In this document: positions 1-35,307 of the stretch, piece after piece | Layout: every line of letters begins with the position of its first letter | Position numbering within the stretch: position 1 is the stretch's first letter | Origin: an uncultured Gammaproteobacteria bacterium | GTDB lineage: Bacteria; Patescibacteriota; Patescibacteriia; UBA9934; GWF2-40-263 | Reading direction: 5' to 3' | NCBI GenBank assembly: GCA_964428465.1 | Contig: CAYRYG010000001.1 | Location: forward strand, 1-35,307 | Length of the DNA stretch: 35,307 nucleotides | Made by a program: the position numbers and the translations under genes | The notes under the pieces: generated by a model | Databases searched by the model: none | Told to the model about the DNA's origin: nothing | What the model saw: only the letters and a program-made list of their open reading frames with translations

Positions 1-1
1 G

Positions 2-520
2 CTCGGCGGGCTCACCCACCCGAACCCGCGCGCCTGGATCGCGGCCTACGCGCTCGCCTGGTGCGTGCGCGACCGCCTGCAGCACGCGGACCGCGAGGAC
101 ATGATCGACCGCCTGGTCGAACACCTCGACGGCCTCGAGCCGTACCACGACGACCGCGTGGCCGACCGCCTCCGGCTCCTGCGGCACCCGGCCACGCTCG
201 CGTCCGCCGAGGCGCTGCGCGAGTCCGTCGGTACGAGCTGCTACGCCATCGAGTCCGTCCCCTTCGCGATCGGCTCCTTCCTGCGCCACCCCGCCGACAT
301 CCGGACGGGCGCGCTCGAGGTGCTGAACGCGGGCGGCGACACGGACACCAACGTCGGCATGTACGCGCAGCTCGCCGGCGCGGACCAGGGCGTCGACGCC
401 ATCCCCTGGGACTGGCGCGAGCAGATCCCCGACGCGCGCCAGGCGCTCGCCATCGGCACGGCGCTCGGGCGTATGGTGATCCACAACGGCTTCGCCTACC
501 TTCACGAGCACTTCGTCTGA
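2..520 (+). CDS. ADP-ribosylglycohydrolase family protein, C-terminal part (5' end outside window)
   Basis: Frame 2 is open from the window edge to TGA 518-520. The translation carries the ARH/DraG-type signature NAGGDTDTN followed by AIPWDW. The listed ORF 65..520 is only the Met-initiated portion. Confidence 0.8.
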   Translation, partial: LGGLTHPNPRAWIAAYALAWCVRDRLQHADREDMIDRLVEHLDGLEPYHDDRVADRLRLLRHPATLASAEALRESVGTSCYAIESVPFAIGSFLRHPADIRTGALEVLNAGGDTDTNVGMYAQLAGADQGVDAIPWDWREQIPDARQALAIGTALGRMVIHNGFAYLHEHFV

Positions 521-524
521 CCCT

Positions 525-580
525 GGGAAGCGCCCGCTTCCCTCTTTGCCCGGGACCCCCACGCGGTTGTGGGGAGTCCG
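525..580 (+). promoter_or_regulatory. intercistronic module IE1 (hairpin A - CTCTTTGCC box - hairpin B)
   Basis: GGGAAGCG-cc-CGCTTCCC (525-542), box 542-550, then GGACCCCCAC-gcggtt-GTGGGG(a)GTCC (553-579). Confidence 0.6.
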
Positions 581-614
581 GAAAAAGACAACGCCCTTTT
601 GACACGGAGATACG

Positions 615-1907
615 ATGGCCCTGATCGACGCCGGTCTCGTCAAGCTGACGACCGAGTGGATTCTCACGTCCCTCGCGGACGTGGACGTCTACAAGATCTA
701 CATGCTGCAGCTCTACTTCCTGAAGCACCGCGCGGTGCGCGGGAAGTACGGGTTCAAGAACCGCACCATCCGGGTGCCGCTCGGCAGGACGCTCGACATC
801 GAGGAGATCCGCCGCCAGCTCGAGCACGCGCGCGATCTGCGGTTCACGGACGAGGTCATCCGATTCCTCGAGCTCGTGAGCGCGCAGCGCGGCGGCCTCT
901 TCCGCCCCGAGTTCCTCGAGTTCCTTCGGACGCTCCAGCTCTCACCGATCCACGTTTCCCTCTCGGAAGACGGCTCCCAGCTCGTCATCGAGACCGAGGA
1001 GGCGCCGCTCGTCGAGGCGATGCTCTGGGAGACGCTCGTCATGAACGTCGTCAACCGGATGTACTTCCTCGACAAGATGCGCGAGGAAGGCAAGACGGAG
1101 GACGACGCCTGGGCCGAGGGCGACCGGCGGCTTACCGCGAAGATCGCGAAGCTCAGGGAAGCGCTCGCGCGCGGCGTCCGCGTCCCGTTCATCGACTTCG
1201 GCACGCGCCGCCGGTGGTCGCTGGCCTGGCAGGAACACGTGCTCCGTCGCCTCATGGCGGAGGTGCCCGAGATCCTCATGGGCACGAGCAACGTGCTGCT
1301 CGCGACGAAGCTGGGAATCCCCGTGGTCGGCACCATGGCGCACGAATGCGACATGGCCTACCAGGGCATCTACCGCGCCGAAGACGACGCGGCGGGCCGC
1401 CTCGTGTCGCACGAGATCATGCTCGATGACTGGGCCGAGATCTACGGCGACAGGCTGTCGATCGCGCTGTCCGACACCTACGGCAGCGAGTATTTCTTCC
1501 GGACGTTCGGCGCCGAGCGCGCGGCGTTCTGGAAGGGCCTGCGCCAGGACTCGGGCGACGTCTACGACTGGGGCGAGCGATTCATCCGCTTCTACCTGGA
1601 CTTCGACATCGACCCGCGCACCAAGTCCGCGGTGTTCTCCGACGGCCTGGACGTCGACAAGATGATCGGCCTCGCCGAGCGGTTCGGCGGGCGGACGAAC
1701 ATCCTGTTCGGCTGGGGTACCGACCTCATGAACGACATGGGGTTCGACCCGCTGTCGATCGTCGTGAAGCTGATCTGGTGCGCGGGACACTGGCTCGTGA
1801 AGCTCTCCGACAACCTGAAGAAGGCCACCGGCCCCGCGGAGGCGGTCGAGCGCGTCACGCGTCTCTCCGACTACACCAACACCGCGGCCGAAGAGTGCCG
1901 CGTCTGA
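615..1907 (+). CDS. pncB: nicotinate phosphoribosyltransferase (Preiss-Handler step 1)
   Basis: 430 aa with PncB-type motifs DFGTRRR, GTSN, GTMAHE, SDTYG, RQDSGD, GWGT and KLSDN..KATG. GGAG lies 5 nt before the ATG. Confidence 0.9.
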   Translation: MALIDAGLVKLTTEWILTSLADVDVYKIYMLQLYFLKHRAVRGKYGFKNRTIRVPLGRTLDIEEIRRQLEHARDLRFTDEVIRFLELVSAQRGGLFRPEFLEFLRTLQLSPIHVSLSEDGSQLVIETEEAPLVEAMLWETLVMNVVNRMYFLDKMREEGKTEDDAWAEGDRRLTAKIAKLREALARGVRVPFIDFGTRRRWSLAWQEHVLRRLMAEVPEILMGTSNVLLATKLGIPVVGTMAHECDMAYQGIYRAEDDAAGRLVSHEIMLDDWAEIYGDRLSIALSDTYGSEYFFRTFGAERAAFWKGLRQDSGDVYDWGERFIRFYLDFDIDPRTKSAVFSDGLDVDKMIGLAERFGGRTNILFGWGTDLMNDMGFDPLSIVVKLIWCAGHWLVKLSDNLKKATGPAEAVERVTRLSDYTNTAAEECRV

Positions 1908-1967
1908 CGAGAACGTCTCGTCTCTTTTCTCCAGGCCCCGAGCACATCGCGTGTTCGAGGCCTGGAG
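1906..1967 (+). promoter_or_regulatory. intercistronic module IE2
   Basis: GACGAGA-acg-TCTCGTC (1906-1922, overlapping the pncB stop), TCTTTTCTCC box, then a long hairpin CTCCAGGCC...GGCCTGGAG (1929-1967). Confidence 0.6.
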
Positions 1968-1988
1968 CCGAAGACTGGGAGAACGAAC

Positions 1989-3035
1989 GTGCCCCCTTCC
2001 AACATCCTCATCGCCGTCGACGCGCCGGACCCGGACAACTTCGCCCTGGTCGTCGCGCTCAAGCGGCTGTACCCGAACGCCAGGCTGTGGGTGATGCTGA
2101 CGGGACGCCCCGTCCGCTTCAACGCCTCGCCCGAGCACCAGCTCTGGGACTGGGACATTCGCGACTCGCGGATGGCGCTCGAGGCCTCCGCCGCGCGGCT
2201 CCGGAACTTCGTGCGCCACTACGGCGTCCGGATCCCGGAGGTGTACGACGGCGGGATCGCCCCGCGTACCCTCATCCCGCACCACGTCCACTTCGCGGAC
2301 TACTACCGCTACCTGGACGTCGACCCGCTCGCGGCCATCGCGCACAGCGAGCTGGTGCCGCAGGAGGACCTGGTGCGCGAGCTGCTCGCCGTCCCGGAGG
2401 GATCGGTGATGGTCGCCATCGGCGGCCCCATGACCGGCCTGGCGCAGCTCATCGCCCGCCACCCGGCCGTGGCGTCGCGCTTCCGCGAGGTGCACGCGAT
2501 GTTCGCCACCTGGGGGAAGGTCGAGCTCATGCAGTTCGACGGCCCGCCGCGCGGCGCCCTGCAGTTCAACGTCGCGTGCGACCCGCAGGCCGCGTACCAC
2601 GTGCTCATGGGGCTCGCCTGCCCCGTGTACTTGCTGCCGTCGGAGGTGACGCGCGTGCAGGGCATCGGGTTCCAGAACGCGCAGGCGCTGATGGGCGCGA
2701 TCGAAAGCACGCCTGGCAACCAGCGGCTGTACCTGCTCTACTGCGCGTGGTACGACGCCGCGGTCAAGCCGCGCCAGGACCGGAACCCGAACGAGCTCAT
2801 CTTCATCCACGACCTGTCGGCCGGCTTCTCCGCGGATCCCGCGATCCGCGCCGACGTGTACGACATGGTGCCGGTGGAGATCACCTCGGTTCCCCACCTC
2901 CCCGCCGAGGCGGCGGACTGGGGCAAGGTGCTGATGCGCGAGACCGCGTCGCCCGGCAACCGCTTCGCGGCGAAGGGCCTCGTTCCGGGCGGCGAGAGCG
3001 CGTACCTCCACCACCTCCGCGCGCTCGTGCGCTGA
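1989..3035 (+). CDS. inosine/uridine-preferring nucleoside hydrolase-like protein (divergent, paralog 1)
   Basis: GTG start preceded by GGGAGA. It has an N-terminal Asp cluster IAVDAPDPDNF, GGPMTGLAQLI (compare GPLTNLA) and FNVACDPQAA (compare EFNixxDPEAA). The usual DD is replaced by DN. Confidence 0.6.
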   Translation: MPPSNILIAVDAPDPDNFALVVALKRLYPNARLWVMLTGRPVRFNASPEHQLWDWDIRDSRMALEASAARLRNFVRHYGVRIPEVYDGGIAPRTLIPHHVHFADYYRYLDVDPLAAIAHSELVPQEDLVRELLAVPEGSVMVAIGGPMTGLAQLIARHPAVASRFREVHAMFATWGKVELMQFDGPPRGALQFNVACDPQAAYHVLMGLACPVYLLPSEVTRVQGIGFQNAQALMGAIESTPGNQRLYLLYCAWYDAAVKPRQDRNPNELIFIHDLSAGFSADPAIRADVYDMVPVEITSVPHLPAEAADWGKVLMRETASPGNRFAAKGLVPGGESAYLHHLRALVR

Positions 3036-3042
3036 ACATCCT

Positions 3043-3097
3043 GCGACCCGAGCGGTCGCCTCTTTCCCACGAACGACGAATCCATCGCCGTTCGTGG
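3043..3097 (+). promoter_or_regulatory. intercistronic module IE3
   Basis: GCGACC-cgagc-GGTCGC (3043-3059), CTCTTTCCC box, then CCACGAACG-13 nt-CGTTCGTGG (3067-3097), followed by AAGGAG. Confidence 0.6.
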
Positions 3098-3115
3098 CCA
3101 AGGAGATTGGCACTC

Positions 3116-4309
3116 ATGACCACGCTCTCTCTGCTCGTACCTTCCCCCGCCGCGGACCGGATCGCCGCCGCCATGCGCGACCTCCCGTCCCGACTCCGGT
3201 GGCCCGGAACCGTCGGCTTCGAGGACAACACCCAGACCCCCGAGACCGAGTCGATGGGCGCCAAGCTCGTCGTCGGCGGGTCCGAGTGGACCATCCGCTG
3301 CAACCGCGCGGACATCCTCGTCGGCACGACGTTCCGCGACGATCCGACCCTGTCGCTCGTCGCCGCCGTGGACGTGTCCTGGTCGCCCGCGCTCGACGCC
3401 GAGGCCGGCGCGCTCTACGCGGTGCCGGCCTTCCGCGGCATCGAGGTGGTCGACGGCCCCGGGTCGCTCGACGACCTCTGCGCCGCGGTCGGCTTCGGCC
3501 GGCGCAAGATCACCGATGTCCCCGCGCGCCCCGACCCGGTCGAGGTGAGCATCAACGGGACGCCCGTCCCGGTCGAGGCGGCCCCCGGCGTCACCCCCAA
3601 GCAGTTCGAGAAGGCGCTCGCCTCCCCGAAGTTCACCGACTGGGTGGCGTCCGTCGACCCCGGCCTCACGGTGAAGCGGGTCACCATCCAGTCGGTCGAC
3701 CTGTTCGGGCCGAACGTGGGGTTCCTGAAGATCGTCGCCGACGTGTCGAAGGACGGCGCGTTCGTCCCCGGCATCTCGTTCATCCGCGGCGACTCGGTGG
3801 GAATCCTGGTCGTGCTGGTCTGCGACGACCGCGAGTACCTGCTGCTCACCGTGCAGCCGCGCTCCTCCGTCGGCAGCTCCGGCTTCGTCGAGATCCCCGC
3901 GGGGATGATGGACGGCTCGGGCAACTTCGTGGGCCAGGCCGCCAAGGAGCTCGGCGAGGAGGCCGAGATCCGCATCACCGAGGGCGACCTCACGGACCTC
4001 TCCACCGCGATCGCGCGGACCGAGGAGGACTTCAACGCGCCCGTGAGCTACGCGCTCTCCCCGGGCGGCTGCGACGAGTGCATGCGGTTCTTCGTCCACC
4101 GCAGGAGCGTCACCCGCGCGGAGCTCGCCGCGCTCGAGGGCAAGGCCACCGGCCTGCTCGAGGAGGGCGAGGTCATCACGCTCAAGGTGGTCCCGCTCGA
4201 CGGCCGGATCCGCCGCATCCCCGACGGCAAGACCCAGATCGCCGTCGGGCTGTACCAGGAGATCCGCACCCTCGAGATGCTCGGGTCCCAGATCCTGACC
4301 ACGCACTGA
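3116..4309 (+). CDS. ADP-sugar/ADP-ribose pyrophosphatase (NUDX14-like Nudix domain) fused to an unknown ~165-aa N-terminal domain
   Basis: ATG 3116 follows AAGGAG (3100-3105). Residues ~165-397 resemble plant NUDX14-type enzymes (VDLFGPNVGFLKIVADV..., VEIPAGMMDGSGNFVGQAAKELGEEAEI). The upstream part of listed ORF 1778..4309 overlaps two other genes and is not coding. Confidence 0.75.
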   Translation: MTTLSLLVPSPAADRIAAAMRDLPSRLRWPGTVGFEDNTQTPETESMGAKLVVGGSEWTIRCNRADILVGTTFRDDPTLSLVAAVDVSWSPALDAEAGALYAVPAFRGIEVVDGPGSLDDLCAAVGFGRRKITDVPARPDPVEVSINGTPVPVEAAPGVTPKQFEKALASPKFTDWVASVDPGLTVKRVTIQSVDLFGPNVGFLKIVADVSKDGAFVPGISFIRGDSVGILVVLVCDDREYLLLTVQPRSSVGSSGFVEIPAGMMDGSGNFVGQAAKELGEEAEIRITEGDLTDLSTAIARTEEDFNAPVSYALSPGGCDECMRFFVHRRSVTRAELAALEGKATGLLEEGEVITLKVVPLDGRIRRIPDGKTQIAVGLYQEIRTLEMLGSQILTTH

Positions 4310-4324
4310 CGCACCTTTCACCTT

Positions 4325-4381
4325 GGCGACCCCATGGTCGCCTCTTTCTCCCGGCCGCCCTCGTCATGAGGACGTTCGGGA
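4325..4381 (+). promoter_or_regulatory. intercistronic module IE4
   Basis: GGCGACC-ccat-GGTCGCC (4325-4342), TCTTTCTCCC box, then an imperfect hairpin TCCCG...CGGGA (4349-4381). Confidence 0.55.
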
Positions 4382-4415
4382 CAGAAGAACGCAGCAACCT
4401 TCAAGGAGCCGCCCA

Positions 4416-5555
4416 ATGGCTCGCGTCATCCCTCCGTGGCTCGAGGTCATCCCCCTCGTCCGCTCGCTCCTCGTCATCATGGATCCCGGCCGGGACCAGG
4501 ACGACGAGGACACGCTGGTCGCCCTCAACCGCTTCGTGCGGATGGGCCTCATGGACGTGCTCGGCGTGGTGGCGAACCTCGCGCCGTCCGCCAACCGCGC
4601 GCGCCTGGCCCGCGGTACGCTCGACACGCTCGGCCTGCCCGAGATCCCGGTCGGCATCGGCACGGGCTGCACGCAGCCCGACGACGACGGCATGGCCTAC
4701 CAGTGGGCCGTCAGCTACCTGTCCCCCGAGGACGCGGTGGTGGACGGCAAGACCCTTCTGCGTCGCACCCTCGAGGGCGCGCAGCCTGGGCAGATCGTGC
4801 TCGTGCTGCTCTCCGGGCTCACCGACGCCTACGAGATCATGCGCGAGGAGCCGGCGCTGTTCGCGTCGCGCGTCCGCCGCGTGGTGTTCATGGGCGGCGT
4901 CGAGGCGAGCGGCGACAGCGTGAAGGTGTACAAGGACGGCCGGTTCCGCCCGGACCCGACCGCCCAGAACGTGAAGTTCGACACCGACTCCGCGGGCGTG
5001 CTGTACAAGCAGCTCCAGCTCATGGGCATCCCCATGACGATCCTCACCCGCCACGCCGCCGCGGCCGCCAAGGTGCCGCGCGCCATCTACGACGAGATGG
5101 CCGACACCGGGCACCCGGTCGGCGTCCGGCTGCGCGAGGCGCAGAAGACGGCCATCGAGGAGCTCTGGCGCCGCGCCAACCTCCCGGACGGCCACGCGGA
5201 CCGCATGGGCCTGCCGGGCCGGTGCAACGCCGCCTGGTTCCGCGGGGCGTTCCTCGGCGGCCAGGGCGACGACCGCGGCGCGGACGACGGCATCTGGGAC
5301 CTCGTGCAGACGTTCATGCTGTACGACCCCATGACGCTATTCGCCGCCGTTCCGTCGCTGCGCGAGTACTTCTTCGAGCCCGAGGTGATCGAGGTGTGCG
5401 ACGCGAACGGCCACCCGGTCGAGCACCTGGTCATCGGCGTCTCCGCCGCGCGCCACGGCGTCTCGCATCCCGAGGAGCTCGCCTCGTACCTCACGAAGGC
5501 GCTCGTCGAGAGCCTCCAGATGTCGATCGCCGAGCCGGAGCGCCAGCGCGCCTGA
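4416..5555 (+). CDS. inosine/uridine-preferring nucleoside hydrolase-like protein (divergent, paralog 2)
   Basis: ATG 4416 follows AAGGAG. It has an N-terminal VIMDPGRDQDDED Asp cluster (DxDxGxDD-like), LSGLTDAYEI...VVFMGG and NVKFDTDSAG, which together resemble the IUNH fold. Confidence 0.6.
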   Translation: MARVIPPWLEVIPLVRSLLVIMDPGRDQDDEDTLVALNRFVRMGLMDVLGVVANLAPSANRARLARGTLDTLGLPEIPVGIGTGCTQPDDDGMAYQWAVSYLSPEDAVVDGKTLLRRTLEGAQPGQIVLVLLSGLTDAYEIMREEPALFASRVRRVVFMGGVEASGDSVKVYKDGRFRPDPTAQNVKFDTDSAGVLYKQLQLMGIPMTILTRHAAAAAKVPRAIYDEMADTGHPVGVRLREAQKTAIEELWRRANLPDGHADRMGLPGRCNAAWFRGAFLGGQGDDRGADDGIWDLVQTFMLYDPMTLFAAVPSLREYFFEPEVIEVCDANGHPVEHLVIGVSAARHGVSHPEELASYLTKALVESLQMSIAEPERQRA

Positions 5556-5568
5556 CCGTACCTTCCCT

Positions 5569-5630
5569 GTGATCCTTCGGGATCACTCTTTCCTCGAGAA
5601 CCGGACCGAGCCGTTCGGTCGGGTCCTCGA
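5569..5630 (+). promoter_or_regulatory. intercistronic module IE5
   Basis: GTGATCC-ttcg-GGATCAC (5569-5586), exact TCTTTCCTCGAG (5587-5598), then a long imperfect hairpin TCGAG...CTCGA (5594-5630). Confidence 0.6.
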
Positions 5631-5644
5631 TGGGAGAAGCCAGC

Positions 5645-5890
5645 ATGGCCGACAACTACGTTTTGGACAGCGACGGCTGCGGGACGCACTGCGACGACTG
5701 CGGCCATCCGGTGTGCCAGTGCGGTCGCATCGCCAGAAGCCAGCTGTTCGTCCAGCACTACGTGCTCGACTCCGACGGCTGCGGGTCCACCTGCGCCACC
5801 TGCGGCAAGGCCTGGACCGTCTGCTCCTGCCCGCACGCCGCGGACACGCGCCGCGGGCTCCTGGAGGAACTCGCCTCAACTGGGACGTAA
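5645..5890 (+). CDS. 81-aa Cys-rich mini-protein with an internal tandem duplication (YVLDSDGCGxxCxxCG...CxC, two copies)
   Basis: ATG 5645 follows GGGAGA. Ten Cys fall in two 22-24 aa repeats offset by 34 aa, each containing C-x3-C-x2-C. The gene sits in the same regular spacing and intercistronic module pattern as its neighbours. Confidence 0.6.
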   Translation: MADNYVLDSDGCGTHCDDCGHPVCQCGRIARSQLFVQHYVLDSDGCGSTCATCGKAWTVCSCPHAADTRRGLLEELASTGT

Positions 5891-5937
5891 CCGAGCGTCC
5901 CCTCTTTCCCCAAGCCGCCGAGACCTCTCCGCGGCTT
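5882..5937 (+). promoter_or_regulatory. intercistronic module IE6
   Basis: GGGACG-8 nt loop containing the TAA stop-CGTCCC (5882-5901), CTCTTTCCCC box, then AAGCCGC-12 nt-GCGGCTT (5912-5937). Confidence 0.6.
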
Positions 5938-5968
5938 AGGACGAAGACACCACACATCGGGGAGCAAG

Positions 5969-7135
5969 ATGCTCTTAGCACTCACGGCGTCCACCCAGGG
6001 CAAGAACCTCTTCGTGGACGGGATTCCTGGCCGCGGCACGGTCCAGGTGACCGAGGCGGAAATCGCCGCCGGGCTGTTCCTCGACAAGGAGCGGATCTTG
6101 CGCGTCGTTGCGCGGATCGACGGCCGCTCAACGGTCATCGAGGTCGTGGACGCGGACGGTGACACGCTCGCTCGCGCCCAGTCGCGCGGAAGGCGCGCCA
6201 CGCTCTCGTTCCGCCTGCCCAAGGCAACGGCCCTCGGCGACGCCGAGAAGGACCTCCTGCGCCAGCACGGCCGCGTGTACCGCGACGGCGACGCCACGGT
6301 CGTCGAGGTCATGGGCAAGGCCTGGCTCCTCAACGAGCCCGGCGTGACCTGCGCGAACCCGACCGCGCCGGAGCCGGACCGCGTCTACCGGAAGGTCTTC
6401 GCCAAGAAGAAGATCTACCTCCCGGACGAGTACGACCGCGCGGTCGCGGAGTGCCTGTCCGGCCGGGACGTGTTCGTCCTCGGCATGAACGGGTACAGCG
6501 CCATCAAGCCCGAGAAGTGCCGTGAGTACGGCATCGACCCGGGCGCGTACGAGATCGCGTGCGAGGAGCTGCTGGAGTTCGCCATCAGGTCGCTTCGGAC
6601 GGCGTTCCCGGACATCAGCGTCCGGGTGATCCACGGCTCGTCCGCGATGGGCGTGGACCTGGCGATCCAGCGCTGCGCGAGGCGGGTGCTGCGCGACAGC
6701 GAGCTGGGGTTCTCCTGCCCCGAGTACCTGTTCTACGTCCAGGACGACTCGTACCCCGTGTACGTCGCATCCAGCGTCCACGACTACTCGCAGTCGTTCG
6801 TGCGCTCGTGCAACGTGCTCATCGCGGCGAACGGTCGGCTCCAGGCCTTCCGCATGGACATCGCCGCCGTGTTCGAGCACGACAAGTACCTCATCCCGGT
6901 GAACGTGATCAAGCTGATCTCGCGCACCGGTTCCCCGGCGGCCAAGAACGCGCTGGGGCAGATCGAGGACGCGGTCGCGCACTACGAGCAGCGGGTGTTC
7001 CAGGTCGGCAAGCAGGTGACCGAGGGTACCGCGGCCGACCGCTGGAAGGCGACCGGCTCGGAGGTGCGCGACGTGCTCGTCAACATCGCCCGCCACGTCC
7101 TTCCCAAGGAGATCTCCTGGAAGCTCGGCGCCTAG
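5969..7135 (+). CDS. hypothetical protein; C-terminal half possibly a DprA/SLOG-like Rossmann nucleotide-binding fold
   Basis: 388 aa, ATG after GGGGAG. The motifs VFVLGMNGYS, VIHGSSAMGVDLAIQRCA and VLIAANGRLQAF resemble DprA/YpsA-type GxxxxG(I/V)DxxAxxxA plus a later strand-Gly motif. I do not recognise the N-terminal ~170 aa. Confidence 0.65.
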   Translation: MLLALTASTQGKNLFVDGIPGRGTVQVTEAEIAAGLFLDKERILRVVARIDGRSTVIEVVDADGDTLARAQSRGRRATLSFRLPKATALGDAEKDLLRQHGRVYRDGDATVVEVMGKAWLLNEPGVTCANPTAPEPDRVYRKVFAKKKIYLPDEYDRAVAECLSGRDVFVLGMNGYSAIKPEKCREYGIDPGAYEIACEELLEFAIRSLRTAFPDISVRVIHGSSAMGVDLAIQRCARRVLRDSELGFSCPEYLFYVQDDSYPVYVASSVHDYSQSFVRSCNVLIAANGRLQAFRMDIAAVFEHDKYLIPVNVIKLISRTGSPAAKNALGQIEDAVAHYEQRVFQVGKQVTEGTAADRWKATGSEVRDVLVNIARHVLPKEISWKLGA

Positions 7136-7148
7136 CCCGGCTCCCCGT

Positions 7149-7204
7149 CGTGTCCGCCCGGACACGGCCTCTTTCCTCGAGCCGCCGAATCGTCGGCGTC
7201 TCGA
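7149..7204 (+). promoter_or_regulatory. intercistronic module IE7
   Basis: CGTGTCC-gccc-GGACACG (7149-7166), exact TCTTTCCTCGAG (7170-7181), then TCGAG-c-CGCCGA-atcg-TCGGCG-t-CTCGA (7177-7204). Confidence 0.6.
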
Positions 7205-7225
7205 TCCAAGGAGCTCGAACCTTTC

Positions 7226-8182
7226 ATGCCGACGGATCCCAGAATCAGCCACGGCGGCGGGCAGATGCGCGCGCAGTCGTTCTCCGTGCAGGTCTCGACC
7301 CGCACGCGCTGCAACGCCGGGTGCCAGTTCTGCATCTCGCGGACCACGCCCGGCACCGAGACCCCGGACAGCCCGGGCGCGCTGCGGTTCTGCGACGAGG
7401 CACGCCTGCGCGTCGGGCTCAACTATGCCCGCGCGCTCGGCGCCACACACGCCATCCTGACCGGCAAGGCGGACCCCACGCAGGAGGATTCCCTGTACCT
7501 TACCCGGCTCATCGACACCGCCCGCGAGTACCTGCCGCTGTGCGACATGCACACCAACGGCTTCCTGCTCCAGCCCGGCAAGATGCGCGAGAACCTGCTC
7601 GCGGAGCTCGTGGCCGCGGGACTCACCATGGTGACGTTCTCGGTCGCGAGCTTCGATCCGGGTGAGAACCGCACGCTCATGGGGATCAGGCAGGACCCGC
7701 GCGCGCTCATCGCGCAGGCTTGCGACCTCGGCCTGCTCGTCCGCTGCTCGCTCGTCATGAACGAGCGCGGCGTGCGCGACGTGGCCGGCGTGCTCGACTA
7801 CGTGAAGACCGCCGGCGAGCTCGGCGCGCACATGGTGGTCGTCCGCGAGGTGTGGAGGCCCAAGGTGTACGGCGTCTGGAACAAGGACGTCTTCGACTGG
7901 AACCACGCCAACGCCATTCCCCTTCCGCCGATCCAGGACGCCATCCTCGCGATCGCGTCCGAGGGCGGCAACCCGCGGGGCCTGCAGGTGCTCGATCCCC
8001 TTCCGTGGGGAACGCCGGTGCTCGGCATGGGCGGGGTGTTCCGCGACCCGTCCCACGGGGTGAACCTCACCTTCGCGCTGTGCGAGGAGGCGACGGTCGG
8101 CGCGGTGCTCAAGTCCGTGGTGCACATGCCCGACGGGCACGGCTACCGCAACTGGAACCACAAGGCCGAGATCCTCTACTAG
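7226..8182 (+). CDS. radical SAM enzyme, single [4Fe-4S] motif, no SPASM/twitch Cys cluster
   Basis: CNAGCQFC (C-x3-C-x2-C) at nt 7310-7333, in a MoaA/PqqE-like context (RTRCNAGCQFC, ILTGKADPT, HTNGFLL, TFSVASFDP). The start is uncertain: ATG 7226 lies 12 nt after AAGGAG, and ATG 7265 is an alternative. Confidence 0.85.
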   Translation: MPTDPRISHGGGQMRAQSFSVQVSTRTRCNAGCQFCISRTTPGTETPDSPGALRFCDEARLRVGLNYARALGATHAILTGKADPTQEDSLYLTRLIDTAREYLPLCDMHTNGFLLQPGKMRENLLAELVAAGLTMVTFSVASFDPGENRTLMGIRQDPRALIAQACDLGLLVRCSLVMNERGVRDVAGVLDYVKTAGELGAHMVVVREVWRPKVYGVWNKDVFDWNHANAIPLPPIQDAILAIASEGGNPRGLQVLDPLPWGTPVLGMGGVFRDPSHGVNLTFALCEEATVGAVLKSVVHMPDGHGYRNWNHKAEILY

Positions 8183-8239
8183 GGAGACCGTCTCCCTTCT
8201 TTCCTCGAGCCCTTGAACACATCACGTGTTCGAGGCCTC
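8182..8239 (+). promoter_or_regulatory. intercistronic module IE8
   Basis: GGGAGA-ccg-TCTCCC (8182-8196, abutting the TAG stop), exact TCTTTCCTCGAG (8198-8209), then a hairpin around GAACAC-atcac-GTGTTC (8207-8239). It shares a 21-nt core with IE2. Confidence 0.6.
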
Positions 8240-8277
8240 AAGACAAAGAACCGCTCATTCTTCATCGGAGTCATCCC

Positions 8278-10455
8278 ATGTACGCTCCCCGCGTGTTCGC
8301 CCTCGACCGCAAGACGCACGGCTTCGTCCGCGTCGGCACGATCGTGCCGAAGGTCATCCCGCAGGCCATCGACTACAACGTCGGCCAGATGGTCGCGATG
8401 GCAAGGGACGCCGCCGCGAAGGGCGTCCAGGTGGCCTTGTTCCCGGAACTCGGGATCACGGGCTACTCGTGCCGCGACGCGTTCCACGACCTCGCGTTCA
8501 TCGACAACGCGCGGCTCGGCCTGCTCCGCTTCGTCGAGGAGACGAAGGGGCTCGGGACCGTATTCTTCGTCGGCCTGCCGTTCCCGGTCAACGGGACGCT
8601 CTACAACGTGGCGGCGGTCGTCAACCGCGGGAAGATCCTCGGGTTCGTCCCGAAGTCCTTCATCCCGACGTACGGCCCGCACGAGGAACGCCGCTGGTTC
8701 GCCTGCGCCGACCACCTGAACGTGGGCATGGTCCGGCTCCAGGGCCACGATGGCGAGATCCCGATGGGAACCAACATCCTCGTGGACGTCGAGAGCGACA
8801 CGGACGCGTCGATCATCACGGTCGGCGTGGAAATCTGCGAGGACGGCTGGCACCGCCGGAGCCCCTCGGGGCTGCAGGCGGCCAACGGCGCGCTGCTGTG
8901 CGTCAATCTGTCGGCGTCCCCGTGGATCGTCGGCAAGGACGAGTACCGCCACATGATCTTCGGGGCCCTCTCCGGCGACATCATCGGGGCGTACGCATAC
9001 TGCGCGTGCGGCCACGGCGAATCCACGGACGACGTGGTGGTGGACGGCGACGCGTTCGTCGCCCAGAACGGGTCGATCCTGGCCTCCTCGGAGCGCTGGA
9101 ACCGGCACGGCCAGATCGTCATCGCGGACATCGACGCCGAGTCGCTCATGCGCGAGCGCTGGGTGACCGGCACGTTCGCCGAGGTGGCCGCGACCAACCG
9201 GGCCGCGTACCGCCACGTGGTGGCGCACGTCGCCGAGCTCAAGCTCGAGTCGAAGTCGGCCTACGCGCCGCCCCAGCTCGAGCTGATCGATGGCGGGCAA
9301 AGCGCCCACCTGAAGTTCACGGCCCCGAGCGGCGGCAACCGCGCCCTGCGCCGCGCCGTCACGCGCAAGCCCTTCGTCCCCCGCGACCCGGAGACGATGG
9401 ACAAGCGCTGCCGCGACATCATCTCGGGCGTCGGCCAGGGCCTCATGGTGAGGCTCGAGTCCATGGCCCGCTCGCAGCTCGTGCGCGAGGGCAAGAACCC
9501 GTACGTCGAGGCGCTCCCGCCGCAGCACGTCTACTACGGCCACTCCGGCGGCCGCGACTCGACGTTCGTCGGCGAGGTGATCCTCTGGGTGTACGACCAG
9601 CTCGGCTGGGACAGGAAGTTCATCCACGCCGTGCGCATGCCCGGCCCGGCCTCCTCCGACTCGACGCAGGACCTGTCGCTGCGCCGCTGCACCCTGGCGG
9701 GCGTGGACGTCATCACCAACCCGATCGAGGACCACACCGCGCGGCTGCTGCGTTCCGAGGGCCACGAGCCGTGTTGGAACAACCCCGACCCGGCGAAGCG
9801 CCGGTGCGGGCGGTGCCAGAATGCCCAGGCCCGCGTCCGCACGCTCATCCTGATGACGTACGGGTTCGTGGTCGGCACCGGCGATCTCACCGAGATCATG
9901 ACCGGTTGGTGCACGTACAACGGCGACCACATGTCGATGTACAACCCGAACGCGGGCGTGCCGAAGACGCTGGTCGAGCACCTCATCCGCTGGATCGCCA
10001 TGAACTGGCGGACCGGCGAGGAGCGGCAGGTGCTGCTCGAGATCCTGGCGGAGATCGTCTCCCCCGAGCTCGTGAAGGCGCTGCCCGGCGAGGCGATCCA
10101 ATCGACGGAGGACGAGGACGGTCCGATCCAGCTCAAGGACTTCTTCATCTACTGGTTCCGCCGCCACGGCGCGAGCCCGACGAAGATCGCCTACCTCGCG
10201 GAGATTGCCTTCGCGCAGGTCGAGGACGAGGGCGACGAGACCTACGACCGCGCCACGATCCTGAAGTGGCTGCGCCGGTTCTTCGCCAAGTTCCAGGAGG
10301 CGCAATTCAAGCGCAACGCCGCCCCGTCCGGCCCGCTCATGGGCTCGGTCGGCGCGTCGCAGCGCGGCAACCTGCGCTGGCACTCCGACGCCGACATCGG
10401 CGCCTGGATCGCCGAGATCGACCGCCTCATCGCCGACCTCGCGCGCGCCGCCTGA
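8278..10455 (+). CDS. nadE: glutamine-dependent NAD+ synthetase (CN-hydrolase domain + NAD synthase domain)
   Basis: 725 aa. The nitrilase-type E/K/C context is present (LFPELGITGY, VPKSFIP, GVEICEDGW). The ATP-PPase P-loop is YYGHSGGRDST, followed by NAQARVRTLILM. ATG 8278 follows GGAG. Confidence 0.9.
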   Translation: MYAPRVFALDRKTHGFVRVGTIVPKVIPQAIDYNVGQMVAMARDAAAKGVQVALFPELGITGYSCRDAFHDLAFIDNARLGLLRFVEETKGLGTVFFVGLPFPVNGTLYNVAAVVNRGKILGFVPKSFIPTYGPHEERRWFACADHLNVGMVRLQGHDGEIPMGTNILVDVESDTDASIITVGVEICEDGWHRRSPSGLQAANGALLCVNLSASPWIVGKDEYRHMIFGALSGDIIGAYAYCACGHGESTDDVVVDGDAFVAQNGSILASSERWNRHGQIVIADIDAESLMRERWVTGTFAEVAATNRAAYRHVVAHVAELKLESKSAYAPPQLELIDGGQSAHLKFTAPSGGNRALRRAVTRKPFVPRDPETMDKRCRDIISGVGQGLMVRLESMARSQLVREGKNPYVEALPPQHVYYGHSGGRDSTFVGEVILWVYDQLGWDRKFIHAVRMPGPASSDSTQDLSLRRCTLAGVDVITNPIEDHTARLLRSEGHEPCWNNPDPAKRRCGRCQNAQARVRTLILMTYGFVVGTGDLTEIMTGWCTYNGDHMSMYNPNAGVPKTLVEHLIRWIAMNWRTGEERQVLLEILAEIVSPELVKALPGEAIQSTEDEDGPIQLKDFFIYWFRRHGASPTKIAYLAEIAFAQVEDEGDETYDRATILKWLRRFFAKFQEAQFKRNAAPSGPLMGSVGASQRGNLRWHSDADIGAWIAEIDRLIADLARAA

Positions 10456-10483
10456 CGAGACGCGCAGGCTGAATCCTGCGGCT

Positions 10484-10513
10484 ACCCGCTCAACGAGAGC
10501 GGGTTTTTCTTTC
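10484..10513 (+). terminator. intrinsic terminator ending the NAD gene string
   Basis: ACCCGCTC-aacga-GAGCGGGT followed by TTTTCTTTC. An extra hairpin precedes it at 10463-10480. Confidence 0.8.
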
Positions 10514-10522
10514 GTCAAATGG

Positions 10523-10551
10523 TTGACAATCCGTCTCGCGCGTGATACACA
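10523..10551 (+). promoter_or_regulatory. sigma70-type promoter of the CPBP gene
   Basis: TTGACA - 17 nt - TACACA, with a TGn extended -10. Confidence 0.55.
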
Positions 10552-10582
10552 TTCCCTCCGTCAGCCACAAGGAGGCCGTGAC

Positions 10583-11284
10583 GTGACCGCAACTTCCAAA
10601 CAGCGCAACTACCTCTGGGCGAGCTTCACCTCGCTGATCATGATCGGGATCGTGAAGCACTTCTGGCCCGACCTCATCCCATTCGGCTTCTGGGACCTGT
10701 GGAAGGCCCCGCATGGCGTGTGGGCGGGAGTGCTGGCCGGATGGCCCATCCTCGCCTGGGGCGGGTTCCACTTCCTGCGCACCTGGATCTTCGTCGACGA
10801 GAACCACTACGCGCTCGCCTACGCCAACGCGTGGGACACCTTCGTCAACGGGCTGAAGATCAGCGCCTGGGCCGGGATCACCGAGGAGATCGCCTTCCGC
10901 TGGCTCATCTTCCTCGGGGCCATGCCGTCGCTCGTGCTCGGCAACTTCCTGTTCTTCGGCTGCCTCGGATTCGGCTTCGCGGAGTGGTTCCACCTCCACG
11001 TGTGGGGCGCGCTCGCGAACTGGACGACGTTCGGCATCCTCGAGCCGCAGATCTTCGACCCGCGGATGTGGTACGTCGGAGCCGCCCTGCTGTACTCGAA
11101 CGCGTTCTTCCGGGAAGGCCACGCCTACCAGGGGATCATCGGGATCATCAACTCGTGGTTCCTCGGCATGGGGTTCTTCTACCTCACCTTCAACTACGGC
11201 CTCGGCTCGGCGATCATCGTGCACTTCCTGTACGACGTGCTGATCTTCTCCGGCATGGCCGCGGCCATCGCCAAGCGGTCCTGA
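10583..11284 (+). CDS. CPBP family intramembrane glutamic endopeptidase (CAAX protease/Abi-like)
   Basis: GTG 10583 lies 7 nt after AAGGAGG. The protein is multi-TM and has the three CPBP motifs: EEIAFR, FREGH (FxxxH) and HFLYD (HxxxD). Confidence 0.8.
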   Translation: MTATSKQRNYLWASFTSLIMIGIVKHFWPDLIPFGFWDLWKAPHGVWAGVLAGWPILAWGGFHFLRTWIFVDENHYALAYANAWDTFVNGLKISAWAGITEEIAFRWLIFLGAMPSLVLGNFLFFGCLGFGFAEWFHLHVWGALANWTTFGILEPQIFDPRMWYVGAALLYSNAFFREGHAYQGIIGIINSWFLGMGFFYLTFNYGLGSAIIVHFLYDVLIFSGMAAAIAKRS

Positions 11285-11292
11285 CCGCCTTC

Positions 11293-11323
11293 CCCGCCAA
11301 CGTACGGCGGGTTTTTCTTTTTT
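11293..11323 (+). terminator. intrinsic terminator after the CPBP gene
   Basis: CCCGCC-aacgtac-GGCGGG followed by TTTTTCTTTTTT. Confidence 0.8.
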
Positions 11324-11329
11324 GTGAAT

Positions 11330-11361
11330 CAAAAAAGCCGGCGGGTGTGGAACCCTCCGGC
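11330..11361 (-). terminator. intrinsic terminator after gene 11366..12508
   Basis: Hairpin 11337-11361 (GCCGG/CCGGC outer stem) with a T-tract on the reverse strand (AAAAAA 11331-11336 on +). Confidence 0.65.
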
Positions 11362-11365
11362 AGGT

Positions 11366-12508
11366 CTACGTCGCGACGAGCGCGGCGATCTCGTCGGCCT
11401 TCCGCTGGCGCCACGCGGCGGCGGCCTCGCGGATCTTTCCCGCGGACCACGAGCCGATGTGGGTTCGCGGCGGCCTGGCCCCCCGCGCCTCGCCCTCGTA
11501 CGGCGCGTCCATGGGCTTGGCTTCCACGAGGGCGACGGCCGCGAGGATCCGCGGCGTGACCGGGACGCCCGGAAGCGACAGCGCGTAGAGGACGTTCTGG
11601 GTGAGGTGCTCGCAGATGAACGTCCCGCCCCAGCGCTCGAGATACTCCGCGAGCGCGTCGAGGACGCGCGGGTCGTCGGGCCAGGCCCTGGCGATCCGCA
11701 GCGCCTCGTCGTACGCGGACGCGCGGTCCGTGAACACGGTGAGGAAGTCCGCGAGGAAGTGCTCGCCGATCGCCGCCCGGATCCGCGCGGCGAGCGCCGG
11801 GTTCCCGTACCCTTCCTCGCCGAACGGTCCGGACAGGTGCTGGATGAGCGCTGTGCGGTACCGGCACTCGGCATGGTTCGAAGACTTGAACTCGGACTCG
11901 CACTGGGCGTCGTCGACGCGGAACGTCACCGCGCGCCGGATCTCCGCCTGGAGCTCCGGCCCGCACTGCGCGATGCCGACCACGAGCGCGAACGCCGCGA
12001 GCGCCTTGGGGACGGTGTCCGGATACGTTCCCTTGTGGTTCCCGCCGACGGGACGCTGGACGTAGGGGGCGCGGTAGGCGGCGAGCAGGAACTCGGCGTG
12101 GTTCGGCAGGTTGTCCGCGATGGCCAGGATGGCCGCGTCGCGGACGCGCGAGTGGGGCGCGACGGCGTTGTCCCAGAGAAGCGCGAACGCGCGCTCGTCG
12201 GGCAGGAAGCGCCCGAGCGCGCGGGCCGAGGCTTCGCGCTGGGCCTGATCGCAGCAGTCGACGATGGCGAACGGGAGGAACCCCGCGCCCGCCTTCTCAT
12301 CGTCGTCCAACGCGTCTATGCGCCCCTTGACCGCGGCGATGAGCCGGCGGCTGAGCGGGTGCTCGCTGCGCGCGACCCCGACCAGCTCGGCGATGAGCAC
12401 GTCACGGATCTCGGCCCGCTCCACAAGCGGCGCGAGGATCTGGTCGGCCTCCGCGGCCGACAACTTCTCGACGAAAAAGACCTCGGGAATGAGCGGTTCG
12501 ACGGACAT
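11366..12508 (-). CDS. hypothetical protein (helical, no family recognised)
   Basis: 380 aa. ATG 12508 lies 4 nt after GGAGG. It has its own promoter (12560-12588) and terminator (11330-11361). Confidence 0.7.
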   Translation of the reverse strand: MSVEPLIPEVFFVEKLSAAEADQILAPLVERAEIRDVLIAELVGVARSEHPLSRRLIAAVKGRIDALDDDEKAGAGFLPFAIVDCCDQAQREASARALGRFLPDERAFALLWDNAVAPHSRVRDAAILAIADNLPNHAEFLLAAYRAPYVQRPVGGNHKGTYPDTVPKALAAFALVVGIAQCGPELQAEIRRAVTFRVDDAQCESEFKSSNHAECRYRTALIQHLSGPFGEEGYGNPALAARIRAAIGEHFLADFLTVFTDRASAYDEALRIARAWPDDPRVLDALAEYLERWGGTFICEHLTQNVLYALSLPGVPVTPRILAAVALVEAKPMDAPYEGEARGARPPRTHIGSWSAGKIREAAAAWRQRKADEIAALVAT

Positions 12509-12559
12509 CCGTCCTCCGTTTCCATGACCCCGGGACATCCGGTGCGTCAGGGAGAGCCA

Positions 12560-12588
12560 ACGGTATCAAAAAATGGCCGTTTTGTCAA
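12560..12588 (-). promoter_or_regulatory. sigma70-type promoter of gene 11366..12508
   Basis: Reverse strand reads ATTGACAAAAC ... TGaTACCGT with a 17-nt spacer. It is divergent from, and back to back with, the 12593 promoter. Confidence 0.5.
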
Positions 12589-12592
12589 TCGC

Positions 12593-12621
12593 TTGACGCA
12601 TCCGCCAAATGTCGCTATGAT
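12593..12621 (+). promoter_or_regulatory. sigma70-type promoter (ABC exporter/GNAT operon)
   Basis: TTGACG - 17 nt - TATGAT. Confidence 0.65.
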
Positions 12622-12632
12622 GGGTTTCTTAA

Positions 12633-12755
12633 ATGATCCCTATGTCCAACTTCACCGCCAAAATCATGGACATCCAGTATCCGGCCTTCCAGGCCTGGGT
12701 TGATGGTTCGCGCTGCGCGCGGATGGGCTTTTCGCTGATTTCGACGACGGCATAA
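12633..12755 (+). CDS. possible leaderless 40-codon upstream ORF (MIPMSNFTAKIMDIQYPAFQAWVDGSRCARMGFSLISTTA)
   Basis: The ATG lies 11 nt after the TATGAT -10 box of a near-consensus promoter. The stop codon sits in a small hairpin followed by the GTTTCCCTCGAG box and a second hairpin. There is no homology support. Confidence 0.25.
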   Translation: MIPMSNFTAKIMDIQYPAFQAWVDGSRCARMGFSLISTTA

Positions 12756-12808
12756 CGCCGGTTTCCCTCGAGACCAGACCAAAGCCCGGCCGCAGTGAGC
12801 CGGGCTTT
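12748..12808 (+). promoter_or_regulatory. IE-like module in the ABC exporter leader
   Basis: A weak 4-bp hairpin CGGC-ataac-GCCG with TAA in the loop, GTTTCCCTCGAG box (12761-12772), then a perfect 10-bp hairpin AAAGCCCGGC-8 nt-GCCGGGCTTT (12781-12808), followed by GGAGG and TTG 12828. Confidence 0.4.
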
Positions 12809-12827
12809 CCAAACCACGGAGGACAGG

Positions 12828-14603
12828 TTGTTCCTTTCATTCGTCACGGACTTTCGGACGCTCATCCGTCCGTTCATCCCCGAGATCCGCCGCGCGGCGG
12901 GATGGGTGGTGCTGCTTCAGGTGCTCGCGATGGTCGAGCCGTTCCTCGTCATGCAGGTGGTCACCCTGGTCCTGGAGGACCAGGCGAACGCGGCCTCCCT
13001 GCTGCTCCCGCTGTGCGGGTTCATGTTCGTCGCGCTGGTGCTCATCGGGTTCGCGAACGTCGCGAAGAACCGGTTCATCCGCGCGGCGTGGCTCAAGATC
13101 GACCACGACCTCCCGCTTCTGGGCGGCGGAAAGCTGCTCTCGCTCCCGTACGTCTACCACCAGACGGAAAACACCGGCCTGGTGGTCGGCAAGATGGTGC
13201 GTGGCGTGTACCGCACCGGCGAGATCGTCGGAATCTTCCTCTTCGAGGTGTTCCCGCTGCTCGTGCAGACGCTGGTGACGACGGCGATGCTCGCGTACTA
13301 TCGCCCGGTCGCGGCCGCGATCTTCGTCCCGGTGTTCCTGACGTTCATCGCGCTCACCGCCTGGGTGAAGCTGAAGTGGGCGAGGCACCGCATGGGCCGG
13401 CACGCGCAGGTCACGGCGGCCGACGAGCTGCTCGGCCAGGCCGTGATGAACGTGATGACGACCCAGGCGTTCGCGCAGGAGGAGCGCGAGATGCGCGGGA
13501 TCCGCGCGGTGCGCGACCGCATCGACGCGCTCGCCGACCCGGAGTTCCGCGCGTACGACGCGAACGACCTCGTGCGCAACGCGCTGGTGTCGTTCGGCCG
13601 CGTGAGCGTGGTGTACCTGTGCGCGTCGGCCGTGCTGTCGGGCGCCTTCTCCGTCGCGCTGCTCATGTTCGTGGTGACGCTCGCGGAAAAGGTGTTCATC
13701 AACTGCTACCGCATCGGCGCCATCTTCGACCGCGCGATGGAGGCGGTGGACGCCGTGCGCGAGATCAACCAGATCCTCGCGGAGCCGGACACGGTTCCCG
13801 ACCCGGCCGAACCCGTCGCGGTGCCGCGCCGCCTCACGGGCACGATCCGCCTCGAGGGGGTCGACTACGCGTACCGCGCCAAGCGCGACGGGCGCGAGCA
13901 TCGCTCAAGCCACCTGGCGCTCCGGGGCATCGACCTGGATCTCCCGGCCGGTAAGGTGGTGGCCATCGTGGGCGAGTCCGGCAGCGGGAAGAGCACGCTC
14001 GCGAAGCTGCTCATCCGCTGCGACGACCCGACCGCCGGGCGCATCACGATGGACGGCACCGACCTGAGGCGCATGCGCAAGGGCGACCTGCGCCGCCAGT
14101 TCGGCTACGTGCTGCAGGAGGTGCAGATCTACGACCTCACGGTCGCGGAGAACATCGCCTACGGCCGCCCGGACGCCACGCGCGAGGACATCGAGCGCGC
14201 GGCAAAGATCGCCAACGCGCACGACTTCATCCTGCAGCTCGAGGACGGCTACGAGACCAAGGTCGGCGACCGCGGGCTCAAGCTCTCGGGCGGCCAGCGT
14301 CAGCGCGTCGGCATCGCGCGCGCCTGGCTCGTGGACCCGCCCGTGCTCATCCTCGACGAGGCCACCTCCAACGTGGACGTCGAGAGCGAGCTGAAGATCC
14401 AGCAGGCCATGGAGCGCCTGCGCCACGGCCGCTCGATGGTAGTCATCGCGCACCGTCTCTCGACCGTGCGCAACGCGGACATCATCGTGGTGCTGCACGA
14501 CGGCCGCATCCAGGAGATCGGCACGCACGCCGAGCTCTTGCGCGAAAACGGCATCTACCACCGGCTCGTGGACATCCAAAGCCGCGAAGCCGCCGTCGCC
14601 TAG
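12828..14603 (+). CDS. ABC transporter, fused permease/ATP-binding (MsbA-like exporter)
   Basis: Six-TM N-terminal half, Walker A GESGSGKST, signature LSGGQRQR, Walker B LILDEATS. I prefer TTG 12828 (5 nt after GGAGG) to the listed GTG 12795, which lies inside a stem-loop. Confidence 0.9.
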   Translation: MFLSFVTDFRTLIRPFIPEIRRAAGWVVLLQVLAMVEPFLVMQVVTLVLEDQANAASLLLPLCGFMFVALVLIGFANVAKNRFIRAAWLKIDHDLPLLGGGKLLSLPYVYHQTENTGLVVGKMVRGVYRTGEIVGIFLFEVFPLLVQTLVTTAMLAYYRPVAAAIFVPVFLTFIALTAWVKLKWARHRMGRHAQVTAADELLGQAVMNVMTTQAFAQEEREMRGIRAVRDRIDALADPEFRAYDANDLVRNALVSFGRVSVVYLCASAVLSGAFSVALLMFVVTLAEKVFINCYRIGAIFDRAMEAVDAVREINQILAEPDTVPDPAEPVAVPRRLTGTIRLEGVDYAYRAKRDGREHRSSHLALRGIDLDLPAGKVVAIVGESGSGKSTLAKLLIRCDDPTAGRITMDGTDLRRMRKGDLRRQFGYVLQEVQIYDLTVAENIAYGRPDATREDIERAAKIANAHDFILQLEDGYETKVGDRGLKLSGGQRQRVGIARAWLVDPPVLILDEATSNVDVESELKIQQAMERLRHGRSMVVIAHRLSTVRNADIIVVLHDGRIQEIGTHAELLRENGIYHRLVDIQSREAAVA

Positions 14604-14612
14604 GGAGGAACC

Positions 14613-15194
14613 ATGGCAAAGCGCAAGAACGAACCGGTCCGCATGCTCGTCGGCGAGCGGCTTTACCTTCGCCCGATCGAGCGCGCGGACGCCGACCGCT
14701 GCCGCCGCTGGATCAACGACCCGGAGGTGAGCCGCTACCTGCTCTACGCCCGCGCGGTCGGAGAAGCCGCGGAGGAGGCGTGGATCGCGTCGATGAGCGA
14801 GGGCAACGTCCCAAGCTCGCTGCATCTCGCCATCGTCCTCAGGAAGGGCGACCGGCACATCGGCAACGTCGGGTTCCACGACATCGACTGGGTCCACCGC
14901 CACGCGGTGACCGGGACGCTGATCGGCGAGAAGGACTGCTGGGGGCTGGGCTACGCGCCCGAGGCCAAGGCGCTCCTGCTCGCGCACGGCTTCGACAGCA
15001 TGGGGCTCCACCACGTCACCGCGACGACGTTCGCGGAAAACGTTCGGAGCCAGCGACAGCTCGAGAAGTCGGGCTACGCGCTCGAGGGACGGCTGCGCGA
15101 ACACGTGTTCCGCGACGGCCGCTGGCACGACGACCTCGTGTACGGCATCCTCGACCACGAATGGCGCGCCAAGCGCGCCGCACTCCCCGCCTGA
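14613..15194 (+). CDS. GNAT family N-acetyltransferase (RimJ/RimL-like)
   Basis: LYLRPIERADADRCRRWINDPEV...GNVGFHDIDWVHRH...GYAPEA is a typical Acetyltransf_3 pattern. GGGAGG lies before the ATG, 9 nt after the ABC stop. Confidence 0.85.
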   Translation: MAKRKNEPVRMLVGERLYLRPIERADADRCRRWINDPEVSRYLLYARAVGEAAEEAWIASMSEGNVPSSLHLAIVLRKGDRHIGNVGFHDIDWVHRHAVTGTLIGEKDCWGLGYAPEAKALLLAHGFDSMGLHHVTATTFAENVRSQRQLEKSGYALEGRLREHVFRDGRWHDDLVYGILDHEWRAKRAALPA

Positions 15195-15215
15195 ACGCCA
15201 GGCGGGTTTTTCTTT
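15186..15215 (+). terminator. intrinsic terminator after the GNAT gene
   Basis: CCCGCCTG-loop-CAGGCGGG followed by TTTTTCTTT. The stop codon lies inside the stem. Confidence 0.8.
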
Positions 15216-15248
15216 AGGCCACCCCCTCGGGCGAGCTGACGGTGTCCT

Positions 15249-15273
15249 CGCGCCCTCACCCGGCGCGTTTTTT
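15249..15273 (+). terminator. second (tandem) terminator after the GNAT gene
   Basis: CGCGCC-7 nt-GGCGCG followed by TTTTTT. Confidence 0.55.
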
Positions 15274-15280
15274 GAAAATG

Positions 15281-15304
15281 AAAAACCGACGCGTGGAGCG
15301 TCGG
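15281..15304 (-). terminator. intrinsic terminator after gene 15314..16195
   Basis: CCGACGC-gtgga-GCGTCGG, with AAAAA on + (TTTTT on the reverse strand). Confidence 0.7.
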
Positions 15305-15313
15305 AAGCGGGAA

Positions 15314-16195
15314 CTAGTTCCCGAGGATCTCGGCGAGCTGCCGCTCGATGTCGGCCCCGTCGCCGCCCCCAAGCGCGATGACGCGGATGCCGCCGGAGCG
15401 GCGCGGCGGCGGGACGAAGGCCGAGAGGACCCCGCCGTCACAGGGCGCGCCGTCGTCGCCCTCGGGAAGGGTGACGACGAGCCCGGAGCCGGAGGCCGCG
15501 AGCTCGATCCTCAGGCGCCGGAGCTGCGGGAGCTCCACGCGCGCGAGGATCGGGGCGCCGGCCGCCTCGAGCATCTCCGCCAGCACGGCGAAGAGGTAGT
15601 ACCCGCAGGTCATGTCGGGCATGCGGAAGCTCACGCTCCCGTGGTCGATCGGCTTCTTGTTGCGGTCCGTGCCGCAGCCCGAGCAGGCGAGCGTCACGCG
15701 GCGCTTGCCCGGGGCGAGCATGTCCTGGTCGCCTCGCTGCGCGGTGTAGGACAGGGTCATGGCCGAGGACCGCTCGACGATCGCCTCGAAGGCGTCGACC
15801 TGGATCCCGTCGAGGATCTCCTTCAGGCCGGTGACGATCTCCACGCCGGGCGCGGCCGCCTCGGGCAGGAGGGCGGCGAGCTCGGGCCGGTCGACGTCCT
15901 CGGCGAACGGCTGGCCGTCGGCCGTGATGGCGCCGGGGGCGCCGCCGTTGTCGACGACGACCTGGTAGGCGACGCCGTCGCGCATGAGCTCAGCGAAGTC
16001 GCCGAGATTGCCGGCGATGCCGTCGACGTACGTCGGCTCGATGGCCGGGACCGTGGTGGCCTCGACGGTCCCCCCGGTGCGCTTGACGTTGAGGGTGAAC
16101 CGGCAGGTCTCGAAGTCGAGGCCGAGCCGGGCGAGAAGGTCGTGTGCGATCAGGGTCCGCATGTGGTCCACGCTCCGTGGTATCCGGCCGTCCAT
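15314..16195 (-). CDS. hypothetical protein
   Basis: 293 aa and no family recognised. It has its own TTGACA-N17-TATCTT promoter and its own terminator. ATG 16195 lies 14 nt after the -10 box. The alternative ATG 16162 has a GGAG upstream. Confidence 0.65.
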   Translation of the reverse strand: MDGRIPRSVDHMRTLIAHDLLARLGLDFETCRFTLNVKRTGGTVEATTVPAIEPTYVDGIAGNLGDFAELMRDGVAYQVVVDNGGAPGAITADGQPFAEDVDRPELAALLPEAAAPGVEIVTGLKEILDGIQVDAFEAIVERSSAMTLSYTAQRGDQDMLAPGKRRVTLACSGCGTDRNKKPIDHGSVSFRMPDMTCGYYLFAVLAEMLEAAGAPILARVELPQLRRLRIELAASGSGLVVTLPEGDDGAPCDGGVLSAFVPPPRRSGGIRVIALGGGDGADIERQLAEILGN

Positions 16196-16209
16196 CGGTC
16201 GGAGCGAAA

Positions 16210-16238
16210 AAGATACGCTTCCGGGCCAGTTTTGTCAA
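16210..16238 (-). promoter_or_regulatory. sigma70-type promoter of gene 15314..16195
   Basis: Reverse strand reads ATTGACAAAAC - 17-nt spacer - TATCTT. Confidence 0.6.
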
Positions 16239-16240
16239 TC

Positions 16241-16268
16241 CCCAAAGAAAAAGCCGGCCATGGGCCGG
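16241..16268 (-). terminator. intrinsic terminator after gene 16270..16641
   Basis: Reverse strand reads CCGGCC-cat-GGCCGG followed by CTTTTTCTTTGGG. Confidence 0.75.
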
Positions 16269-16269
16269 A

Positions 16270-16641
16270 TCAGCGAGACGGGACGGGCGCTTCGGCGTCC
16301 GTTGCCGCGGCGGCGAGCTCGCGCGCGAGTTCGCGCATGAGCTCGTACATGAGCGGACCGAGCTCGTCGAGGATGTCCGGGCGATCCGGCCTACCGTTCA
16401 CGAGCAGGTACGGATGGCCGAGCCTCGCCTCGAAGACGGCCTCGATGACGGCCTCGAGCGGCAGCCCGCGCCAGCGCACGTGCCGCAGCTGCCTCTTCAC
16501 GAGATCGATCCCGGCGTCCGAGCAGGACGGGGTGACGACCACGACCTGGTCGTCCGCGCGACAGACGCGAACCGTGATCTTCAACTGGTCCGGGCCGTCG
16601 AGCCCGAATCGATTCCGTGCATCCCCCACAAGTGACGACAT
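16270..16641 (-). CDS. hypothetical protein (123 aa)
   Basis: ATG 16641 lies 8 nt after GGGAGGG. It has its own promoter (16691-16719) and terminator (16241-16268). The listed ORF extends upstream to 16719 without an SD. Confidence 0.6.
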   Translation of the reverse strand: MSSLVGDARNRFGLDGPDQLKITVRVCRADDQVVVVTPSCSDAGIDLVKRQLRHVRWRGLPLEAVIEAVFEARLGHPYLLVNGRPDRPDILDELGPLMYELMRELARELAAAATDAEAPVPSR

Positions 16642-16690
16642 GCGTTCCACCCTCCCGTTGCATCCGACCACCCTTCGGCCGGAAGCGTGC

Positions 16691-16719
16691 AAGGTACACC
16701 GGCTTGATACGACTGTCAA
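16691..16719 (-). promoter_or_regulatory. sigma70-type promoter of gene 16270..16641
   Basis: Reverse strand reads TTGACA - 17 nt - TACCTT. Confidence 0.55.
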
Positions 16720-16739
16720 CGGTCACAGACCACCCCTAC

Positions 16740-16807
16740 CCCCTCCTCACTGATGAGGAGGGGAAACTTCGAGTTTCCTCCCCTCTGCGAGGGGAGGTTA
16801 GGAGGGG
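16740..16807. repeat. cluster of overlapping perfect or near-perfect palindromes built from CCCCTCC / GGAGGGG units
   Basis: CCCCTCCTCA-ctga-TGAGGAGGGG (16740-16763). GAGGAGGGGAAACT-tcg-AGTTTCCTCCCCTC (16755-16785, one mismatch and one GU). CCTCCCCTC-tgc-GAGGGGAGG (16777-16797). A further AGGAGGGG lies at 16800-16807. Confidence 0.7.
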
Positions 16808-16815
16808 TCTCTGTC

Positions 16816-16824
16816 TGGTACACT
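16816..16824 (+). promoter_or_regulatory. extended -10 box 8 nt before ATG 16833 (leaderless-type)
   Basis: TGgTACACT, then 8 nt, then ATG. Confidence 0.4.
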
Positions 16825-16832
16825 GTTACCGT

Positions 16833-17183
16833 ATGACCCCCTCCGAGTTCGAACAACTGGTCGCCGCGGCCCTGGACGCCCTTCCCGACGACGTCGTCGC
16901 ACAGCTCGACAACGTGGCGTTTTGCGTGGAGGACGACAGCGAGGACGGGGACAAGCTGGGCGAGTACATCGGCGTCCCCCGCCCCGAGCGCTGGGGCGAC
17001 GAGTCCGGGGCGCTGCCGGACAAGATCGTTTTGTACCGCCTGGCGATCTGCGAGGACTGCGGCGACGACCCCGTCGAGATCGCGGAGGAAATCCGGCGCA
17101 CGATCTGGCATGAGATCGCGCACCACCTCGGGTGGGACGACGACGTGCTCGAGGCGCGGGAAGCGGAAAAGGGGTGGCGATAA
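16833..17183 (+). CDS. metallopeptidase family protein (Zincin_1/DUF1025-like, HExxH)
   Basis: 116 aa. It has an acidic N-terminal half and WHEIAHHLGWDD, matching the small putative Zn-peptidase family. The ATG lies 8 nt after TGgTACACT. Confidence 0.8.
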   Translation: MTPSEFEQLVAAALDALPDDVVAQLDNVAFCVEDDSEDGDKLGEYIGVPRPERWGDESGALPDKIVLYRLAICEDCGDDPVEIAEEIRRTIWHEIAHHLGWDDDVLEAREAEKGWR

Positions 17184-17190
17184 AACCGAA

Positions 17191-17214
17191 AGGCGGGGTG
17201 CAGGGACCCCGCCT
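17191..17214. terminator. shared hairpin between convergent genes (peptidase-like + / SIMPL -)
   Basis: A 9-bp stem AGGCGGGGT/ACCCCGCCT. The T-rich tail is clear only on the reverse strand (TTCGGTTTTA). Confidence 0.6.
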
Positions 17215-17224
17215 ATGACACAGG

Positions 17225-18040
17225 TTATTCCGCCAGCTTGTACGTGACCGACACGTTGAGCGTCACCTCGGTCGAGCCCGGGAGCACGTCCGGCGCCGAG
17301 CCGCCCATGCCCATTTCCGCGAACGAGTAGTACGGCGGCGGATACCCGGAATCCGACCATTCGCTGTACCCGACCACGCGCTCGAGCCGCACGCCGAGCG
17401 CCTTCGCGAGCGTGTCGGCCTTCTCCCGCGCGTCCGCGACCGCCTCCATGCGCGCCTGGTCCTTCAGGCTGCTCGTGTCGTCGATGGTGAAGTTCGGCCC
17501 AGAAATGCTGGTGGCGCCGTTCTTCCCCGCCGCGTCGAGCACCGAGGAGATCTTCGACGTGTCGCGCACCTTCACCGTGACCTGCTGGCTCACGATCCAC
17601 CCGTCCGACTCATACGTCTCCGTGTCCGGGTCCCACACCGTGTTCTCATACACGCTGTAGTTGGCCGTCTGAATGTCATCCTCCGACACCCCCAGCGCCT
17701 CAACCGTCGCGATGAGCACGTTGACCGTGGTGCCGTTGGCCGCCTGGGCCGTGGCCACGTCCGCGCCCTCGGTGTCCACGCCGAGCGTCACCGTGGCGAT
17801 GTCCGGCGTTCCCGTGACGCGCCCAATCCCCTCGACCGAAATCTGGTGCTCGTACGGCTCCGGCGTGTCGAGCCGTCGCGCTTCCCCGAGCGCAAGCGTG
17901 GTGCGCGCCATGAGGAACACGATCAAAAACGCGAGCGTGAGCAAAAGGACGAGCGCGAACGGCTTGTTCTCATGCCACGAGGGCCAGAGCGAAACCGGCG
18001 GCGGCGTTTTCCCGTTTTGTGGAATGGGCATATCCTCCAA
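17225..18040 (-). CDS. SIMPL domain (DUF541) periplasmic/secreted protein
   Basis: It has an N-terminal TM segment followed by a typical SIMPL pattern (GTPDIATVTLGV...ATSISGPNFTIDD...ADAREKADTLAKALG). The start is ambiguous between TTG 18040 and ATG 18031. Confidence 0.85.
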   Translation of the reverse strand: MEDMPIPQNGKTPPPVSLWPSWHENKPFALVLLLTLAFLIVFLMARTTLALGEARRLDTPEPYEHQISVEGIGRVTGTPDIATVTLGVDTEGADVATAQAANGTTVNVLIATVEALGVSEDDIQTANYSVYENTVWDPDTETYESDGWIVSQQVTVKVRDTSKISSVLDAAGKNGATSISGPNFTIDDTSSLKDQARMEAVADAREKADTLAKALGVRLERVVGYSEWSDSGYPPPYYSFAEMGMGGSAPDVLPGSTEVTLNVSVTYKLAE

Positions 18041-18046
18041 TGATTA

Positions 18047-18108
18047 GGGGTAAGGGGCAAGGGAAAAGAATCAAGGACCTTGCTTCTTGCTCCTTGTCCC
18101 TTATCCCT
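18047..18108. repeat. long imperfect inverted repeat with a purine-rich arm and a pyrimidine-rich arm
   Basis: GGGGTAAGGGGCAAGGGAAAAGAATCAAGG ... CCTTGCTTCTTGCTCCTTGTCCCTTATCCC, lying between the TerC-like stop and the SIMPL start. Confidence 0.5.
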
Positions 18109-19036
18109 CTTTGTTCCCATTCAGTTTAGCAAACACCACCGACTTCCACCAGAAGTATCCGATCACCGTGAAGGTGACCACCGGCGAGAGCCAGTGCGGG
18201 ACGTGCACGCCGAAGGAGTCCACCAGCATGATGGTGCCAAGGAACAGGATCGAGTACATCGCGCCGTTTTTCAGGTACACGTACTTCTTGATGCGGTCGA
18301 TGTTTCCCACCGTGATCTGGCGCACCATGATGGCGCCGAGCCCGTTGCCAAGCAGGATGAGCGGGACGGAAAGGGTGAAAGCGAACGCACCGAGCACGCC
18401 GTCGATGGAGAAGGTCATGTCGATCGCCTCGAGGTACAGGATCTTCGCGATGTCGCCCATGTGCGACTTCCCCTCGATGAGCTGCTTTTCCGCGAGCTCC
18501 GCGTTCTGCTTGAACCCGTGCGTGATGAAGAACGCGGTCGATCCGACCACGGCGCCGAACGCCATCATCGGGTTTTCCTGCAGCGCGTACCACACCACCA
18601 CCGCGAGGATAATGGAGACGATCGCGTAGAACCACACGCCCTGGCGGTAGAAAAACTTCTCGCCGACCAGGCCGAAATGCTTGGACTCGAGGAACAGCCA
18701 GTGGAAGAACAGGAACACGAGGAAAATGCCGCCGCCGGAAAGCAGGATCGGCGCGGACGCCTCGATGGCCTCGATCACGGAAGGATCGTTCGAGAAGGTC
18801 GCCATCAGCGAACCGACGAACCCAAGCGACGGGTTGACGAAATAGACGATGAGCCACGGCATGAACCCGCGCACCGCGAACACGGCGAACAGGATCCCCC
18901 AGAACAGAAACCACTTGCGCGCCTTCTTGCCCATCGTGTGGAGCACCTCGGCGTTGATGATGGCGTTGTCGATGGAGGAAATGGTCTCGAACAGGCAGAG
19001 ACCGGCGACCACGAGGAGAATCTCAAAGAAGCTCAT
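18101..19036 (-). CDS. TerC-related integral membrane protein (DUF475 type)
   Basis: 311 aa, multi-TM, with N-terminal ETISSIDNAIINA, which is characteristic of the DUF475/TerC superfamily. Confidence 0.8.
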   Translation of the reverse strand: MSFFEILLVVAGLCLFETISSIDNAIINAEVLHTMGKKARKWFLFWGILFAVFAVRGFMPWLIVYFVNPSLGFVGSLMATFSNDPSVIEAIEASAPILLSGGGIFLVFLFFHWLFLESKHFGLVGEKFFYRQGVWFYAIVSIILAVVVWYALQENPMMAFGAVVGSTAFFITHGFKQNAELAEKQLIEGKSHMGDIAKILYLEAIDMTFSIDGVLGAFAFTLSVPLILLGNGLGAIMVRQITVGNIDRIKKYVYLKNGAMYSILFLGTIMLVDSFGVHVPHWLSPVVTFTVIGYFWWKSVVFAKLNGNKEG

Positions 19037-19046
19037 AACGGGCGGG

Positions 19047-19055
19047 ATTATATCA
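19047..19055 (-). promoter_or_regulatory. extended -10 box 10 nt before TerC/DUF475 ATG (leaderless-type)
   Basis: Reverse strand reads TGaTATAAT, where the TGA is the glycerate kinase stop codon, then 10 nt, then ATG 19036. Confidence 0.45.
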
Positions 19056-20303
19056 CGGCTTTGCGCGCGCGGCGATCATCAGGTCCGACACGTTGGCGCC
19101 GGTGCCGCCGATCTTGATCTGGCCGCCCGCCCGCCCGAAGAAGGCCAGCGAGTCGTTCCGGTCGAGATACGCCTGCGGGCGCAGTTTCAGACGCGCGGCC
19201 TTTCGCTTCGTTTCCGCGTCGGCGATCGCCCCGGCGACCGGCGAGTTGTCCACGCCGTCGGACGCGCAGGAGAGCACGAGCTCGTCGTCCGAGATAAACG
19301 GGAGCGCGCCGAGCGCCAGCTCCTGGTTGCGCCCGCCCTTCCCCTTGCCGCGCACCGTGACCGTCGTCTCCCCGGCGGCGAATACCATCTCGCCCGGCTT
19401 CGGGAGATCCGTCAGCTGCTTGCCGACCTCGCGCGCCTCGCCGGTCAGCGTCCTCGAATGGACGCGCGTCTTGTACCCGCGCCTGCGCGCCTCGCGTACC
19501 ATCGCGTCCACGGCCACGCCGTTGTGCATCACGAGGACGTTTGTGACGCGCTTGAAGAACAGCGGGTCCTTCGGCGTCTCGCGCAGCTGGCAGTCCGGAA
19601 GCTTGCACGCGCGCAGGAGGTCGTGCCGGGCCATCACCTCGGCCGCGTCCTCGGCGGTGGACGCGTCCATGACCGTCGGCCCGGACGCGACCACGCCGAG
19701 CTCGTCGCCCGGCACGTCGGAAAACACGAGCCCGAGAATGGTGGCCGGATACGCAAGGCGCGCGAACTGCCCGCCAAGGATCTCGGACAGGTGCTTGCGG
19801 ACCACGTTCACCTCGCGGATCGTCGCGCCCTTGGCCATGAGCGTCTTCGTGACCAGGGTGATGTCGTCGCACTTCAGCTGGTACGGCCAGCACAGCAGCG
19901 ACGACCCGCCGCCGGAGATGACGGTAATGATCAGATCGCGGCTGTCGGCCTGTTTCAAAATTGCCATGATCTCCCCGGTGCCGCGCATGTTCGCCATGCT
20001 CGGAAACGGATGCGATCCGGCGACGCTCTTGATACGCTTGAGCCTGGCGCTCTTCACGTCGAGCACCACGCCGTCGGTGATGCGCGTGCCAAGCAGAGTC
20101 TCGAGCGCCTTGCCGGCCTCGAGCGACGCCTTGCCGATCCCGATCACGAAAATGCGGCGGTAGCGTTTCAGCGGAAACCGCTTGCCGTCCACCGTCAGAA
20201 CGTCCCCATTCAGCCTGCATGCGCGTTTCACCGCGTCGCCGGTACGAATGGCCGCGAGCCCGGCGTCCAGGACGGCGAGCGCGTCCCGTCGAAGCGTGTT
20301 CAT
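19053..20303 (-). CDS. glycerate 2-kinase (DUF4147 + MOFRL family)
   Basis: 416 aa. The pattern VIGIGKASLEAGKALE ... GGETTVTVRGKGKGGRNQELAL ... GTDGVDN-like (ASDGVDNS) is typical of MOFRL glycerate kinases. Confidence 0.85.
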   Translation of the reverse strand: MNTLRRDALAVLDAGLAAIRTGDAVKRACRLNGDVLTVDGKRFPLKRYRRIFVIGIGKASLEAGKALETLLGTRITDGVVLDVKSARLKRIKSVAGSHPFPSMANMRGTGEIMAILKQADSRDLIITVISGGGSSLLCWPYQLKCDDITLVTKTLMAKGATIREVNVVRKHLSEILGGQFARLAYPATILGLVFSDVPGDELGVVASGPTVMDASTAEDAAEVMARHDLLRACKLPDCQLRETPKDPLFFKRVTNVLVMHNGVAVDAMVREARRRGYKTRVHSRTLTGEAREVGKQLTDLPKPGEMVFAAGETTVTVRGKGKGGRNQELALGALPFISDDELVLSCASDGVDNSPVAGAIADAETKRKAARLKLRPQAYLDRNDSLAFFGRAGGQIKIGGTGANVSDLMIAARAKP

Positions 20304-20680
20304 ACCTTTTTTTCAAAATTGAGCGCGGCGGAATTAATGCAGAACCGCTTGCCGCCGGGCATGGGACCGTCCATGAACAGGTGGCCGAGATGTCCCTCGC
20401 ACGCCTTGCATTTCACCTCCGTGCGACGCATTCCCAGCGAATCGTCGGCAACCAGCTCGACCGCGTCGTTCGCCGCCACTTCCGAGAAGCTCGGCCATCC
20501 CGTCCCGGAATCGAACTTGGTCTCGGACGAAAACAACGTCGCCCCGCACGCGGCGCAGCAGTACGACCCGTCCCCGTGGTGGTCCCAGTACTTGTTCTGG
20601 AACGGCGGCTCGGTGCCGCACTCGCGCATCACGCGGTATTGCTCGGCCGTCAGTTTTTCCTTCCATTCATCGGGCGGCAT
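20300..20680 (-). CDS. msrB: peptide-methionine (R)-S-oxide reductase
   Basis: Motifs: EQYRVMRECGTEPPF, CxxC pairs (CAAC, CKAC), GWPSF, GHLGHLF. ATG 20680 overlaps the end of the upstream gene, and the stop overlaps the glycerate kinase ATG (ATGA). Confidence 0.9.
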   Translation of the reverse strand: MPPDEWKEKLTAEQYRVMRECGTEPPFQNKYWDHHGDGSYCCAACGATLFSSETKFDSGTGWPSFSEVAANDAVELVADDSLGMRRTEVKCKACEGHLGHLFMDGPMPGGKRFCINSAALNFEKKV

Positions 20681-21285
20681 ACGTCGAGATACACGAGCAC
20701 GCTCAGGGCCGCGGCGAAAAAGCACCACACGGACGTGAACGCGAATTCGTAAAACAGGATCGAGACCATGAACGACAGGAACACCGCGCCCGCGAACAGA
20801 CGCGTGCCCGGCCTCGTGGAGGCCAACCCGGGACCGCAGGTCGCGATGACGTACAGGACGACGCCCATCACGTCGAACGGGACGACGACCCGATAGTCCA
20901 TGCTATTCCCGGCGACCGCGACCGTAAGCGGGCGAATAAGGAGAACGGCAAGCAGGGACAAGGACCCGGCCAGGCCGAACCAGGTCAGCCCGCGCAACAG
21001 CCGGCGGCGCCCGGGATCCGTCTCGATCTTGTGGGCGGCGAACGGGAAATACACCGGCCAGAGCAGGAACGCGAACAGGAGGAACCCGTATCCGAGCACG
21101 GTACTGCAGGCGCTCGGCTTGTCCGCGAGCCATTGCAAACCCTCAATGAGCTGTTGCGCGCTGAACAGCAGCGGGATCGCCGCGTACCATCGGAGCGGGG
21201 TCTTCCCCGCCTTCCTCATGGCCGCGACGCCCGTGACCGCCAATACGCCGCTCGTGATGAAACTAACCGGGGCTGAAAAACACAT
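20650..21285 (-). CDS. integral membrane protein (DUF6629-like)
   Basis: Six to seven TM segments. I prefer ATG 21285 (MCFSAPVSF...), which lies 11 nt after TGtTATACT. The family assignment is from memory of the MCFS N-terminus. Confidence 0.7.
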   Translation of the reverse strand: MCFSAPVSFITSGVLAVTGVAAMRKAGKTPLRWYAAIPLLFSAQQLIEGLQWLADKPSACSTVLGYGFLLFAFLLWPVYFPFAAHKIETDPGRRRLLRGLTWFGLAGSLSLLAVLLIRPLTVAVAGNSMDYRVVVPFDVMGVVLYVIATCGPGLASTRPGTRLFAGAVFLSFMVSILFYEFAFTSVWCFFAAALSVLVYLDVCRPMNGRKN

Positions 21286-21296
21286 AGATCGCGTCC

Positions 21297-21305
21297 AGTA
21301 TAACA
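21297..21305 (-). promoter_or_regulatory. extended -10 box 11 nt before ATG 21285 (leaderless-type)
   Basis: Reverse strand reads TGtTATACT directly after the csp terminator hairpin. Confidence 0.45.
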
Positions 21306-21306
21306 C

Positions 21307-21330
21307 AAAGCGCCCCTTGCGGGGCGCTTT
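21307..21330 (-). terminator. csp terminator hairpin
   Basis: AAAGCGCCCC-ttgc-GGGGCGCTTT. On the reverse strand it is preceded by a TCTTTTCCTC box directly after the csp stop. Confidence 0.7.
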
Positions 21331-21340
21331 GAGGAAAAGA

Positions 21341-21538
21341 CTAGGCGCGGGTCACGTTGACAGCGCGCGGGCCCTTGTCGGAGTCCTCAACGTCGAAGGA
21401 AACGGTGTCGCCGACCTTGAGGTCGTTGAAATCAAGACCCGAGAGCGAAGACATGTGGAAAAACACATCCTTGTCGCCGCCTTCCGGGGTGATGAAGCCG
21501 AATCCCTTTTCCGTGAGCGTTTTGATCGTTCCGGTCAT
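21341..21538 (-). CDS. cspA: cold-shock protein (CSD)
   Basis: 65 aa with RNP1/RNP2-like KGFGFI and VFFHMS. A strong promoter lies at 21625-21653 with an ~80 nt 5' UTR. Confidence 0.95.
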   Translation of the reverse strand: MTGTIKTLTEKGFGFITPEGGDKDVFFHMSSLSGLDFNDLKVGDTVSFDVEDSDKGPRAVNVTRA

Positions 21539-21624
21539 AGGAATGCTTAGGTGAGTAGCCGCAACCTCTGCCGTTTGCGGAAACTCGACCTACGATCCGC
21601 TCGCTGGCTGTATTGCTTGGAAGC

Positions 21625-21653
21625 AGTATAGCCCCTGGGACGAAATCCGTCAA
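21625..21653 (-). promoter_or_regulatory. cold-shock gene promoter
   Basis: Reverse strand reads TTGACG - 17 nt - TATACT, about 80 nt upstream of the csp ATG. Confidence 0.65.
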
Positions 21654-21693
21654 TAGGGGTGGGATATGAAGGTTCTTTCAAGCGTCCCGGACG

Positions 21694-21702
21694 TGATACA
21701 CT
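21694..21702 (+). promoter_or_regulatory. extended -10 box 9 nt before ATG 21712 (leaderless-type)
   Basis: TGaTACACT, then 9 nt, then ATG. Confidence 0.4.
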
Positions 21703-21711
21703 GTCCTCGCT

Positions 21712-22116
21712 ATGACCTACCGAGCCGCCATCTTGACCGGAACCGCCGTGTTTCTCACCAATGTCGCCAGCTTGGCGCTCGGGTGGTACCTGGTCCGCCC
21801 GGACATCGACATTCCCCTCCACATCGGGGGCGGGCTTGCCGCGGGGATGTTCGCGATCGCGCTCCACGACGACTTCAAGCGCCGACACAAAATAGGCCGT
21901 ACCCCGGCGTGGTACGACCTGCTGTTCGTGCTTGGCTTCGTCTCGCTCGTCGCCATCACGTGGGAATTCCACGAGTACGTGCTCGACCGGACGCTCGTGG
22001 CGAACTACCGATTCGCGATCAGCCAGATTTCCGTCGCCGATACCATCGGCGACTTCCTGAACGGCCTCATCGGCGCCTCCGCGAGCTTCGCGGCCTTCGG
22101 CCGGCGGCGCGCGTAG
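21712..22116 (+). CDS. small membrane protein, hypothetical
   Basis: 134 aa, 3-4 hydrophobic segments. The ATG lies 9 nt after TGaTACACT. No family recognised. Confidence 0.6.
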   Translation: MTYRAAILTGTAVFLTNVASLALGWYLVRPDIDIPLHIGGGLAAGMFAIALHDDFKRRHKIGRTPAWYDLLFVLGFVSLVAITWEFHEYVLDRTLVANYRFAISQISVADTIGDFLNGLIGASASFAAFGRRRA

Positions 22117-22120
22117 GCGG

Positions 22121-24133
22121 TTACGGGGTCGTAAACTCGTTGAGCTGCACGGTCCCGGCCCGCGAGCGCATGCCGCGCAGCGGGATGGTCACCCGGAACG
22201 TGGTTCCCTTTCCTTCCGAGGACGTGAAGCCGATCGTCCCGCCCGCGCGCTCGACGATGGACCTCACGATGTACAGGCCGAGCCCGGTCCCGTCCGGATC
22301 AAGCGCCCGCGCGTTATCGCTCCGGTAAAACTTCGTGAAAATCTTTTCCGACTGGTCCTCCGGGATCCCGCAGCCGGTGTCGGACACGGTCAGGAGCGCG
22401 TTTTTTCCTTCCCGACGGAGCGCGATGTGAACCGACCCGCCCGGCAACGTGTATTTCACCGCGTTTGAAATCAGATTTTCGAACACGATGGCCGTGATGC
22501 CGGGATCAAGGGAAACCTTCGGCAACCGCCCGAACCGCGACGCCACGCGAAGGCGCTTGCCGCGGATCTGCGTTTCGAACGTTCCCACGATGTCCTTCGC
22601 GAGGCGGGAGAGATCGAGCGGCCGCGGAGACACCGAATAGGCTCCGCGCTCGATGCGGGATACCTGCAGCAGCGCCCGCACGAGGTTGCTCATCCGCTCG
22701 GTGCTTTGGGAGATGGCGCGGAAATACCCGCGCTGCTTTGCCGTAAGCTTGCCGCCCTCGCCGGACCGCAGCAACTCGGTATACCAACGGATGGTGGTCA
22801 GCGGCGTGCGCAGCTGGTGGGACGCCACGGACACGAACTCGCTCTTCGCGCGGCCCGCCTCCTTCTCCTGGGTGATGTCGCGGAACACCTCGGTCACTCC
22901 GACGAGCCGGCCGTCGACCATGATCGGCGACACGATGAGAAACGCCGAAAAGGACTCCCCGTTTCGACGCACGTAGGAAATGCGGTCCGAAGTGACCTGG
23001 TTGCCATTCGCGAGGACCATCTCGAACGGTCGTTTTCCCGGCGGGATCGGGTTTCCGTCCTCGTCCAGGGTCGGCGCGACCTCCGCGAGCGCGCGGCCGG
23101 CCATCCTCGACTCCTTCCAGCCGAGCAGCTTCCCCGCGGCCGCGTTCGCGAACAACACGCGCCCGTCCAGGCCGACGGAAACAATCCCGTCGCCGACGCT
23201 CGCGAGCAGCGCCGCGAACCGCGCCGACTGGTCGCGCGCCCCGCGCAGCAGCCGCGCCCGCTCCGCCGTCGCCGCGGCAAGCAGCATGGACGTCGCCGCG
23301 GCCACAAACACGTAAATCTGCCAGACGATCAGGTTTTGCTCGACCTGCGCGCTGACGGCGAGCGGCCCGAGCCCGTTGACGGTCGCGTAGATGGCGACGG
23401 CGGAGACGATGACCGTCAGGGTGGAAACGCCCGCCTGCCCGAACCGGAACGCCGCCCAGATCAGCATGGGGAACACCAGATACGGCAATGGACGCGTGAG
23501 ATAATCGCCGTGACGCAGGAAGACCTGGACGCAGAAGCCGATCGTGAGCAACAGCAGGGCCTGCCACTCGAGCGAATACCTGCGAAACGGGCTGTGGCTG
23601 TCCTCGCGGCGGAACCACGCGGTCAGGAACGGCGCGACCACCATGGCGCCGAGCGCGTCGCCGACCAGCCAGACGAGCCAGACCGGGACGACGTCCGACC
23701 AGGCGACCAGGCCGCCGAGCGCGAGCGCACCGACGCCCACCGTGGCGCTCACGGCCGGACCGACGAGCGCCGCGCATCCGATGAACGCGGCCACGTCGCG
23801 AACGCGCTCGAACGCCATCTGGAACCCAAAACGCCGCAGCAGCCTCACGGCGACCACCGCCTCAAGCGTGTTTCCCCCGGCGATCAGGAGCGCCATCCAC
23901 GCCGGCTCGTCCGCGGTCACGTTCGCGAGAAACGCGCCGACGAAAATCCCCGGCCATGCCGACCATCCGAACATCAGGAGCGCGGCAATGGCAATGCCGG
24001 ACGGCGGCCAGACCGGGGTGACCTGCGCGGCCGCGAACGCCAGCGACAACCCGAGCTTCGCCGCGACAAAATACAGGGCGGCGAGAAGAGCCGCTCGCAG
24101 CATCGCTTGTCCGGTTGGCCATTTCAGAATCAT
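22121..24133 (-). CDS. sensor histidine kinase (MASE1 membrane domain - PAS - HisKA - HATPase_c)
   Basis: The N-terminal 300 aa are multi-TM and MASE1-like (YFVAAKLGLSLAF...VWPPSGIA). The H-box is SVASHQLRTPLT, and the N/G boxes are NLISNAVKYT and DTGCGI...GTGLGL. Confidence 0.85.
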   Translation of the reverse strand: MILKWPTGQAMLRAALLAALYFVAAKLGLSLAFAAAQVTPVWPPSGIAIAALLMFGWSAWPGIFVGAFLANVTADEPAWMALLIAGGNTLEAVVAVRLLRRFGFQMAFERVRDVAAFIGCAALVGPAVSATVGVGALALGGLVAWSDVVPVWLVWLVGDALGAMVVAPFLTAWFRREDSHSPFRRYSLEWQALLLLTIGFCVQVFLRHGDYLTRPLPYLVFPMLIWAAFRFGQAGVSTLTVIVSAVAIYATVNGLGPLAVSAQVEQNLIVWQIYVFVAAATSMLLAAATAERARLLRGARDQSARFAALLASVGDGIVSVGLDGRVLFANAAAGKLLGWKESRMAGRALAEVAPTLDEDGNPIPPGKRPFEMVLANGNQVTSDRISYVRRNGESFSAFLIVSPIMVDGRLVGVTEVFRDITQEKEAGRAKSEFVSVASHQLRTPLTTIRWYTELLRSGEGGKLTAKQRGYFRAISQSTERMSNLVRALLQVSRIERGAYSVSPRPLDLSRLAKDIVGTFETQIRGKRLRVASRFGRLPKVSLDPGITAIVFENLISNAVKYTLPGGSVHIALRREGKNALLTVSDTGCGIPEDQSEKIFTKFYRSDNARALDPDGTGLGLYIVRSIVERAGGTIGFTSSEGKGTTFRVTIPLRGMRSRAGTVQLNEFTTP

Positions 24134-24193
24134 GCGTCGATCGCCACGAATGCGGTCGCTTCACGTCCGTATGATACCACGACGACGCGTTCG

Positions 24194-25405
24194 TCACCGG
24201 TCGAACGAGGGCGGGACGCGCGAGAGACGGCCGAAGAGGAACGTCACGGCCGCGGTCAGCAGGAAGGCGATCCAGAATTCGAACGCGCCGCCGAGCGCGA
24301 GGAGCGCCGCGAGCATGGCGACGCGCCCGAACGAGAGTGCCATCTCGCGCAGGACGGTATACTCGTCGACGTAATGCCCCGCGTCGGCGGCTTTCTCGTA
24401 CATGAGCGCCTCGAACGGCGTGCGCATGAGGATCAGCGCGAAGCTGTGGAGCGTCCCGAACAGGATGACGTGCGCGACGGAGCTCACGAACGCCTTCAGG
24501 ACCCAGCCGACGGCGGACAGGTTCATGCCGACGGACAGCAGGCGCCCGCGGTGGCGCTCCCCGTCGACGAGCCGGCCGACGACGAGCTGCAACGCGATGC
24601 TGAGCAGCCCGACCACGGTGGTCACCAGCCCCGCCTGCACGTACTCCCCGCGCAGCAGCTCGAACAGGAACACCGGCCACACGAAGAACCCGACCACGCT
24701 CTCGGCCCCTTCCGTCGCGAAGAGAAAGAGGAACCGGCGGCGGCGCGGCGCGAACAGCTCCCGGAATGTCTGGACGAACCCGAACTCATACCGTTCCTTC
24801 CCGGCATGCACGCGCCCGATCGGGATCACCGACGCGAGGACGACGAGCATCGCCGACACGAACAGGACCGGGTATCCGTACGTCTGGATCACCCATCCCG
24901 AAAACGTCGGGAGCACGATGCTGACCAGCGACCCCGCGGCCGCGATGGCACCGATCACCGTCCCGAGCCTGTGTCCCTGTCCTTCCTCCGCGAACTCGGT
25001 GTGGTACGGGACCCAGTACACGACGTGCCACGCCACGAGCGCCGCGACGCTCGACGCCGCGACCAAGAACACAGGCACGAGATCCCCGAGCGCGAGCGTG
25101 ACGAAGAAGCACACGTAGAGCGCCGTGCCGAGCCGAAGCGCGTTCTTCAGCCCGATGCGCGTCATCAGCATGGCGCCGAGCGGCTCGAGCAGGCCCGCCA
25201 GCAAGTAGTAGACGAGCGCGTACCACAACACCGCCGCGATGCTCCGGTCGAACAGCTGGTACAGGAACATCGGCAGGAACAACCCGAGCATCGCGGCGCC
25301 CGTTTGGATCAGAATGCGATGCCAGGCGAGCGCGGAAAGGCCCGCGTGTACGCTCGAGGGACGCTCCGGGCGCGGGAACGGGGTCGATGAGACGCGAACG
25401 GTCAT
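24194..25405 (-). CDS. MFS transporter
   Basis: About 12 TM segments with a typical MFS layout. ATG 25405 lies 4 nt after the upstream stop. The listed TTG 25426 would overlap the upstream gene. Confidence 0.8.
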   Translation of the reverse strand: MTVRVSSTPFPRPERPSSVHAGLSALAWHRILIQTGAAMLGLFLPMFLYQLFDRSIAAVLWYALVYYLLAGLLEPLGAMLMTRIGLKNALRLGTALYVCFFVTLALGDLVPVFLVAASSVAALVAWHVVYWVPYHTEFAEEGQGHRLGTVIGAIAAAGSLVSIVLPTFSGWVIQTYGYPVLFVSAMLVVLASVIPIGRVHAGKERYEFGFVQTFRELFAPRRRRFLFLFATEGAESVVGFFVWPVFLFELLRGEYVQAGLVTTVVGLLSIALQLVVGRLVDGERHRGRLLSVGMNLSAVGWVLKAFVSSVAHVILFGTLHSFALILMRTPFEALMYEKAADAGHYVDEYTVLREMALSFGRVAMLAALLALGGAFEFWIAFLLTAAVTFLFGRLSRVPPSFDR

Positions 25406-25409
25406 ATGG

Positions 25410-26477
25410 TCAGTCGTTTCGCACAACCACGAACGGAATGAGACCGAGCGTCTGCCCGCGCGCGGTCTGGACGCTGACGCGCCAGGTTCCCGAAGTCAGG
25501 TGGGACTTCCGGCTGTACCCGCGGTACCCGTCCTCGCGCCCGCCGGTGATGGCGTAGGACAGCGACGCCTCGGTGACCCAGGACCGCGAGACCGCCTCGT
25601 ACCGCTGCCACTTGTGCACGATGGTGGCGGACAGGTCCGCCGGGGCGAACACGGACACGTACGCGAACAGCGCCTCGTTGCCAGACACGTGGATGGTCTG
25701 GCCCGGCAGGATCTTCTCGACCCACGTCTCGTCCTCGCCCGTCAGCGCGTATTCGTTCCCATGGCGCTCGACGTCATGATAGATGCCGGCGTCGCGGATC
25801 GCGAGCGGGATGGGCGGGATGACGTTGAGGAAGTAGGCGCCGACCATGGCGACGAACACGGTCGCGATCGACGCGAGCATCTGCGGCAGGCGCCGCGAGA
25901 GGCCGCCGACGCGCGACAGGGCGAGCGCGAACGCGACCATGAACGCCGAGCTGACGACCCCGGCCGTCACGAACGTCCGCGGCTCGAGCGAATTGAACAG
26001 GTACGAGCTCCAGATCGTTGAGATCGAAAACAGGGCGAACGCGAACACCGCCACCTGGACCGTCGGGCGCAAGAACTGCTCGCGCAAGAACTCGTTCGAC
26101 ATCATGAGCGCCGCCACCGCGACGATGATCGGCCAGCTGGCGGAAAACGCCCCGCCGAACCAATAGAATACCAATGACGCGCTCAGGAGCGCGCCGATGG
26201 ACAGCGGGAGCGCGAACGGCGCCGCCAGGCTGACGCCGCGCAGCGCGCGCACCTCCGCGGCGCGCGGAGAGACGGTCACGAGCAACGACCCGGCGATGAC
26301 GGCCACGTAGACCGCCATGACCGCGAACTGCTGGTTGATGTCGAGCGTCTTGTATTGGAGGACATCGACGAGAAACCCCCCGACCAGCATGAGCGGGACC
26401 CAGGCGCGCTCATGCCGTTTCGTCCATTCCTCCGCGCGACGGTACGCCGCGTTTTTTTGAATTCTACGAAAAACCAT
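25410..26477 (-). CDS. membrane protein with C-terminal DUF2914-like domain
   Basis: The N-terminal half is multi-TM. The C-terminal soluble domain ends ITGGREDGYRGYS...GTWRVSV, as I recall for DUF2914. Confidence 0.7.
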   Translation of the reverse strand: MVFRRIQKNAAYRRAEEWTKRHERAWVPLMLVGGFLVDVLQYKTLDINQQFAVMAVYVAVIAGSLLVTVSPRAAEVRALRGVSLAAPFALPLSIGALLSASLVFYWFGGAFSASWPIIVAVAALMMSNEFLREQFLRPTVQVAVFAFALFSISTIWSSYLFNSLEPRTFVTAGVVSSAFMVAFALALSRVGGLSRRLPQMLASIATVFVAMVGAYFLNVIPPIPLAIRDAGIYHDVERHGNEYALTGEDETWVEKILPGQTIHVSGNEALFAYVSVFAPADLSATIVHKWQRYEAVSRSWVTEASLSYAITGGREDGYRGYSRKSHLTSGTWRVSVQTARGQTLGLIPFVVVRND

Positions 26478-26494
26478 AACGCATGAATGGTCTC

Positions 26495-26503
26495 ATGATA
26501 GCA
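26495..26503 (-). promoter_or_regulatory. extended -10 box upstream of gene 25410..26477
   Basis: Reverse strand reads TGcTATCAT, 17 nt before ATG 26477. Confidence 0.4.
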
Positions 26504-26552
26504 CACCGACCGCCGTCCCGGACGTCCGACGCTGGCTATTTTTCGCGCCCCG

Positions 26553-26561
26553 TGGTATAAC
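26553..26561 (+). promoter_or_regulatory. extended -10 box upstream of the CxxC-x17-CxxC gene
   Basis: TGgTATAAC, about 67 nt before ATG 26629. The -35 is weak. Confidence 0.4.
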
Positions 26562-26628
26562 CTGCTCCTTCAATCGCACACGGCGCCTAATCGCCCGAGC
26601 GCGGAGGCAAATAACCAATAAATACCGT

Positions 26629-27060
26629 ATGTATAACAAGACCGGTTCGGGCGGCTACAAGGGCAAGGGCGGCGGCTACAAGGGCGGCAAGTCGTTCGGC
26701 GGCGGTGGCGGTGCCTGGAAGCGTGGCGGCGACGAGCGCCCGGCCATGCATCCGGCGACCTGCAGCGCGTGCGGCGCGTCCTGCGAGGTCCCGTTCATCC
26801 CGAACGGCAAGAAGCCGATCCTCTGCCGCAACTGCTTCAAGAAGTCCGAGGGCGAGGACACGCGCTTCGAGCGCCCGCGCGCGGCCGGCAAGCCGTCCTA
26901 CGTGAGCACCCCGCGCTCCGGGACGGAAGGGATCGAGAAGCAGCTGAAGGCCCTGAACGAAAAGATGGACCTGATCCTCGAGGCACTCATGGAACCGGAG
27001 GAAGGCGACGAGGACGAGGAAGAGGACGAGGAAGAGGAGAAGAACGAGGACAAGGAGTAG
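26629..27060 (+). CDS. CxxC-x17-CxxC domain-containing protein with Gly/Lys-rich N-tail and acidic C-tail
   Basis: CSAC followed by exactly 17 residues and then CRNC (CSACGASCEVPFIPNGKKPILCRNC). The N-terminus is GGYKGKGGGYKGGK and the C-terminus is EEGDEDEEEDEEEEKNEDKE. Confidence 0.8.
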   Translation: MYNKTGSGGYKGKGGGYKGGKSFGGGGGAWKRGGDERPAMHPATCSACGASCEVPFIPNGKKPILCRNCFKKSEGEDTRFERPRAAGKPSYVSTPRSGTEGIEKQLKALNEKMDLILEALMEPEEGDEDEEEDEEEEKNEDKE

Positions 27061-27065
27061 CAAAT

Positions 27066-27098
27066 CAAAAACCCGGCCGCGCGGCCGGGTTTTCGTTT
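27066..27098. terminator. bidirectional terminator between convergent genes
   Basis: A perfect palindrome ACCCGGCCGCGCGGCCGGGT flanked by AAAA and TTTTCGTTT. Confidence 0.8.
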
Positions 27099-27101
27099 GC
27101 G

Positions 27102-27614
27102 CTAGGAATCAATATCCGCGCACGCGACGTACGTCCCGAGTTCCAGCTCGCTCATGTGCACGTTGACGGACAGTTCCGTCGCGGCCGAAAGCACCGTGTC
27201 GAGCGGCACGCTGAGCAGCGTCTCCGACCGGCCGTCCCCCACGAGGGTGAGCGGATACCCCCCCGCGCCGATCGACGCGCAGGTTCCCGCGTGGATGTGC
27301 GCCGGCTGCGCCACACCCGCCGGCTGGCCGCTGACCGCGAGGACGACCCTGGTCTTGCCGTCTTCCTCCGTCAGGGTCACGGTTCCCGACTCGTTCGAAT
27401 CGTTCTGCTCGGACAGCGATGCGCTTACCCGCCCTTCCCCTTCCGCCTCGATTCCGTCCGCGTCCTCCGCGTCGTCGCCGACCTCCCTGCCCTCTTTCCG
27501 GTCCTCCTCGTTCACGCCGACGTCGCCTTCCACGTCCGTCTCAAACGAGAGACACCCGGCGCCCGCGAGCGCGAGGACGGAAAACATCGAAAGGAATTGA
27601 AACAACTTCTTCAT
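27102..27614 (-). CDS. secreted / lipoprotein-like protein
   Basis: Signal peptide MKKLFQFLSMFSVLALAGAGC, an acidic linker, then a beta-rich domain with PAHIHAGTC. No confident family call. Confidence 0.75.
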   Translation of the reverse strand: MKKLFQFLSMFSVLALAGAGCLSFETDVEGDVGVNEEDRKEGREVGDDAEDADGIEAEGEGRVSASLSEQNDSNESGTVTLTEEDGKTRVVLAVSGQPAGVAQPAHIHAGTCASIGAGGYPLTLVGDGRSETLLSVPLDTVLSAATELSVNVHMSELELGTYVACADIDS

Positions 27615-27627
27615 ACGGTCGTTCGAT

Positions 27628-27975
27628 CTATGAATTATTTTTTTTCATTGCCTCCTGGATCTCCGGAGGAAGATCGCCGACGTCCTGGACCTGGCGAACC
27701 TCGACGACGCCGTCCTTGAACGGGACGCGCTGCGCCCACCCGACCGCGTCCTTCAGCGAGGGTGCCTCGATGACCCAATACCCGGCGACCAATTCCTCCG
27801 GGTTCGGAAACGGGCCGTCCGTGACGCTGATCTCCCCGGCGGAAAACCACACGCGCGCGCCCTTCGCGCTCGGCTGGAGCCAATCGCATTTCTCCATGGC
27901 CGCGAACAGCGACGGGTCCGGCAGCTCGCCGGCCTCGATCTTCTCGTTGCTTTTGACCAATACGATGAATCGCAT
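27628..27975 (-). CDS. YciI/DGPF-family protein (short variant)
   Basis: MRFIVLVK...ELPDPSLFAAM...PSAKGARVWFSAGEISVTDGPFPNPEELVAGYW...VEVRQV. From memory of typical members, it seems to lack about 14 aa after AAM. Confidence 0.8.
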   Translation of the reverse strand: MRFIVLVKSNEKIEAGELPDPSLFAAMEKCDWLQPSAKGARVWFSAGEISVTDGPFPNPEELVAGYWVIEAPSLKDAVGWAQRVPFKDGVVEVRQVQDVGDLPPEIQEAMKKNNS

Positions 27976-28080
27976 ACGCAATCTCACGTTACTACCCCAC
28001 TAGTTTATCACGCGTCGAATTACACCCATGATAAAGATGACATATTGCCTTAATTTAGCGCAATTATTCCCGTTCCCCCC

Positions 28081-28109
28081 TTGACAAAACCCCCGTTTTG
28101 TGGTATCCT
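28081..28109 (+). promoter_or_regulatory. sigma70-type promoter upstream of the SLT-like gene
   Basis: TTGACAAAAC ... TGgTATCCT with a 17-nt spacer. Confidence 0.6.
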
Positions 28110-28185
28110 ATCCCTCCGATCGCGAAACCAACGCGGTCGTTTTGTTTTAGCGGCGAGTCCACATAACCCTCGAATCCTAACGACT

Positions 28186-28734
28186 ATGAACACTTTGATG
28201 GAGCAGCTTTCGACGGCCTTCATGCTGGTGTCCCTGGTCACGGGCCAGCCGCTCACCGCGTTTGCGGAGCAGGCCGGGACCGAGGCGGAAACCGTCGAGA
28301 TTGCCGTCGAGGCCGAGCCCACGGTGCAGGACGTCCTGCTCGACGTATGTGAGATCCGCGGCTACGGCCAGGAATGCGCCCAGACCCTGCTTGGCATGGT
28401 GTGGGTTGAGTCCAACAACATCTCCACGGCCATCGGCGACCGCGGGAAGGCCCGCGGGTACTTCCAAATCTGGTACCAGCTTCACAAGATCCCGGTCGCC
28501 TGCGCGGAAGACCTCGTGTGTTCCGCCGACTGGACGATCACCTACCTGGAGCGCAACCACTATCCGAAGTACGTGAACTACGCCGTGCAGTGCCACAACT
28601 CGTGTAATGCCGGCAATGGCTACGACGCGAAGGTGGCGCGCCATGGCGCCCGCCTCTGGAACGAGCCGCTTGCCATCGAGCAGGCCGCCGACATTGACCT
28701 CACGCAGCTCGACACCGAGCTCGCGATGAACTAA
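28186..28734 (+). CDS. secreted lytic transglycosylase-like (SLT) protein
   Basis: ATG 28186 starts a signal-like segment. MVWVESNNISTAIGDRGKARGYFQIW matches the SLT catalytic E-S...G..G..Q pattern. Confidence 0.7.
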   Translation: MNTLMEQLSTAFMLVSLVTGQPLTAFAEQAGTEAETVEIAVEAEPTVQDVLLDVCEIRGYGQECAQTLLGMVWVESNNISTAIGDRGKARGYFQIWYQLHKIPVACAEDLVCSADWTITYLERNHYPKYVNYAVQCHNSCNAGNGYDAKVARHGARLWNEPLAIEQAADIDLTQLDTELAMN

Positions 28735-28737
28735 CGC

Positions 28738-28763
28738 AAAGGACCCGCGCGCGCGGGTCCTTT
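28738..28763. terminator. bidirectional terminator between convergent genes
   Basis: AAAGGACCCGCGC/GCGCGGGTCCTTT palindrome followed by CGTTTCCC. Confidence 0.75.
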
Positions 28764-28770
28764 CGTTTCC

Positions 28771-30315
28771 CTATGATCTCGTCGTCGCGAGCGGAACGGA
28801 AAACGAGAAGGTCGATCCGTAGCCGCGACCGCGGCTTTCCACCCAGATTCTCCCTCCCACCATCCGCTCGACGATCTGCTTCACGATGAACAATCCGAGC
28901 CCGGTTCCCTCGATCGGGGCCGTCTTGCGCGATTCAATGCGCGAGAATCTCTGAAACAGCTTTGGGATGTCCTTTGCCGAGAGACCGAATCCCGTATCCG
29001 TTACGCTCACGACGAGCGCGCCGTCGGCGTTTTTTACGCGCACGGTCACCGTGCCGCCCGGCGCGTTGTATTTGATCGCGTTCGACAACAGGTTGACCAG
29101 GACCTGTTCGACACGAATCGGATCCGCGAAGGCGAACCATTTCTTTCCCGCTTCCATGACGATCTTCACGGAAATCGACGCGCGTTCCGATGCCGACCTC
29201 ACGTTCGCGACGGCCACGGCGACGGTCCGGCCAAGATCGAACCGTACCGGGACGACCTTGAACGTCCCGTAATCGATCCGGGAAACGTCCAGGAGCTCGC
29301 TGACGAGCCCTTTCAATCGGTTCGTGTTTTCCCGCAGGATATCGATCGTCTCCTTCGTGGCCGTTTCCGATCCCTCCCCCCCCCTTGCCATGGCGATGTC
29401 GAGCGCGTCGATCGCCCAACTCATGGCGATCGTCGGAGTCCGCAGTTCGTGCGCCGCCAAAAAGACGAACCCCTCGCGGAGCTCCTCGATCGTCTTTTCC
29501 TTCTGGGTCGCCCGCAGGTTCTGCTCGGCAAGCCTTGCCTCGATCTGCCGTCGTTCGGAAATGTCCTCGACGAACGCCTGAAGGTACGCCGGCTTTCCAT
29601 CCTCCCCAAAGACGGCACTGACATGGGTGTTCGTCCAAACGACCTCGCCTTGTTTTCCGATGTATCGCTTTTCGACGTGGTGGTCGCCGCCCTCGCGTTT
29701 CAACGCGTCACGCAGGAGCTTCCGATCCGCCGCGCGATGATCGGGATGGGTGATGTCGGCAAGCGTGAGCCGCCTCAGTTCCCGTTCGTCGTAGCCGGTG
29801 ATGCGGACGAACGACTGGTTTGCCCGCATCACGCGCCCGTTCAGGGACATCATCACGATTCCCAGCTCGCTGCCGTCGAAGATCTGCCGGTATTCCTGGT
29901 CGCGCGCGCGTAATTCCGTTTCCAACCGTCGGATCGCGGTCTGGTCGGAAAGATTCACCTTGACCAGGACGCGGTCGTCATCGCGAAAAAACGCGCATGT
30001 GACCGCCAGGGACAAGCGCGTCCCGTTCGCCAGCCGAACCTCCAGATACTTATAGCTGACCCGGGGGCGCTTCCCCAATCTGCCAAACGCCGCCCTGCTC
30101 ACGAACGGACCCGTGACGAAGCCGATCTGCCACACCTGTTTCCCGCTCAGTTCCGACCGCCTCATCCGAAACAGCCGCGCGGCGCTCGCGTTGCAATCCT
30201 CGATGCGGCCGGTATTCGCGTCGACCAGGATGATGCCGTCCTGCGCGACGCCAAACATGCGCCGATACGCCTGATCCGACACGGGCGCCCGATGGTTCGT
30301 TGCGCGGTCTTTCAT
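28771..30315 (-). CDS. cytoplasmic PAS-PAS sensor histidine kinase
   Basis: Two PAS-like modules, H-box LAAHELRTPT, then NLLSNAIKYN, DTGFGL and GTGLGL. No TM segments. Confidence 0.85.
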   Translation of the reverse strand: MKDRATNHRAPVSDQAYRRMFGVAQDGIILVDANTGRIEDCNASAARLFRMRRSELSGKQVWQIGFVTGPFVSRAAFGRLGKRPRVSYKYLEVRLANGTRLSLAVTCAFFRDDDRVLVKVNLSDQTAIRRLETELRARDQEYRQIFDGSELGIVMMSLNGRVMRANQSFVRITGYDERELRRLTLADITHPDHRAADRKLLRDALKREGGDHHVEKRYIGKQGEVVWTNTHVSAVFGEDGKPAYLQAFVEDISERRQIEARLAEQNLRATQKEKTIEELREGFVFLAAHELRTPTIAMSWAIDALDIAMARGGEGSETATKETIDILRENTNRLKGLVSELLDVSRIDYGTFKVVPVRFDLGRTVAVAVANVRSASERASISVKIVMEAGKKWFAFADPIRVEQVLVNLLSNAIKYNAPGGTVTVRVKNADGALVVSVTDTGFGLSAKDIPKLFQRFSRIESRKTAPIEGTGLGLFIVKQIVERMVGGRIWVESRGRGYGSTFSFSVPLATTRS

Positions 30316-30323
30316 TTGCGTAT

Positions 30324-30329
30324 ATCATA
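30324..30329 (-). promoter_or_regulatory. -10 box 8 nt before ATG 30315 (leaderless-type)
   Basis: Reverse strand reads TATGAT, then atacgcaa, then ATG. Confidence 0.35.
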
Positions 30330-30363
30330 ACCGTATTCGATCAGTCCCACAACGTCACGATCT

Positions 30364-30921
30364 ATGAAACCATCGGCCAAGCAGAACGCGCGCTACCGGC
30401 CTTCCGCCGAAATCGTCTGGCGGACGGGATGGACGTATATCCGCCACGTCGTCGACACGGCTCGCGAGCCGTTTTTGATCCTGGACAAGGACCTGCGCAT
30501 CCTGTCCGCGAACGAGGCGTTCTACCGGACGTTCCAGGTCACGGCCAAACACGTCGAGGGAAAACTGATTTACAAGCTCGGCGACGGGCAATGGAACATC
30601 CCGGCGCTCAAGCGCCTCCTTGAGGACGTGCTTCCGAAGGAGTCGTTTTTTCGCGACTTCGAGGTGGACCATGACTACTCGATCGTCGGCAAAAAGACCC
30701 TTCTCATGAACGCGAGAGAGGTATTCGAGCCGGGCCTGAAGGGCGCGAAGCATCCGAAGATGATCGTATTGGCCATGGAGGACGTGACCAGGCAGCGTAT
30801 GATGGAGGAGAAGCTCACCGCCTACTCCAAGGAACTGGAGGAACGCGTGATCGCGCGCACGAAGGAGCTGGAACAGCGCCTGGAGAAACTAGAAGGGAAA
30901 AAGAGACGACCGAGACGCTAG
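30364..30921 (+). CDS. PAS domain protein with C-terminal coiled coil
   Basis: [22 protein letters not shown]...[12 protein letters not shown] resembles the PAS_10 / chemotaxis-methyltransferase-associated PAS type. The tail is [22 protein letters not shown]. Confidence 0.7.
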
Positions 30922-31376
30922 CCCGTGAGATAGCTGCCAAACCGCGCATAGTGGCAGGTGTACCCGCCTGGATTTTTTTCAAGGTAGTTTTGGTGGTACC
31001 CCTCGGCCGGAGAAAAGCCCGTGAGCGGCTCGAGCGACGTGACCACCGGCTTGTCCCAGCGCCCGGACGCGTTCACGATCGCGACGAACGCCTCGGCCTC
31101 GCGCTTCTCCTCCTCGTTCGCGTAAAAAATCGCGGACCGGTACGACGTGCCGACGTCGTTCCCCTGGCGGTTCATGGTCGTCGGATCGTGGATCTGAAAG
31201 AAGAAGTCGAGCAGGTCTCGGTACGAGGTTTTCTCCGGGTCATATGCGATCCGAAGCGCCTCTGCCCCGCCCGCGTATCCGACCTCCGTATCAACCACGC
31301 CCGACCGCTTGCGAAACAGGTCTTCCATCCCCCAGAAACACCCGCCGGCAAGAACCGCGTGCCTTGTCGTGCTCAT
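30918..31376 (-). CDS. msrA: peptide-methionine (S)-S-oxide reductase
   Basis: Motifs: [40 protein letters not shown]. The ATG overlaps the upstream stop (ATGA at 31373-31376). Confidence 0.9.
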
Positions 31377-32392
31377 ACGCTTGGGAATGATTTCGACGGA
31401 ACGGGCGTCTCGCGGTGAAAATACTTCACGTCAACCGCCGGAACGAGATCCTTGCTCCAAGAACGGAAGGCAATCTCGGCGAGCGTCGTATCCCCCTCCG
31501 ATCCGATTACAGGTCGGCCGAGCGCGGGCTGCAGGGCCTCGGCGATCCCGCCATGGCGCGCGGATTTGCACCCCGTCAGGATGATCGGCGCTTCCTCGGC
31601 AAAATACGACCCGATCCGCTTACCGCCCTCCCCCGCCAGATGCTCCGGACGGATCCCACCGGGAACGCCCGTCACCGGATCGTCGGACTGGTCGGCGTTA
31701 AAGACCAGATTGCCGCCGCCATGCGTGTGCGTCTCGACGATCGCGAACCGAAACGCCTGGTTTGGAAAACGCCGGTGCTGCGCCACGAGCCGGCGCACCG
31801 CCTCGATGCCGTTCCCGGCTTCCATGATGCGCAGCATCACCCCTTCCGGCAGCTGGCGGTCCACGTCGTCCAACTCCTCGTGCATCGTCGCAAACCCGTT
31901 CCCGTCGTCGCGATGAAGCGCCAACACGACCCCGTACGGCCCGTCGACGTCGTGCTGCTCATACTGGCGCGCGAGGACGTCTCCCCCATACCGGTGGAAG
32001 GCGCGAATTCCATATTTGTCCAACAGGAACCGCGCGCTCCCGGGGTGGATGTTCTCCACGTACGCGACGGTCGCGAAGAACCCCGGGATCTCGTGGTTGA
32101 ACGCCGCCTTCGGGTCGTCGCTCCCCTCCGGGTTCGTCATCGTGACGTCATACAGCATCGACCGTCCCGGCGTGGTCTCCCATGGCAGATTGAACGCTTC
32201 CATCAGGTCGCGATACAGCTTGGCCAGCTTCGTCGCGTCCTTGCCCTCGGACTCCTCGATGCGATCCGACAGAAACTCGAAAAGCTCGTCCGGGTCCGCC
32301 TTGCGTTCCCGACACGCCTCGAGCACGGCCGTATCCTTCGACTTCGCGACGTCGCGAAAAAACTGCTCGGGGTTCCGGATTTCCAAGTTCAC
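31373..32392 (-). CDS. hypothetical protein (possible His/Cys hydrolase fold)
   Basis: I chose GTG 32392 so that it does not overlap the upstream gene, but the start is uncertain. It contains strand-like [10 protein letters not shown] and [14 protein letters not shown]. No family recognised. Confidence 0.6.
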
Positions 32393-32403
32393 ACGGGTAT
32401 GGG

Positions 32404-33465
32404 TTACTGATACTGGATGAAGGACGGCTGCGGGGTCAGCTCGAGGATTTCTTCCGGGGTGAGCAGCCACGAGCCCGGGCGCAACACGTCGTTGCGATAG
32501 AACAGCTTGAATCCCGTGAACTGTACCGGCTCCGGATAAATGTAGGCGTTGTACGTCGCGTATTTCTGCGACGGCGGGCCCCAGCCGTCCATGTCCATCA
32601 CGATCTGGACCTCCGGGAGCGGCGCGATGTCGTCCGCGTTGGTCACCATCGGGCGCGTGTAGCGGTGGACGATCAGAACCTTCGGCGGAAGATCATGGTC
32701 GCGCACGAGCCCGGCGAGATATTCGGCGGCCGCGTTGACGTGCGAGGCGTCCACGGTGCCGACCACCCGCCCCGGCAGCCCCCGGCCGTTCATGGCGAAC
32801 TCCGGGTCAATGGCGAGGTGAACCTGTGGGAGCTTCAGATACGGCTCAAGTTCCTTGACCTCGACGAGCACGTCGGACAGACCGGCCTGCACCTCGAGAA
32901 TGACGATCCCGTCCACCCGCTCGGCCATCGTGACCGCCTTGTCGATCTGCGACGAGGGCATACGGAAACGGTACATTCCATCCGCGCCCGGACTCCACTG
33001 CGCCGTCACCGCGATGTAGTCAATCGCCGGAACGACCGGCGTCGTCGGGTCCGCCGCCTCCCACTTCGCGACCTCGCCGAGCAGCATATCGACCACGGTG
33101 TCCTCGGAGTACTGGCCGAGCACGCCCATCCCCGTGGAATAAAAATTCCCGTAGTACGCGACGATCCGATTGAACGGCAGCAACGCCCCGACATTCGGAT
33201 ACGGCGCGTCCGTCACCGGCCAAAGCGGCGAAATTTCTTCCGTTGCAGGCTCCGTCACGGCGAGGTCGCTCTCGACGACATGCGCGAGCTGCCGCATCCG
33301 GCGGTCGTATTCCTCCACGTCAAGGACGGGTTCCGGCGGCAACGGTGTCACTTCGGCGACCTCCGCCGTGGCCAAACCGTCCGGCAGAAAAAAATGGGTG
33401 GCAACGACAAGCAAAACAACAAACGCGCTCATGCCCACAACCTGGATGATGGTACGTTTGTTCAT
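32404..33465 (-). CDS. membrane-anchored extracytoplasmic protein, hypothetical
   Basis: 353 aa with an N-terminal TM anchor (VVGMSAFVVLLVVATHFF). GAGGA lies upstream of the ATG. It is co-directional and tightly spaced with the collagen-like gene. Confidence 0.7.
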   Translation of the reverse strand: MNKRTIIQVVGMSAFVVLLVVATHFFLPDGLATAEVAEVTPLPPEPVLDVEEYDRRMRQLAHVVESDLAVTEPATEEISPLWPVTDAPYPNVGALLPFNRIVAYYGNFYSTGMGVLGQYSEDTVVDMLLGEVAKWEAADPTTPVVPAIDYIAVTAQWSPGADGMYRFRMPSSQIDKAVTMAERVDGIVILEVQAGLSDVLVEVKELEPYLKLPQVHLAIDPEFAMNGRGLPGRVVGTVDASHVNAAAEYLAGLVRDHDLPPKVLIVHRYTRPMVTNADDIAPLPEVQIVMDMDGWGPPSQKYATYNAYIYPEPVQFTGFKLFYRNDVLRPGSWLLTPEEILELTPQPSFIQYQ

Positions 33466-33489
33466 GTGTTTGCTTTGGTCCTCAAGCCA

Positions 33490-35307
<1,818 letters not shown>

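Follow-up and report, generated by a model that had tools for sequence, protein, structure and literature searches.

A probable NrtR-controlled NAD(P) salvage operon with accessory nucleotide-processing enzymes in a high-GC Uhrbacteria genome

NrtR-regulated operons for Preiss-Handler NAD synthesis have been described as nrtR-pncA-pncB-nadD-nadE in Clostridium acetobutylicum and as nrtR/pncA-pncB-nadE loci in Pseudomonas, with NrtR sites that share a GT-N7-AC core (Rodionov et al. 2008, PMC2330246). The ARG-centred systems, which were predicted to act against ADP-ribosylation (Iyer, Burroughs, Aravind 2022, PMC9503650, section 3.8), in turn combine an NrtR-type Nudix regulator with an ADP-ribosylglycohydrolase (ARH) and a vWA-like protein. 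The locus analyzed here resembles the NrtR operons in having a Nudix plus winged-helix NrtR beside it, a 21-bp palindromic operator with the same core, ADP-ribose as presumed inducer, and pncA, pncB, nadD and nadE (prs in some relatives) as targets. In contrast to the four or five genes of those operons it has sixteen, its NadD is fused to NAD kinase, its host belongs to the candidate phyla radiation (CPR) and a two-hairpin module occupies every spacer. Its extra genes code for ARH, two nucleoside-hydrolase-fold proteins (NH1 and NH2), an ADPRase-like Nudix fusion, a SLOG-fold protein, a radical SAM enzyme, a PurA paralogue, kinase-like and vWA-like proteins and an orphan Cys-rich ORF.

Extent and architecture of the operon

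Positions 1-10513 of the 35,307-nucleotide stretch of DNA that we analyzed (the window) carry nine genes in the order listed below. As the original prediction had claimed, they are co-directional, all on the plus strand, and their GC3 values (0.85-0.97) are typical of real genes in a 66-69% GC genome.

2..520, plus strand: ARH, ADP-ribosylglycohydrolase (DraG/ARH family), 3' part, 173 codons of a 356-aa protein; Pfam PF03747 (ADP_ribosyl_GH), 3.9e-23
615..1907, plus strand: PncB, nicotinate phosphoribosyltransferase, 430 aa; PF04095 (NAPRTase), 8.5e-50, and PF17767, 4.1e-20
1989..3035, plus strand: NH1, divergent nucleoside-hydrolase-like protein, 348 aa; PF01156 (IU_nuc_hydro), 1.4e-12, partial
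3116..4309, plus strand: Nudix fusion, 397 aa, unknown N-terminal domain (about 1-200) and C-terminal ADP-ribose-pyrophosphatase-like Nudix domain; profile match
4416..5555, plus strand: NH2, XopQ/HopQ1-like nucleoside-hydrolase-fold protein, 379 aa; NF041355 XopQ, 1.2e-47 (below cut-off), and PF01156, 3.1e-09
5645..5890, plus strand: Cys-rich ORF, 81 aa, two copies of YVLDSDGCGxxCxxCG...CxC, 10 Cys; from sequence, GC3 0.86
5969..7135, plus strand: SLOG-fold protein, 388 aa, beta-rich N-terminal domain (about 1-125) and C-terminal SLOG-fold domain of about 290 aa; AF2/Foldseek
7226..8182, plus strand: radical SAM enzyme, 318 aa, single cluster C29-x3-C33-x2-C36, MoaA/viperin-like fold; PF04055 (Radical_SAM), 2.2e-07
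8278..10455, plus strand: NadE, glutamine-dependent NAD+ synthetase, 725 aa; PF00795 (CN_hydrolase), 1.1e-14, and PF02540 (NAD_synthase), 1.5e-14
10484..10513, plus strand: strong intrinsic terminator at the operon end, 8-bp stem with 6 GC pairs, then TTTTTCTTT / TTTTTCTTTCG

The spacers measure, in order, 94, 81, 80, 106, 89, 78, 90 and 95 nt, a range of 78-106 nt that bears out the uniform 80-105 nt spacing noted earlier, and the single strong terminator said to close the string is likewise present. A search for plus-strand promoter-like sites inside the string found none, which together with the one terminator at its end suggests a single transcription unit. Every spacer contains a conserved two-hairpin RNA module; in the one between ARH and pncB, a GC hairpin 1 is followed by a UCUUU that pairs with a downstream AAAGA run and closes a long hairpin 2:

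525..588, plus strand: module between ARH and pncB, z = -2.1
1906..1974, plus strand: module between pncB and NH1, z = -4.65
3043..3105, plus strand: module between NH1 and the Nudix fusion, z = -4.0; its 3' strand includes the SD AAGGAG
4325..4388, plus strand: module between the Nudix fusion and NH2, z = -2.7
5569..5637, plus strand: module between NH2 and the Cys-rich ORF, z = -3.1
5882..5947, plus strand: module between the Cys-rich ORF and the SLOG gene, z = -4.1; hairpin 1 overlaps the stop codon
7147..7215, plus strand: module between the SLOG and radical SAM genes, z = -4.7
8181..8250, plus strand: module between the radical SAM gene and nadE, z = -3.6

Hairpin 1 after pncB (GACGAGA..TCTCGTC TCTTTTCTCC) also follows pncB in three related loci (L004, L010 and L012), and the hairpin after the Nudix fusion follows its orthologue in L010, on the opposite strand. 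The operon may be transcribed into a single RNA, with attenuation or processing at the module in each spacer.

The string as originally predicted exists, but it is incomplete, since seven further genes extend upstream of the window to nrtR. In the near-identical metagenome contig L001, which agrees with the window at all but 2 of 11,907 bases, the order upstream of pncB is nrtR, three unknowns, a PurA-like gene, PncA, NadD-NADK and ARH. In our preferred explanation, the nine genes listed above are likely the distal part of an operon of 16 genes and roughly 19 kb, which starts with nrtR about 8.6 kb upstream of the window. The gene that precedes nrtR in L001 is RlmN, 90% identical to RlmN of Ca. 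Uhrbacteria RIFOXYB12_FULL_58_10; the host is a high-GC member of the Uhrbacteria, a tiny-genome groundwater bacterium of the CPR, and not a phage. The locus is chromosomal, with conserved synteny across several Uhrbacteria, as SIMPL-TerC-DUF4147 lies downstream both in the window and in L004, L010 and L012. The phage and viral collections that we searched lack the locus.

NAD(P) salvage and ADP-ribose recycling

Our data indicate that the operon is probably a chromosomal NrtR-controlled regulon for NAD(P) salvage by the Preiss-Handler route and for ADP-ribose recycling, extended by accessory nucleotide-processing enzymes, in support of the earlier proposal of one functional NAD / ADP-ribose unit. 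The first gene, seen in L001, matches Pfam NrtR_WHD (2.8e-27) and NUDIX (2.7e-15), with a match below the NCBIfam equivalog cut-off. A perfect 21-bp palindrome with a GT-N7-AC core, ATCGTGTCACCTTGACACGAT, lies 109 nt upstream of nrtR as a putative operator, a second site follows the nrtR stop codon, and similar sites adjoin nrtR, pncA or the radical SAM gene in four other loci (L014, L020, L034 and L035). By analogy with known NrtR biology, NrtR would bind the 21-bp palindrome at its own promoter and at that of the long operon, and would be released when ADP-ribose, the product of NAD consumption, builds up.

Family-level homology predicts a full route to NAD and NADP. PncA would convert nicotinamide to nicotinate, PncB would form NaMN from nicotinate and PRPP, the NadD domain of the NadD-NAD-kinase fusion would turn NaMN into NaAD, glutamine-dependent NadE would make NAD from NaAD, and the kinase domain of the fusion would phosphorylate NAD to NADP. 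PncB passes NF003704 (379.8 bits; cut-off 379) and TIGR01514 (310.9 bits; cut-off 269.6), and NadE passes NF002730 (562 bits; cut-off 473); NadD and PncA, encoded in the upstream part of the operon, match below the NCBIfam equivalog cut-offs. The NAD/ADP-ribose functions first assigned from sequence were mostly confirmed by Pfam and NCBIfam, and the Nudix call needed a family profile. By Pfam NUDIX alone the fusion gave a weak match (6e-4, below cut-off). Its C-terminal domain aligns end to end with a 190-aa Nudix family of other CPR NAD clusters, whose profile matches the structures of ADP-ribose pyrophosphatase 1VIU (4.5e-16), 1G0S, NudK and NUDT14 (range 1e-14 to 1e-16), and its N-terminal domain resembles a stand-alone 160-aa protein of L010 (2.5e-10). 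The Nudix box is degenerate (G-x5-G and KELGEE instead of G-x5-E and REUxEE), therefore the domain may bind rather than hydrolyse its ligand.

The ARH gene starts upstream of the window, and the full gene (L001 8836-9906) matches its family at 2.1e-38 and TIGR02662 DraG at 8e-11, below cut-off. To judge by their families, ARH would free ADP-ribose from ADP-ribosylated substrates and the ADPRase-like Nudix would convert it to AMP and ribose-5-phosphate. NH1 shows weak RihC/RihA matches only (NCBIfam) and no match among PDB sequences, and its orthologues lie in the NAD clusters of L010 and L036. NH2 matches the XopQ structures 7JLU (1.4e-40) and 4P5F (8.4e-40) over about 325 residues; the latter was reportedly solved with ADP-ribose bound. 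Unlike the XopQ/HopQ1 type III effectors, NH2 is cytoplasmic and operon-encoded, not a secreted effector, lacks the effector N-terminal region, and scores 163 bits against an XopQ equivalog cut-off of 500.

The SLOG-fold protein has 73 homologues; it found no match in Pfam, NCBIfam or PADLOC, nor at the sequence level among Pfam or PDB families. Its AF2 model (pLDDT 92) matches LOG 3SBX, TRPM2 MHR1/2 with ADPR, PpnN and MCP in Foldseek (E about 3e-4, prob 1.0), so that the initial SLOG-like guess proved correct. It shares with the LOG/PpnN N-glycosidases and TRPM2 MHR1/2 the Rossmann-like SLOG fold, a glycine-rich nucleotide-binding loop in the corresponding place (HGASxMGVD) and a setting in nucleotide and ADP-ribose metabolism, but it has an extra beta-rich N-terminal domain and its family motifs are NGYS, HGASxMGVD and ANGRxQAF, the last in place of the LOG catalytic motif PGGxGTxxE. 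Among 20 metagenome loci with a length of 8 kb or more, 8 (about 40%) have the family in an NAD cluster, as do several other loci. In L071 and L078 the gene immediately precedes nadD-nadK, and in L008, L039 and L067 it is flanked directly by pncA on one side and nadD-nadK on the other. NH1, NH2 and the SLOG protein might cut or bind pyridine nucleosides or nucleotides (NR, NMN, NaMN or ADPR), so that PncA/PncB would regain the free base and PRPP synthesis the ribose phosphate.

The Cys-rich ORF is preceded by an SD of its own, and the spacer modules on either side of it are the same as those around neighbouring genes. A search of 1.84 billion representatives found no homologue, and its sole match, to a eukaryotic C2H2 zinc-finger protein, was spurious. 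It is an orphan specific to this lineage rather than a conserved partner; it may be a small metal or Fe-S protein that was added recently, and it would be inessential to the system.

Some observations stand against salvage as the whole explanation. The close relative L004 lacks ARH, NH1, the Nudix fusion, NH2, the Cys-rich ORF and the radical SAM gene, while DUF1152 or His_Phos_1 genes turn up in the loci of other relatives, and variable gene content is also a hallmark of conflict systems (PMC9503650). Furthermore, the canonical Preiss-Handler pathway needs no radical chemistry, PurA paralogue, kinase-like or vWA-like proteins, so the operon goes partly beyond salvage.

The radical SAM enzyme and competing explanations

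The radical SAM family (149 homologues, 46-77% identity) was found almost only in CPR genomes, every given source name being a CPR/Patescibacteria lineage. All 24 of its genome loci are NAD clusters: at least one core NAD gene is present in 23 and at least two in 21, and the remaining one has ARH and Prs. The gene usually lies directly before nadE, and in Falkowbacteria-type loci it is divergent from nrtR. A core of PncA, NadD-NADK, PncB, Nudix, radical SAM and NadE recurs in Uhrbacteria, Falkowbacteria, Komeilibacteria, Buchananbacteria and Parcubacteria, with ARH (6/24), the PurA paralogue (2/24) and neighbouring His_Phos_1 phosphatases (9/24) as further genes. Thus, of the three unknowns embedded in the string, the radical SAM (24/24) and SLOG (8/20) families do co-localise with NAD genes elsewhere and the Cys-rich ORF, which has no homologues, does not. 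No characterised enzyme, MoaA included, matches any of the three over its full length.

Foldseek placed the AF2 model of the radical SAM enzyme (pLDDT 91) closest to MoaA (1.7e-11, TM 0.64) and viperins (TM 0.57-0.69), and also matched it to BlsE and DesII; the substrates of all these enzymes are nucleotides or nucleotide sugars. MoaA (GTP 3',8-cyclase) and the viperin ddhNTP synthases, which both abstract a ribose hydrogen from a nucleoside triphosphate, have the same N-terminal CX3CX2C cluster and partial TIM barrel of about 300 aa. However, identity to them is only 13-17%, sequence comparison with viperin gives no significant match (E 0.014), the C-terminal three-Cys auxiliary cluster of MoaA is missing and the score lies far below the MoaA model cut-offs (24 bits vs about 284-325). 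Its context is NAD salvage, and not molybdopterin synthesis or defence. A search for a SPASM or twitch auxiliary cluster found none, the sole conserved non-cluster cysteines being C56 and C286.

These features raise the possibility that the radical SAM enzyme, perhaps aided by the PurA paralogue and the hydrolase-fold proteins, produces an analogue of NAD or transforms a scavenged nucleotide of a non-standard kind, with the Preiss-Handler enzymes supplying the precursor or using the product. Its fold is that of the ribose-remodelling enzymes, its tie to NAD genes is constant, and His_Phos_1 phosphatase genes lie next to it in 9 of 24 loci. In addition, the PurA paralogue reaches 161 bits against an equivalog cut-off of 402, and the aspartate-binding motif TTGR of E. 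coli PurA reads NGPWQRK in it. On the other hand, the operon lacks export or resistance genes, few of the radical SAM loci have the PurA paralogue, and regulation by NrtR is a usual mark of salvage pathways; secondary metabolism is rarely retained in reduced CPR genomes, and we know of no NAD analogue that needs such chemistry. We regard this explanation as possible but rather improbable; the modified-nucleotide alternative raised in the original prediction is tenable for the radical SAM step and not for the rest of the operon.

Alternatively, the operon could be an inducible conflict device, which would undo ADP-ribosylation and replenish NAD once a phage ADP-ribosyltransferase, the NADase toxin of a competitor or an NAD-depleting defence of the cell itself has struck. 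Such a device would come near to the ARG-centred systems, whose combination of NrtR-type Nudix regulator, ARH and vWA-like protein (with a DGSGS motif) is found here along with phosphatases in relatives and a variable accessory set. Two PADLOC models, MkoA and PD-T4-6, hit the kinase-like protein at 2e-7, accessory genes were gained, lost and moved among close relatives, and outside CPR the SLOG family adjoins Fic/DOC and cREC_REC genes. Nevertheless, the operon has no effector (nuclease, toxin or TIR/SIR2), a search at the operon for a rhodanese-phosphatase, ARPP or nuclease effector of the ARG-centred kind found none, and the PADLOC matches are limited to the kinase-like protein. The conserved core is the NAD synthesis route and not the optional ARH (6/24 radical SAM loci), a full housekeeping NAD and NADP route sits inside the operon, and the location is syntenic in several species and absent from phage/viral collections. 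We therefore consider this device unlikely.

Functionally, this device equals the analogy first drawn with phage NAD reconstitution, in which NARP1 consists of Adps and Namat, and NARP2 of NadV and NMNAT. The operon shares with them the rebuilding of NAD from its own breakdown products, including ADP-ribose-derived ribose phosphate. In contrast, it is not phage-borne, uses the deamidated route (PncA, PncB, NadE) and lacks a Prs-like Adps and a NAMPT-like enzyme, its PncB passing the NAPRTase equivalog model. The counter-defence analogy is thus not supported for what is an ordinary, chromosomal and syntenic Preiss-Handler set under NrtR.

The radical SAM, SLOG and Cys-rich genes could also be functionally unrelated to the rest and merely share the operon promoter, given that operons in reduced genomes can mix functions, that 12 of the 20 larger metagenome loci have the SLOG family but no NAD genes and that the Cys-rich ORF is restricted to its own lineage. 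This seems very doubtful, as the radical SAM gene has stayed with NAD genes through rearrangement in no fewer than five named CPR groups, an operator-like site lies in the spacer shared by the divergent nrtR and radical SAM genes, and the pncA-SLOG-nadD/nadK order recurs across distant CPR lineages. Lastly, a RiPP-type pair, in which the radical SAM enzyme cross-links or otherwise matures the 81-aa product as precursor peptide, is not supported and already close to refuted: the duplicated Cys-rich ORF does lie two genes upstream and the RiPP maturase SkfB is among the enzyme's structural neighbours, but the ORF has no homologue, dozens of genomes conserve the enzyme family without it, the enzyme lacks a SPASM or twitch cluster, and the operon lacks a leader-recognition (RRE) domain, protease or exporter.

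Within the NrtR-controlled salvage regulon that we favour, fold and context suggest that the radical SAM enzyme would abstract a hydrogen atom from the ribose of a pool nucleotide, with ADPR, NAD, NaAD or a damaged or foreign derivative as candidate substrates, and that its product would feed NadE or the salvage loop. This uncharacterised enzyme is the truly new element of the operon.

The NAD operon and its chromosomal setting

The + strand of the window carries nine co-directional genes between positions 1 and 10513, whose GC content by codon position is that of real genes (genome 66-69% GC). The family searches, the spacers and the terminator at 10484-10513 all agree with the string described in the original prediction, and most of its family assignments were confirmed by Pfam and NCBIfam scores.

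Genes of the string in the window
2-520, +, fragment of an ADP-ribosylglycohydrolase, ARH (PF03747, 3.9e-23)
615-1907, +, PncB, passing the NAPRTase models NF003704 and TIGR01514 above their cut-offs
1989-3035, +, NH1, a divergent nucleoside-hydrolase-like protein
3116-4309, +, Nudix fusion of 397 aa, weak by Pfam and solid by profile
4416-5555, +, NH2, a XopQ-like hydrolase-fold protein (NF041355, 1.2e-47; PDB XopQ, 1.4e-40)
5645-5890, +, Cys-rich ORF of 81 aa
5969-7135, +, SLOG protein of 388 aa, without family match
7226-8182, +, radical SAM protein with a single CX3CX2C motif
8278-10455, +, glutamine-dependent NadE (NF002730, 562 bits against a cut-off of 473)
10484-10513, strong terminator

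NadE has both the SGGxDS loop (HSGGRDS) and the nitrilase-domain cysteine (VEICEDG). Profiles make the Nudix assignment solid: the C-terminal domain of the fusion aligns with a 190-aa Nudix family of related clusters, and a profile of this family matched ADP-ribose pyrophosphatase, NudK and NUDT14 structures (1VIU, 4.5e-16; 3O6Z, 5.1e-16; 1G0S, 2.3e-14; NUDT14, 6.4e-14). In the Nudix box, where GX5EX7REUXEEXGU is expected, the fusion reads G-MMDGS-G-NFVGQAA-KELGEEAEI, with the first Glu and the Arg replaced; within the EUxEE core, Glu residues are retained across the family (E79 and E83 invariant).

The upstream half was recovered from L001, a near-identical groundwater-metagenome contig with 2 differences from the window over an overlap of 11,907 bases; it carries seven more co-directional genes, followed by the full-length ARH gene.

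Operon genes upstream of the window (L001)
L001 767-1438, nrtR, with a Nudix domain (PF00293, 2.7e-15) and a winged helix (PF21906, 2.8e-27)
419-aa unknown protein
287-aa kinase-like protein
329-aa vWA-like protein
divergent PurA paralogue (161 bits against a cut-off of 402)
PncA (Isochorismatase, 9.4e-12; nicotinamidase NF008623, 2.9e-22; under the equivalog cut-off)
NadD-NAD-kinase fusion (CTP_transf_like, 7.8e-08; TIGR00482, 3.7e-13; under the equivalog cut-off)

NrtR also matched NF050029 (3.4e-47, under its cut-off). The 419-aa protein, the kinase-like protein, one or two vWA-like proteins and the PurA paralogue (L001 1659-6402) form a module that travels with CPR NAD clusters and recurs in the related loci L004, L012, L014 and L078 in differing arrangements; the PurA paralogue carries an altered version of the TTGR motif with which PurA binds Asp. 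A second radical SAM gene, which precedes nrtR, was rejected as a member of the system, as it encodes the housekeeping rRNA methylase RlmN. Since this RlmN shares 90% identity with its counterpart in Candidatus Uhrbacteria RIFOXYB12_FULL_58_10, the host is a member of the high-GC Uhrbacteria (CPR/Patescibacteria).

Upstream of nrtR, at a distance of 109 nt, is a perfect 21-bp palindrome, ATCGTGTCACCTTGACACGAT (L001 648-668); a second, imperfect copy with 2 mismatches closely follows the stop codon of nrtR and precedes the long operon (L001 ~1439-1459). Both carry the GT-N7-AC core of the 21-bp palindrome defined as the NrtR operator (Rodionov et al., PMC2330246) and both overlap TTGACA -35-like hexamers, while similar palindromic sites adjoin nrtR, pncA or the radical SAM gene in four related loci (L014, L020, L034 and L035). 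ADP-ribose releases the NrtR proteins tested so far from DNA (PMC2330246) and, by analogy, it would also release NrtR from the predicted operators of this operon.

The rest of the window is ordinary chromosome, encoding an ABC transporter, GNAT, SIMPL, TerC, DUF4147/MOFRL, histidine kinases and a collagen-repeat protein. The genes for SIMPL (DUF541), TerC/DUF475 and the glycerate-kinase-like DUF4147/MOFRL protein (17225-20303, - strand) form a syntenic block that also lies downstream of the NAD operon in L004, L010 and L012, showing that the operon has a fixed chromosomal place in these Uhrbacteria. Directly after the terminator, a TTGACA hexamer precedes a gene (10523-11284, + strand) for a polytopic membrane protein (233/253 aa) that had no match in a Pfam search and is conserved only in the closest relatives; its EEIAFRW motif recalls CPBP/CAAX-type intramembrane proteases. 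At the far end, in a 602-aa protein (33490-35298, - strand), long collagen triple-helix repeats (PF01391, 2.3e-48) accompany a peptidoglycan-binding domain (PF01471), an unusual combination in a small-genome bacterium.

Two-hairpin modules between the genes

All eight spacers of the string, and 13 of the 15 across the full operon (L001 2919-17663), follow one design. The stop codon is followed by a GC-rich hairpin 1, immediately by [C/T]TCTTTYCYC, and then by a purine run, the SD and the next start codon. In most spacers, pairing between UCUUU and the downstream purine run closes hairpin 2, which is long and imperfect; one window spacer folds differently.

Window spacers with the module, and the partner of UCUUU in the minimum-energy fold
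521-614, 94 nt, purine run upstream of the SD
1908-1988, 81 nt, purine run upstream of the SD
3036-3115, 80 nt, SD itself
4310-4415, 106 nt, purine run upstream of the SD
5556-5644, 89 nt, SD itself
5891-5968, 78 nt, purine run upstream of the SD
7136-7225, 90 nt, unpaired
8183-8277, 95 nt, purine run upstream of the SD

The folds of all eight spacers beat those of shuffled sequences (z -2.1 to -4.7). A hairpin followed by TCTTT occurs eight times on the + strand of the window, always in these spacers, and once elsewhere, and CTCTTTYCYC occurs 4 times against 0.18 expected. The same modules are found in the clusters of other high-GC Uhrbacteria, some with identical hairpin-1 sequences and a few compensatory changes, and one of them stays behind the Nudix-fusion orthologue even where that gene lies on the other strand. 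The hairpins vary widely in length. Ordinary T-rich terminators close the genes in the rest of the window. No Rfam family matched L001 or the window at the gathering threshold. A general anti-SD clamp was rejected as an explanation, since the SD itself is paired in only two of the eight window spacers. We infer that the modules may act as leaky terminators, as RNase processing and 3'-end-stabilising elements, or as both. With such a conserved module at each gene boundary, the operon offers a clear natural case of built-in punctuation.

The radical SAM, SLOG and Cys-rich proteins

The radical SAM family is the most interesting component of the system. We found 149 homologues (46-77% identity), and every name given by the source was that of a CPR/Patescibacteria lineage. 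A scan with one genome per species gave 24 loci, 18 of them titled as CPR groups (Uhrbacteria, Falkowbacteria, Parcubacteria, Buchananbacteria, Komeilibacteria and Saccharibacteria); the assemblies of the other six are titled 'uncultured Gammaproteobacteria' (five) or 'bacterium' (one), titles that we suspect to be wrong. When the core NAD genes (NrtR, PncA, PncB, NadD-NADK and NadE) were counted by tblastn with the operon proteins, at least one was present in 23 of the 24 loci and at least two in 21, and the last locus had ARH and Prs. The radical SAM gene lies most often directly upstream of nadE, and in Falkowbacteria-type loci it and nrtR are divergently transcribed. Frequent neighbours are an ADPRase-like Nudix (14/24), a His_Phos_1 phosphatase (9/24) and Prs or a Prs-like protein. 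Genomic context links this family strongly to NAD metabolism, and we found no earlier description of the link; public databases name its members only generically, as radical SAM protein or, by similarity, as MoaA. A distant relative (24% identity) likewise immediately precedes nadE in a CPR cluster of low GC (L071 16200-17066), and the association may reach beyond the tight family. In another CPR cluster (L046 ~831-2000), a NadD-like adenylyltransferase and the ADPRase-like Nudix domain are fused in one 382-aa protein which, recalling the bifunctional NadM-Nudix enzymes, supports by analogy a role of this Nudix family in NAD metabolism.

The cysteines of the N-terminal CX3CX2C cluster (C29, C33 and C36) are invariant in 39 sequences. 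The AlphaFold model (pLDDT 91) is nearest to MoaA (E 1.7e-11, TM 0.64), viperin and viperin-like proteins (TM 0.57-0.69), BlsE and DesII, all of which abstract hydrogen from a nucleotide or nucleotide-sugar. The enzyme shares the N-terminal CX3CX2C cluster with MoaA, the GTP 3',8-cyclase, but lacks its C-terminal three-Cys auxiliary [4Fe-4S] cluster, C286 being the sole conserved C-terminal cysteine. It had been considered that the unassigned proteins might turn out to be unrelated known enzymes such as MoaA or QueE, and for the radical SAM enzyme neither identity holds: MoaA is rejected by the missing auxiliary cluster and by the TIGR02666 score (24 bits against a cut-off of 284), and QueE likewise on scores and the missing cluster. 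Viperin is rejected by sequence (E 0.014 for the profile against viperin chains, 13-17% identity in structural alignments), and the enzyme had no PADLOC match. Most probably, it performs ribose-directed radical chemistry on a nucleotide of the NAD pool.

The 388-aa orphan had been guessed to be SLOG-like, and the Foldseek matches of its model (pLDDT 92) bear this out, with probability 1.0 against the LOG structures 3SBX, 1YDH and 5ZI9, PpnN and the ADP-ribose-binding TRPM2 MHR1/2; the molybdenum-cofactor carrier protein was also matched. The protein thus shares the SLOG Rossmann-like fold of LOG-type nucleotide N-glycosidases but lacks their PGGxGTxxE catalytic motif, the equivalent stretch reading ANGRxQAFxxD. 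Its 73 homologues share a core of ~290 aa, and the beta-rich first ~100 residues are present only in close relatives. Within CPR genomes the SLOG gene lies in NAD clusters, typically adjoining nadD-nadK; in the metagenome loci of at least 8 kb, NAD genes were nearby in 8 of 20. In Melainabacteria and others (L042 8488-12097, L006/L007, L047, L051 and L060) the gene lies away from NAD genes, in a conserved neighbourhood whose members include Fic/DOC and cREC_REC (cyclic-phosphate receiver) genes, a setting that points to nucleotide signalling or conflict as its role.

The Cys-rich ORF had no homologue among 1.84 billion representative proteins, the lone match being a eukaryotic zinc-finger protein, and it is missing from every related cluster compared. 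Its own SD and the spacer modules on either side give it the look of a genuine cistron, but a recently added one. Its pairing with the radical SAM enzyme as RiPP precursor and maturase was rejected because the enzyme lacks a SPASM/twitch auxiliary Cys cluster and the ORF is without homologues and absent from the other loci.

Tentatively, we propose that the radical SAM family is a true pyridine-nucleotide enzyme catalysing a novel 5'-deoxyadenosyl-radical step that targets the ribose moiety of NAD, NaAD, ADP-ribose or another such nucleotide, either salvaging a nucleotide unusable by the canonical enzymes or making a modified NAD-type cofactor in CPR, with the SLOG family as the matching nucleotide N-glycosidase or sensor. 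A pathway for a modified nucleotide is also possible for the radical SAM step together with the PurA paralogue.

A probable, enlarged NAD salvage system

At family level the operon holds a complete Preiss-Handler route with NAD kinase (PncB and NadE, with putative PncA and NadD-NADK), together with an ADP-ribose-releasing ARH, a putatively ADP-ribose-splitting Nudix and the NrtR repressor over all, and the functional coherence predicted for the string as an NAD/ADP-ribose unit is real. In the proposed pathway, NAD consumption would let ADP-ribose build up and so lift the repression; ARH and the Nudix protein would convert ADP-ribosyl groups to AMP and ribose-5-phosphate, the hydrolase-fold and SLOG proteins would release or sense the pyridine base of NR, NMN or NaMN, and PncA and PncB would re-activate the base towards NAD and NADP. 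A minimal Uhrbacteria cluster reads nrtR-pncA-SLOG-nadD/nadK-pncB-prs-nadE and, as a guess, a SLOG protein cleaving NMN to nicotinamide and ribose-5-phosphate would close the loop exactly. The system is a much enlarged NrtR-controlled NAD salvage operon in a CPR bacterium, new in its enlarged version and known in its basic kind; no relevant paper on the cluster, on CPR NAD salvage or on radical SAM enzymes in NAD metabolism turned up in the open-access literature.

An operon that reverses ADP-ribosylation and refills NAD could also be part of a conflict system, as suggested by the NrtR-ARH-vWA-kinase combination and the variable accessory gene set (PMC9503650). However, the operon contains no effector and includes the housekeeping NAD core, its location is syntenic and ARH is optional.

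The analogy to the phage NARP1 and NARP2 pathways, which the original prediction had drawn, is not supported. Those pathways are phage-encoded, whereas this operon stands in a syntenic chromosomal context; NARP1 consists of Adps and Namat and NARP2 of NadV and NMNAT, whereas the 16-gene operon is without a Prs-like or NAMPT-type protein and its phosphoribosyltransferase is a NAPRTase equivalog. In a phage collection of 50,697 records, neither the DNA of window positions 1-12000 nor the radical SAM or SLOG protein had a match, and the single SLOG match in a viral collection lay in a 309-kb 'viral' contig without NAD genes. A phage or mobile origin was rejected on the lack of phage matches, of tRNAs in the window and of the radical SAM family in IMG/VR, and on the chromosomal synteny.

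NAD salvage is regarded as a closed chapter of bacterial biochemistry, and CPR bacteria, which have no de novo NAD synthesis, depend on other cells. Across this whole bacterial radiation, the tie of an uncharacterised radical SAM enzyme to NAD salvage is as close as that of pncB or nadE. Missing NAD-related activities may also reside in the SLOG-fold family and the PurA paralogue. If the radical SAM enzyme does act on an NAD-type nucleotide, this would be a new reaction in cofactor metabolism, would give a function to a generically named protein family and would partly explain how CPR bacteria survive on scavenged nucleotides.

Follow-up and report, generated by a model that had tools for sequence, protein, structure and literature searches.

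A two-hairpin module with a shared UCUUU box in the gene junctions of a candidate phyla radiation NAD-salvage operon

All eight intergenic junctions of the NAD-salvage operon contained in the window (the 35,307-nucleotide stretch of DNA analysed here, from an uncultured Uhrbacteria (CPR) bacterium) carry the same module of about 65–75 nt on the sense strand, in which hairpin A (6–9 bp) is followed, 0–1 nt on, by a TCTTT box and then by hairpin B. The structure of the module and its conservation are shown across relatives: the UCUUU box is near-invariant and both hairpins vary freely in sequence. We tentatively read the module, with a probability of about 0.45, as a weak intrinsic terminator, made up of hairpin A and a short U-tract, joined to a second hairpin in which this U-tract and often the ribosome-binding site are sequestered; judging from sequence, it would most likely tune and insulate the expression of each gene.

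Hairpin A starts no more than 18 nt past the upstream stop codon in most modules (more than 18 nt in ~15%), and in many of them the stop codon lies within or at the edge of the hairpin. The U-tract that follows is poor, with 4–6 U in 9 nt, and in three window junctions C is the first base after the hairpin. A purine run downstream of the box (AAAGA, GAAGA or AAGGA) pairs with it and closes B as one irregular stem with a span of 40–52 nt and 15–22 bp; since box and purine arm form a helix, the U-tract is part of hairpin B, which adjoins hairpin A without a linker. This pairing had been missed in the first-pass annotation of the window. Of ~60 modules, about half have the purine arm 0–14 nt away from the start codon. 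In class I, about half of the modules, the arm is itself the next gene's Shine-Dalgarno sequence; in class II a separate Shine-Dalgarno sequence, which the box does not occlude, comes about 20–29 nt after the arm. The features of the operon, with covariance-model scores in bits, are as follows.

525–588, + strand: module of junction 1 (ADP-ribosylglycohydrolase to NaPRT), class II with a separate Shine-Dalgarno downstream, 27.3 bits; hairpin A 525–542, box TCTTT 543–547, stem B (17 bp in a span of 46 nt), whose closing purine arm, GAAAAAGA, ends at 588.
1906–1974, + strand: module of junction 2 (NaPRT to nucleoside hydrolase), 56.9 bits; hairpin A 1906–1922, including the stop codon, box 1923–1927, stem B (52 nt, 21 bp, apex GAGCACAT..GTGTTCGAG) closed by GAAGA 1970–1974.
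3043–3105, + strand: module of junction 3, class I, 24.8 bits; hairpin A 3043–3059, box CTCTTT 3060–3065 (TCTTT from 3061) paired with the Shine-Dalgarno AAGGAG 3100–3105.
4325–4388, + strand: module of junction 4, class II, 34.7 bits; hairpin A 4325–4342, box 4343–4347, stem B with the closing arm AGAAGA, which ends at 4388.
5569–5637, + strand: module of junction 5, class I, 41.7 bits; hairpin A 5569–5586, box 5587–5591, stem B (51 nt, 20 bp) closed by GGGAGA, the Shine-Dalgarno.
5882–5947, + strand: module of junction 6, 36.8 bits; hairpin A 5882–5901, whose stem-loop edge carries the TAA stop, box 5903–5907, stem B closed by GAAGA 5943–5947.
7147–7212, + strand: module of junction 7, class I, 46.2 bits; hairpin A 7147–7168, box 7170–7174, stem B closed by the Shine-Dalgarno AAGGA.
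8181–8249, + strand: module of junction 8 (radical SAM to NadE), class II, 57.4 bits; hairpin A 8181–8197, overlapping the TAG stop, box 8198–8202, stem B closed by AAAGA 8245–8249.
10484–10512, + strand: full intrinsic terminator ending the operon, a hairpin followed by TTTTTCTTT.

The order of hairpin, pyrimidine box and hairpin had been described for all eight junctions in the first-pass annotation, and the modules lie at the coordinates it gave; its three cases of a stop codon in or at the edge of hairpin A are junctions 2, 6 and 8. The three exact copies of TCTTTCCTCGAG that it listed occur only at 5587, 7170 and 8198, and both sub-motifs that it saw as common to several copies are present, CACATC[G/A]CGTGTTCGAGGCCT at 1943–1963 and 8218–8238, and AGCCGCCGA at 5913 and 7180 with an additional minus-strand copy at 24384–24392. 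Three further modules occupy junctions upstream of the window on contig L009 of the same organism. Hairpin A of junction 2 is identical or differs by one base in relatives with 61–96% protein identity, junction 5 carries a compensatory change in locus L001 (CCGAG/TTCGG to CCAAG/TTTGG), and the stem B apex of junction 8 is conserved (GAACACAT..GTGTTCGAG) in a consensus structure from seven lineages.

Across 33 modules, 90.5% of cells were paired, compared with 66.2% in shuffled sequences and 44–58% when the partners were slid, and the covariation score was 0.651 versus 0.242, a value reached by none of 500 shuffles. Changes on both sides were found in all seven pairs of hairpin A and all ten of hairpin B. 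The five box-arm pairs were 100% paired, with U-A to U-G as the sole changes, a figure that is partly built in because the sequences were trimmed at the minimum-free-energy partner of the box. Module folding energy had a mean z-score of -4.7 against dinucleotide shuffles, the sense strand was more stable than the antisense strand in 23 of the 33 (p = 0.03), and G-U pairs were conserved across seven lineages. CTCTTTCC has five matches against 0.89 expected, with none of 100 shuffles reaching five; of the 11 occurrences of CTCTTT on both strands of the window, seven fall within the eight junctions. In the shuffled-sequence control, which had been named beforehand as a possible refutation, the module signal exceeds chance in CTCTTTCC counts, pairing and covariation. 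The pairing probability of the box was 0.74, versus ~0.31 with the downstream sequence shuffled, and Shine-Dalgarno accessibility was 0.25 after modules versus 0.39 in flank and first genes (p = 0.0025; the flank set includes a locus of 43% GC).

Counted from the ORF table, the module is present in 8 of 8 island junctions versus 0 of 12 same-strand flank junctions. The covariance model scores the eight window junctions at 24.8–57.4 bits, and its scan of the flank of about 25 kb (10400–35307) returned no module, the best match there reaching 10.2 bits (E 0.28). The suggestion that the element is genome-wide rather than island-specific did not hold in the window, where the model recovers just the eight junctions; of two proposed look-alikes, the one after csp (21307–21340) gave no model match (6.9 bits, E 1.9) and the one in the ABC exporter leader (12748–12808) is absent from the hit list. 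With the window matches confined to the eight island junctions and none in the 25 kb flank, the module is island-specific in the sequence examined. On related Candidatus Uhrbacteria contigs of 64–67% GC the model found dozens more modules within NAD islands, with fewer and weaker matches at 43–48% GC; at loci outside model building, dozens of junctions were matched in L018, L019 and L020 and a few in L015. Across relatives with the module, proteins are as little as 51–61% identical to those of the window. No family in Rfam matches it.

Full terminators in the window (n = 4) consist of a hairpin and then the exact string TTTTTCTTT, in agreement with the earlier description of the strong terminators elsewhere in the window. 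The UCUUU of the modules is also present in full terminators of the lineage (UUUUUCUUU), and an operon in L002 ends in a type-A hairpin followed by TCTTTTTTTTT. On a TransTermHP-type tail score the modules (-3.3) fall between full terminators of the lineage (-4.6) and random sequence (-1.9), and a generic terminator scan flags five of the eight window junctions. The proposal that hairpin A and the box are a weakened terminator therefore stands as to geometry, namely the 0–1 nt spacing and intermediate tail score; termination itself, like ribosome gating and translational effects, is inferred. The earlier report of no -35/-10 pair in the spacers also stands, as no sigma-70-like promoter was found on the + strand of positions 1–12000, and a promoter scan of the relative L019 found none at module junctions; in both, promoter-like sites occur solely after full terminators. 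The islands form NAD-salvage operons of 12–20 genes with no promoters detected at module junctions. At least 11 modules stand in series before nadE, the last gene, for which 20% termination per module would leave 9% of transcripts. With so many in series and no promoter at the junctions scanned, termination per module must be weak, with an efficiency of at most about 10–20%, and this low ceiling weakens the case for termination as the selected function. Moreover, a plain weak terminator needs neither a fixed pentamer nor a size-constrained stem B (40–52 nt), which counts against termination alone.

Known intra-operonic attenuating terminators offer a close comparison. [quoted passage not shown] The module resembles such elements in its GC-rich hairpin right behind the stop codon with a U-containing tract immediately after, within an operon without a downstream promoter, an arrangement from which graded expression and a stable 3' end would be expected. 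It differs from them in being present at every junction, in having a fixed UCUUU as its U-tract, and in that this tract also supplies the 5' side of a second conserved stem, which often includes the next Shine-Dalgarno. Sequence-specificity at the hairpin/U-tract junction also recalls the NusG-dependent pause and termination motif TTNTTT of B. subtilis (PMC8060035), which TTCTTT in full terminators and CTCTTT or TTCTTT in modules resemble; most modules match just 5 of 6 positions, and the B. subtilis-derived motif may not be that of CPR NusG.

In our preferred reading, hairpin A and UCUUU, arranged like an intrinsic terminator whose U-tract has been shortened, would stop a small fraction of polymerases. 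The closeness of the hairpin to the stop codon suggests that a terminating ribosome may modulate hairpin A; such gating would not be universal, given the ~15% of modules in which the hairpin starts farther away. In read-through transcripts the same UCUUU would pair with the downstream purine run, closing stem B beside hairpin A. The net effect would be that every cistron acquires a structured 3' end and a ribosome-binding site that is folded and partly occluded, and that transcription falls by a small step at each junction. The invariance of the box could then reflect joint constraints, to be U-rich after a hairpin and complementary to Shine-Dalgarno-like purines.

A serious and non-exclusive rival, in our judgement somewhat unlikely, is a joint for RNA processing and stability, at which RNase III or another double-strand endonuclease cuts stem B, or a single-strand endonuclease cuts the box. 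The upstream cistron would end in a protective hairpin A and the downstream one start with a remnant of B and a freed Shine-Dalgarno, so that the operon becomes individually stabilised mRNAs, an outcome compatible with weak termination. It would account for the narrow size of stem B (about two helical turns) despite wholly different sequence between junctions, for hairpin A directly abutting B, for B-like hairpins ahead of first genes after promoters (for example at L018 junction 12) and for the use of Shine-Dalgarno sequences occluded by the box helix, and it escapes the problem of 11 serial terminators. Many B stems, however, are bulged and have fewer than 20 uninterrupted bp, and processing by itself leaves unexplained both the adjacency of the U-rich box to hairpin A and TCTTT in full terminators. 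The RNase III hairpins of phage T7 early genes (R0.3, R1.1 and others) are likewise irregular hairpins of ~20 bp in every intercistronic spacer of a long polycistronic transcript, whose cleavage would leave an upstream 3' hairpin and could free a downstream ribosome-binding site; the module differs in its cellular operon, separate upstream hairpin A and conserved U-rich box. A purely translational role, with the box acting in cis as an anti-Shine-Dalgarno so that each ribosome-binding site stays closed until opened by upstream-ribosome coupling, a helicase, protein S1 or temperature, would suit the class I arms, the reduced Shine-Dalgarno accessibility relative to flank genes and the stop codons at or within hairpin A. 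We consider it improbable, as class II arms lie 21–29 nt upstream of the start with a separate Shine-Dalgarno, a ribosome standing on the stop codon would open A and leave the base of B intact, and the strict adjacency of hairpin A and box is left without a role.

Still less probable is a trans-acting factor on the box, which might be an attenuation protein like PyrR or TRAP or a boxA-type antitermination complex of NusB/NusE and would couple read-through at every junction to NAD status. Such a factor would fit a near-invariant UCUUU between freely varying hairpins and the ADP-ribose-responsive regulator NrtR that heads the islands of relatives, and CUCUUU is common to the box and to what we take to be the boxA core, GCUCUUUAACAA. 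The box nevertheless has no counterpart to the AACAA half of boxA, and signals for antitermination usually occur a single time in an operon, ahead of its terminators. Among the island proteins none was recognised as RNA-binding, and the dual structural constraint already accounts for the invariance. Equally doubtful is a DNA-level element, either an attC-like cassette recombination site or a selfish palindrome of the REP/BIME/MITE type spread through the island. Like REP/BIME, ERIC, MIRU and Correia-type repeats, which can stabilise upstream mRNA and promote rearrangements, the module is a palindromic unit repeated between co-transcribed genes; those repeats, however, are dispersed genome-wide with conserved sequence across copies, whereas here the hairpins differ freely in sequence, only 5 nt are fixed and, in the sequence examined, copies occur within a single island and are missing from the ~25 kb flank. 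The likeness to integron cassettes lies in promoterless ORFs each followed by a hairpin-forming site, in hypervariable gene content and in one cassette indel bounded by the repeated site, but neither an integrase nor attI nor a Pc promoter was recognised, a Pfam search of the scanned window proteins gave no integrase or transposase, and there is no attC-type R/L core (GTTRRRY). The strand-specific box, conserved G-U pairs and more stable sense strand point instead to RNA. The position of the module relative to stop codons and ribosome-binding sites is also fixed.

The DNA-level reading is supported by a 2388 bp indel of two genes that distinguishes L001 from the window organism and has the 18 nt repeat CTCTTTCCTCGAGCCGCC at its exact boundaries; its crossover point is the copy at 7169–7186, in junction 7, where identity between L001 and the window organism drops from 96.4% to 89.3%. 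For ordinary short-homology deletion a direct repeat of 18 nt suffices, and a second indel breaks past the purine arm, not at the box. The repeated box is also a recombination joint, acting via short homology, at which genes are lost or gained, a role that under the terminator-hairpin reading would be a by-product. A gene and its module are duplicated in tandem in L018, the same hairpin A types recur behind different genes, and gene content differs among all islands examined.

The window has a GC content of 65.7%, and its first part is occupied by nine co-oriented genes (positions 2-10455, + strand), which are closed by a full terminator at 10484-10512.

Genes of the NAD-salvage operon in the window
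Gene 1, + strand: ADP-ribosylglycohydrolase, truncated by the window edge
Gene 2, + strand: NaPRT
Gene 3, + strand: nucleoside hydrolase
Gene 4, + strand: Nudix-like protein
Gene 5, 4416-5555, + strand: second nucleoside hydrolase, XopQ-like (NF041355 match, E 1.2e-47, under the curated cutoff)
Gene 6, 5645-5890, + strand: 81 aa Cys-rich protein
Gene 7, 5969-7135, + strand: 388 aa protein without Pfam or NCBIfam family
Gene 8, + strand: radical SAM protein
Gene 9, + strand: glutamine-dependent NAD synthetase (nadE)

The DNA belongs to the Candidatus Uhrbacteria lineage (Patescibacteria, CPR); the source given for an NaPRT homologue (70% identity) is 'Ca. Uhrbacteria bacterium RIFOXYB12_FULL_58_10', and the conserved junction string matches a 'Patescibacteria group bacterium' MAG. 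A contig of the same organism, L009, matches the window at 99.98% identity across their common part and carries the operon further upstream, with a PurA-like gene, PncA and an NMN-adenylyltransferase/NAD-kinase fusion. Related loci were found via the 388 aa protein and NaPRT, and every relative reached has a NAD island, with gene content that differs among islands and with the regulator gene nrtR at the head of the island in relatives. Taken together, the window (1-10455), L009 and the loci L001, L002, L004, L015, L016 and L018-L020 present an Uhrbacteria NAD-salvage and ADP-ribose super-operon of 12-20 genes, whose hypervariable accessory genes include DUF1152, radical SAM, His_Phos_1, PRPP-synthetase-like, PP2C and several family-less proteins. 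The match of the second nucleoside-hydrolase-like protein to the model of XopQ, a type III effector, fits a role on ADP-ribose or nucleotide substrates rather than ordinary nucleoside salvage. The 81 aa protein, also family-less, has its four Cys-X2-Cys pairs in two repeats; it is conserved between the window organism's island and those of L001 and L018. Close relatives of the 388 aa protein occur in these NAD islands only; other CPR bacteria, and Melainabacteria or Obscuribacter, have homologues (35-56% identity) that are shorter by about 90 residues and unannotated in every case. Used as a protein-pattern query, the 388 aa protein had no match in the genome collection or in viral contigs.

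The first-pass annotation had described a hairpin, a pyrimidine box and a second hairpin, in this order, at every gene junction between 521 and 8277, and each of its component statements about this module, checked individually, was right to the coordinate. The order is present in 8/8 junctions (j1-j8), with TCTTT placed 0-1 nt after the first hairpin (hairpin A), which has 6-9 bp and a loop of 3-6 nt at all eight and whose start falls in the interval from -6 to +18 nt relative to the first base of the stop codon. Seven of the 11 copies of CTCTTT in the 35 kb window (both strands) lie at junctions, and the 8-mer CTCTTTCC was found 5 times where 0.89 matches were expected. With three further modules upstream on L009, at least 11 stand in a row, and by our count from the ORF table the module is present in 0 of the 12 same-strand junctions of the other 25 kb of the window. 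Overlooked in the first reading was that, in RNAfold predictions, the box pairs with a purine run (AAAGA, GAAGA or AAGGA) 40-52 nt downstream, so that box, hairpin B and purine arm form one irregular stem abutting hairpin A. This bulged stem B spans 40-52 nt and contains 15-22 bp, the median being 18. The box is paired with a mean probability of 0.74, a value that falls to about 0.31 once the sequence downstream of it is dinucleotide-shuffled. For whole modules the mean folding z-score is -4.7, and in 23/33 the sense strand is stabler than the antisense (p = 0.03). The only invariant positions are TCTTT and the G and A of the arm; the stems covary freely.

In relatives of 60-69% GC the module is found in nearly all spacers of at least 55 nt, and at the 48% and 43% GC loci at some junctions only; at lower GC the box reads CCUUUUCUCC. 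For the covariation analysis, 33 modules from five loci were aligned from sequence only with G-INS-i and the alignment was then padded with N; it replaced a default MAFFT alignment that was inconsistent with the structure.

Pairing and covariation in the 33-module alignment
Cells forming a standard pair: observed 90.5%; shuffled 66.2%; partners slid 44-58%
Cells changed on both sides: observed 185; shuffled 71.5; partners slid 25-60
Covariation score: observed 0.651; shuffled 0.242 (0/500 reach the observed value); partners slid 0.10-0.21

Double changes occur in 7/7 pairs of hairpin A and 10/10 pairs of hairpin B. The five box-arm pairs are 100% paired and show U-A to U-G changes only, a figure partly built in because the sequences were trimmed at the predicted partner. 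At the junction before nadE, a consensus structure from seven lineages has conserved G-U pairs, which argues for an RNA of the sense strand. The apex of hairpin B at this junction, YTTGARCACAT-N3-5-GTGTTCGAG, is conserved as sequence in the seven lineages, G-U pairs included, and is reused at other junctions (window 8211-8235 and 1938-1960; junctions j17 of L018, j14 of L019 and j13 of L020). As this conservation goes beyond structural need, the apex may serve as a contact for a particular protein or RNA.

The distance from purine arm to start codon defines two classes of module. In class I the arm lies 0-14 nt from the start and is itself the Shine-Dalgarno sequence (CCAAGGAG, GGTGAAGA, ACGGAGGA); in class II it lies 21-29 nt upstream, and the Shine-Dalgarno is a distinct sequence behind a conserved CGCYCWTTY spacer. 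Predicted accessibility of the Shine-Dalgarno is 0.25 after modules and 0.39 for flank and first genes (p = 0.0025), where the comparison set takes in a 43% GC locus. The pyrimidine-rich spacer, common to class II modules and situated 4-8 nt upstream of the Shine-Dalgarno (window 590-600 and 8253-8262; L018 j8, L019 j9 and j14, L020 j4), could form a second small stem occluding it.

A covariance model of the module, R1, recovers in the window exactly the eight junctions (24.8-57.4 bits), together with weak antisense echoes. It also finds dozens of sense-strand junction matches in L018, L019 and L020, which lay outside its training; L015 (48% GC) has a few matches and L016 (43% GC) a single weak one. 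In window 10400-35307 no score exceeds 10.2 bits (E 0.28) when filters are switched off. None of the R1 matches, listed up to E 1, lies in the flanks of L004, L016 or L019. The suggestion that the element might be genome-wide, made on the strength of look-alikes behind csp and in an ABC exporter leader, is thus not borne out: the csp site scores only 6.9 bits, the ABC leader is absent from the R1 list even with filters off, and within the approximately 45 kb of flank examined the module is island-specific. Rfam 15 gave 0 matches at gathering thresholds and, at E up to 10 over positions 400-10700, only a terminator look-alike and noise; for lack of an Rfam signal and of conserved loops, a NAD+ riboswitch was rejected. 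Two scans of viral contigs with module patterns returned 0 matches and hence no sign of phage origin. In the literature available for searching, no description of the composite module was found.

Hairpin A with its box had also been proposed to be a weakened terminator. The geometry agrees with this: intrinsic terminators have a GC-rich hairpin of 5-14 bp with a short loop, limits within which hairpin A falls, and the U-tract follows the hairpin within 0-1 nt. The U-tract itself is poor, with just 4-6 T per 9 nt where a terminator has a U-tract of about 7-9 nt; the tail score of -3.3 is intermediate between the full terminators of the lineage (-4.6) and random sequence (-1.9), and a generic terminator scan flags 5/8 junctions. 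The full terminators carry a fixed tail, TTTTTCTTT, exact in 4/4 in the window (10504-10512, 11312-11320 and 15207-15215 on the + strand, 16244-16252 on the - strand), with ATTTTTCTTTTG as its counterpart in relatives, an unusually fixed and lineage-specific terminator signature. The box looks like this tail minus its first four U, and the L002 operon ends in a hairpin of type A followed by TCTTTTTTTTT. The TTCTTT in the full-terminator tail matches in sequence the NusG pause and termination motif TTNTTT, which was described for B. subtilis (PMC8060035). No promoter-like sites were seen at module junctions, though they are present after full terminators. With 11 modules ahead of nadE, termination at each must be weak: by calculation, 10% per module lets 31% of transcripts arrive and 20% lets 9%.

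The reading we favour, with a probability of roughly 0.45, is that of a composite element. Hairpin A and the box would act as a weak terminator, possibly modulated by the ribosome, and would also stabilise the 3' end; stem B, joined to them, would take up the U-tract and frequently the Shine-Dalgarno of the following gene, and UCUUU would be fixed because both U-richness and complementarity to Shine-Dalgarno-like purines are needed. The main rival, compatible with this reading and in our estimation distinctly less probable, is cleavage of stem B like that at the RNase III sites of phage T7. In its favour, the size of the stem is narrow (40-52 nt, 15-22 bp) though its sequence varies freely, and the problem of serial terminators would disappear; intercistronic RNase III sites have about 20 bp or more of mostly double-stranded stem, a length that the bulged stems straddle. 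We judge as less likely control of translation alone, a cassette site or selfish repeat acting at the DNA level, and a binding site for a trans-acting factor. The reduced accessibility of the Shine-Dalgarno is in keeping with the first of these. As to the third, NCBIfam and Pfam revealed no RNA-binding protein among the unannotated island proteins.

Several known elements were compared and set aside. The boxA of nut antitermination sites has the consensus GCUCUUUAACAA and occurs as one copy close to the operon start; the module box shares with it CUCUUU alone, continues C/U-rich without AACAA, and recurs at every junction. The GGATCAC type of hairpin A with its pyrimidine tail resembles the 3' end of 16S rRNA, GGAUCACCUCCUUUCU, which we take as coincidence because only one of about eight hairpin A types shows GGATCAC. 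REP/BIME elements are dispersed in many copies and have a conserved palindrome, whereas, over the approximately 45 kb of flank examined, R1 reaches at most 10.2 bits in window 10400-35307 and has no match at E up to 1 in the L004, L016 and L019 flanks, and the fixed positions are TCTTT and the G and A of the arm, with free stems. An integron attC array is disfavoured, as Pfam searches of 30 window proteins and the listed annotations of related loci revealed no adjacent tyrosine-recombinase integrase, and the R''/L''-L'/R' core (GTTRRRY) is absent from the 33-module alignment. The operator of NrtR is a 21 bp palindrome with a GT-N7-AC core common to regulated sites (PMC2330246); hairpin B sequences differ among junctions, and the recurrent apex GAACAC-N5-GTGTTC, in which G-U pairs are conserved, does not fit this core, its own being AC-N5-GT.

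Modules also mark points of rearrangement. The window organism lacks 2388 bp, comprising two DUF1152 genes, that are found in L001, and the blastn segments of the two overlap on exactly 18 nt, CTCTTTCCTCGAGCCGCC, so that window j7 consists of hairpin A of L001 junction 8 and hairpin B of L001 junction 10. Nucleotide identity between the two strains drops from 96.4% to 89.3% exactly at the j7 box (L001 6793/9182, L009 11201-11218), which points to a mosaic made by recombination at the module. The difference is most likely a deletion in the window lineage, since in more distant relatives this position is still occupied by a DUF1152 gene. A second indel, of a 159 aa gene plus module, breaks after the purine arm and not at the box. 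No recombinase was recognised by Pfam among the window proteins scanned, and ordinary short-homology recombination suffices. In L018 (11285-12545), three successive junctions, after NaPRT and two genes of 167 aa products, have an identical hairpin A, GACGAGAACGTCTCGTC; from the equal product lengths and the shared hairpin we read this as a tandem duplication of gene plus module.

Terminators inside operons, hairpins for intercistronic processing and stems that occlude the Shine-Dalgarno are known kinds of element; the novelty here lies in the fixed architecture of the composite, in its presence at essentially all junctions of a long CPR operon, and in its role as a cassette joint. The covarying RNA element is well supported, counts more than 50 instances and lies outside Rfam; in it the lineage-specific terminator signature UUUUUCUUU appears shortened into an internal signal. 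CPR (Patescibacteria) bacteria are uncultured, very little is known of how they regulate their genes, and a lack of de novo NAD synthesis is probably typical of them; an organism of this kind would depend on just such a NAD-salvage island, punctuated at each gene. The module offers a concrete model for the internal tuning of long operons without internal promoters in CPR bacteria, and indicates that repeated regulatory joints can drive cassette-like turnover of genes. If its parts behave as envisaged, they could serve as compact natural insulators for operon engineering. More speculative, and a long shot, is a dedicated CPR 'cistron connector' that would unite three roles in about 70 nt: a ribosome- or NusG-gated attenuator, a processed insulator giving each gene standard 5' and 3' hairpins, and a short-homology joint for integrase-free gene swapping in a hypervariable NAD-salvage super-operon. 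Such a connector would be a natural counterpart of the insulator parts of synthetic biology and a recombinase-free analogue of integron cassettes.

At the far end of the window, a 602 aa protein (33490-35298, - strand) combines six stretches of collagen triple-helix repeats with a peptidoglycan-binding domain, and several PAS or MASE1 histidine kinases are encoded close to it. This signalling and surface equipment exceeds what we would expect of a CPR genome.

Follow-up and report, generated by a model that had tools for sequence, protein, structure and literature searches.

The question raised by this locus is what role might be played by an 81-residue protein with ten cysteine residues, designated Cys81 here, whose gene lies in a putative operon together with genes for an ADP-ribosylglycohydrolase, an NAPRTase, two nucleoside hydrolases, a Nudix-domain protein, a 388-residue protein, a radical SAM enzyme, and an NAD synthetase. 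The operon is located in a stretch of 35,307 nucleotides that was analysed as a whole (the window), and the sequencing runs containing this DNA are groundwater metagenomes. The genome has a size of 1.25 Mb (0.6–1.6 Mb in relatives) and a G+C content of 65%, and homologs of the neighbouring genes carry names from Candidatus Uhrbacteria, Parcubacteria, Komeilibacteria, and similar groups, which suggests an organism of the Patescibacteria type. A sequence-only reading of the window had placed Cys81 two positions upstream of the radical SAM gene, which agrees with the order Cys81, 388-residue protein, radical SAM enzyme, and it had offered three roles: a small metal- or Fe-S-binding partner or electron donor for the radical SAM enzyme, a precursor or scaffold peptide modified by that enzyme, and a zinc-ribbon-like regulator. 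In the following, these options are weighed against the reading frame, the distribution, and the genomic context of Cys81.

The Cys81 gene and its internal repeat

The open reading frame with ten Cys codons that had been proposed at 5645–5890 was recovered by translation, and the encoded protein opens with MADNYVLDSDGCGTHCDDCGHPVCQC and later contains YVLDSDGCGSTCATCGKAWTVCSC. Its proposed start at position 5645 was also retained, as it follows a Shine-Dalgarno-like GGGAGAAG and coincides with the start of the ortholog in genome G007 (same genus), which is itself preceded by GGAGGA; an alternative start, ATG 5630, has no counterpart in this ortholog and was rejected. The G+C content at third codon positions (GC3) amounts to 0.90 in frame versus 0.57–0.60 in both shifted frames and is similar to that of ten neighbouring genes (0.91–0.98). 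Judged by GC3, start site, conservation, and the existence of a third allele (see below), Cys81 looks like a genuine protein-coding gene. The features of the locus are compiled in Table 1.

Table 1 Features of the Cys81 locus, in window coordinates
Feature	Position	Strand	Remarks
ADP-ribosylglycohydrolase, C-terminal part	window start		
NAPRTase	615–1907		
Inosine-uridine-type nucleoside hydrolase (NH1)	1989–3035		
Nudix-domain protein	3116–4309		
XopQ-like nucleoside hydrolase	4323–5555	+	Pfam IU_nuc_hydro, 3.9e-09; adjoins Cys81 upstream in both carrier genomes
Upstream junction module	5569–5630	+	Hairpin GTGATCC..GGATCAC, CTCTTTCC box (5586–5593), second hairpin; conserved in G007
Shine-Dalgarno-like GGGAGAAG	5632–5639	+	5 nt before Cys81 ATG; GGAGGA at the equivalent place in G007
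Cys81	5645–5890	+	81 codons and TAA stop; 10 Cys; from translation
Repeat 1, residues 5–26	5657–5722	+	YVLDSDGCGTHCDDCGHPVCQC; Cys 12, 16, 19, 24, 26, all invariant in three sequences
Linker, residues 27–38	5723–5758	+	28–37 (RIARSQLFVQ) invariant in three sequences; low-confidence AF2 helix 33–38
Repeat 2, residues 39–62	5759–5830	+	YVLDSDGCGSTCATCGKAWTVCSC; Cys 46, 50, 53, 60, 62
C-terminal tail, residues 63–81	5831–5887	+	PHAADT invariant, then variable stretch; helix predicted at low confidence
Downstream junction module	5902–5940	+	CTCTTTCC box (5902–5909) and hairpin, before the 388-residue protein gene
388-residue protein	5969–7135	+	No Pfam family; downstream of Cys81 in the window, not in G007
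Radical SAM enzyme	7226–8182	+	318 residues; single CxxxCxxC motif
Glutamine-dependent NAD synthetase (NadE)	8278–10455		

The tandem duplication noticed in the sequence-only reading, in which residues 5–26 align to residues 39–62 with an offset of 34 residues, is strongly borne out by self-alignment: its local BLOSUM62 score of 82 was reached by none of 5000 shuffles of the whole protein (maximum 48) and by none of 5000 shuffles in which the Cys positions were held fixed (maximum 64), and the repeat is detectable at the DNA level, too. Also as described before, each repeat carries C-x3-C-x2-C-G followed by C-x-C, with a gap of four residues (x4) between them in the first repeat and of six (x6) in the second. 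The knuckle strings read C16-D-D-C19-G and C50-A-T-C53-G, the latter continuing with K-A-W-T-V. The fifth Cys of each unit is located three residues before the CxxCG knuckle. Cysteine makes up 12% of the residues. The AF2 model of the protein, calculated from a two-sequence alignment, has a pLDDT of 44.3 and a pTM of 0.25, values too low for the identification of a fold.

Distribution, orthologs, and selection

Cys81 is an orphan with a very narrow distribution. A word-indexed search of 5.8 billion proteins, which gave 89 candidates, led to two Cys81 proteins or clusters, namely Cys81 itself and the G007 ortholog (P0002), and a six-frame profile search of the 162 genomes of the order found it in two, G000 and G007, which are also the only carriers among the nine genomes of the genus (a count that includes G000). 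An exhaustive HMMER scan of 1.84 billion representatives, run without a length window, returned Cys81 itself and the 904-residue protein P0003 (E 1.4e-4), and no fused forms were detectable among these representatives; P0003 was rejected as a homolog, its printed sequence reading as a multi-C2H2 zinc-finger protein and the match being compositional. A second weak match within the genome itself, C41 (E 0.0089), turned out to be an Arg/Cys-rich off-frame translation lying over other open reading frames.

The family searches gave a concordant picture. No Pfam family was assigned to Cys81 at E≤0.01 or to P0001 and P0002 at E≤10, no NCBIfam family at E≤0.01, and no family in PHROGs or PADLOC, and Cys81 was not found in a scan of viral contigs. 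The best matches of a profile search against the PDB were not significant (1x6e, a C2H2 finger, E 0.17; 2nb9, a 49-residue uncharacterised protein, E 0.2), and the look-alikes in the ESM Atlas scored at most 0.87, with recognition below the mark, and are leads at best. Full-text literature searches yielded no paper on Cys81 or on its type of operon; in PMC9503650, there was no occurrence of cysteine-rich, Zn-ribbon, XopQ, nucleoside hydrolase, or NadE.

The G007 ortholog also has 81 codons and aligns without any indel, with 77% amino acid identity and all ten Cys residues kept, whereas the spacers flanking the gene carry indels between the window and G007. This identity falls inside the span of the neighbouring gene products (59–82%), for which the values versus G007 are 82% for the XopQ-like hydrolase, 82% for NAPRTase, 75% for NH1, 74% for a 253-residue membrane protein, and 59–71% for the Nudix-domain protein. 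Within the frame, 53 of 246 nucleotides differ, 26 of them at third positions; of the 34 codons that differ, 15 carry synonymous changes (binomial p = 0.024 versus a neutral share of 0.27), and dN/dS (NG86) is 0.32. A third allele, P0077, comes from another groundwater metagenome study and encodes an intact 81-residue protein with 93% identity to Cys81; its contig (11,950 bases) covers window positions 5300–6300 with 43 differences and no gaps. P0077 retains all Cys residues, H15, H64, residues 28–37 (RIARSQLFVQ), and PHAADT. Across the three sequences, 62 of 81 positions are invariant, including all ten Cys; H64 is unpaired, and H38 is replaced by Q in G007.

The comparison with P0077 bears on the idea that Cys81 might be a young, effectively neutral or non-functional frame which happens to be open in three close relatives. 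Among the differences listed, at least six codons are replaced (D17G, P22S, K55E, A56T, E75D, A77V) and at least one is silent, five further differences being left unclassified; on this short branch, the differences listed show no purifying selection at non-Cys positions, and the excess of replacements, like the presence of the gene in only 2 of the 162 genomes, is what a neutral frame could be expected to show. The wider comparison speaks against it, as all Cys and 62 of the 81 positions stayed invariant despite the 53 nucleotide differences and the dN/dS of 0.32, and as the GC3 fits the frame, indels are confined to the spacers, and a ribosome-binding site is present. We regard a neutral frame as improbable. 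In Cys81, constraint is apparent for the Cys framework and the linker, whereas none is seen at the loop positions. The invariance of linker and tail is more in keeping with a defined fold or an interaction surface than with a floppy thiolate cluster.

The operon and the radical SAM enzyme

At all operon junctions, a CTCTTTCC-like box is flanked by two hairpins, and the exact CTCTTTCC box occurs five times versus an expectation of 0.89. Since such a junction module lies on each side of Cys81, the operon appears to handle the gene as a cistron of its own. A specific link between Cys81 and the modules, with Cys81 acting as an RNA-binding zinc knuckle, was considered and dropped, as similar boxes are found at the junctions in G004, G005, and the loci L039, L040, and L041, all of which are devoid of Cys81. 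An ABC exporter is encoded 7 kb downstream.

In G007, the operon is distributed over two contigs and comprises genes for a relative of the 388-residue protein (32–34% identical), which heads the operon on the other contig, NAPRTase, an unidentified gene product, NH1, the Nudix-domain protein, the XopQ-like hydrolase, Cys81, a different NadE (32%), and the 253-residue membrane protein. The latter shows a weak Rce1/CPBP-like similarity (E 0.58) and co-occurs with Cys81 in G000 and G007 only; this association was discounted, as the two genomes are closest relatives and a terminator-like site splits the membrane protein gene from the operon. The sole positional constant of Cys81 is the XopQ-like hydrolase gene just upstream, which was found in two of two carrier genomes, these being kin and hence not independent. 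Because Cys81 is always encoded immediately after it, this hydrolase is the first candidate for an interaction partner. Its NCBIfam XopQ score of 162 bits lies below the cut-off of 500 bits, and the protein was therefore not assigned to XopQ. At locus L041, a hydrolase with 64% identity is not followed by a Cys81-like gene. A complex prediction for Cys81 (3-row alignment) and the hydrolase (5-row alignment) with two Zn ions scored 0.00 versus a mark of 0.32, an outcome that argues neither way on binding.

The radical SAM enzyme is the neighbour on which two of the earlier options depend, and the co-occurrence with Cys81 that these imply did not hold. Within the nine genomes of the genus, the enzyme is present in three (G000, G004, G005) and Cys81 in two, and the two genes are shared only in G000. 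No homolog of the window radical SAM enzyme was found in G007 at E≤0.001, either in the operon or elsewhere in this 96%-complete genome. Conversely, three operons contain the enzyme and are without Cys81: in G004, the XopQ-like hydrolase gene (39%) is separated from the radical SAM gene (56–57%) by a 137-bp spacer; in G005, genes for NAPRTase, the hydrolase, a small Nudix protein, and a histidine-phosphatase-like protein precede those for the radical SAM enzyme (68%) and NadE; and at the metagenome locus L039, the order is NH1, 388-residue protein (69%), a 362-residue protein, a 144-residue open reading frame, radical SAM enzyme (65%), and NadE. By family size, 149 radical SAM clusters (E≤1e-5) stand against two for Cys81.

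A tblastn survey of 20 related loci beyond the window found Cys81 in one, that of G007 (1/1), as opposed to none of 12 genome loci of the 388-residue protein family, none of three further loci of the genus or family, and none of four metagenome loci. In five genomes with loci of the 388-residue protein family, a six-frame search of the whole genome for Cys81 gave a best E value of only 0.099, and the small Cys-rich frames beside relatives of this protein at the G007 locus and the 12 genome loci were off-frame noise only. The sequence-only reading had named beforehand the absence of the frame from otherwise syntenic loci as an outcome that would speak against its proposals, and most related loci indeed proved to be without it. 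This absence points to Cys81 as a lineage-specific add-on rather than a core part of the system. In the genomes and loci compared here, the distribution of Cys81 is independent of that of the radical SAM enzyme.

A role as a ribosomally made precursor or scaffold peptide, with Cys residues modified by the radical SAM enzyme as in sactipeptide, ranthipeptide, or SCIFF systems, is disfavoured by this decoupling and by the unequal cluster numbers, and the properties of both proteins speak in the same direction. In a 30-sequence alignment of the radical SAM family, full invariance is confined to C29, C33, and C36, the isolated C56 and C286 being nearly invariant, and no SPASM/twitch or auxiliary-cluster motif was present; the 318-residue enzyme also has no extra N-terminal recognition domain. 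Cys81 shows no split into leader and core, its linker and both cores being equally conserved, and no NCBIfam model was matched by it at E≤0.01, the library being one that we take to include the SCIFF precursor model. The AF2 model of the enzyme (pLDDT 89.9, one domain) has MoaA as its nearest full-length fold (TMq 0.64–0.65), followed by viperin-like CTP enzymes (TMq 0.58–0.62) and the RiPP maturases SkfB and SuiB (TMq 0.59). The presence of these maturases among the structural neighbours, the vicinity of a small Cys-rich frame to a radical SAM gene, and the ABC exporter could be cited for a precursor, which we nevertheless consider highly improbable. Taken by itself, the predicted fold does not discriminate between nucleotides and peptides as substrates, but in combination with the missing SPASM and recognition parts and the NAD context, it makes a small-molecule substrate more likely. 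As Cys81 does not seem to be a required partner or substrate, the search for the substrate of the enzyme is best directed at nucleotides or NAD-derived metabolites.

The second option tied to the enzyme is a small Fe-S protein, in which the two Cys triads would each be completed by a Cys of the CxC pair to hold two [4Fe-4S] or [2Fe-2S] clusters with pseudo-twofold symmetry and which would deliver electrons to the radical SAM enzyme or another redox step. C-x3-C-x2-C is the [4Fe-4S]-binding spacing of radical SAM enzymes, and it recurs here in two symmetrical halves with ten invariant Cys residues, the second half ending in C-P like ferredoxin motifs; moreover, a radical SAM enzyme, which needs a reductant, is encoded two genes downstream in the window. 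Against an electron donor dedicated to this enzyme stand G007, which has Cys81 alone, and G004, G005, L039, and the 149 radical SAM clusters, which manage without Cys81. Hydrolases, phosphoribosyltransferases, and amidotransferases/synthetases, the families to which the remaining enzymes of the operon belong, require no electron donor, and neither Fer4 nor any other Fe-S family was matched at E≤10. Taken together, an Fe-S protein appears unlikely, but it is the main rival of the zinc-based reading given below and deserves more credit than a precursor peptide.

Proposed metal binding and comparison with known families

The remaining option of the sequence-only reading, zinc-ribbon-like metal binding, is the most plausible of the three as judged from the motifs. 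According to the mechanism that we propose, the gene would have originated very recently and within the genus, when a segment of about 34 codons was duplicated in tandem; each of the resulting units has five invariant Cys residues and, after these, a short helix-prone segment. Each unit would fold around a metal ion, most likely a structural zinc, which is bound by the CxxCG knuckle and the CxC pair. CxxCG is the classical knuckle of rubredoxins and zinc ribbons, and the CxC, positioned 4–6 residues past the knuckle, could provide two more ligands. The weak zinc-finger matches of Cys81 can be traced to the CxxCG knuckle together with K-A-W-T-V, which occurs as in the second strand of a zinc ribbon. 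Two features count against a canonical zinc ribbon, namely the presence of five rather than four Cys residues per repeat and of a single CxxC pair. Cys81 would act as a small accessory or adaptor subunit rather than as an enzyme, and it would function independently of the radical SAM enzyme. For this statement as a whole, a two-module, zinc-stabilised adaptor or accessory protein of a variable operon for NAD/ADP-ribose salvage, we see about an even chance.

Two further readings keep the metal and change the role. A metallothionein-like buffer or chaperone, in which ten thiolates would hold Zn(II) or Cu(I) in clusters of several ions and which would not be specifically tied to the NAD genes, is suggested by the CxC and CxxC motifs, the small size, the lack of a hydrophobic core signal, and the low-confidence fold prediction. 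The modest share of Cys, the strict conservation of RIARSQLFVQ (28–37) and PHAADT, indicative of a defined fold or interface, the absence of any Pfam family at E≤10, and the fixed place of the gene inside the operon argue the other way and leave such a buffer doubtful. Comparably speculative is the boldest version, according to which (C-x3-C-x2-C...C-x-C)x2 would be a new metal-cluster mini-fold and the product of this newborn, genus-restricted, duplicated gene would be a metal or redox subunit with the dedicated task of switching the XopQ-like hydrolase or the salvage operon in ultra-small groundwater bacteria.

If Cys81 is a zinc-stabilised or otherwise metal-binding accessory protein, its gene would cleanly illustrate how a very young gene can arise by internal duplication and become fixed within a metabolic operon, here in a probably symbiotic bacterium with a reduced genome, and the protein would define a new small Cys-rich family. 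The practical reach of this family is small, since its carriers amount to no more than two species and a single strain variant.

Among the known small Cys-rich proteins, several groups share single traits with Cys81. Like the di-cluster [4Fe-4S] ferredoxins (55–80 residues), it has two symmetrical Cys-rich halves and a final Cys that is followed by Pro, and its N-terminal 'YV.D.D.C' context presumably resembles ferredoxin starts; unlike these ferredoxins, in which CxxCxxCxxxCP occurs twice, its spacing is C-x3-C-x2-C-x4/6-C-x-C in both halves, and no Fer4-type Pfam profile was matched by P0001 or P0002 at E≤10. With the SCIFF, ranthipeptide, and sactipeptide precursors, Cys81 shares the nature of a small Cys-rich frame near a radical SAM gene, but it differs from them in having no SPASM partner, no co-occurrence with the enzyme, and no match to a precursor model. 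Bacterial metallothioneins, with their very high Cys content and few conserved non-Cys residues, differ from Cys81, in which Cys accounts for 12% of the residues and is interspersed with long invariant non-Cys stretches, and for which no Pfam match was obtained at E≤10. The C2H2 zinc fingers have a CxxCGKAF string that is resembled by the CxxCGKAW of Cys81, a likeness to which the weak, compositional matches to ZNF24, OSR2, ZBTB17, and P0003 are attributed; unlike C2H2 fingers (C-x2-4-C-x12-H-x3-5-H), neither CxxC of Cys81 is followed by paired His residues.

The closest correspondence is that with mini-proteins carrying zinc-ribbon or rubredoxin-type knuckles, e.g., of the MJ0042 type. Like these, Cys81 is small, has its modules in tandem, and contains a CxxCG with an aromatic residue and a β-strand-like segment after it (CATCGKAWTV), and the weak match to 2nb9 (E 0.2) points in the same direction. 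Where a zinc ribbon has two CxxC(G) knuckles per module, which together provide four ligands, a module of Cys81 has one (C16-C19 or C50-C53, respectively) with CxC as the second pair and a fifth Cys three residues ahead, and no significant profile was obtained. Cys81 is probably best viewed as a new sequence family of very small size that falls within a known kind, the Cys-rich metal-binding mini-proteins, and, going by its motifs, it would work most like a zinc-knuckle mini-protein.

Gene content of the salvage operon

Judged from the translated sequences, the gene content of the NAD/ADP-ribose salvage operon is modular across relatives. In the loci L033 and L034 of two same-genus genomes (G004 and G005, respectively) and in the metagenome locus L039, operon genes of the window are replaced or joined by genes whose products resemble a PRPP synthetase or a histidine phosphatase and by a gene for a conserved 362-369-aa protein with a GTGGGND motif. 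The window itself starts within a gene for an ADP-ribosylglycohydrolase, located directly upstream of the NAPRTase gene, so that the run of genes has ADP-ribose, and not NAD alone, at its centre.

Coordinates of the features discussed
Feature	Sequence	Position	Basis
ADP-ribosylglycohydrolase, C-terminal part	window	2-520	Pfam, E 3.9e-23
388-aa protein	window	5969-7135	
Radical SAM enzyme	window	7226-8182	
253-aa membrane protein	window	10523-11284	
Junction modules	window	about 1906-1988, 3036-3115, 5556-5644, 5891-5968, 7136-7225, 8183-8277	
Differing operon genes	L033 (G004)	8291-9232, 12033-13142	translations read
Differing operon genes	L034 (G005)	7855-8637	translations read
Differing operon genes	L039	1799-2887	translations read

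Junction modules and the 253-aa membrane protein

At every operon junction (window 521-8277), the ribosome-binding site is preceded by two hairpins with a CTCTTTCC-like pyrimidine box between them. The exact CTCTTTCC box occurs five times (0.89 expected), and similar boxes are also located at junctions of the related operons in G004, G005, a further same-genus genome (G007) and metagenome loci. In a simple terminator scan, the operon junctions score as weak terminators. In this region, the two sites that most clearly resemble a terminator flank the gene for the 253-aa membrane protein, which is found in the same genomes as the duplicated mini-protein Cys81, i.e. the window's own genome (G000) and G007. 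The membrane protein contains EExxxR, FxxxH and HxxxD-like motifs, and in Pfam it shows only weak similarity, to Rce1/CPBP (E 0.58).

The radical SAM enzyme and its variant in run X6

The radical SAM family comprises 149 clusters (E<=1e-5), and the homologs with an organism name are from Patescibacteria groups; the salvage operons of G004, G005 and L039 also hold such a gene. The enzyme possesses one CxxxCxxC motif and no auxiliary-cluster cysteines, and its structural model (pLDDT 89.9) is MoaA/viperin-like. Candidate substrates are nucleotides and metabolites derived from NAD. A strain-variant contig of 11,950 bases from the groundwater metagenome run X6 covers window 5300-6300, with 96% identity for the 388-aa protein and 93% for Cys81; the radical SAM protein from a contig of equal length is only 73% identical to that of the window. 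P0005, P0077 (the Cys81 allele) and P0080 were placed on one contig on the basis of this equal length. If they do share it, these values would fit a radical SAM gene that has recombined or been replaced inside the operon.

The 388-aa protein

The 388-aa protein matched no Pfam family and has no sequence relative in the PDB. Its homologs (73 proteins found, about 300 aa; Uhrbacteria, Parcubacteria, Obscuribacterales and others) are often encoded next to NAPRTase, NadE, Nudix or XopQ-like hydrolase genes, and an N-terminal extension, formed by the first approximately 95 residues, is present only in the closest relatives. The conserved motifs are MNGYS, HGAS.MGVD, LGFSCP and LIAANGR.QA, which appear to resemble those of a SLOG/LOG-type Rossmann fold.
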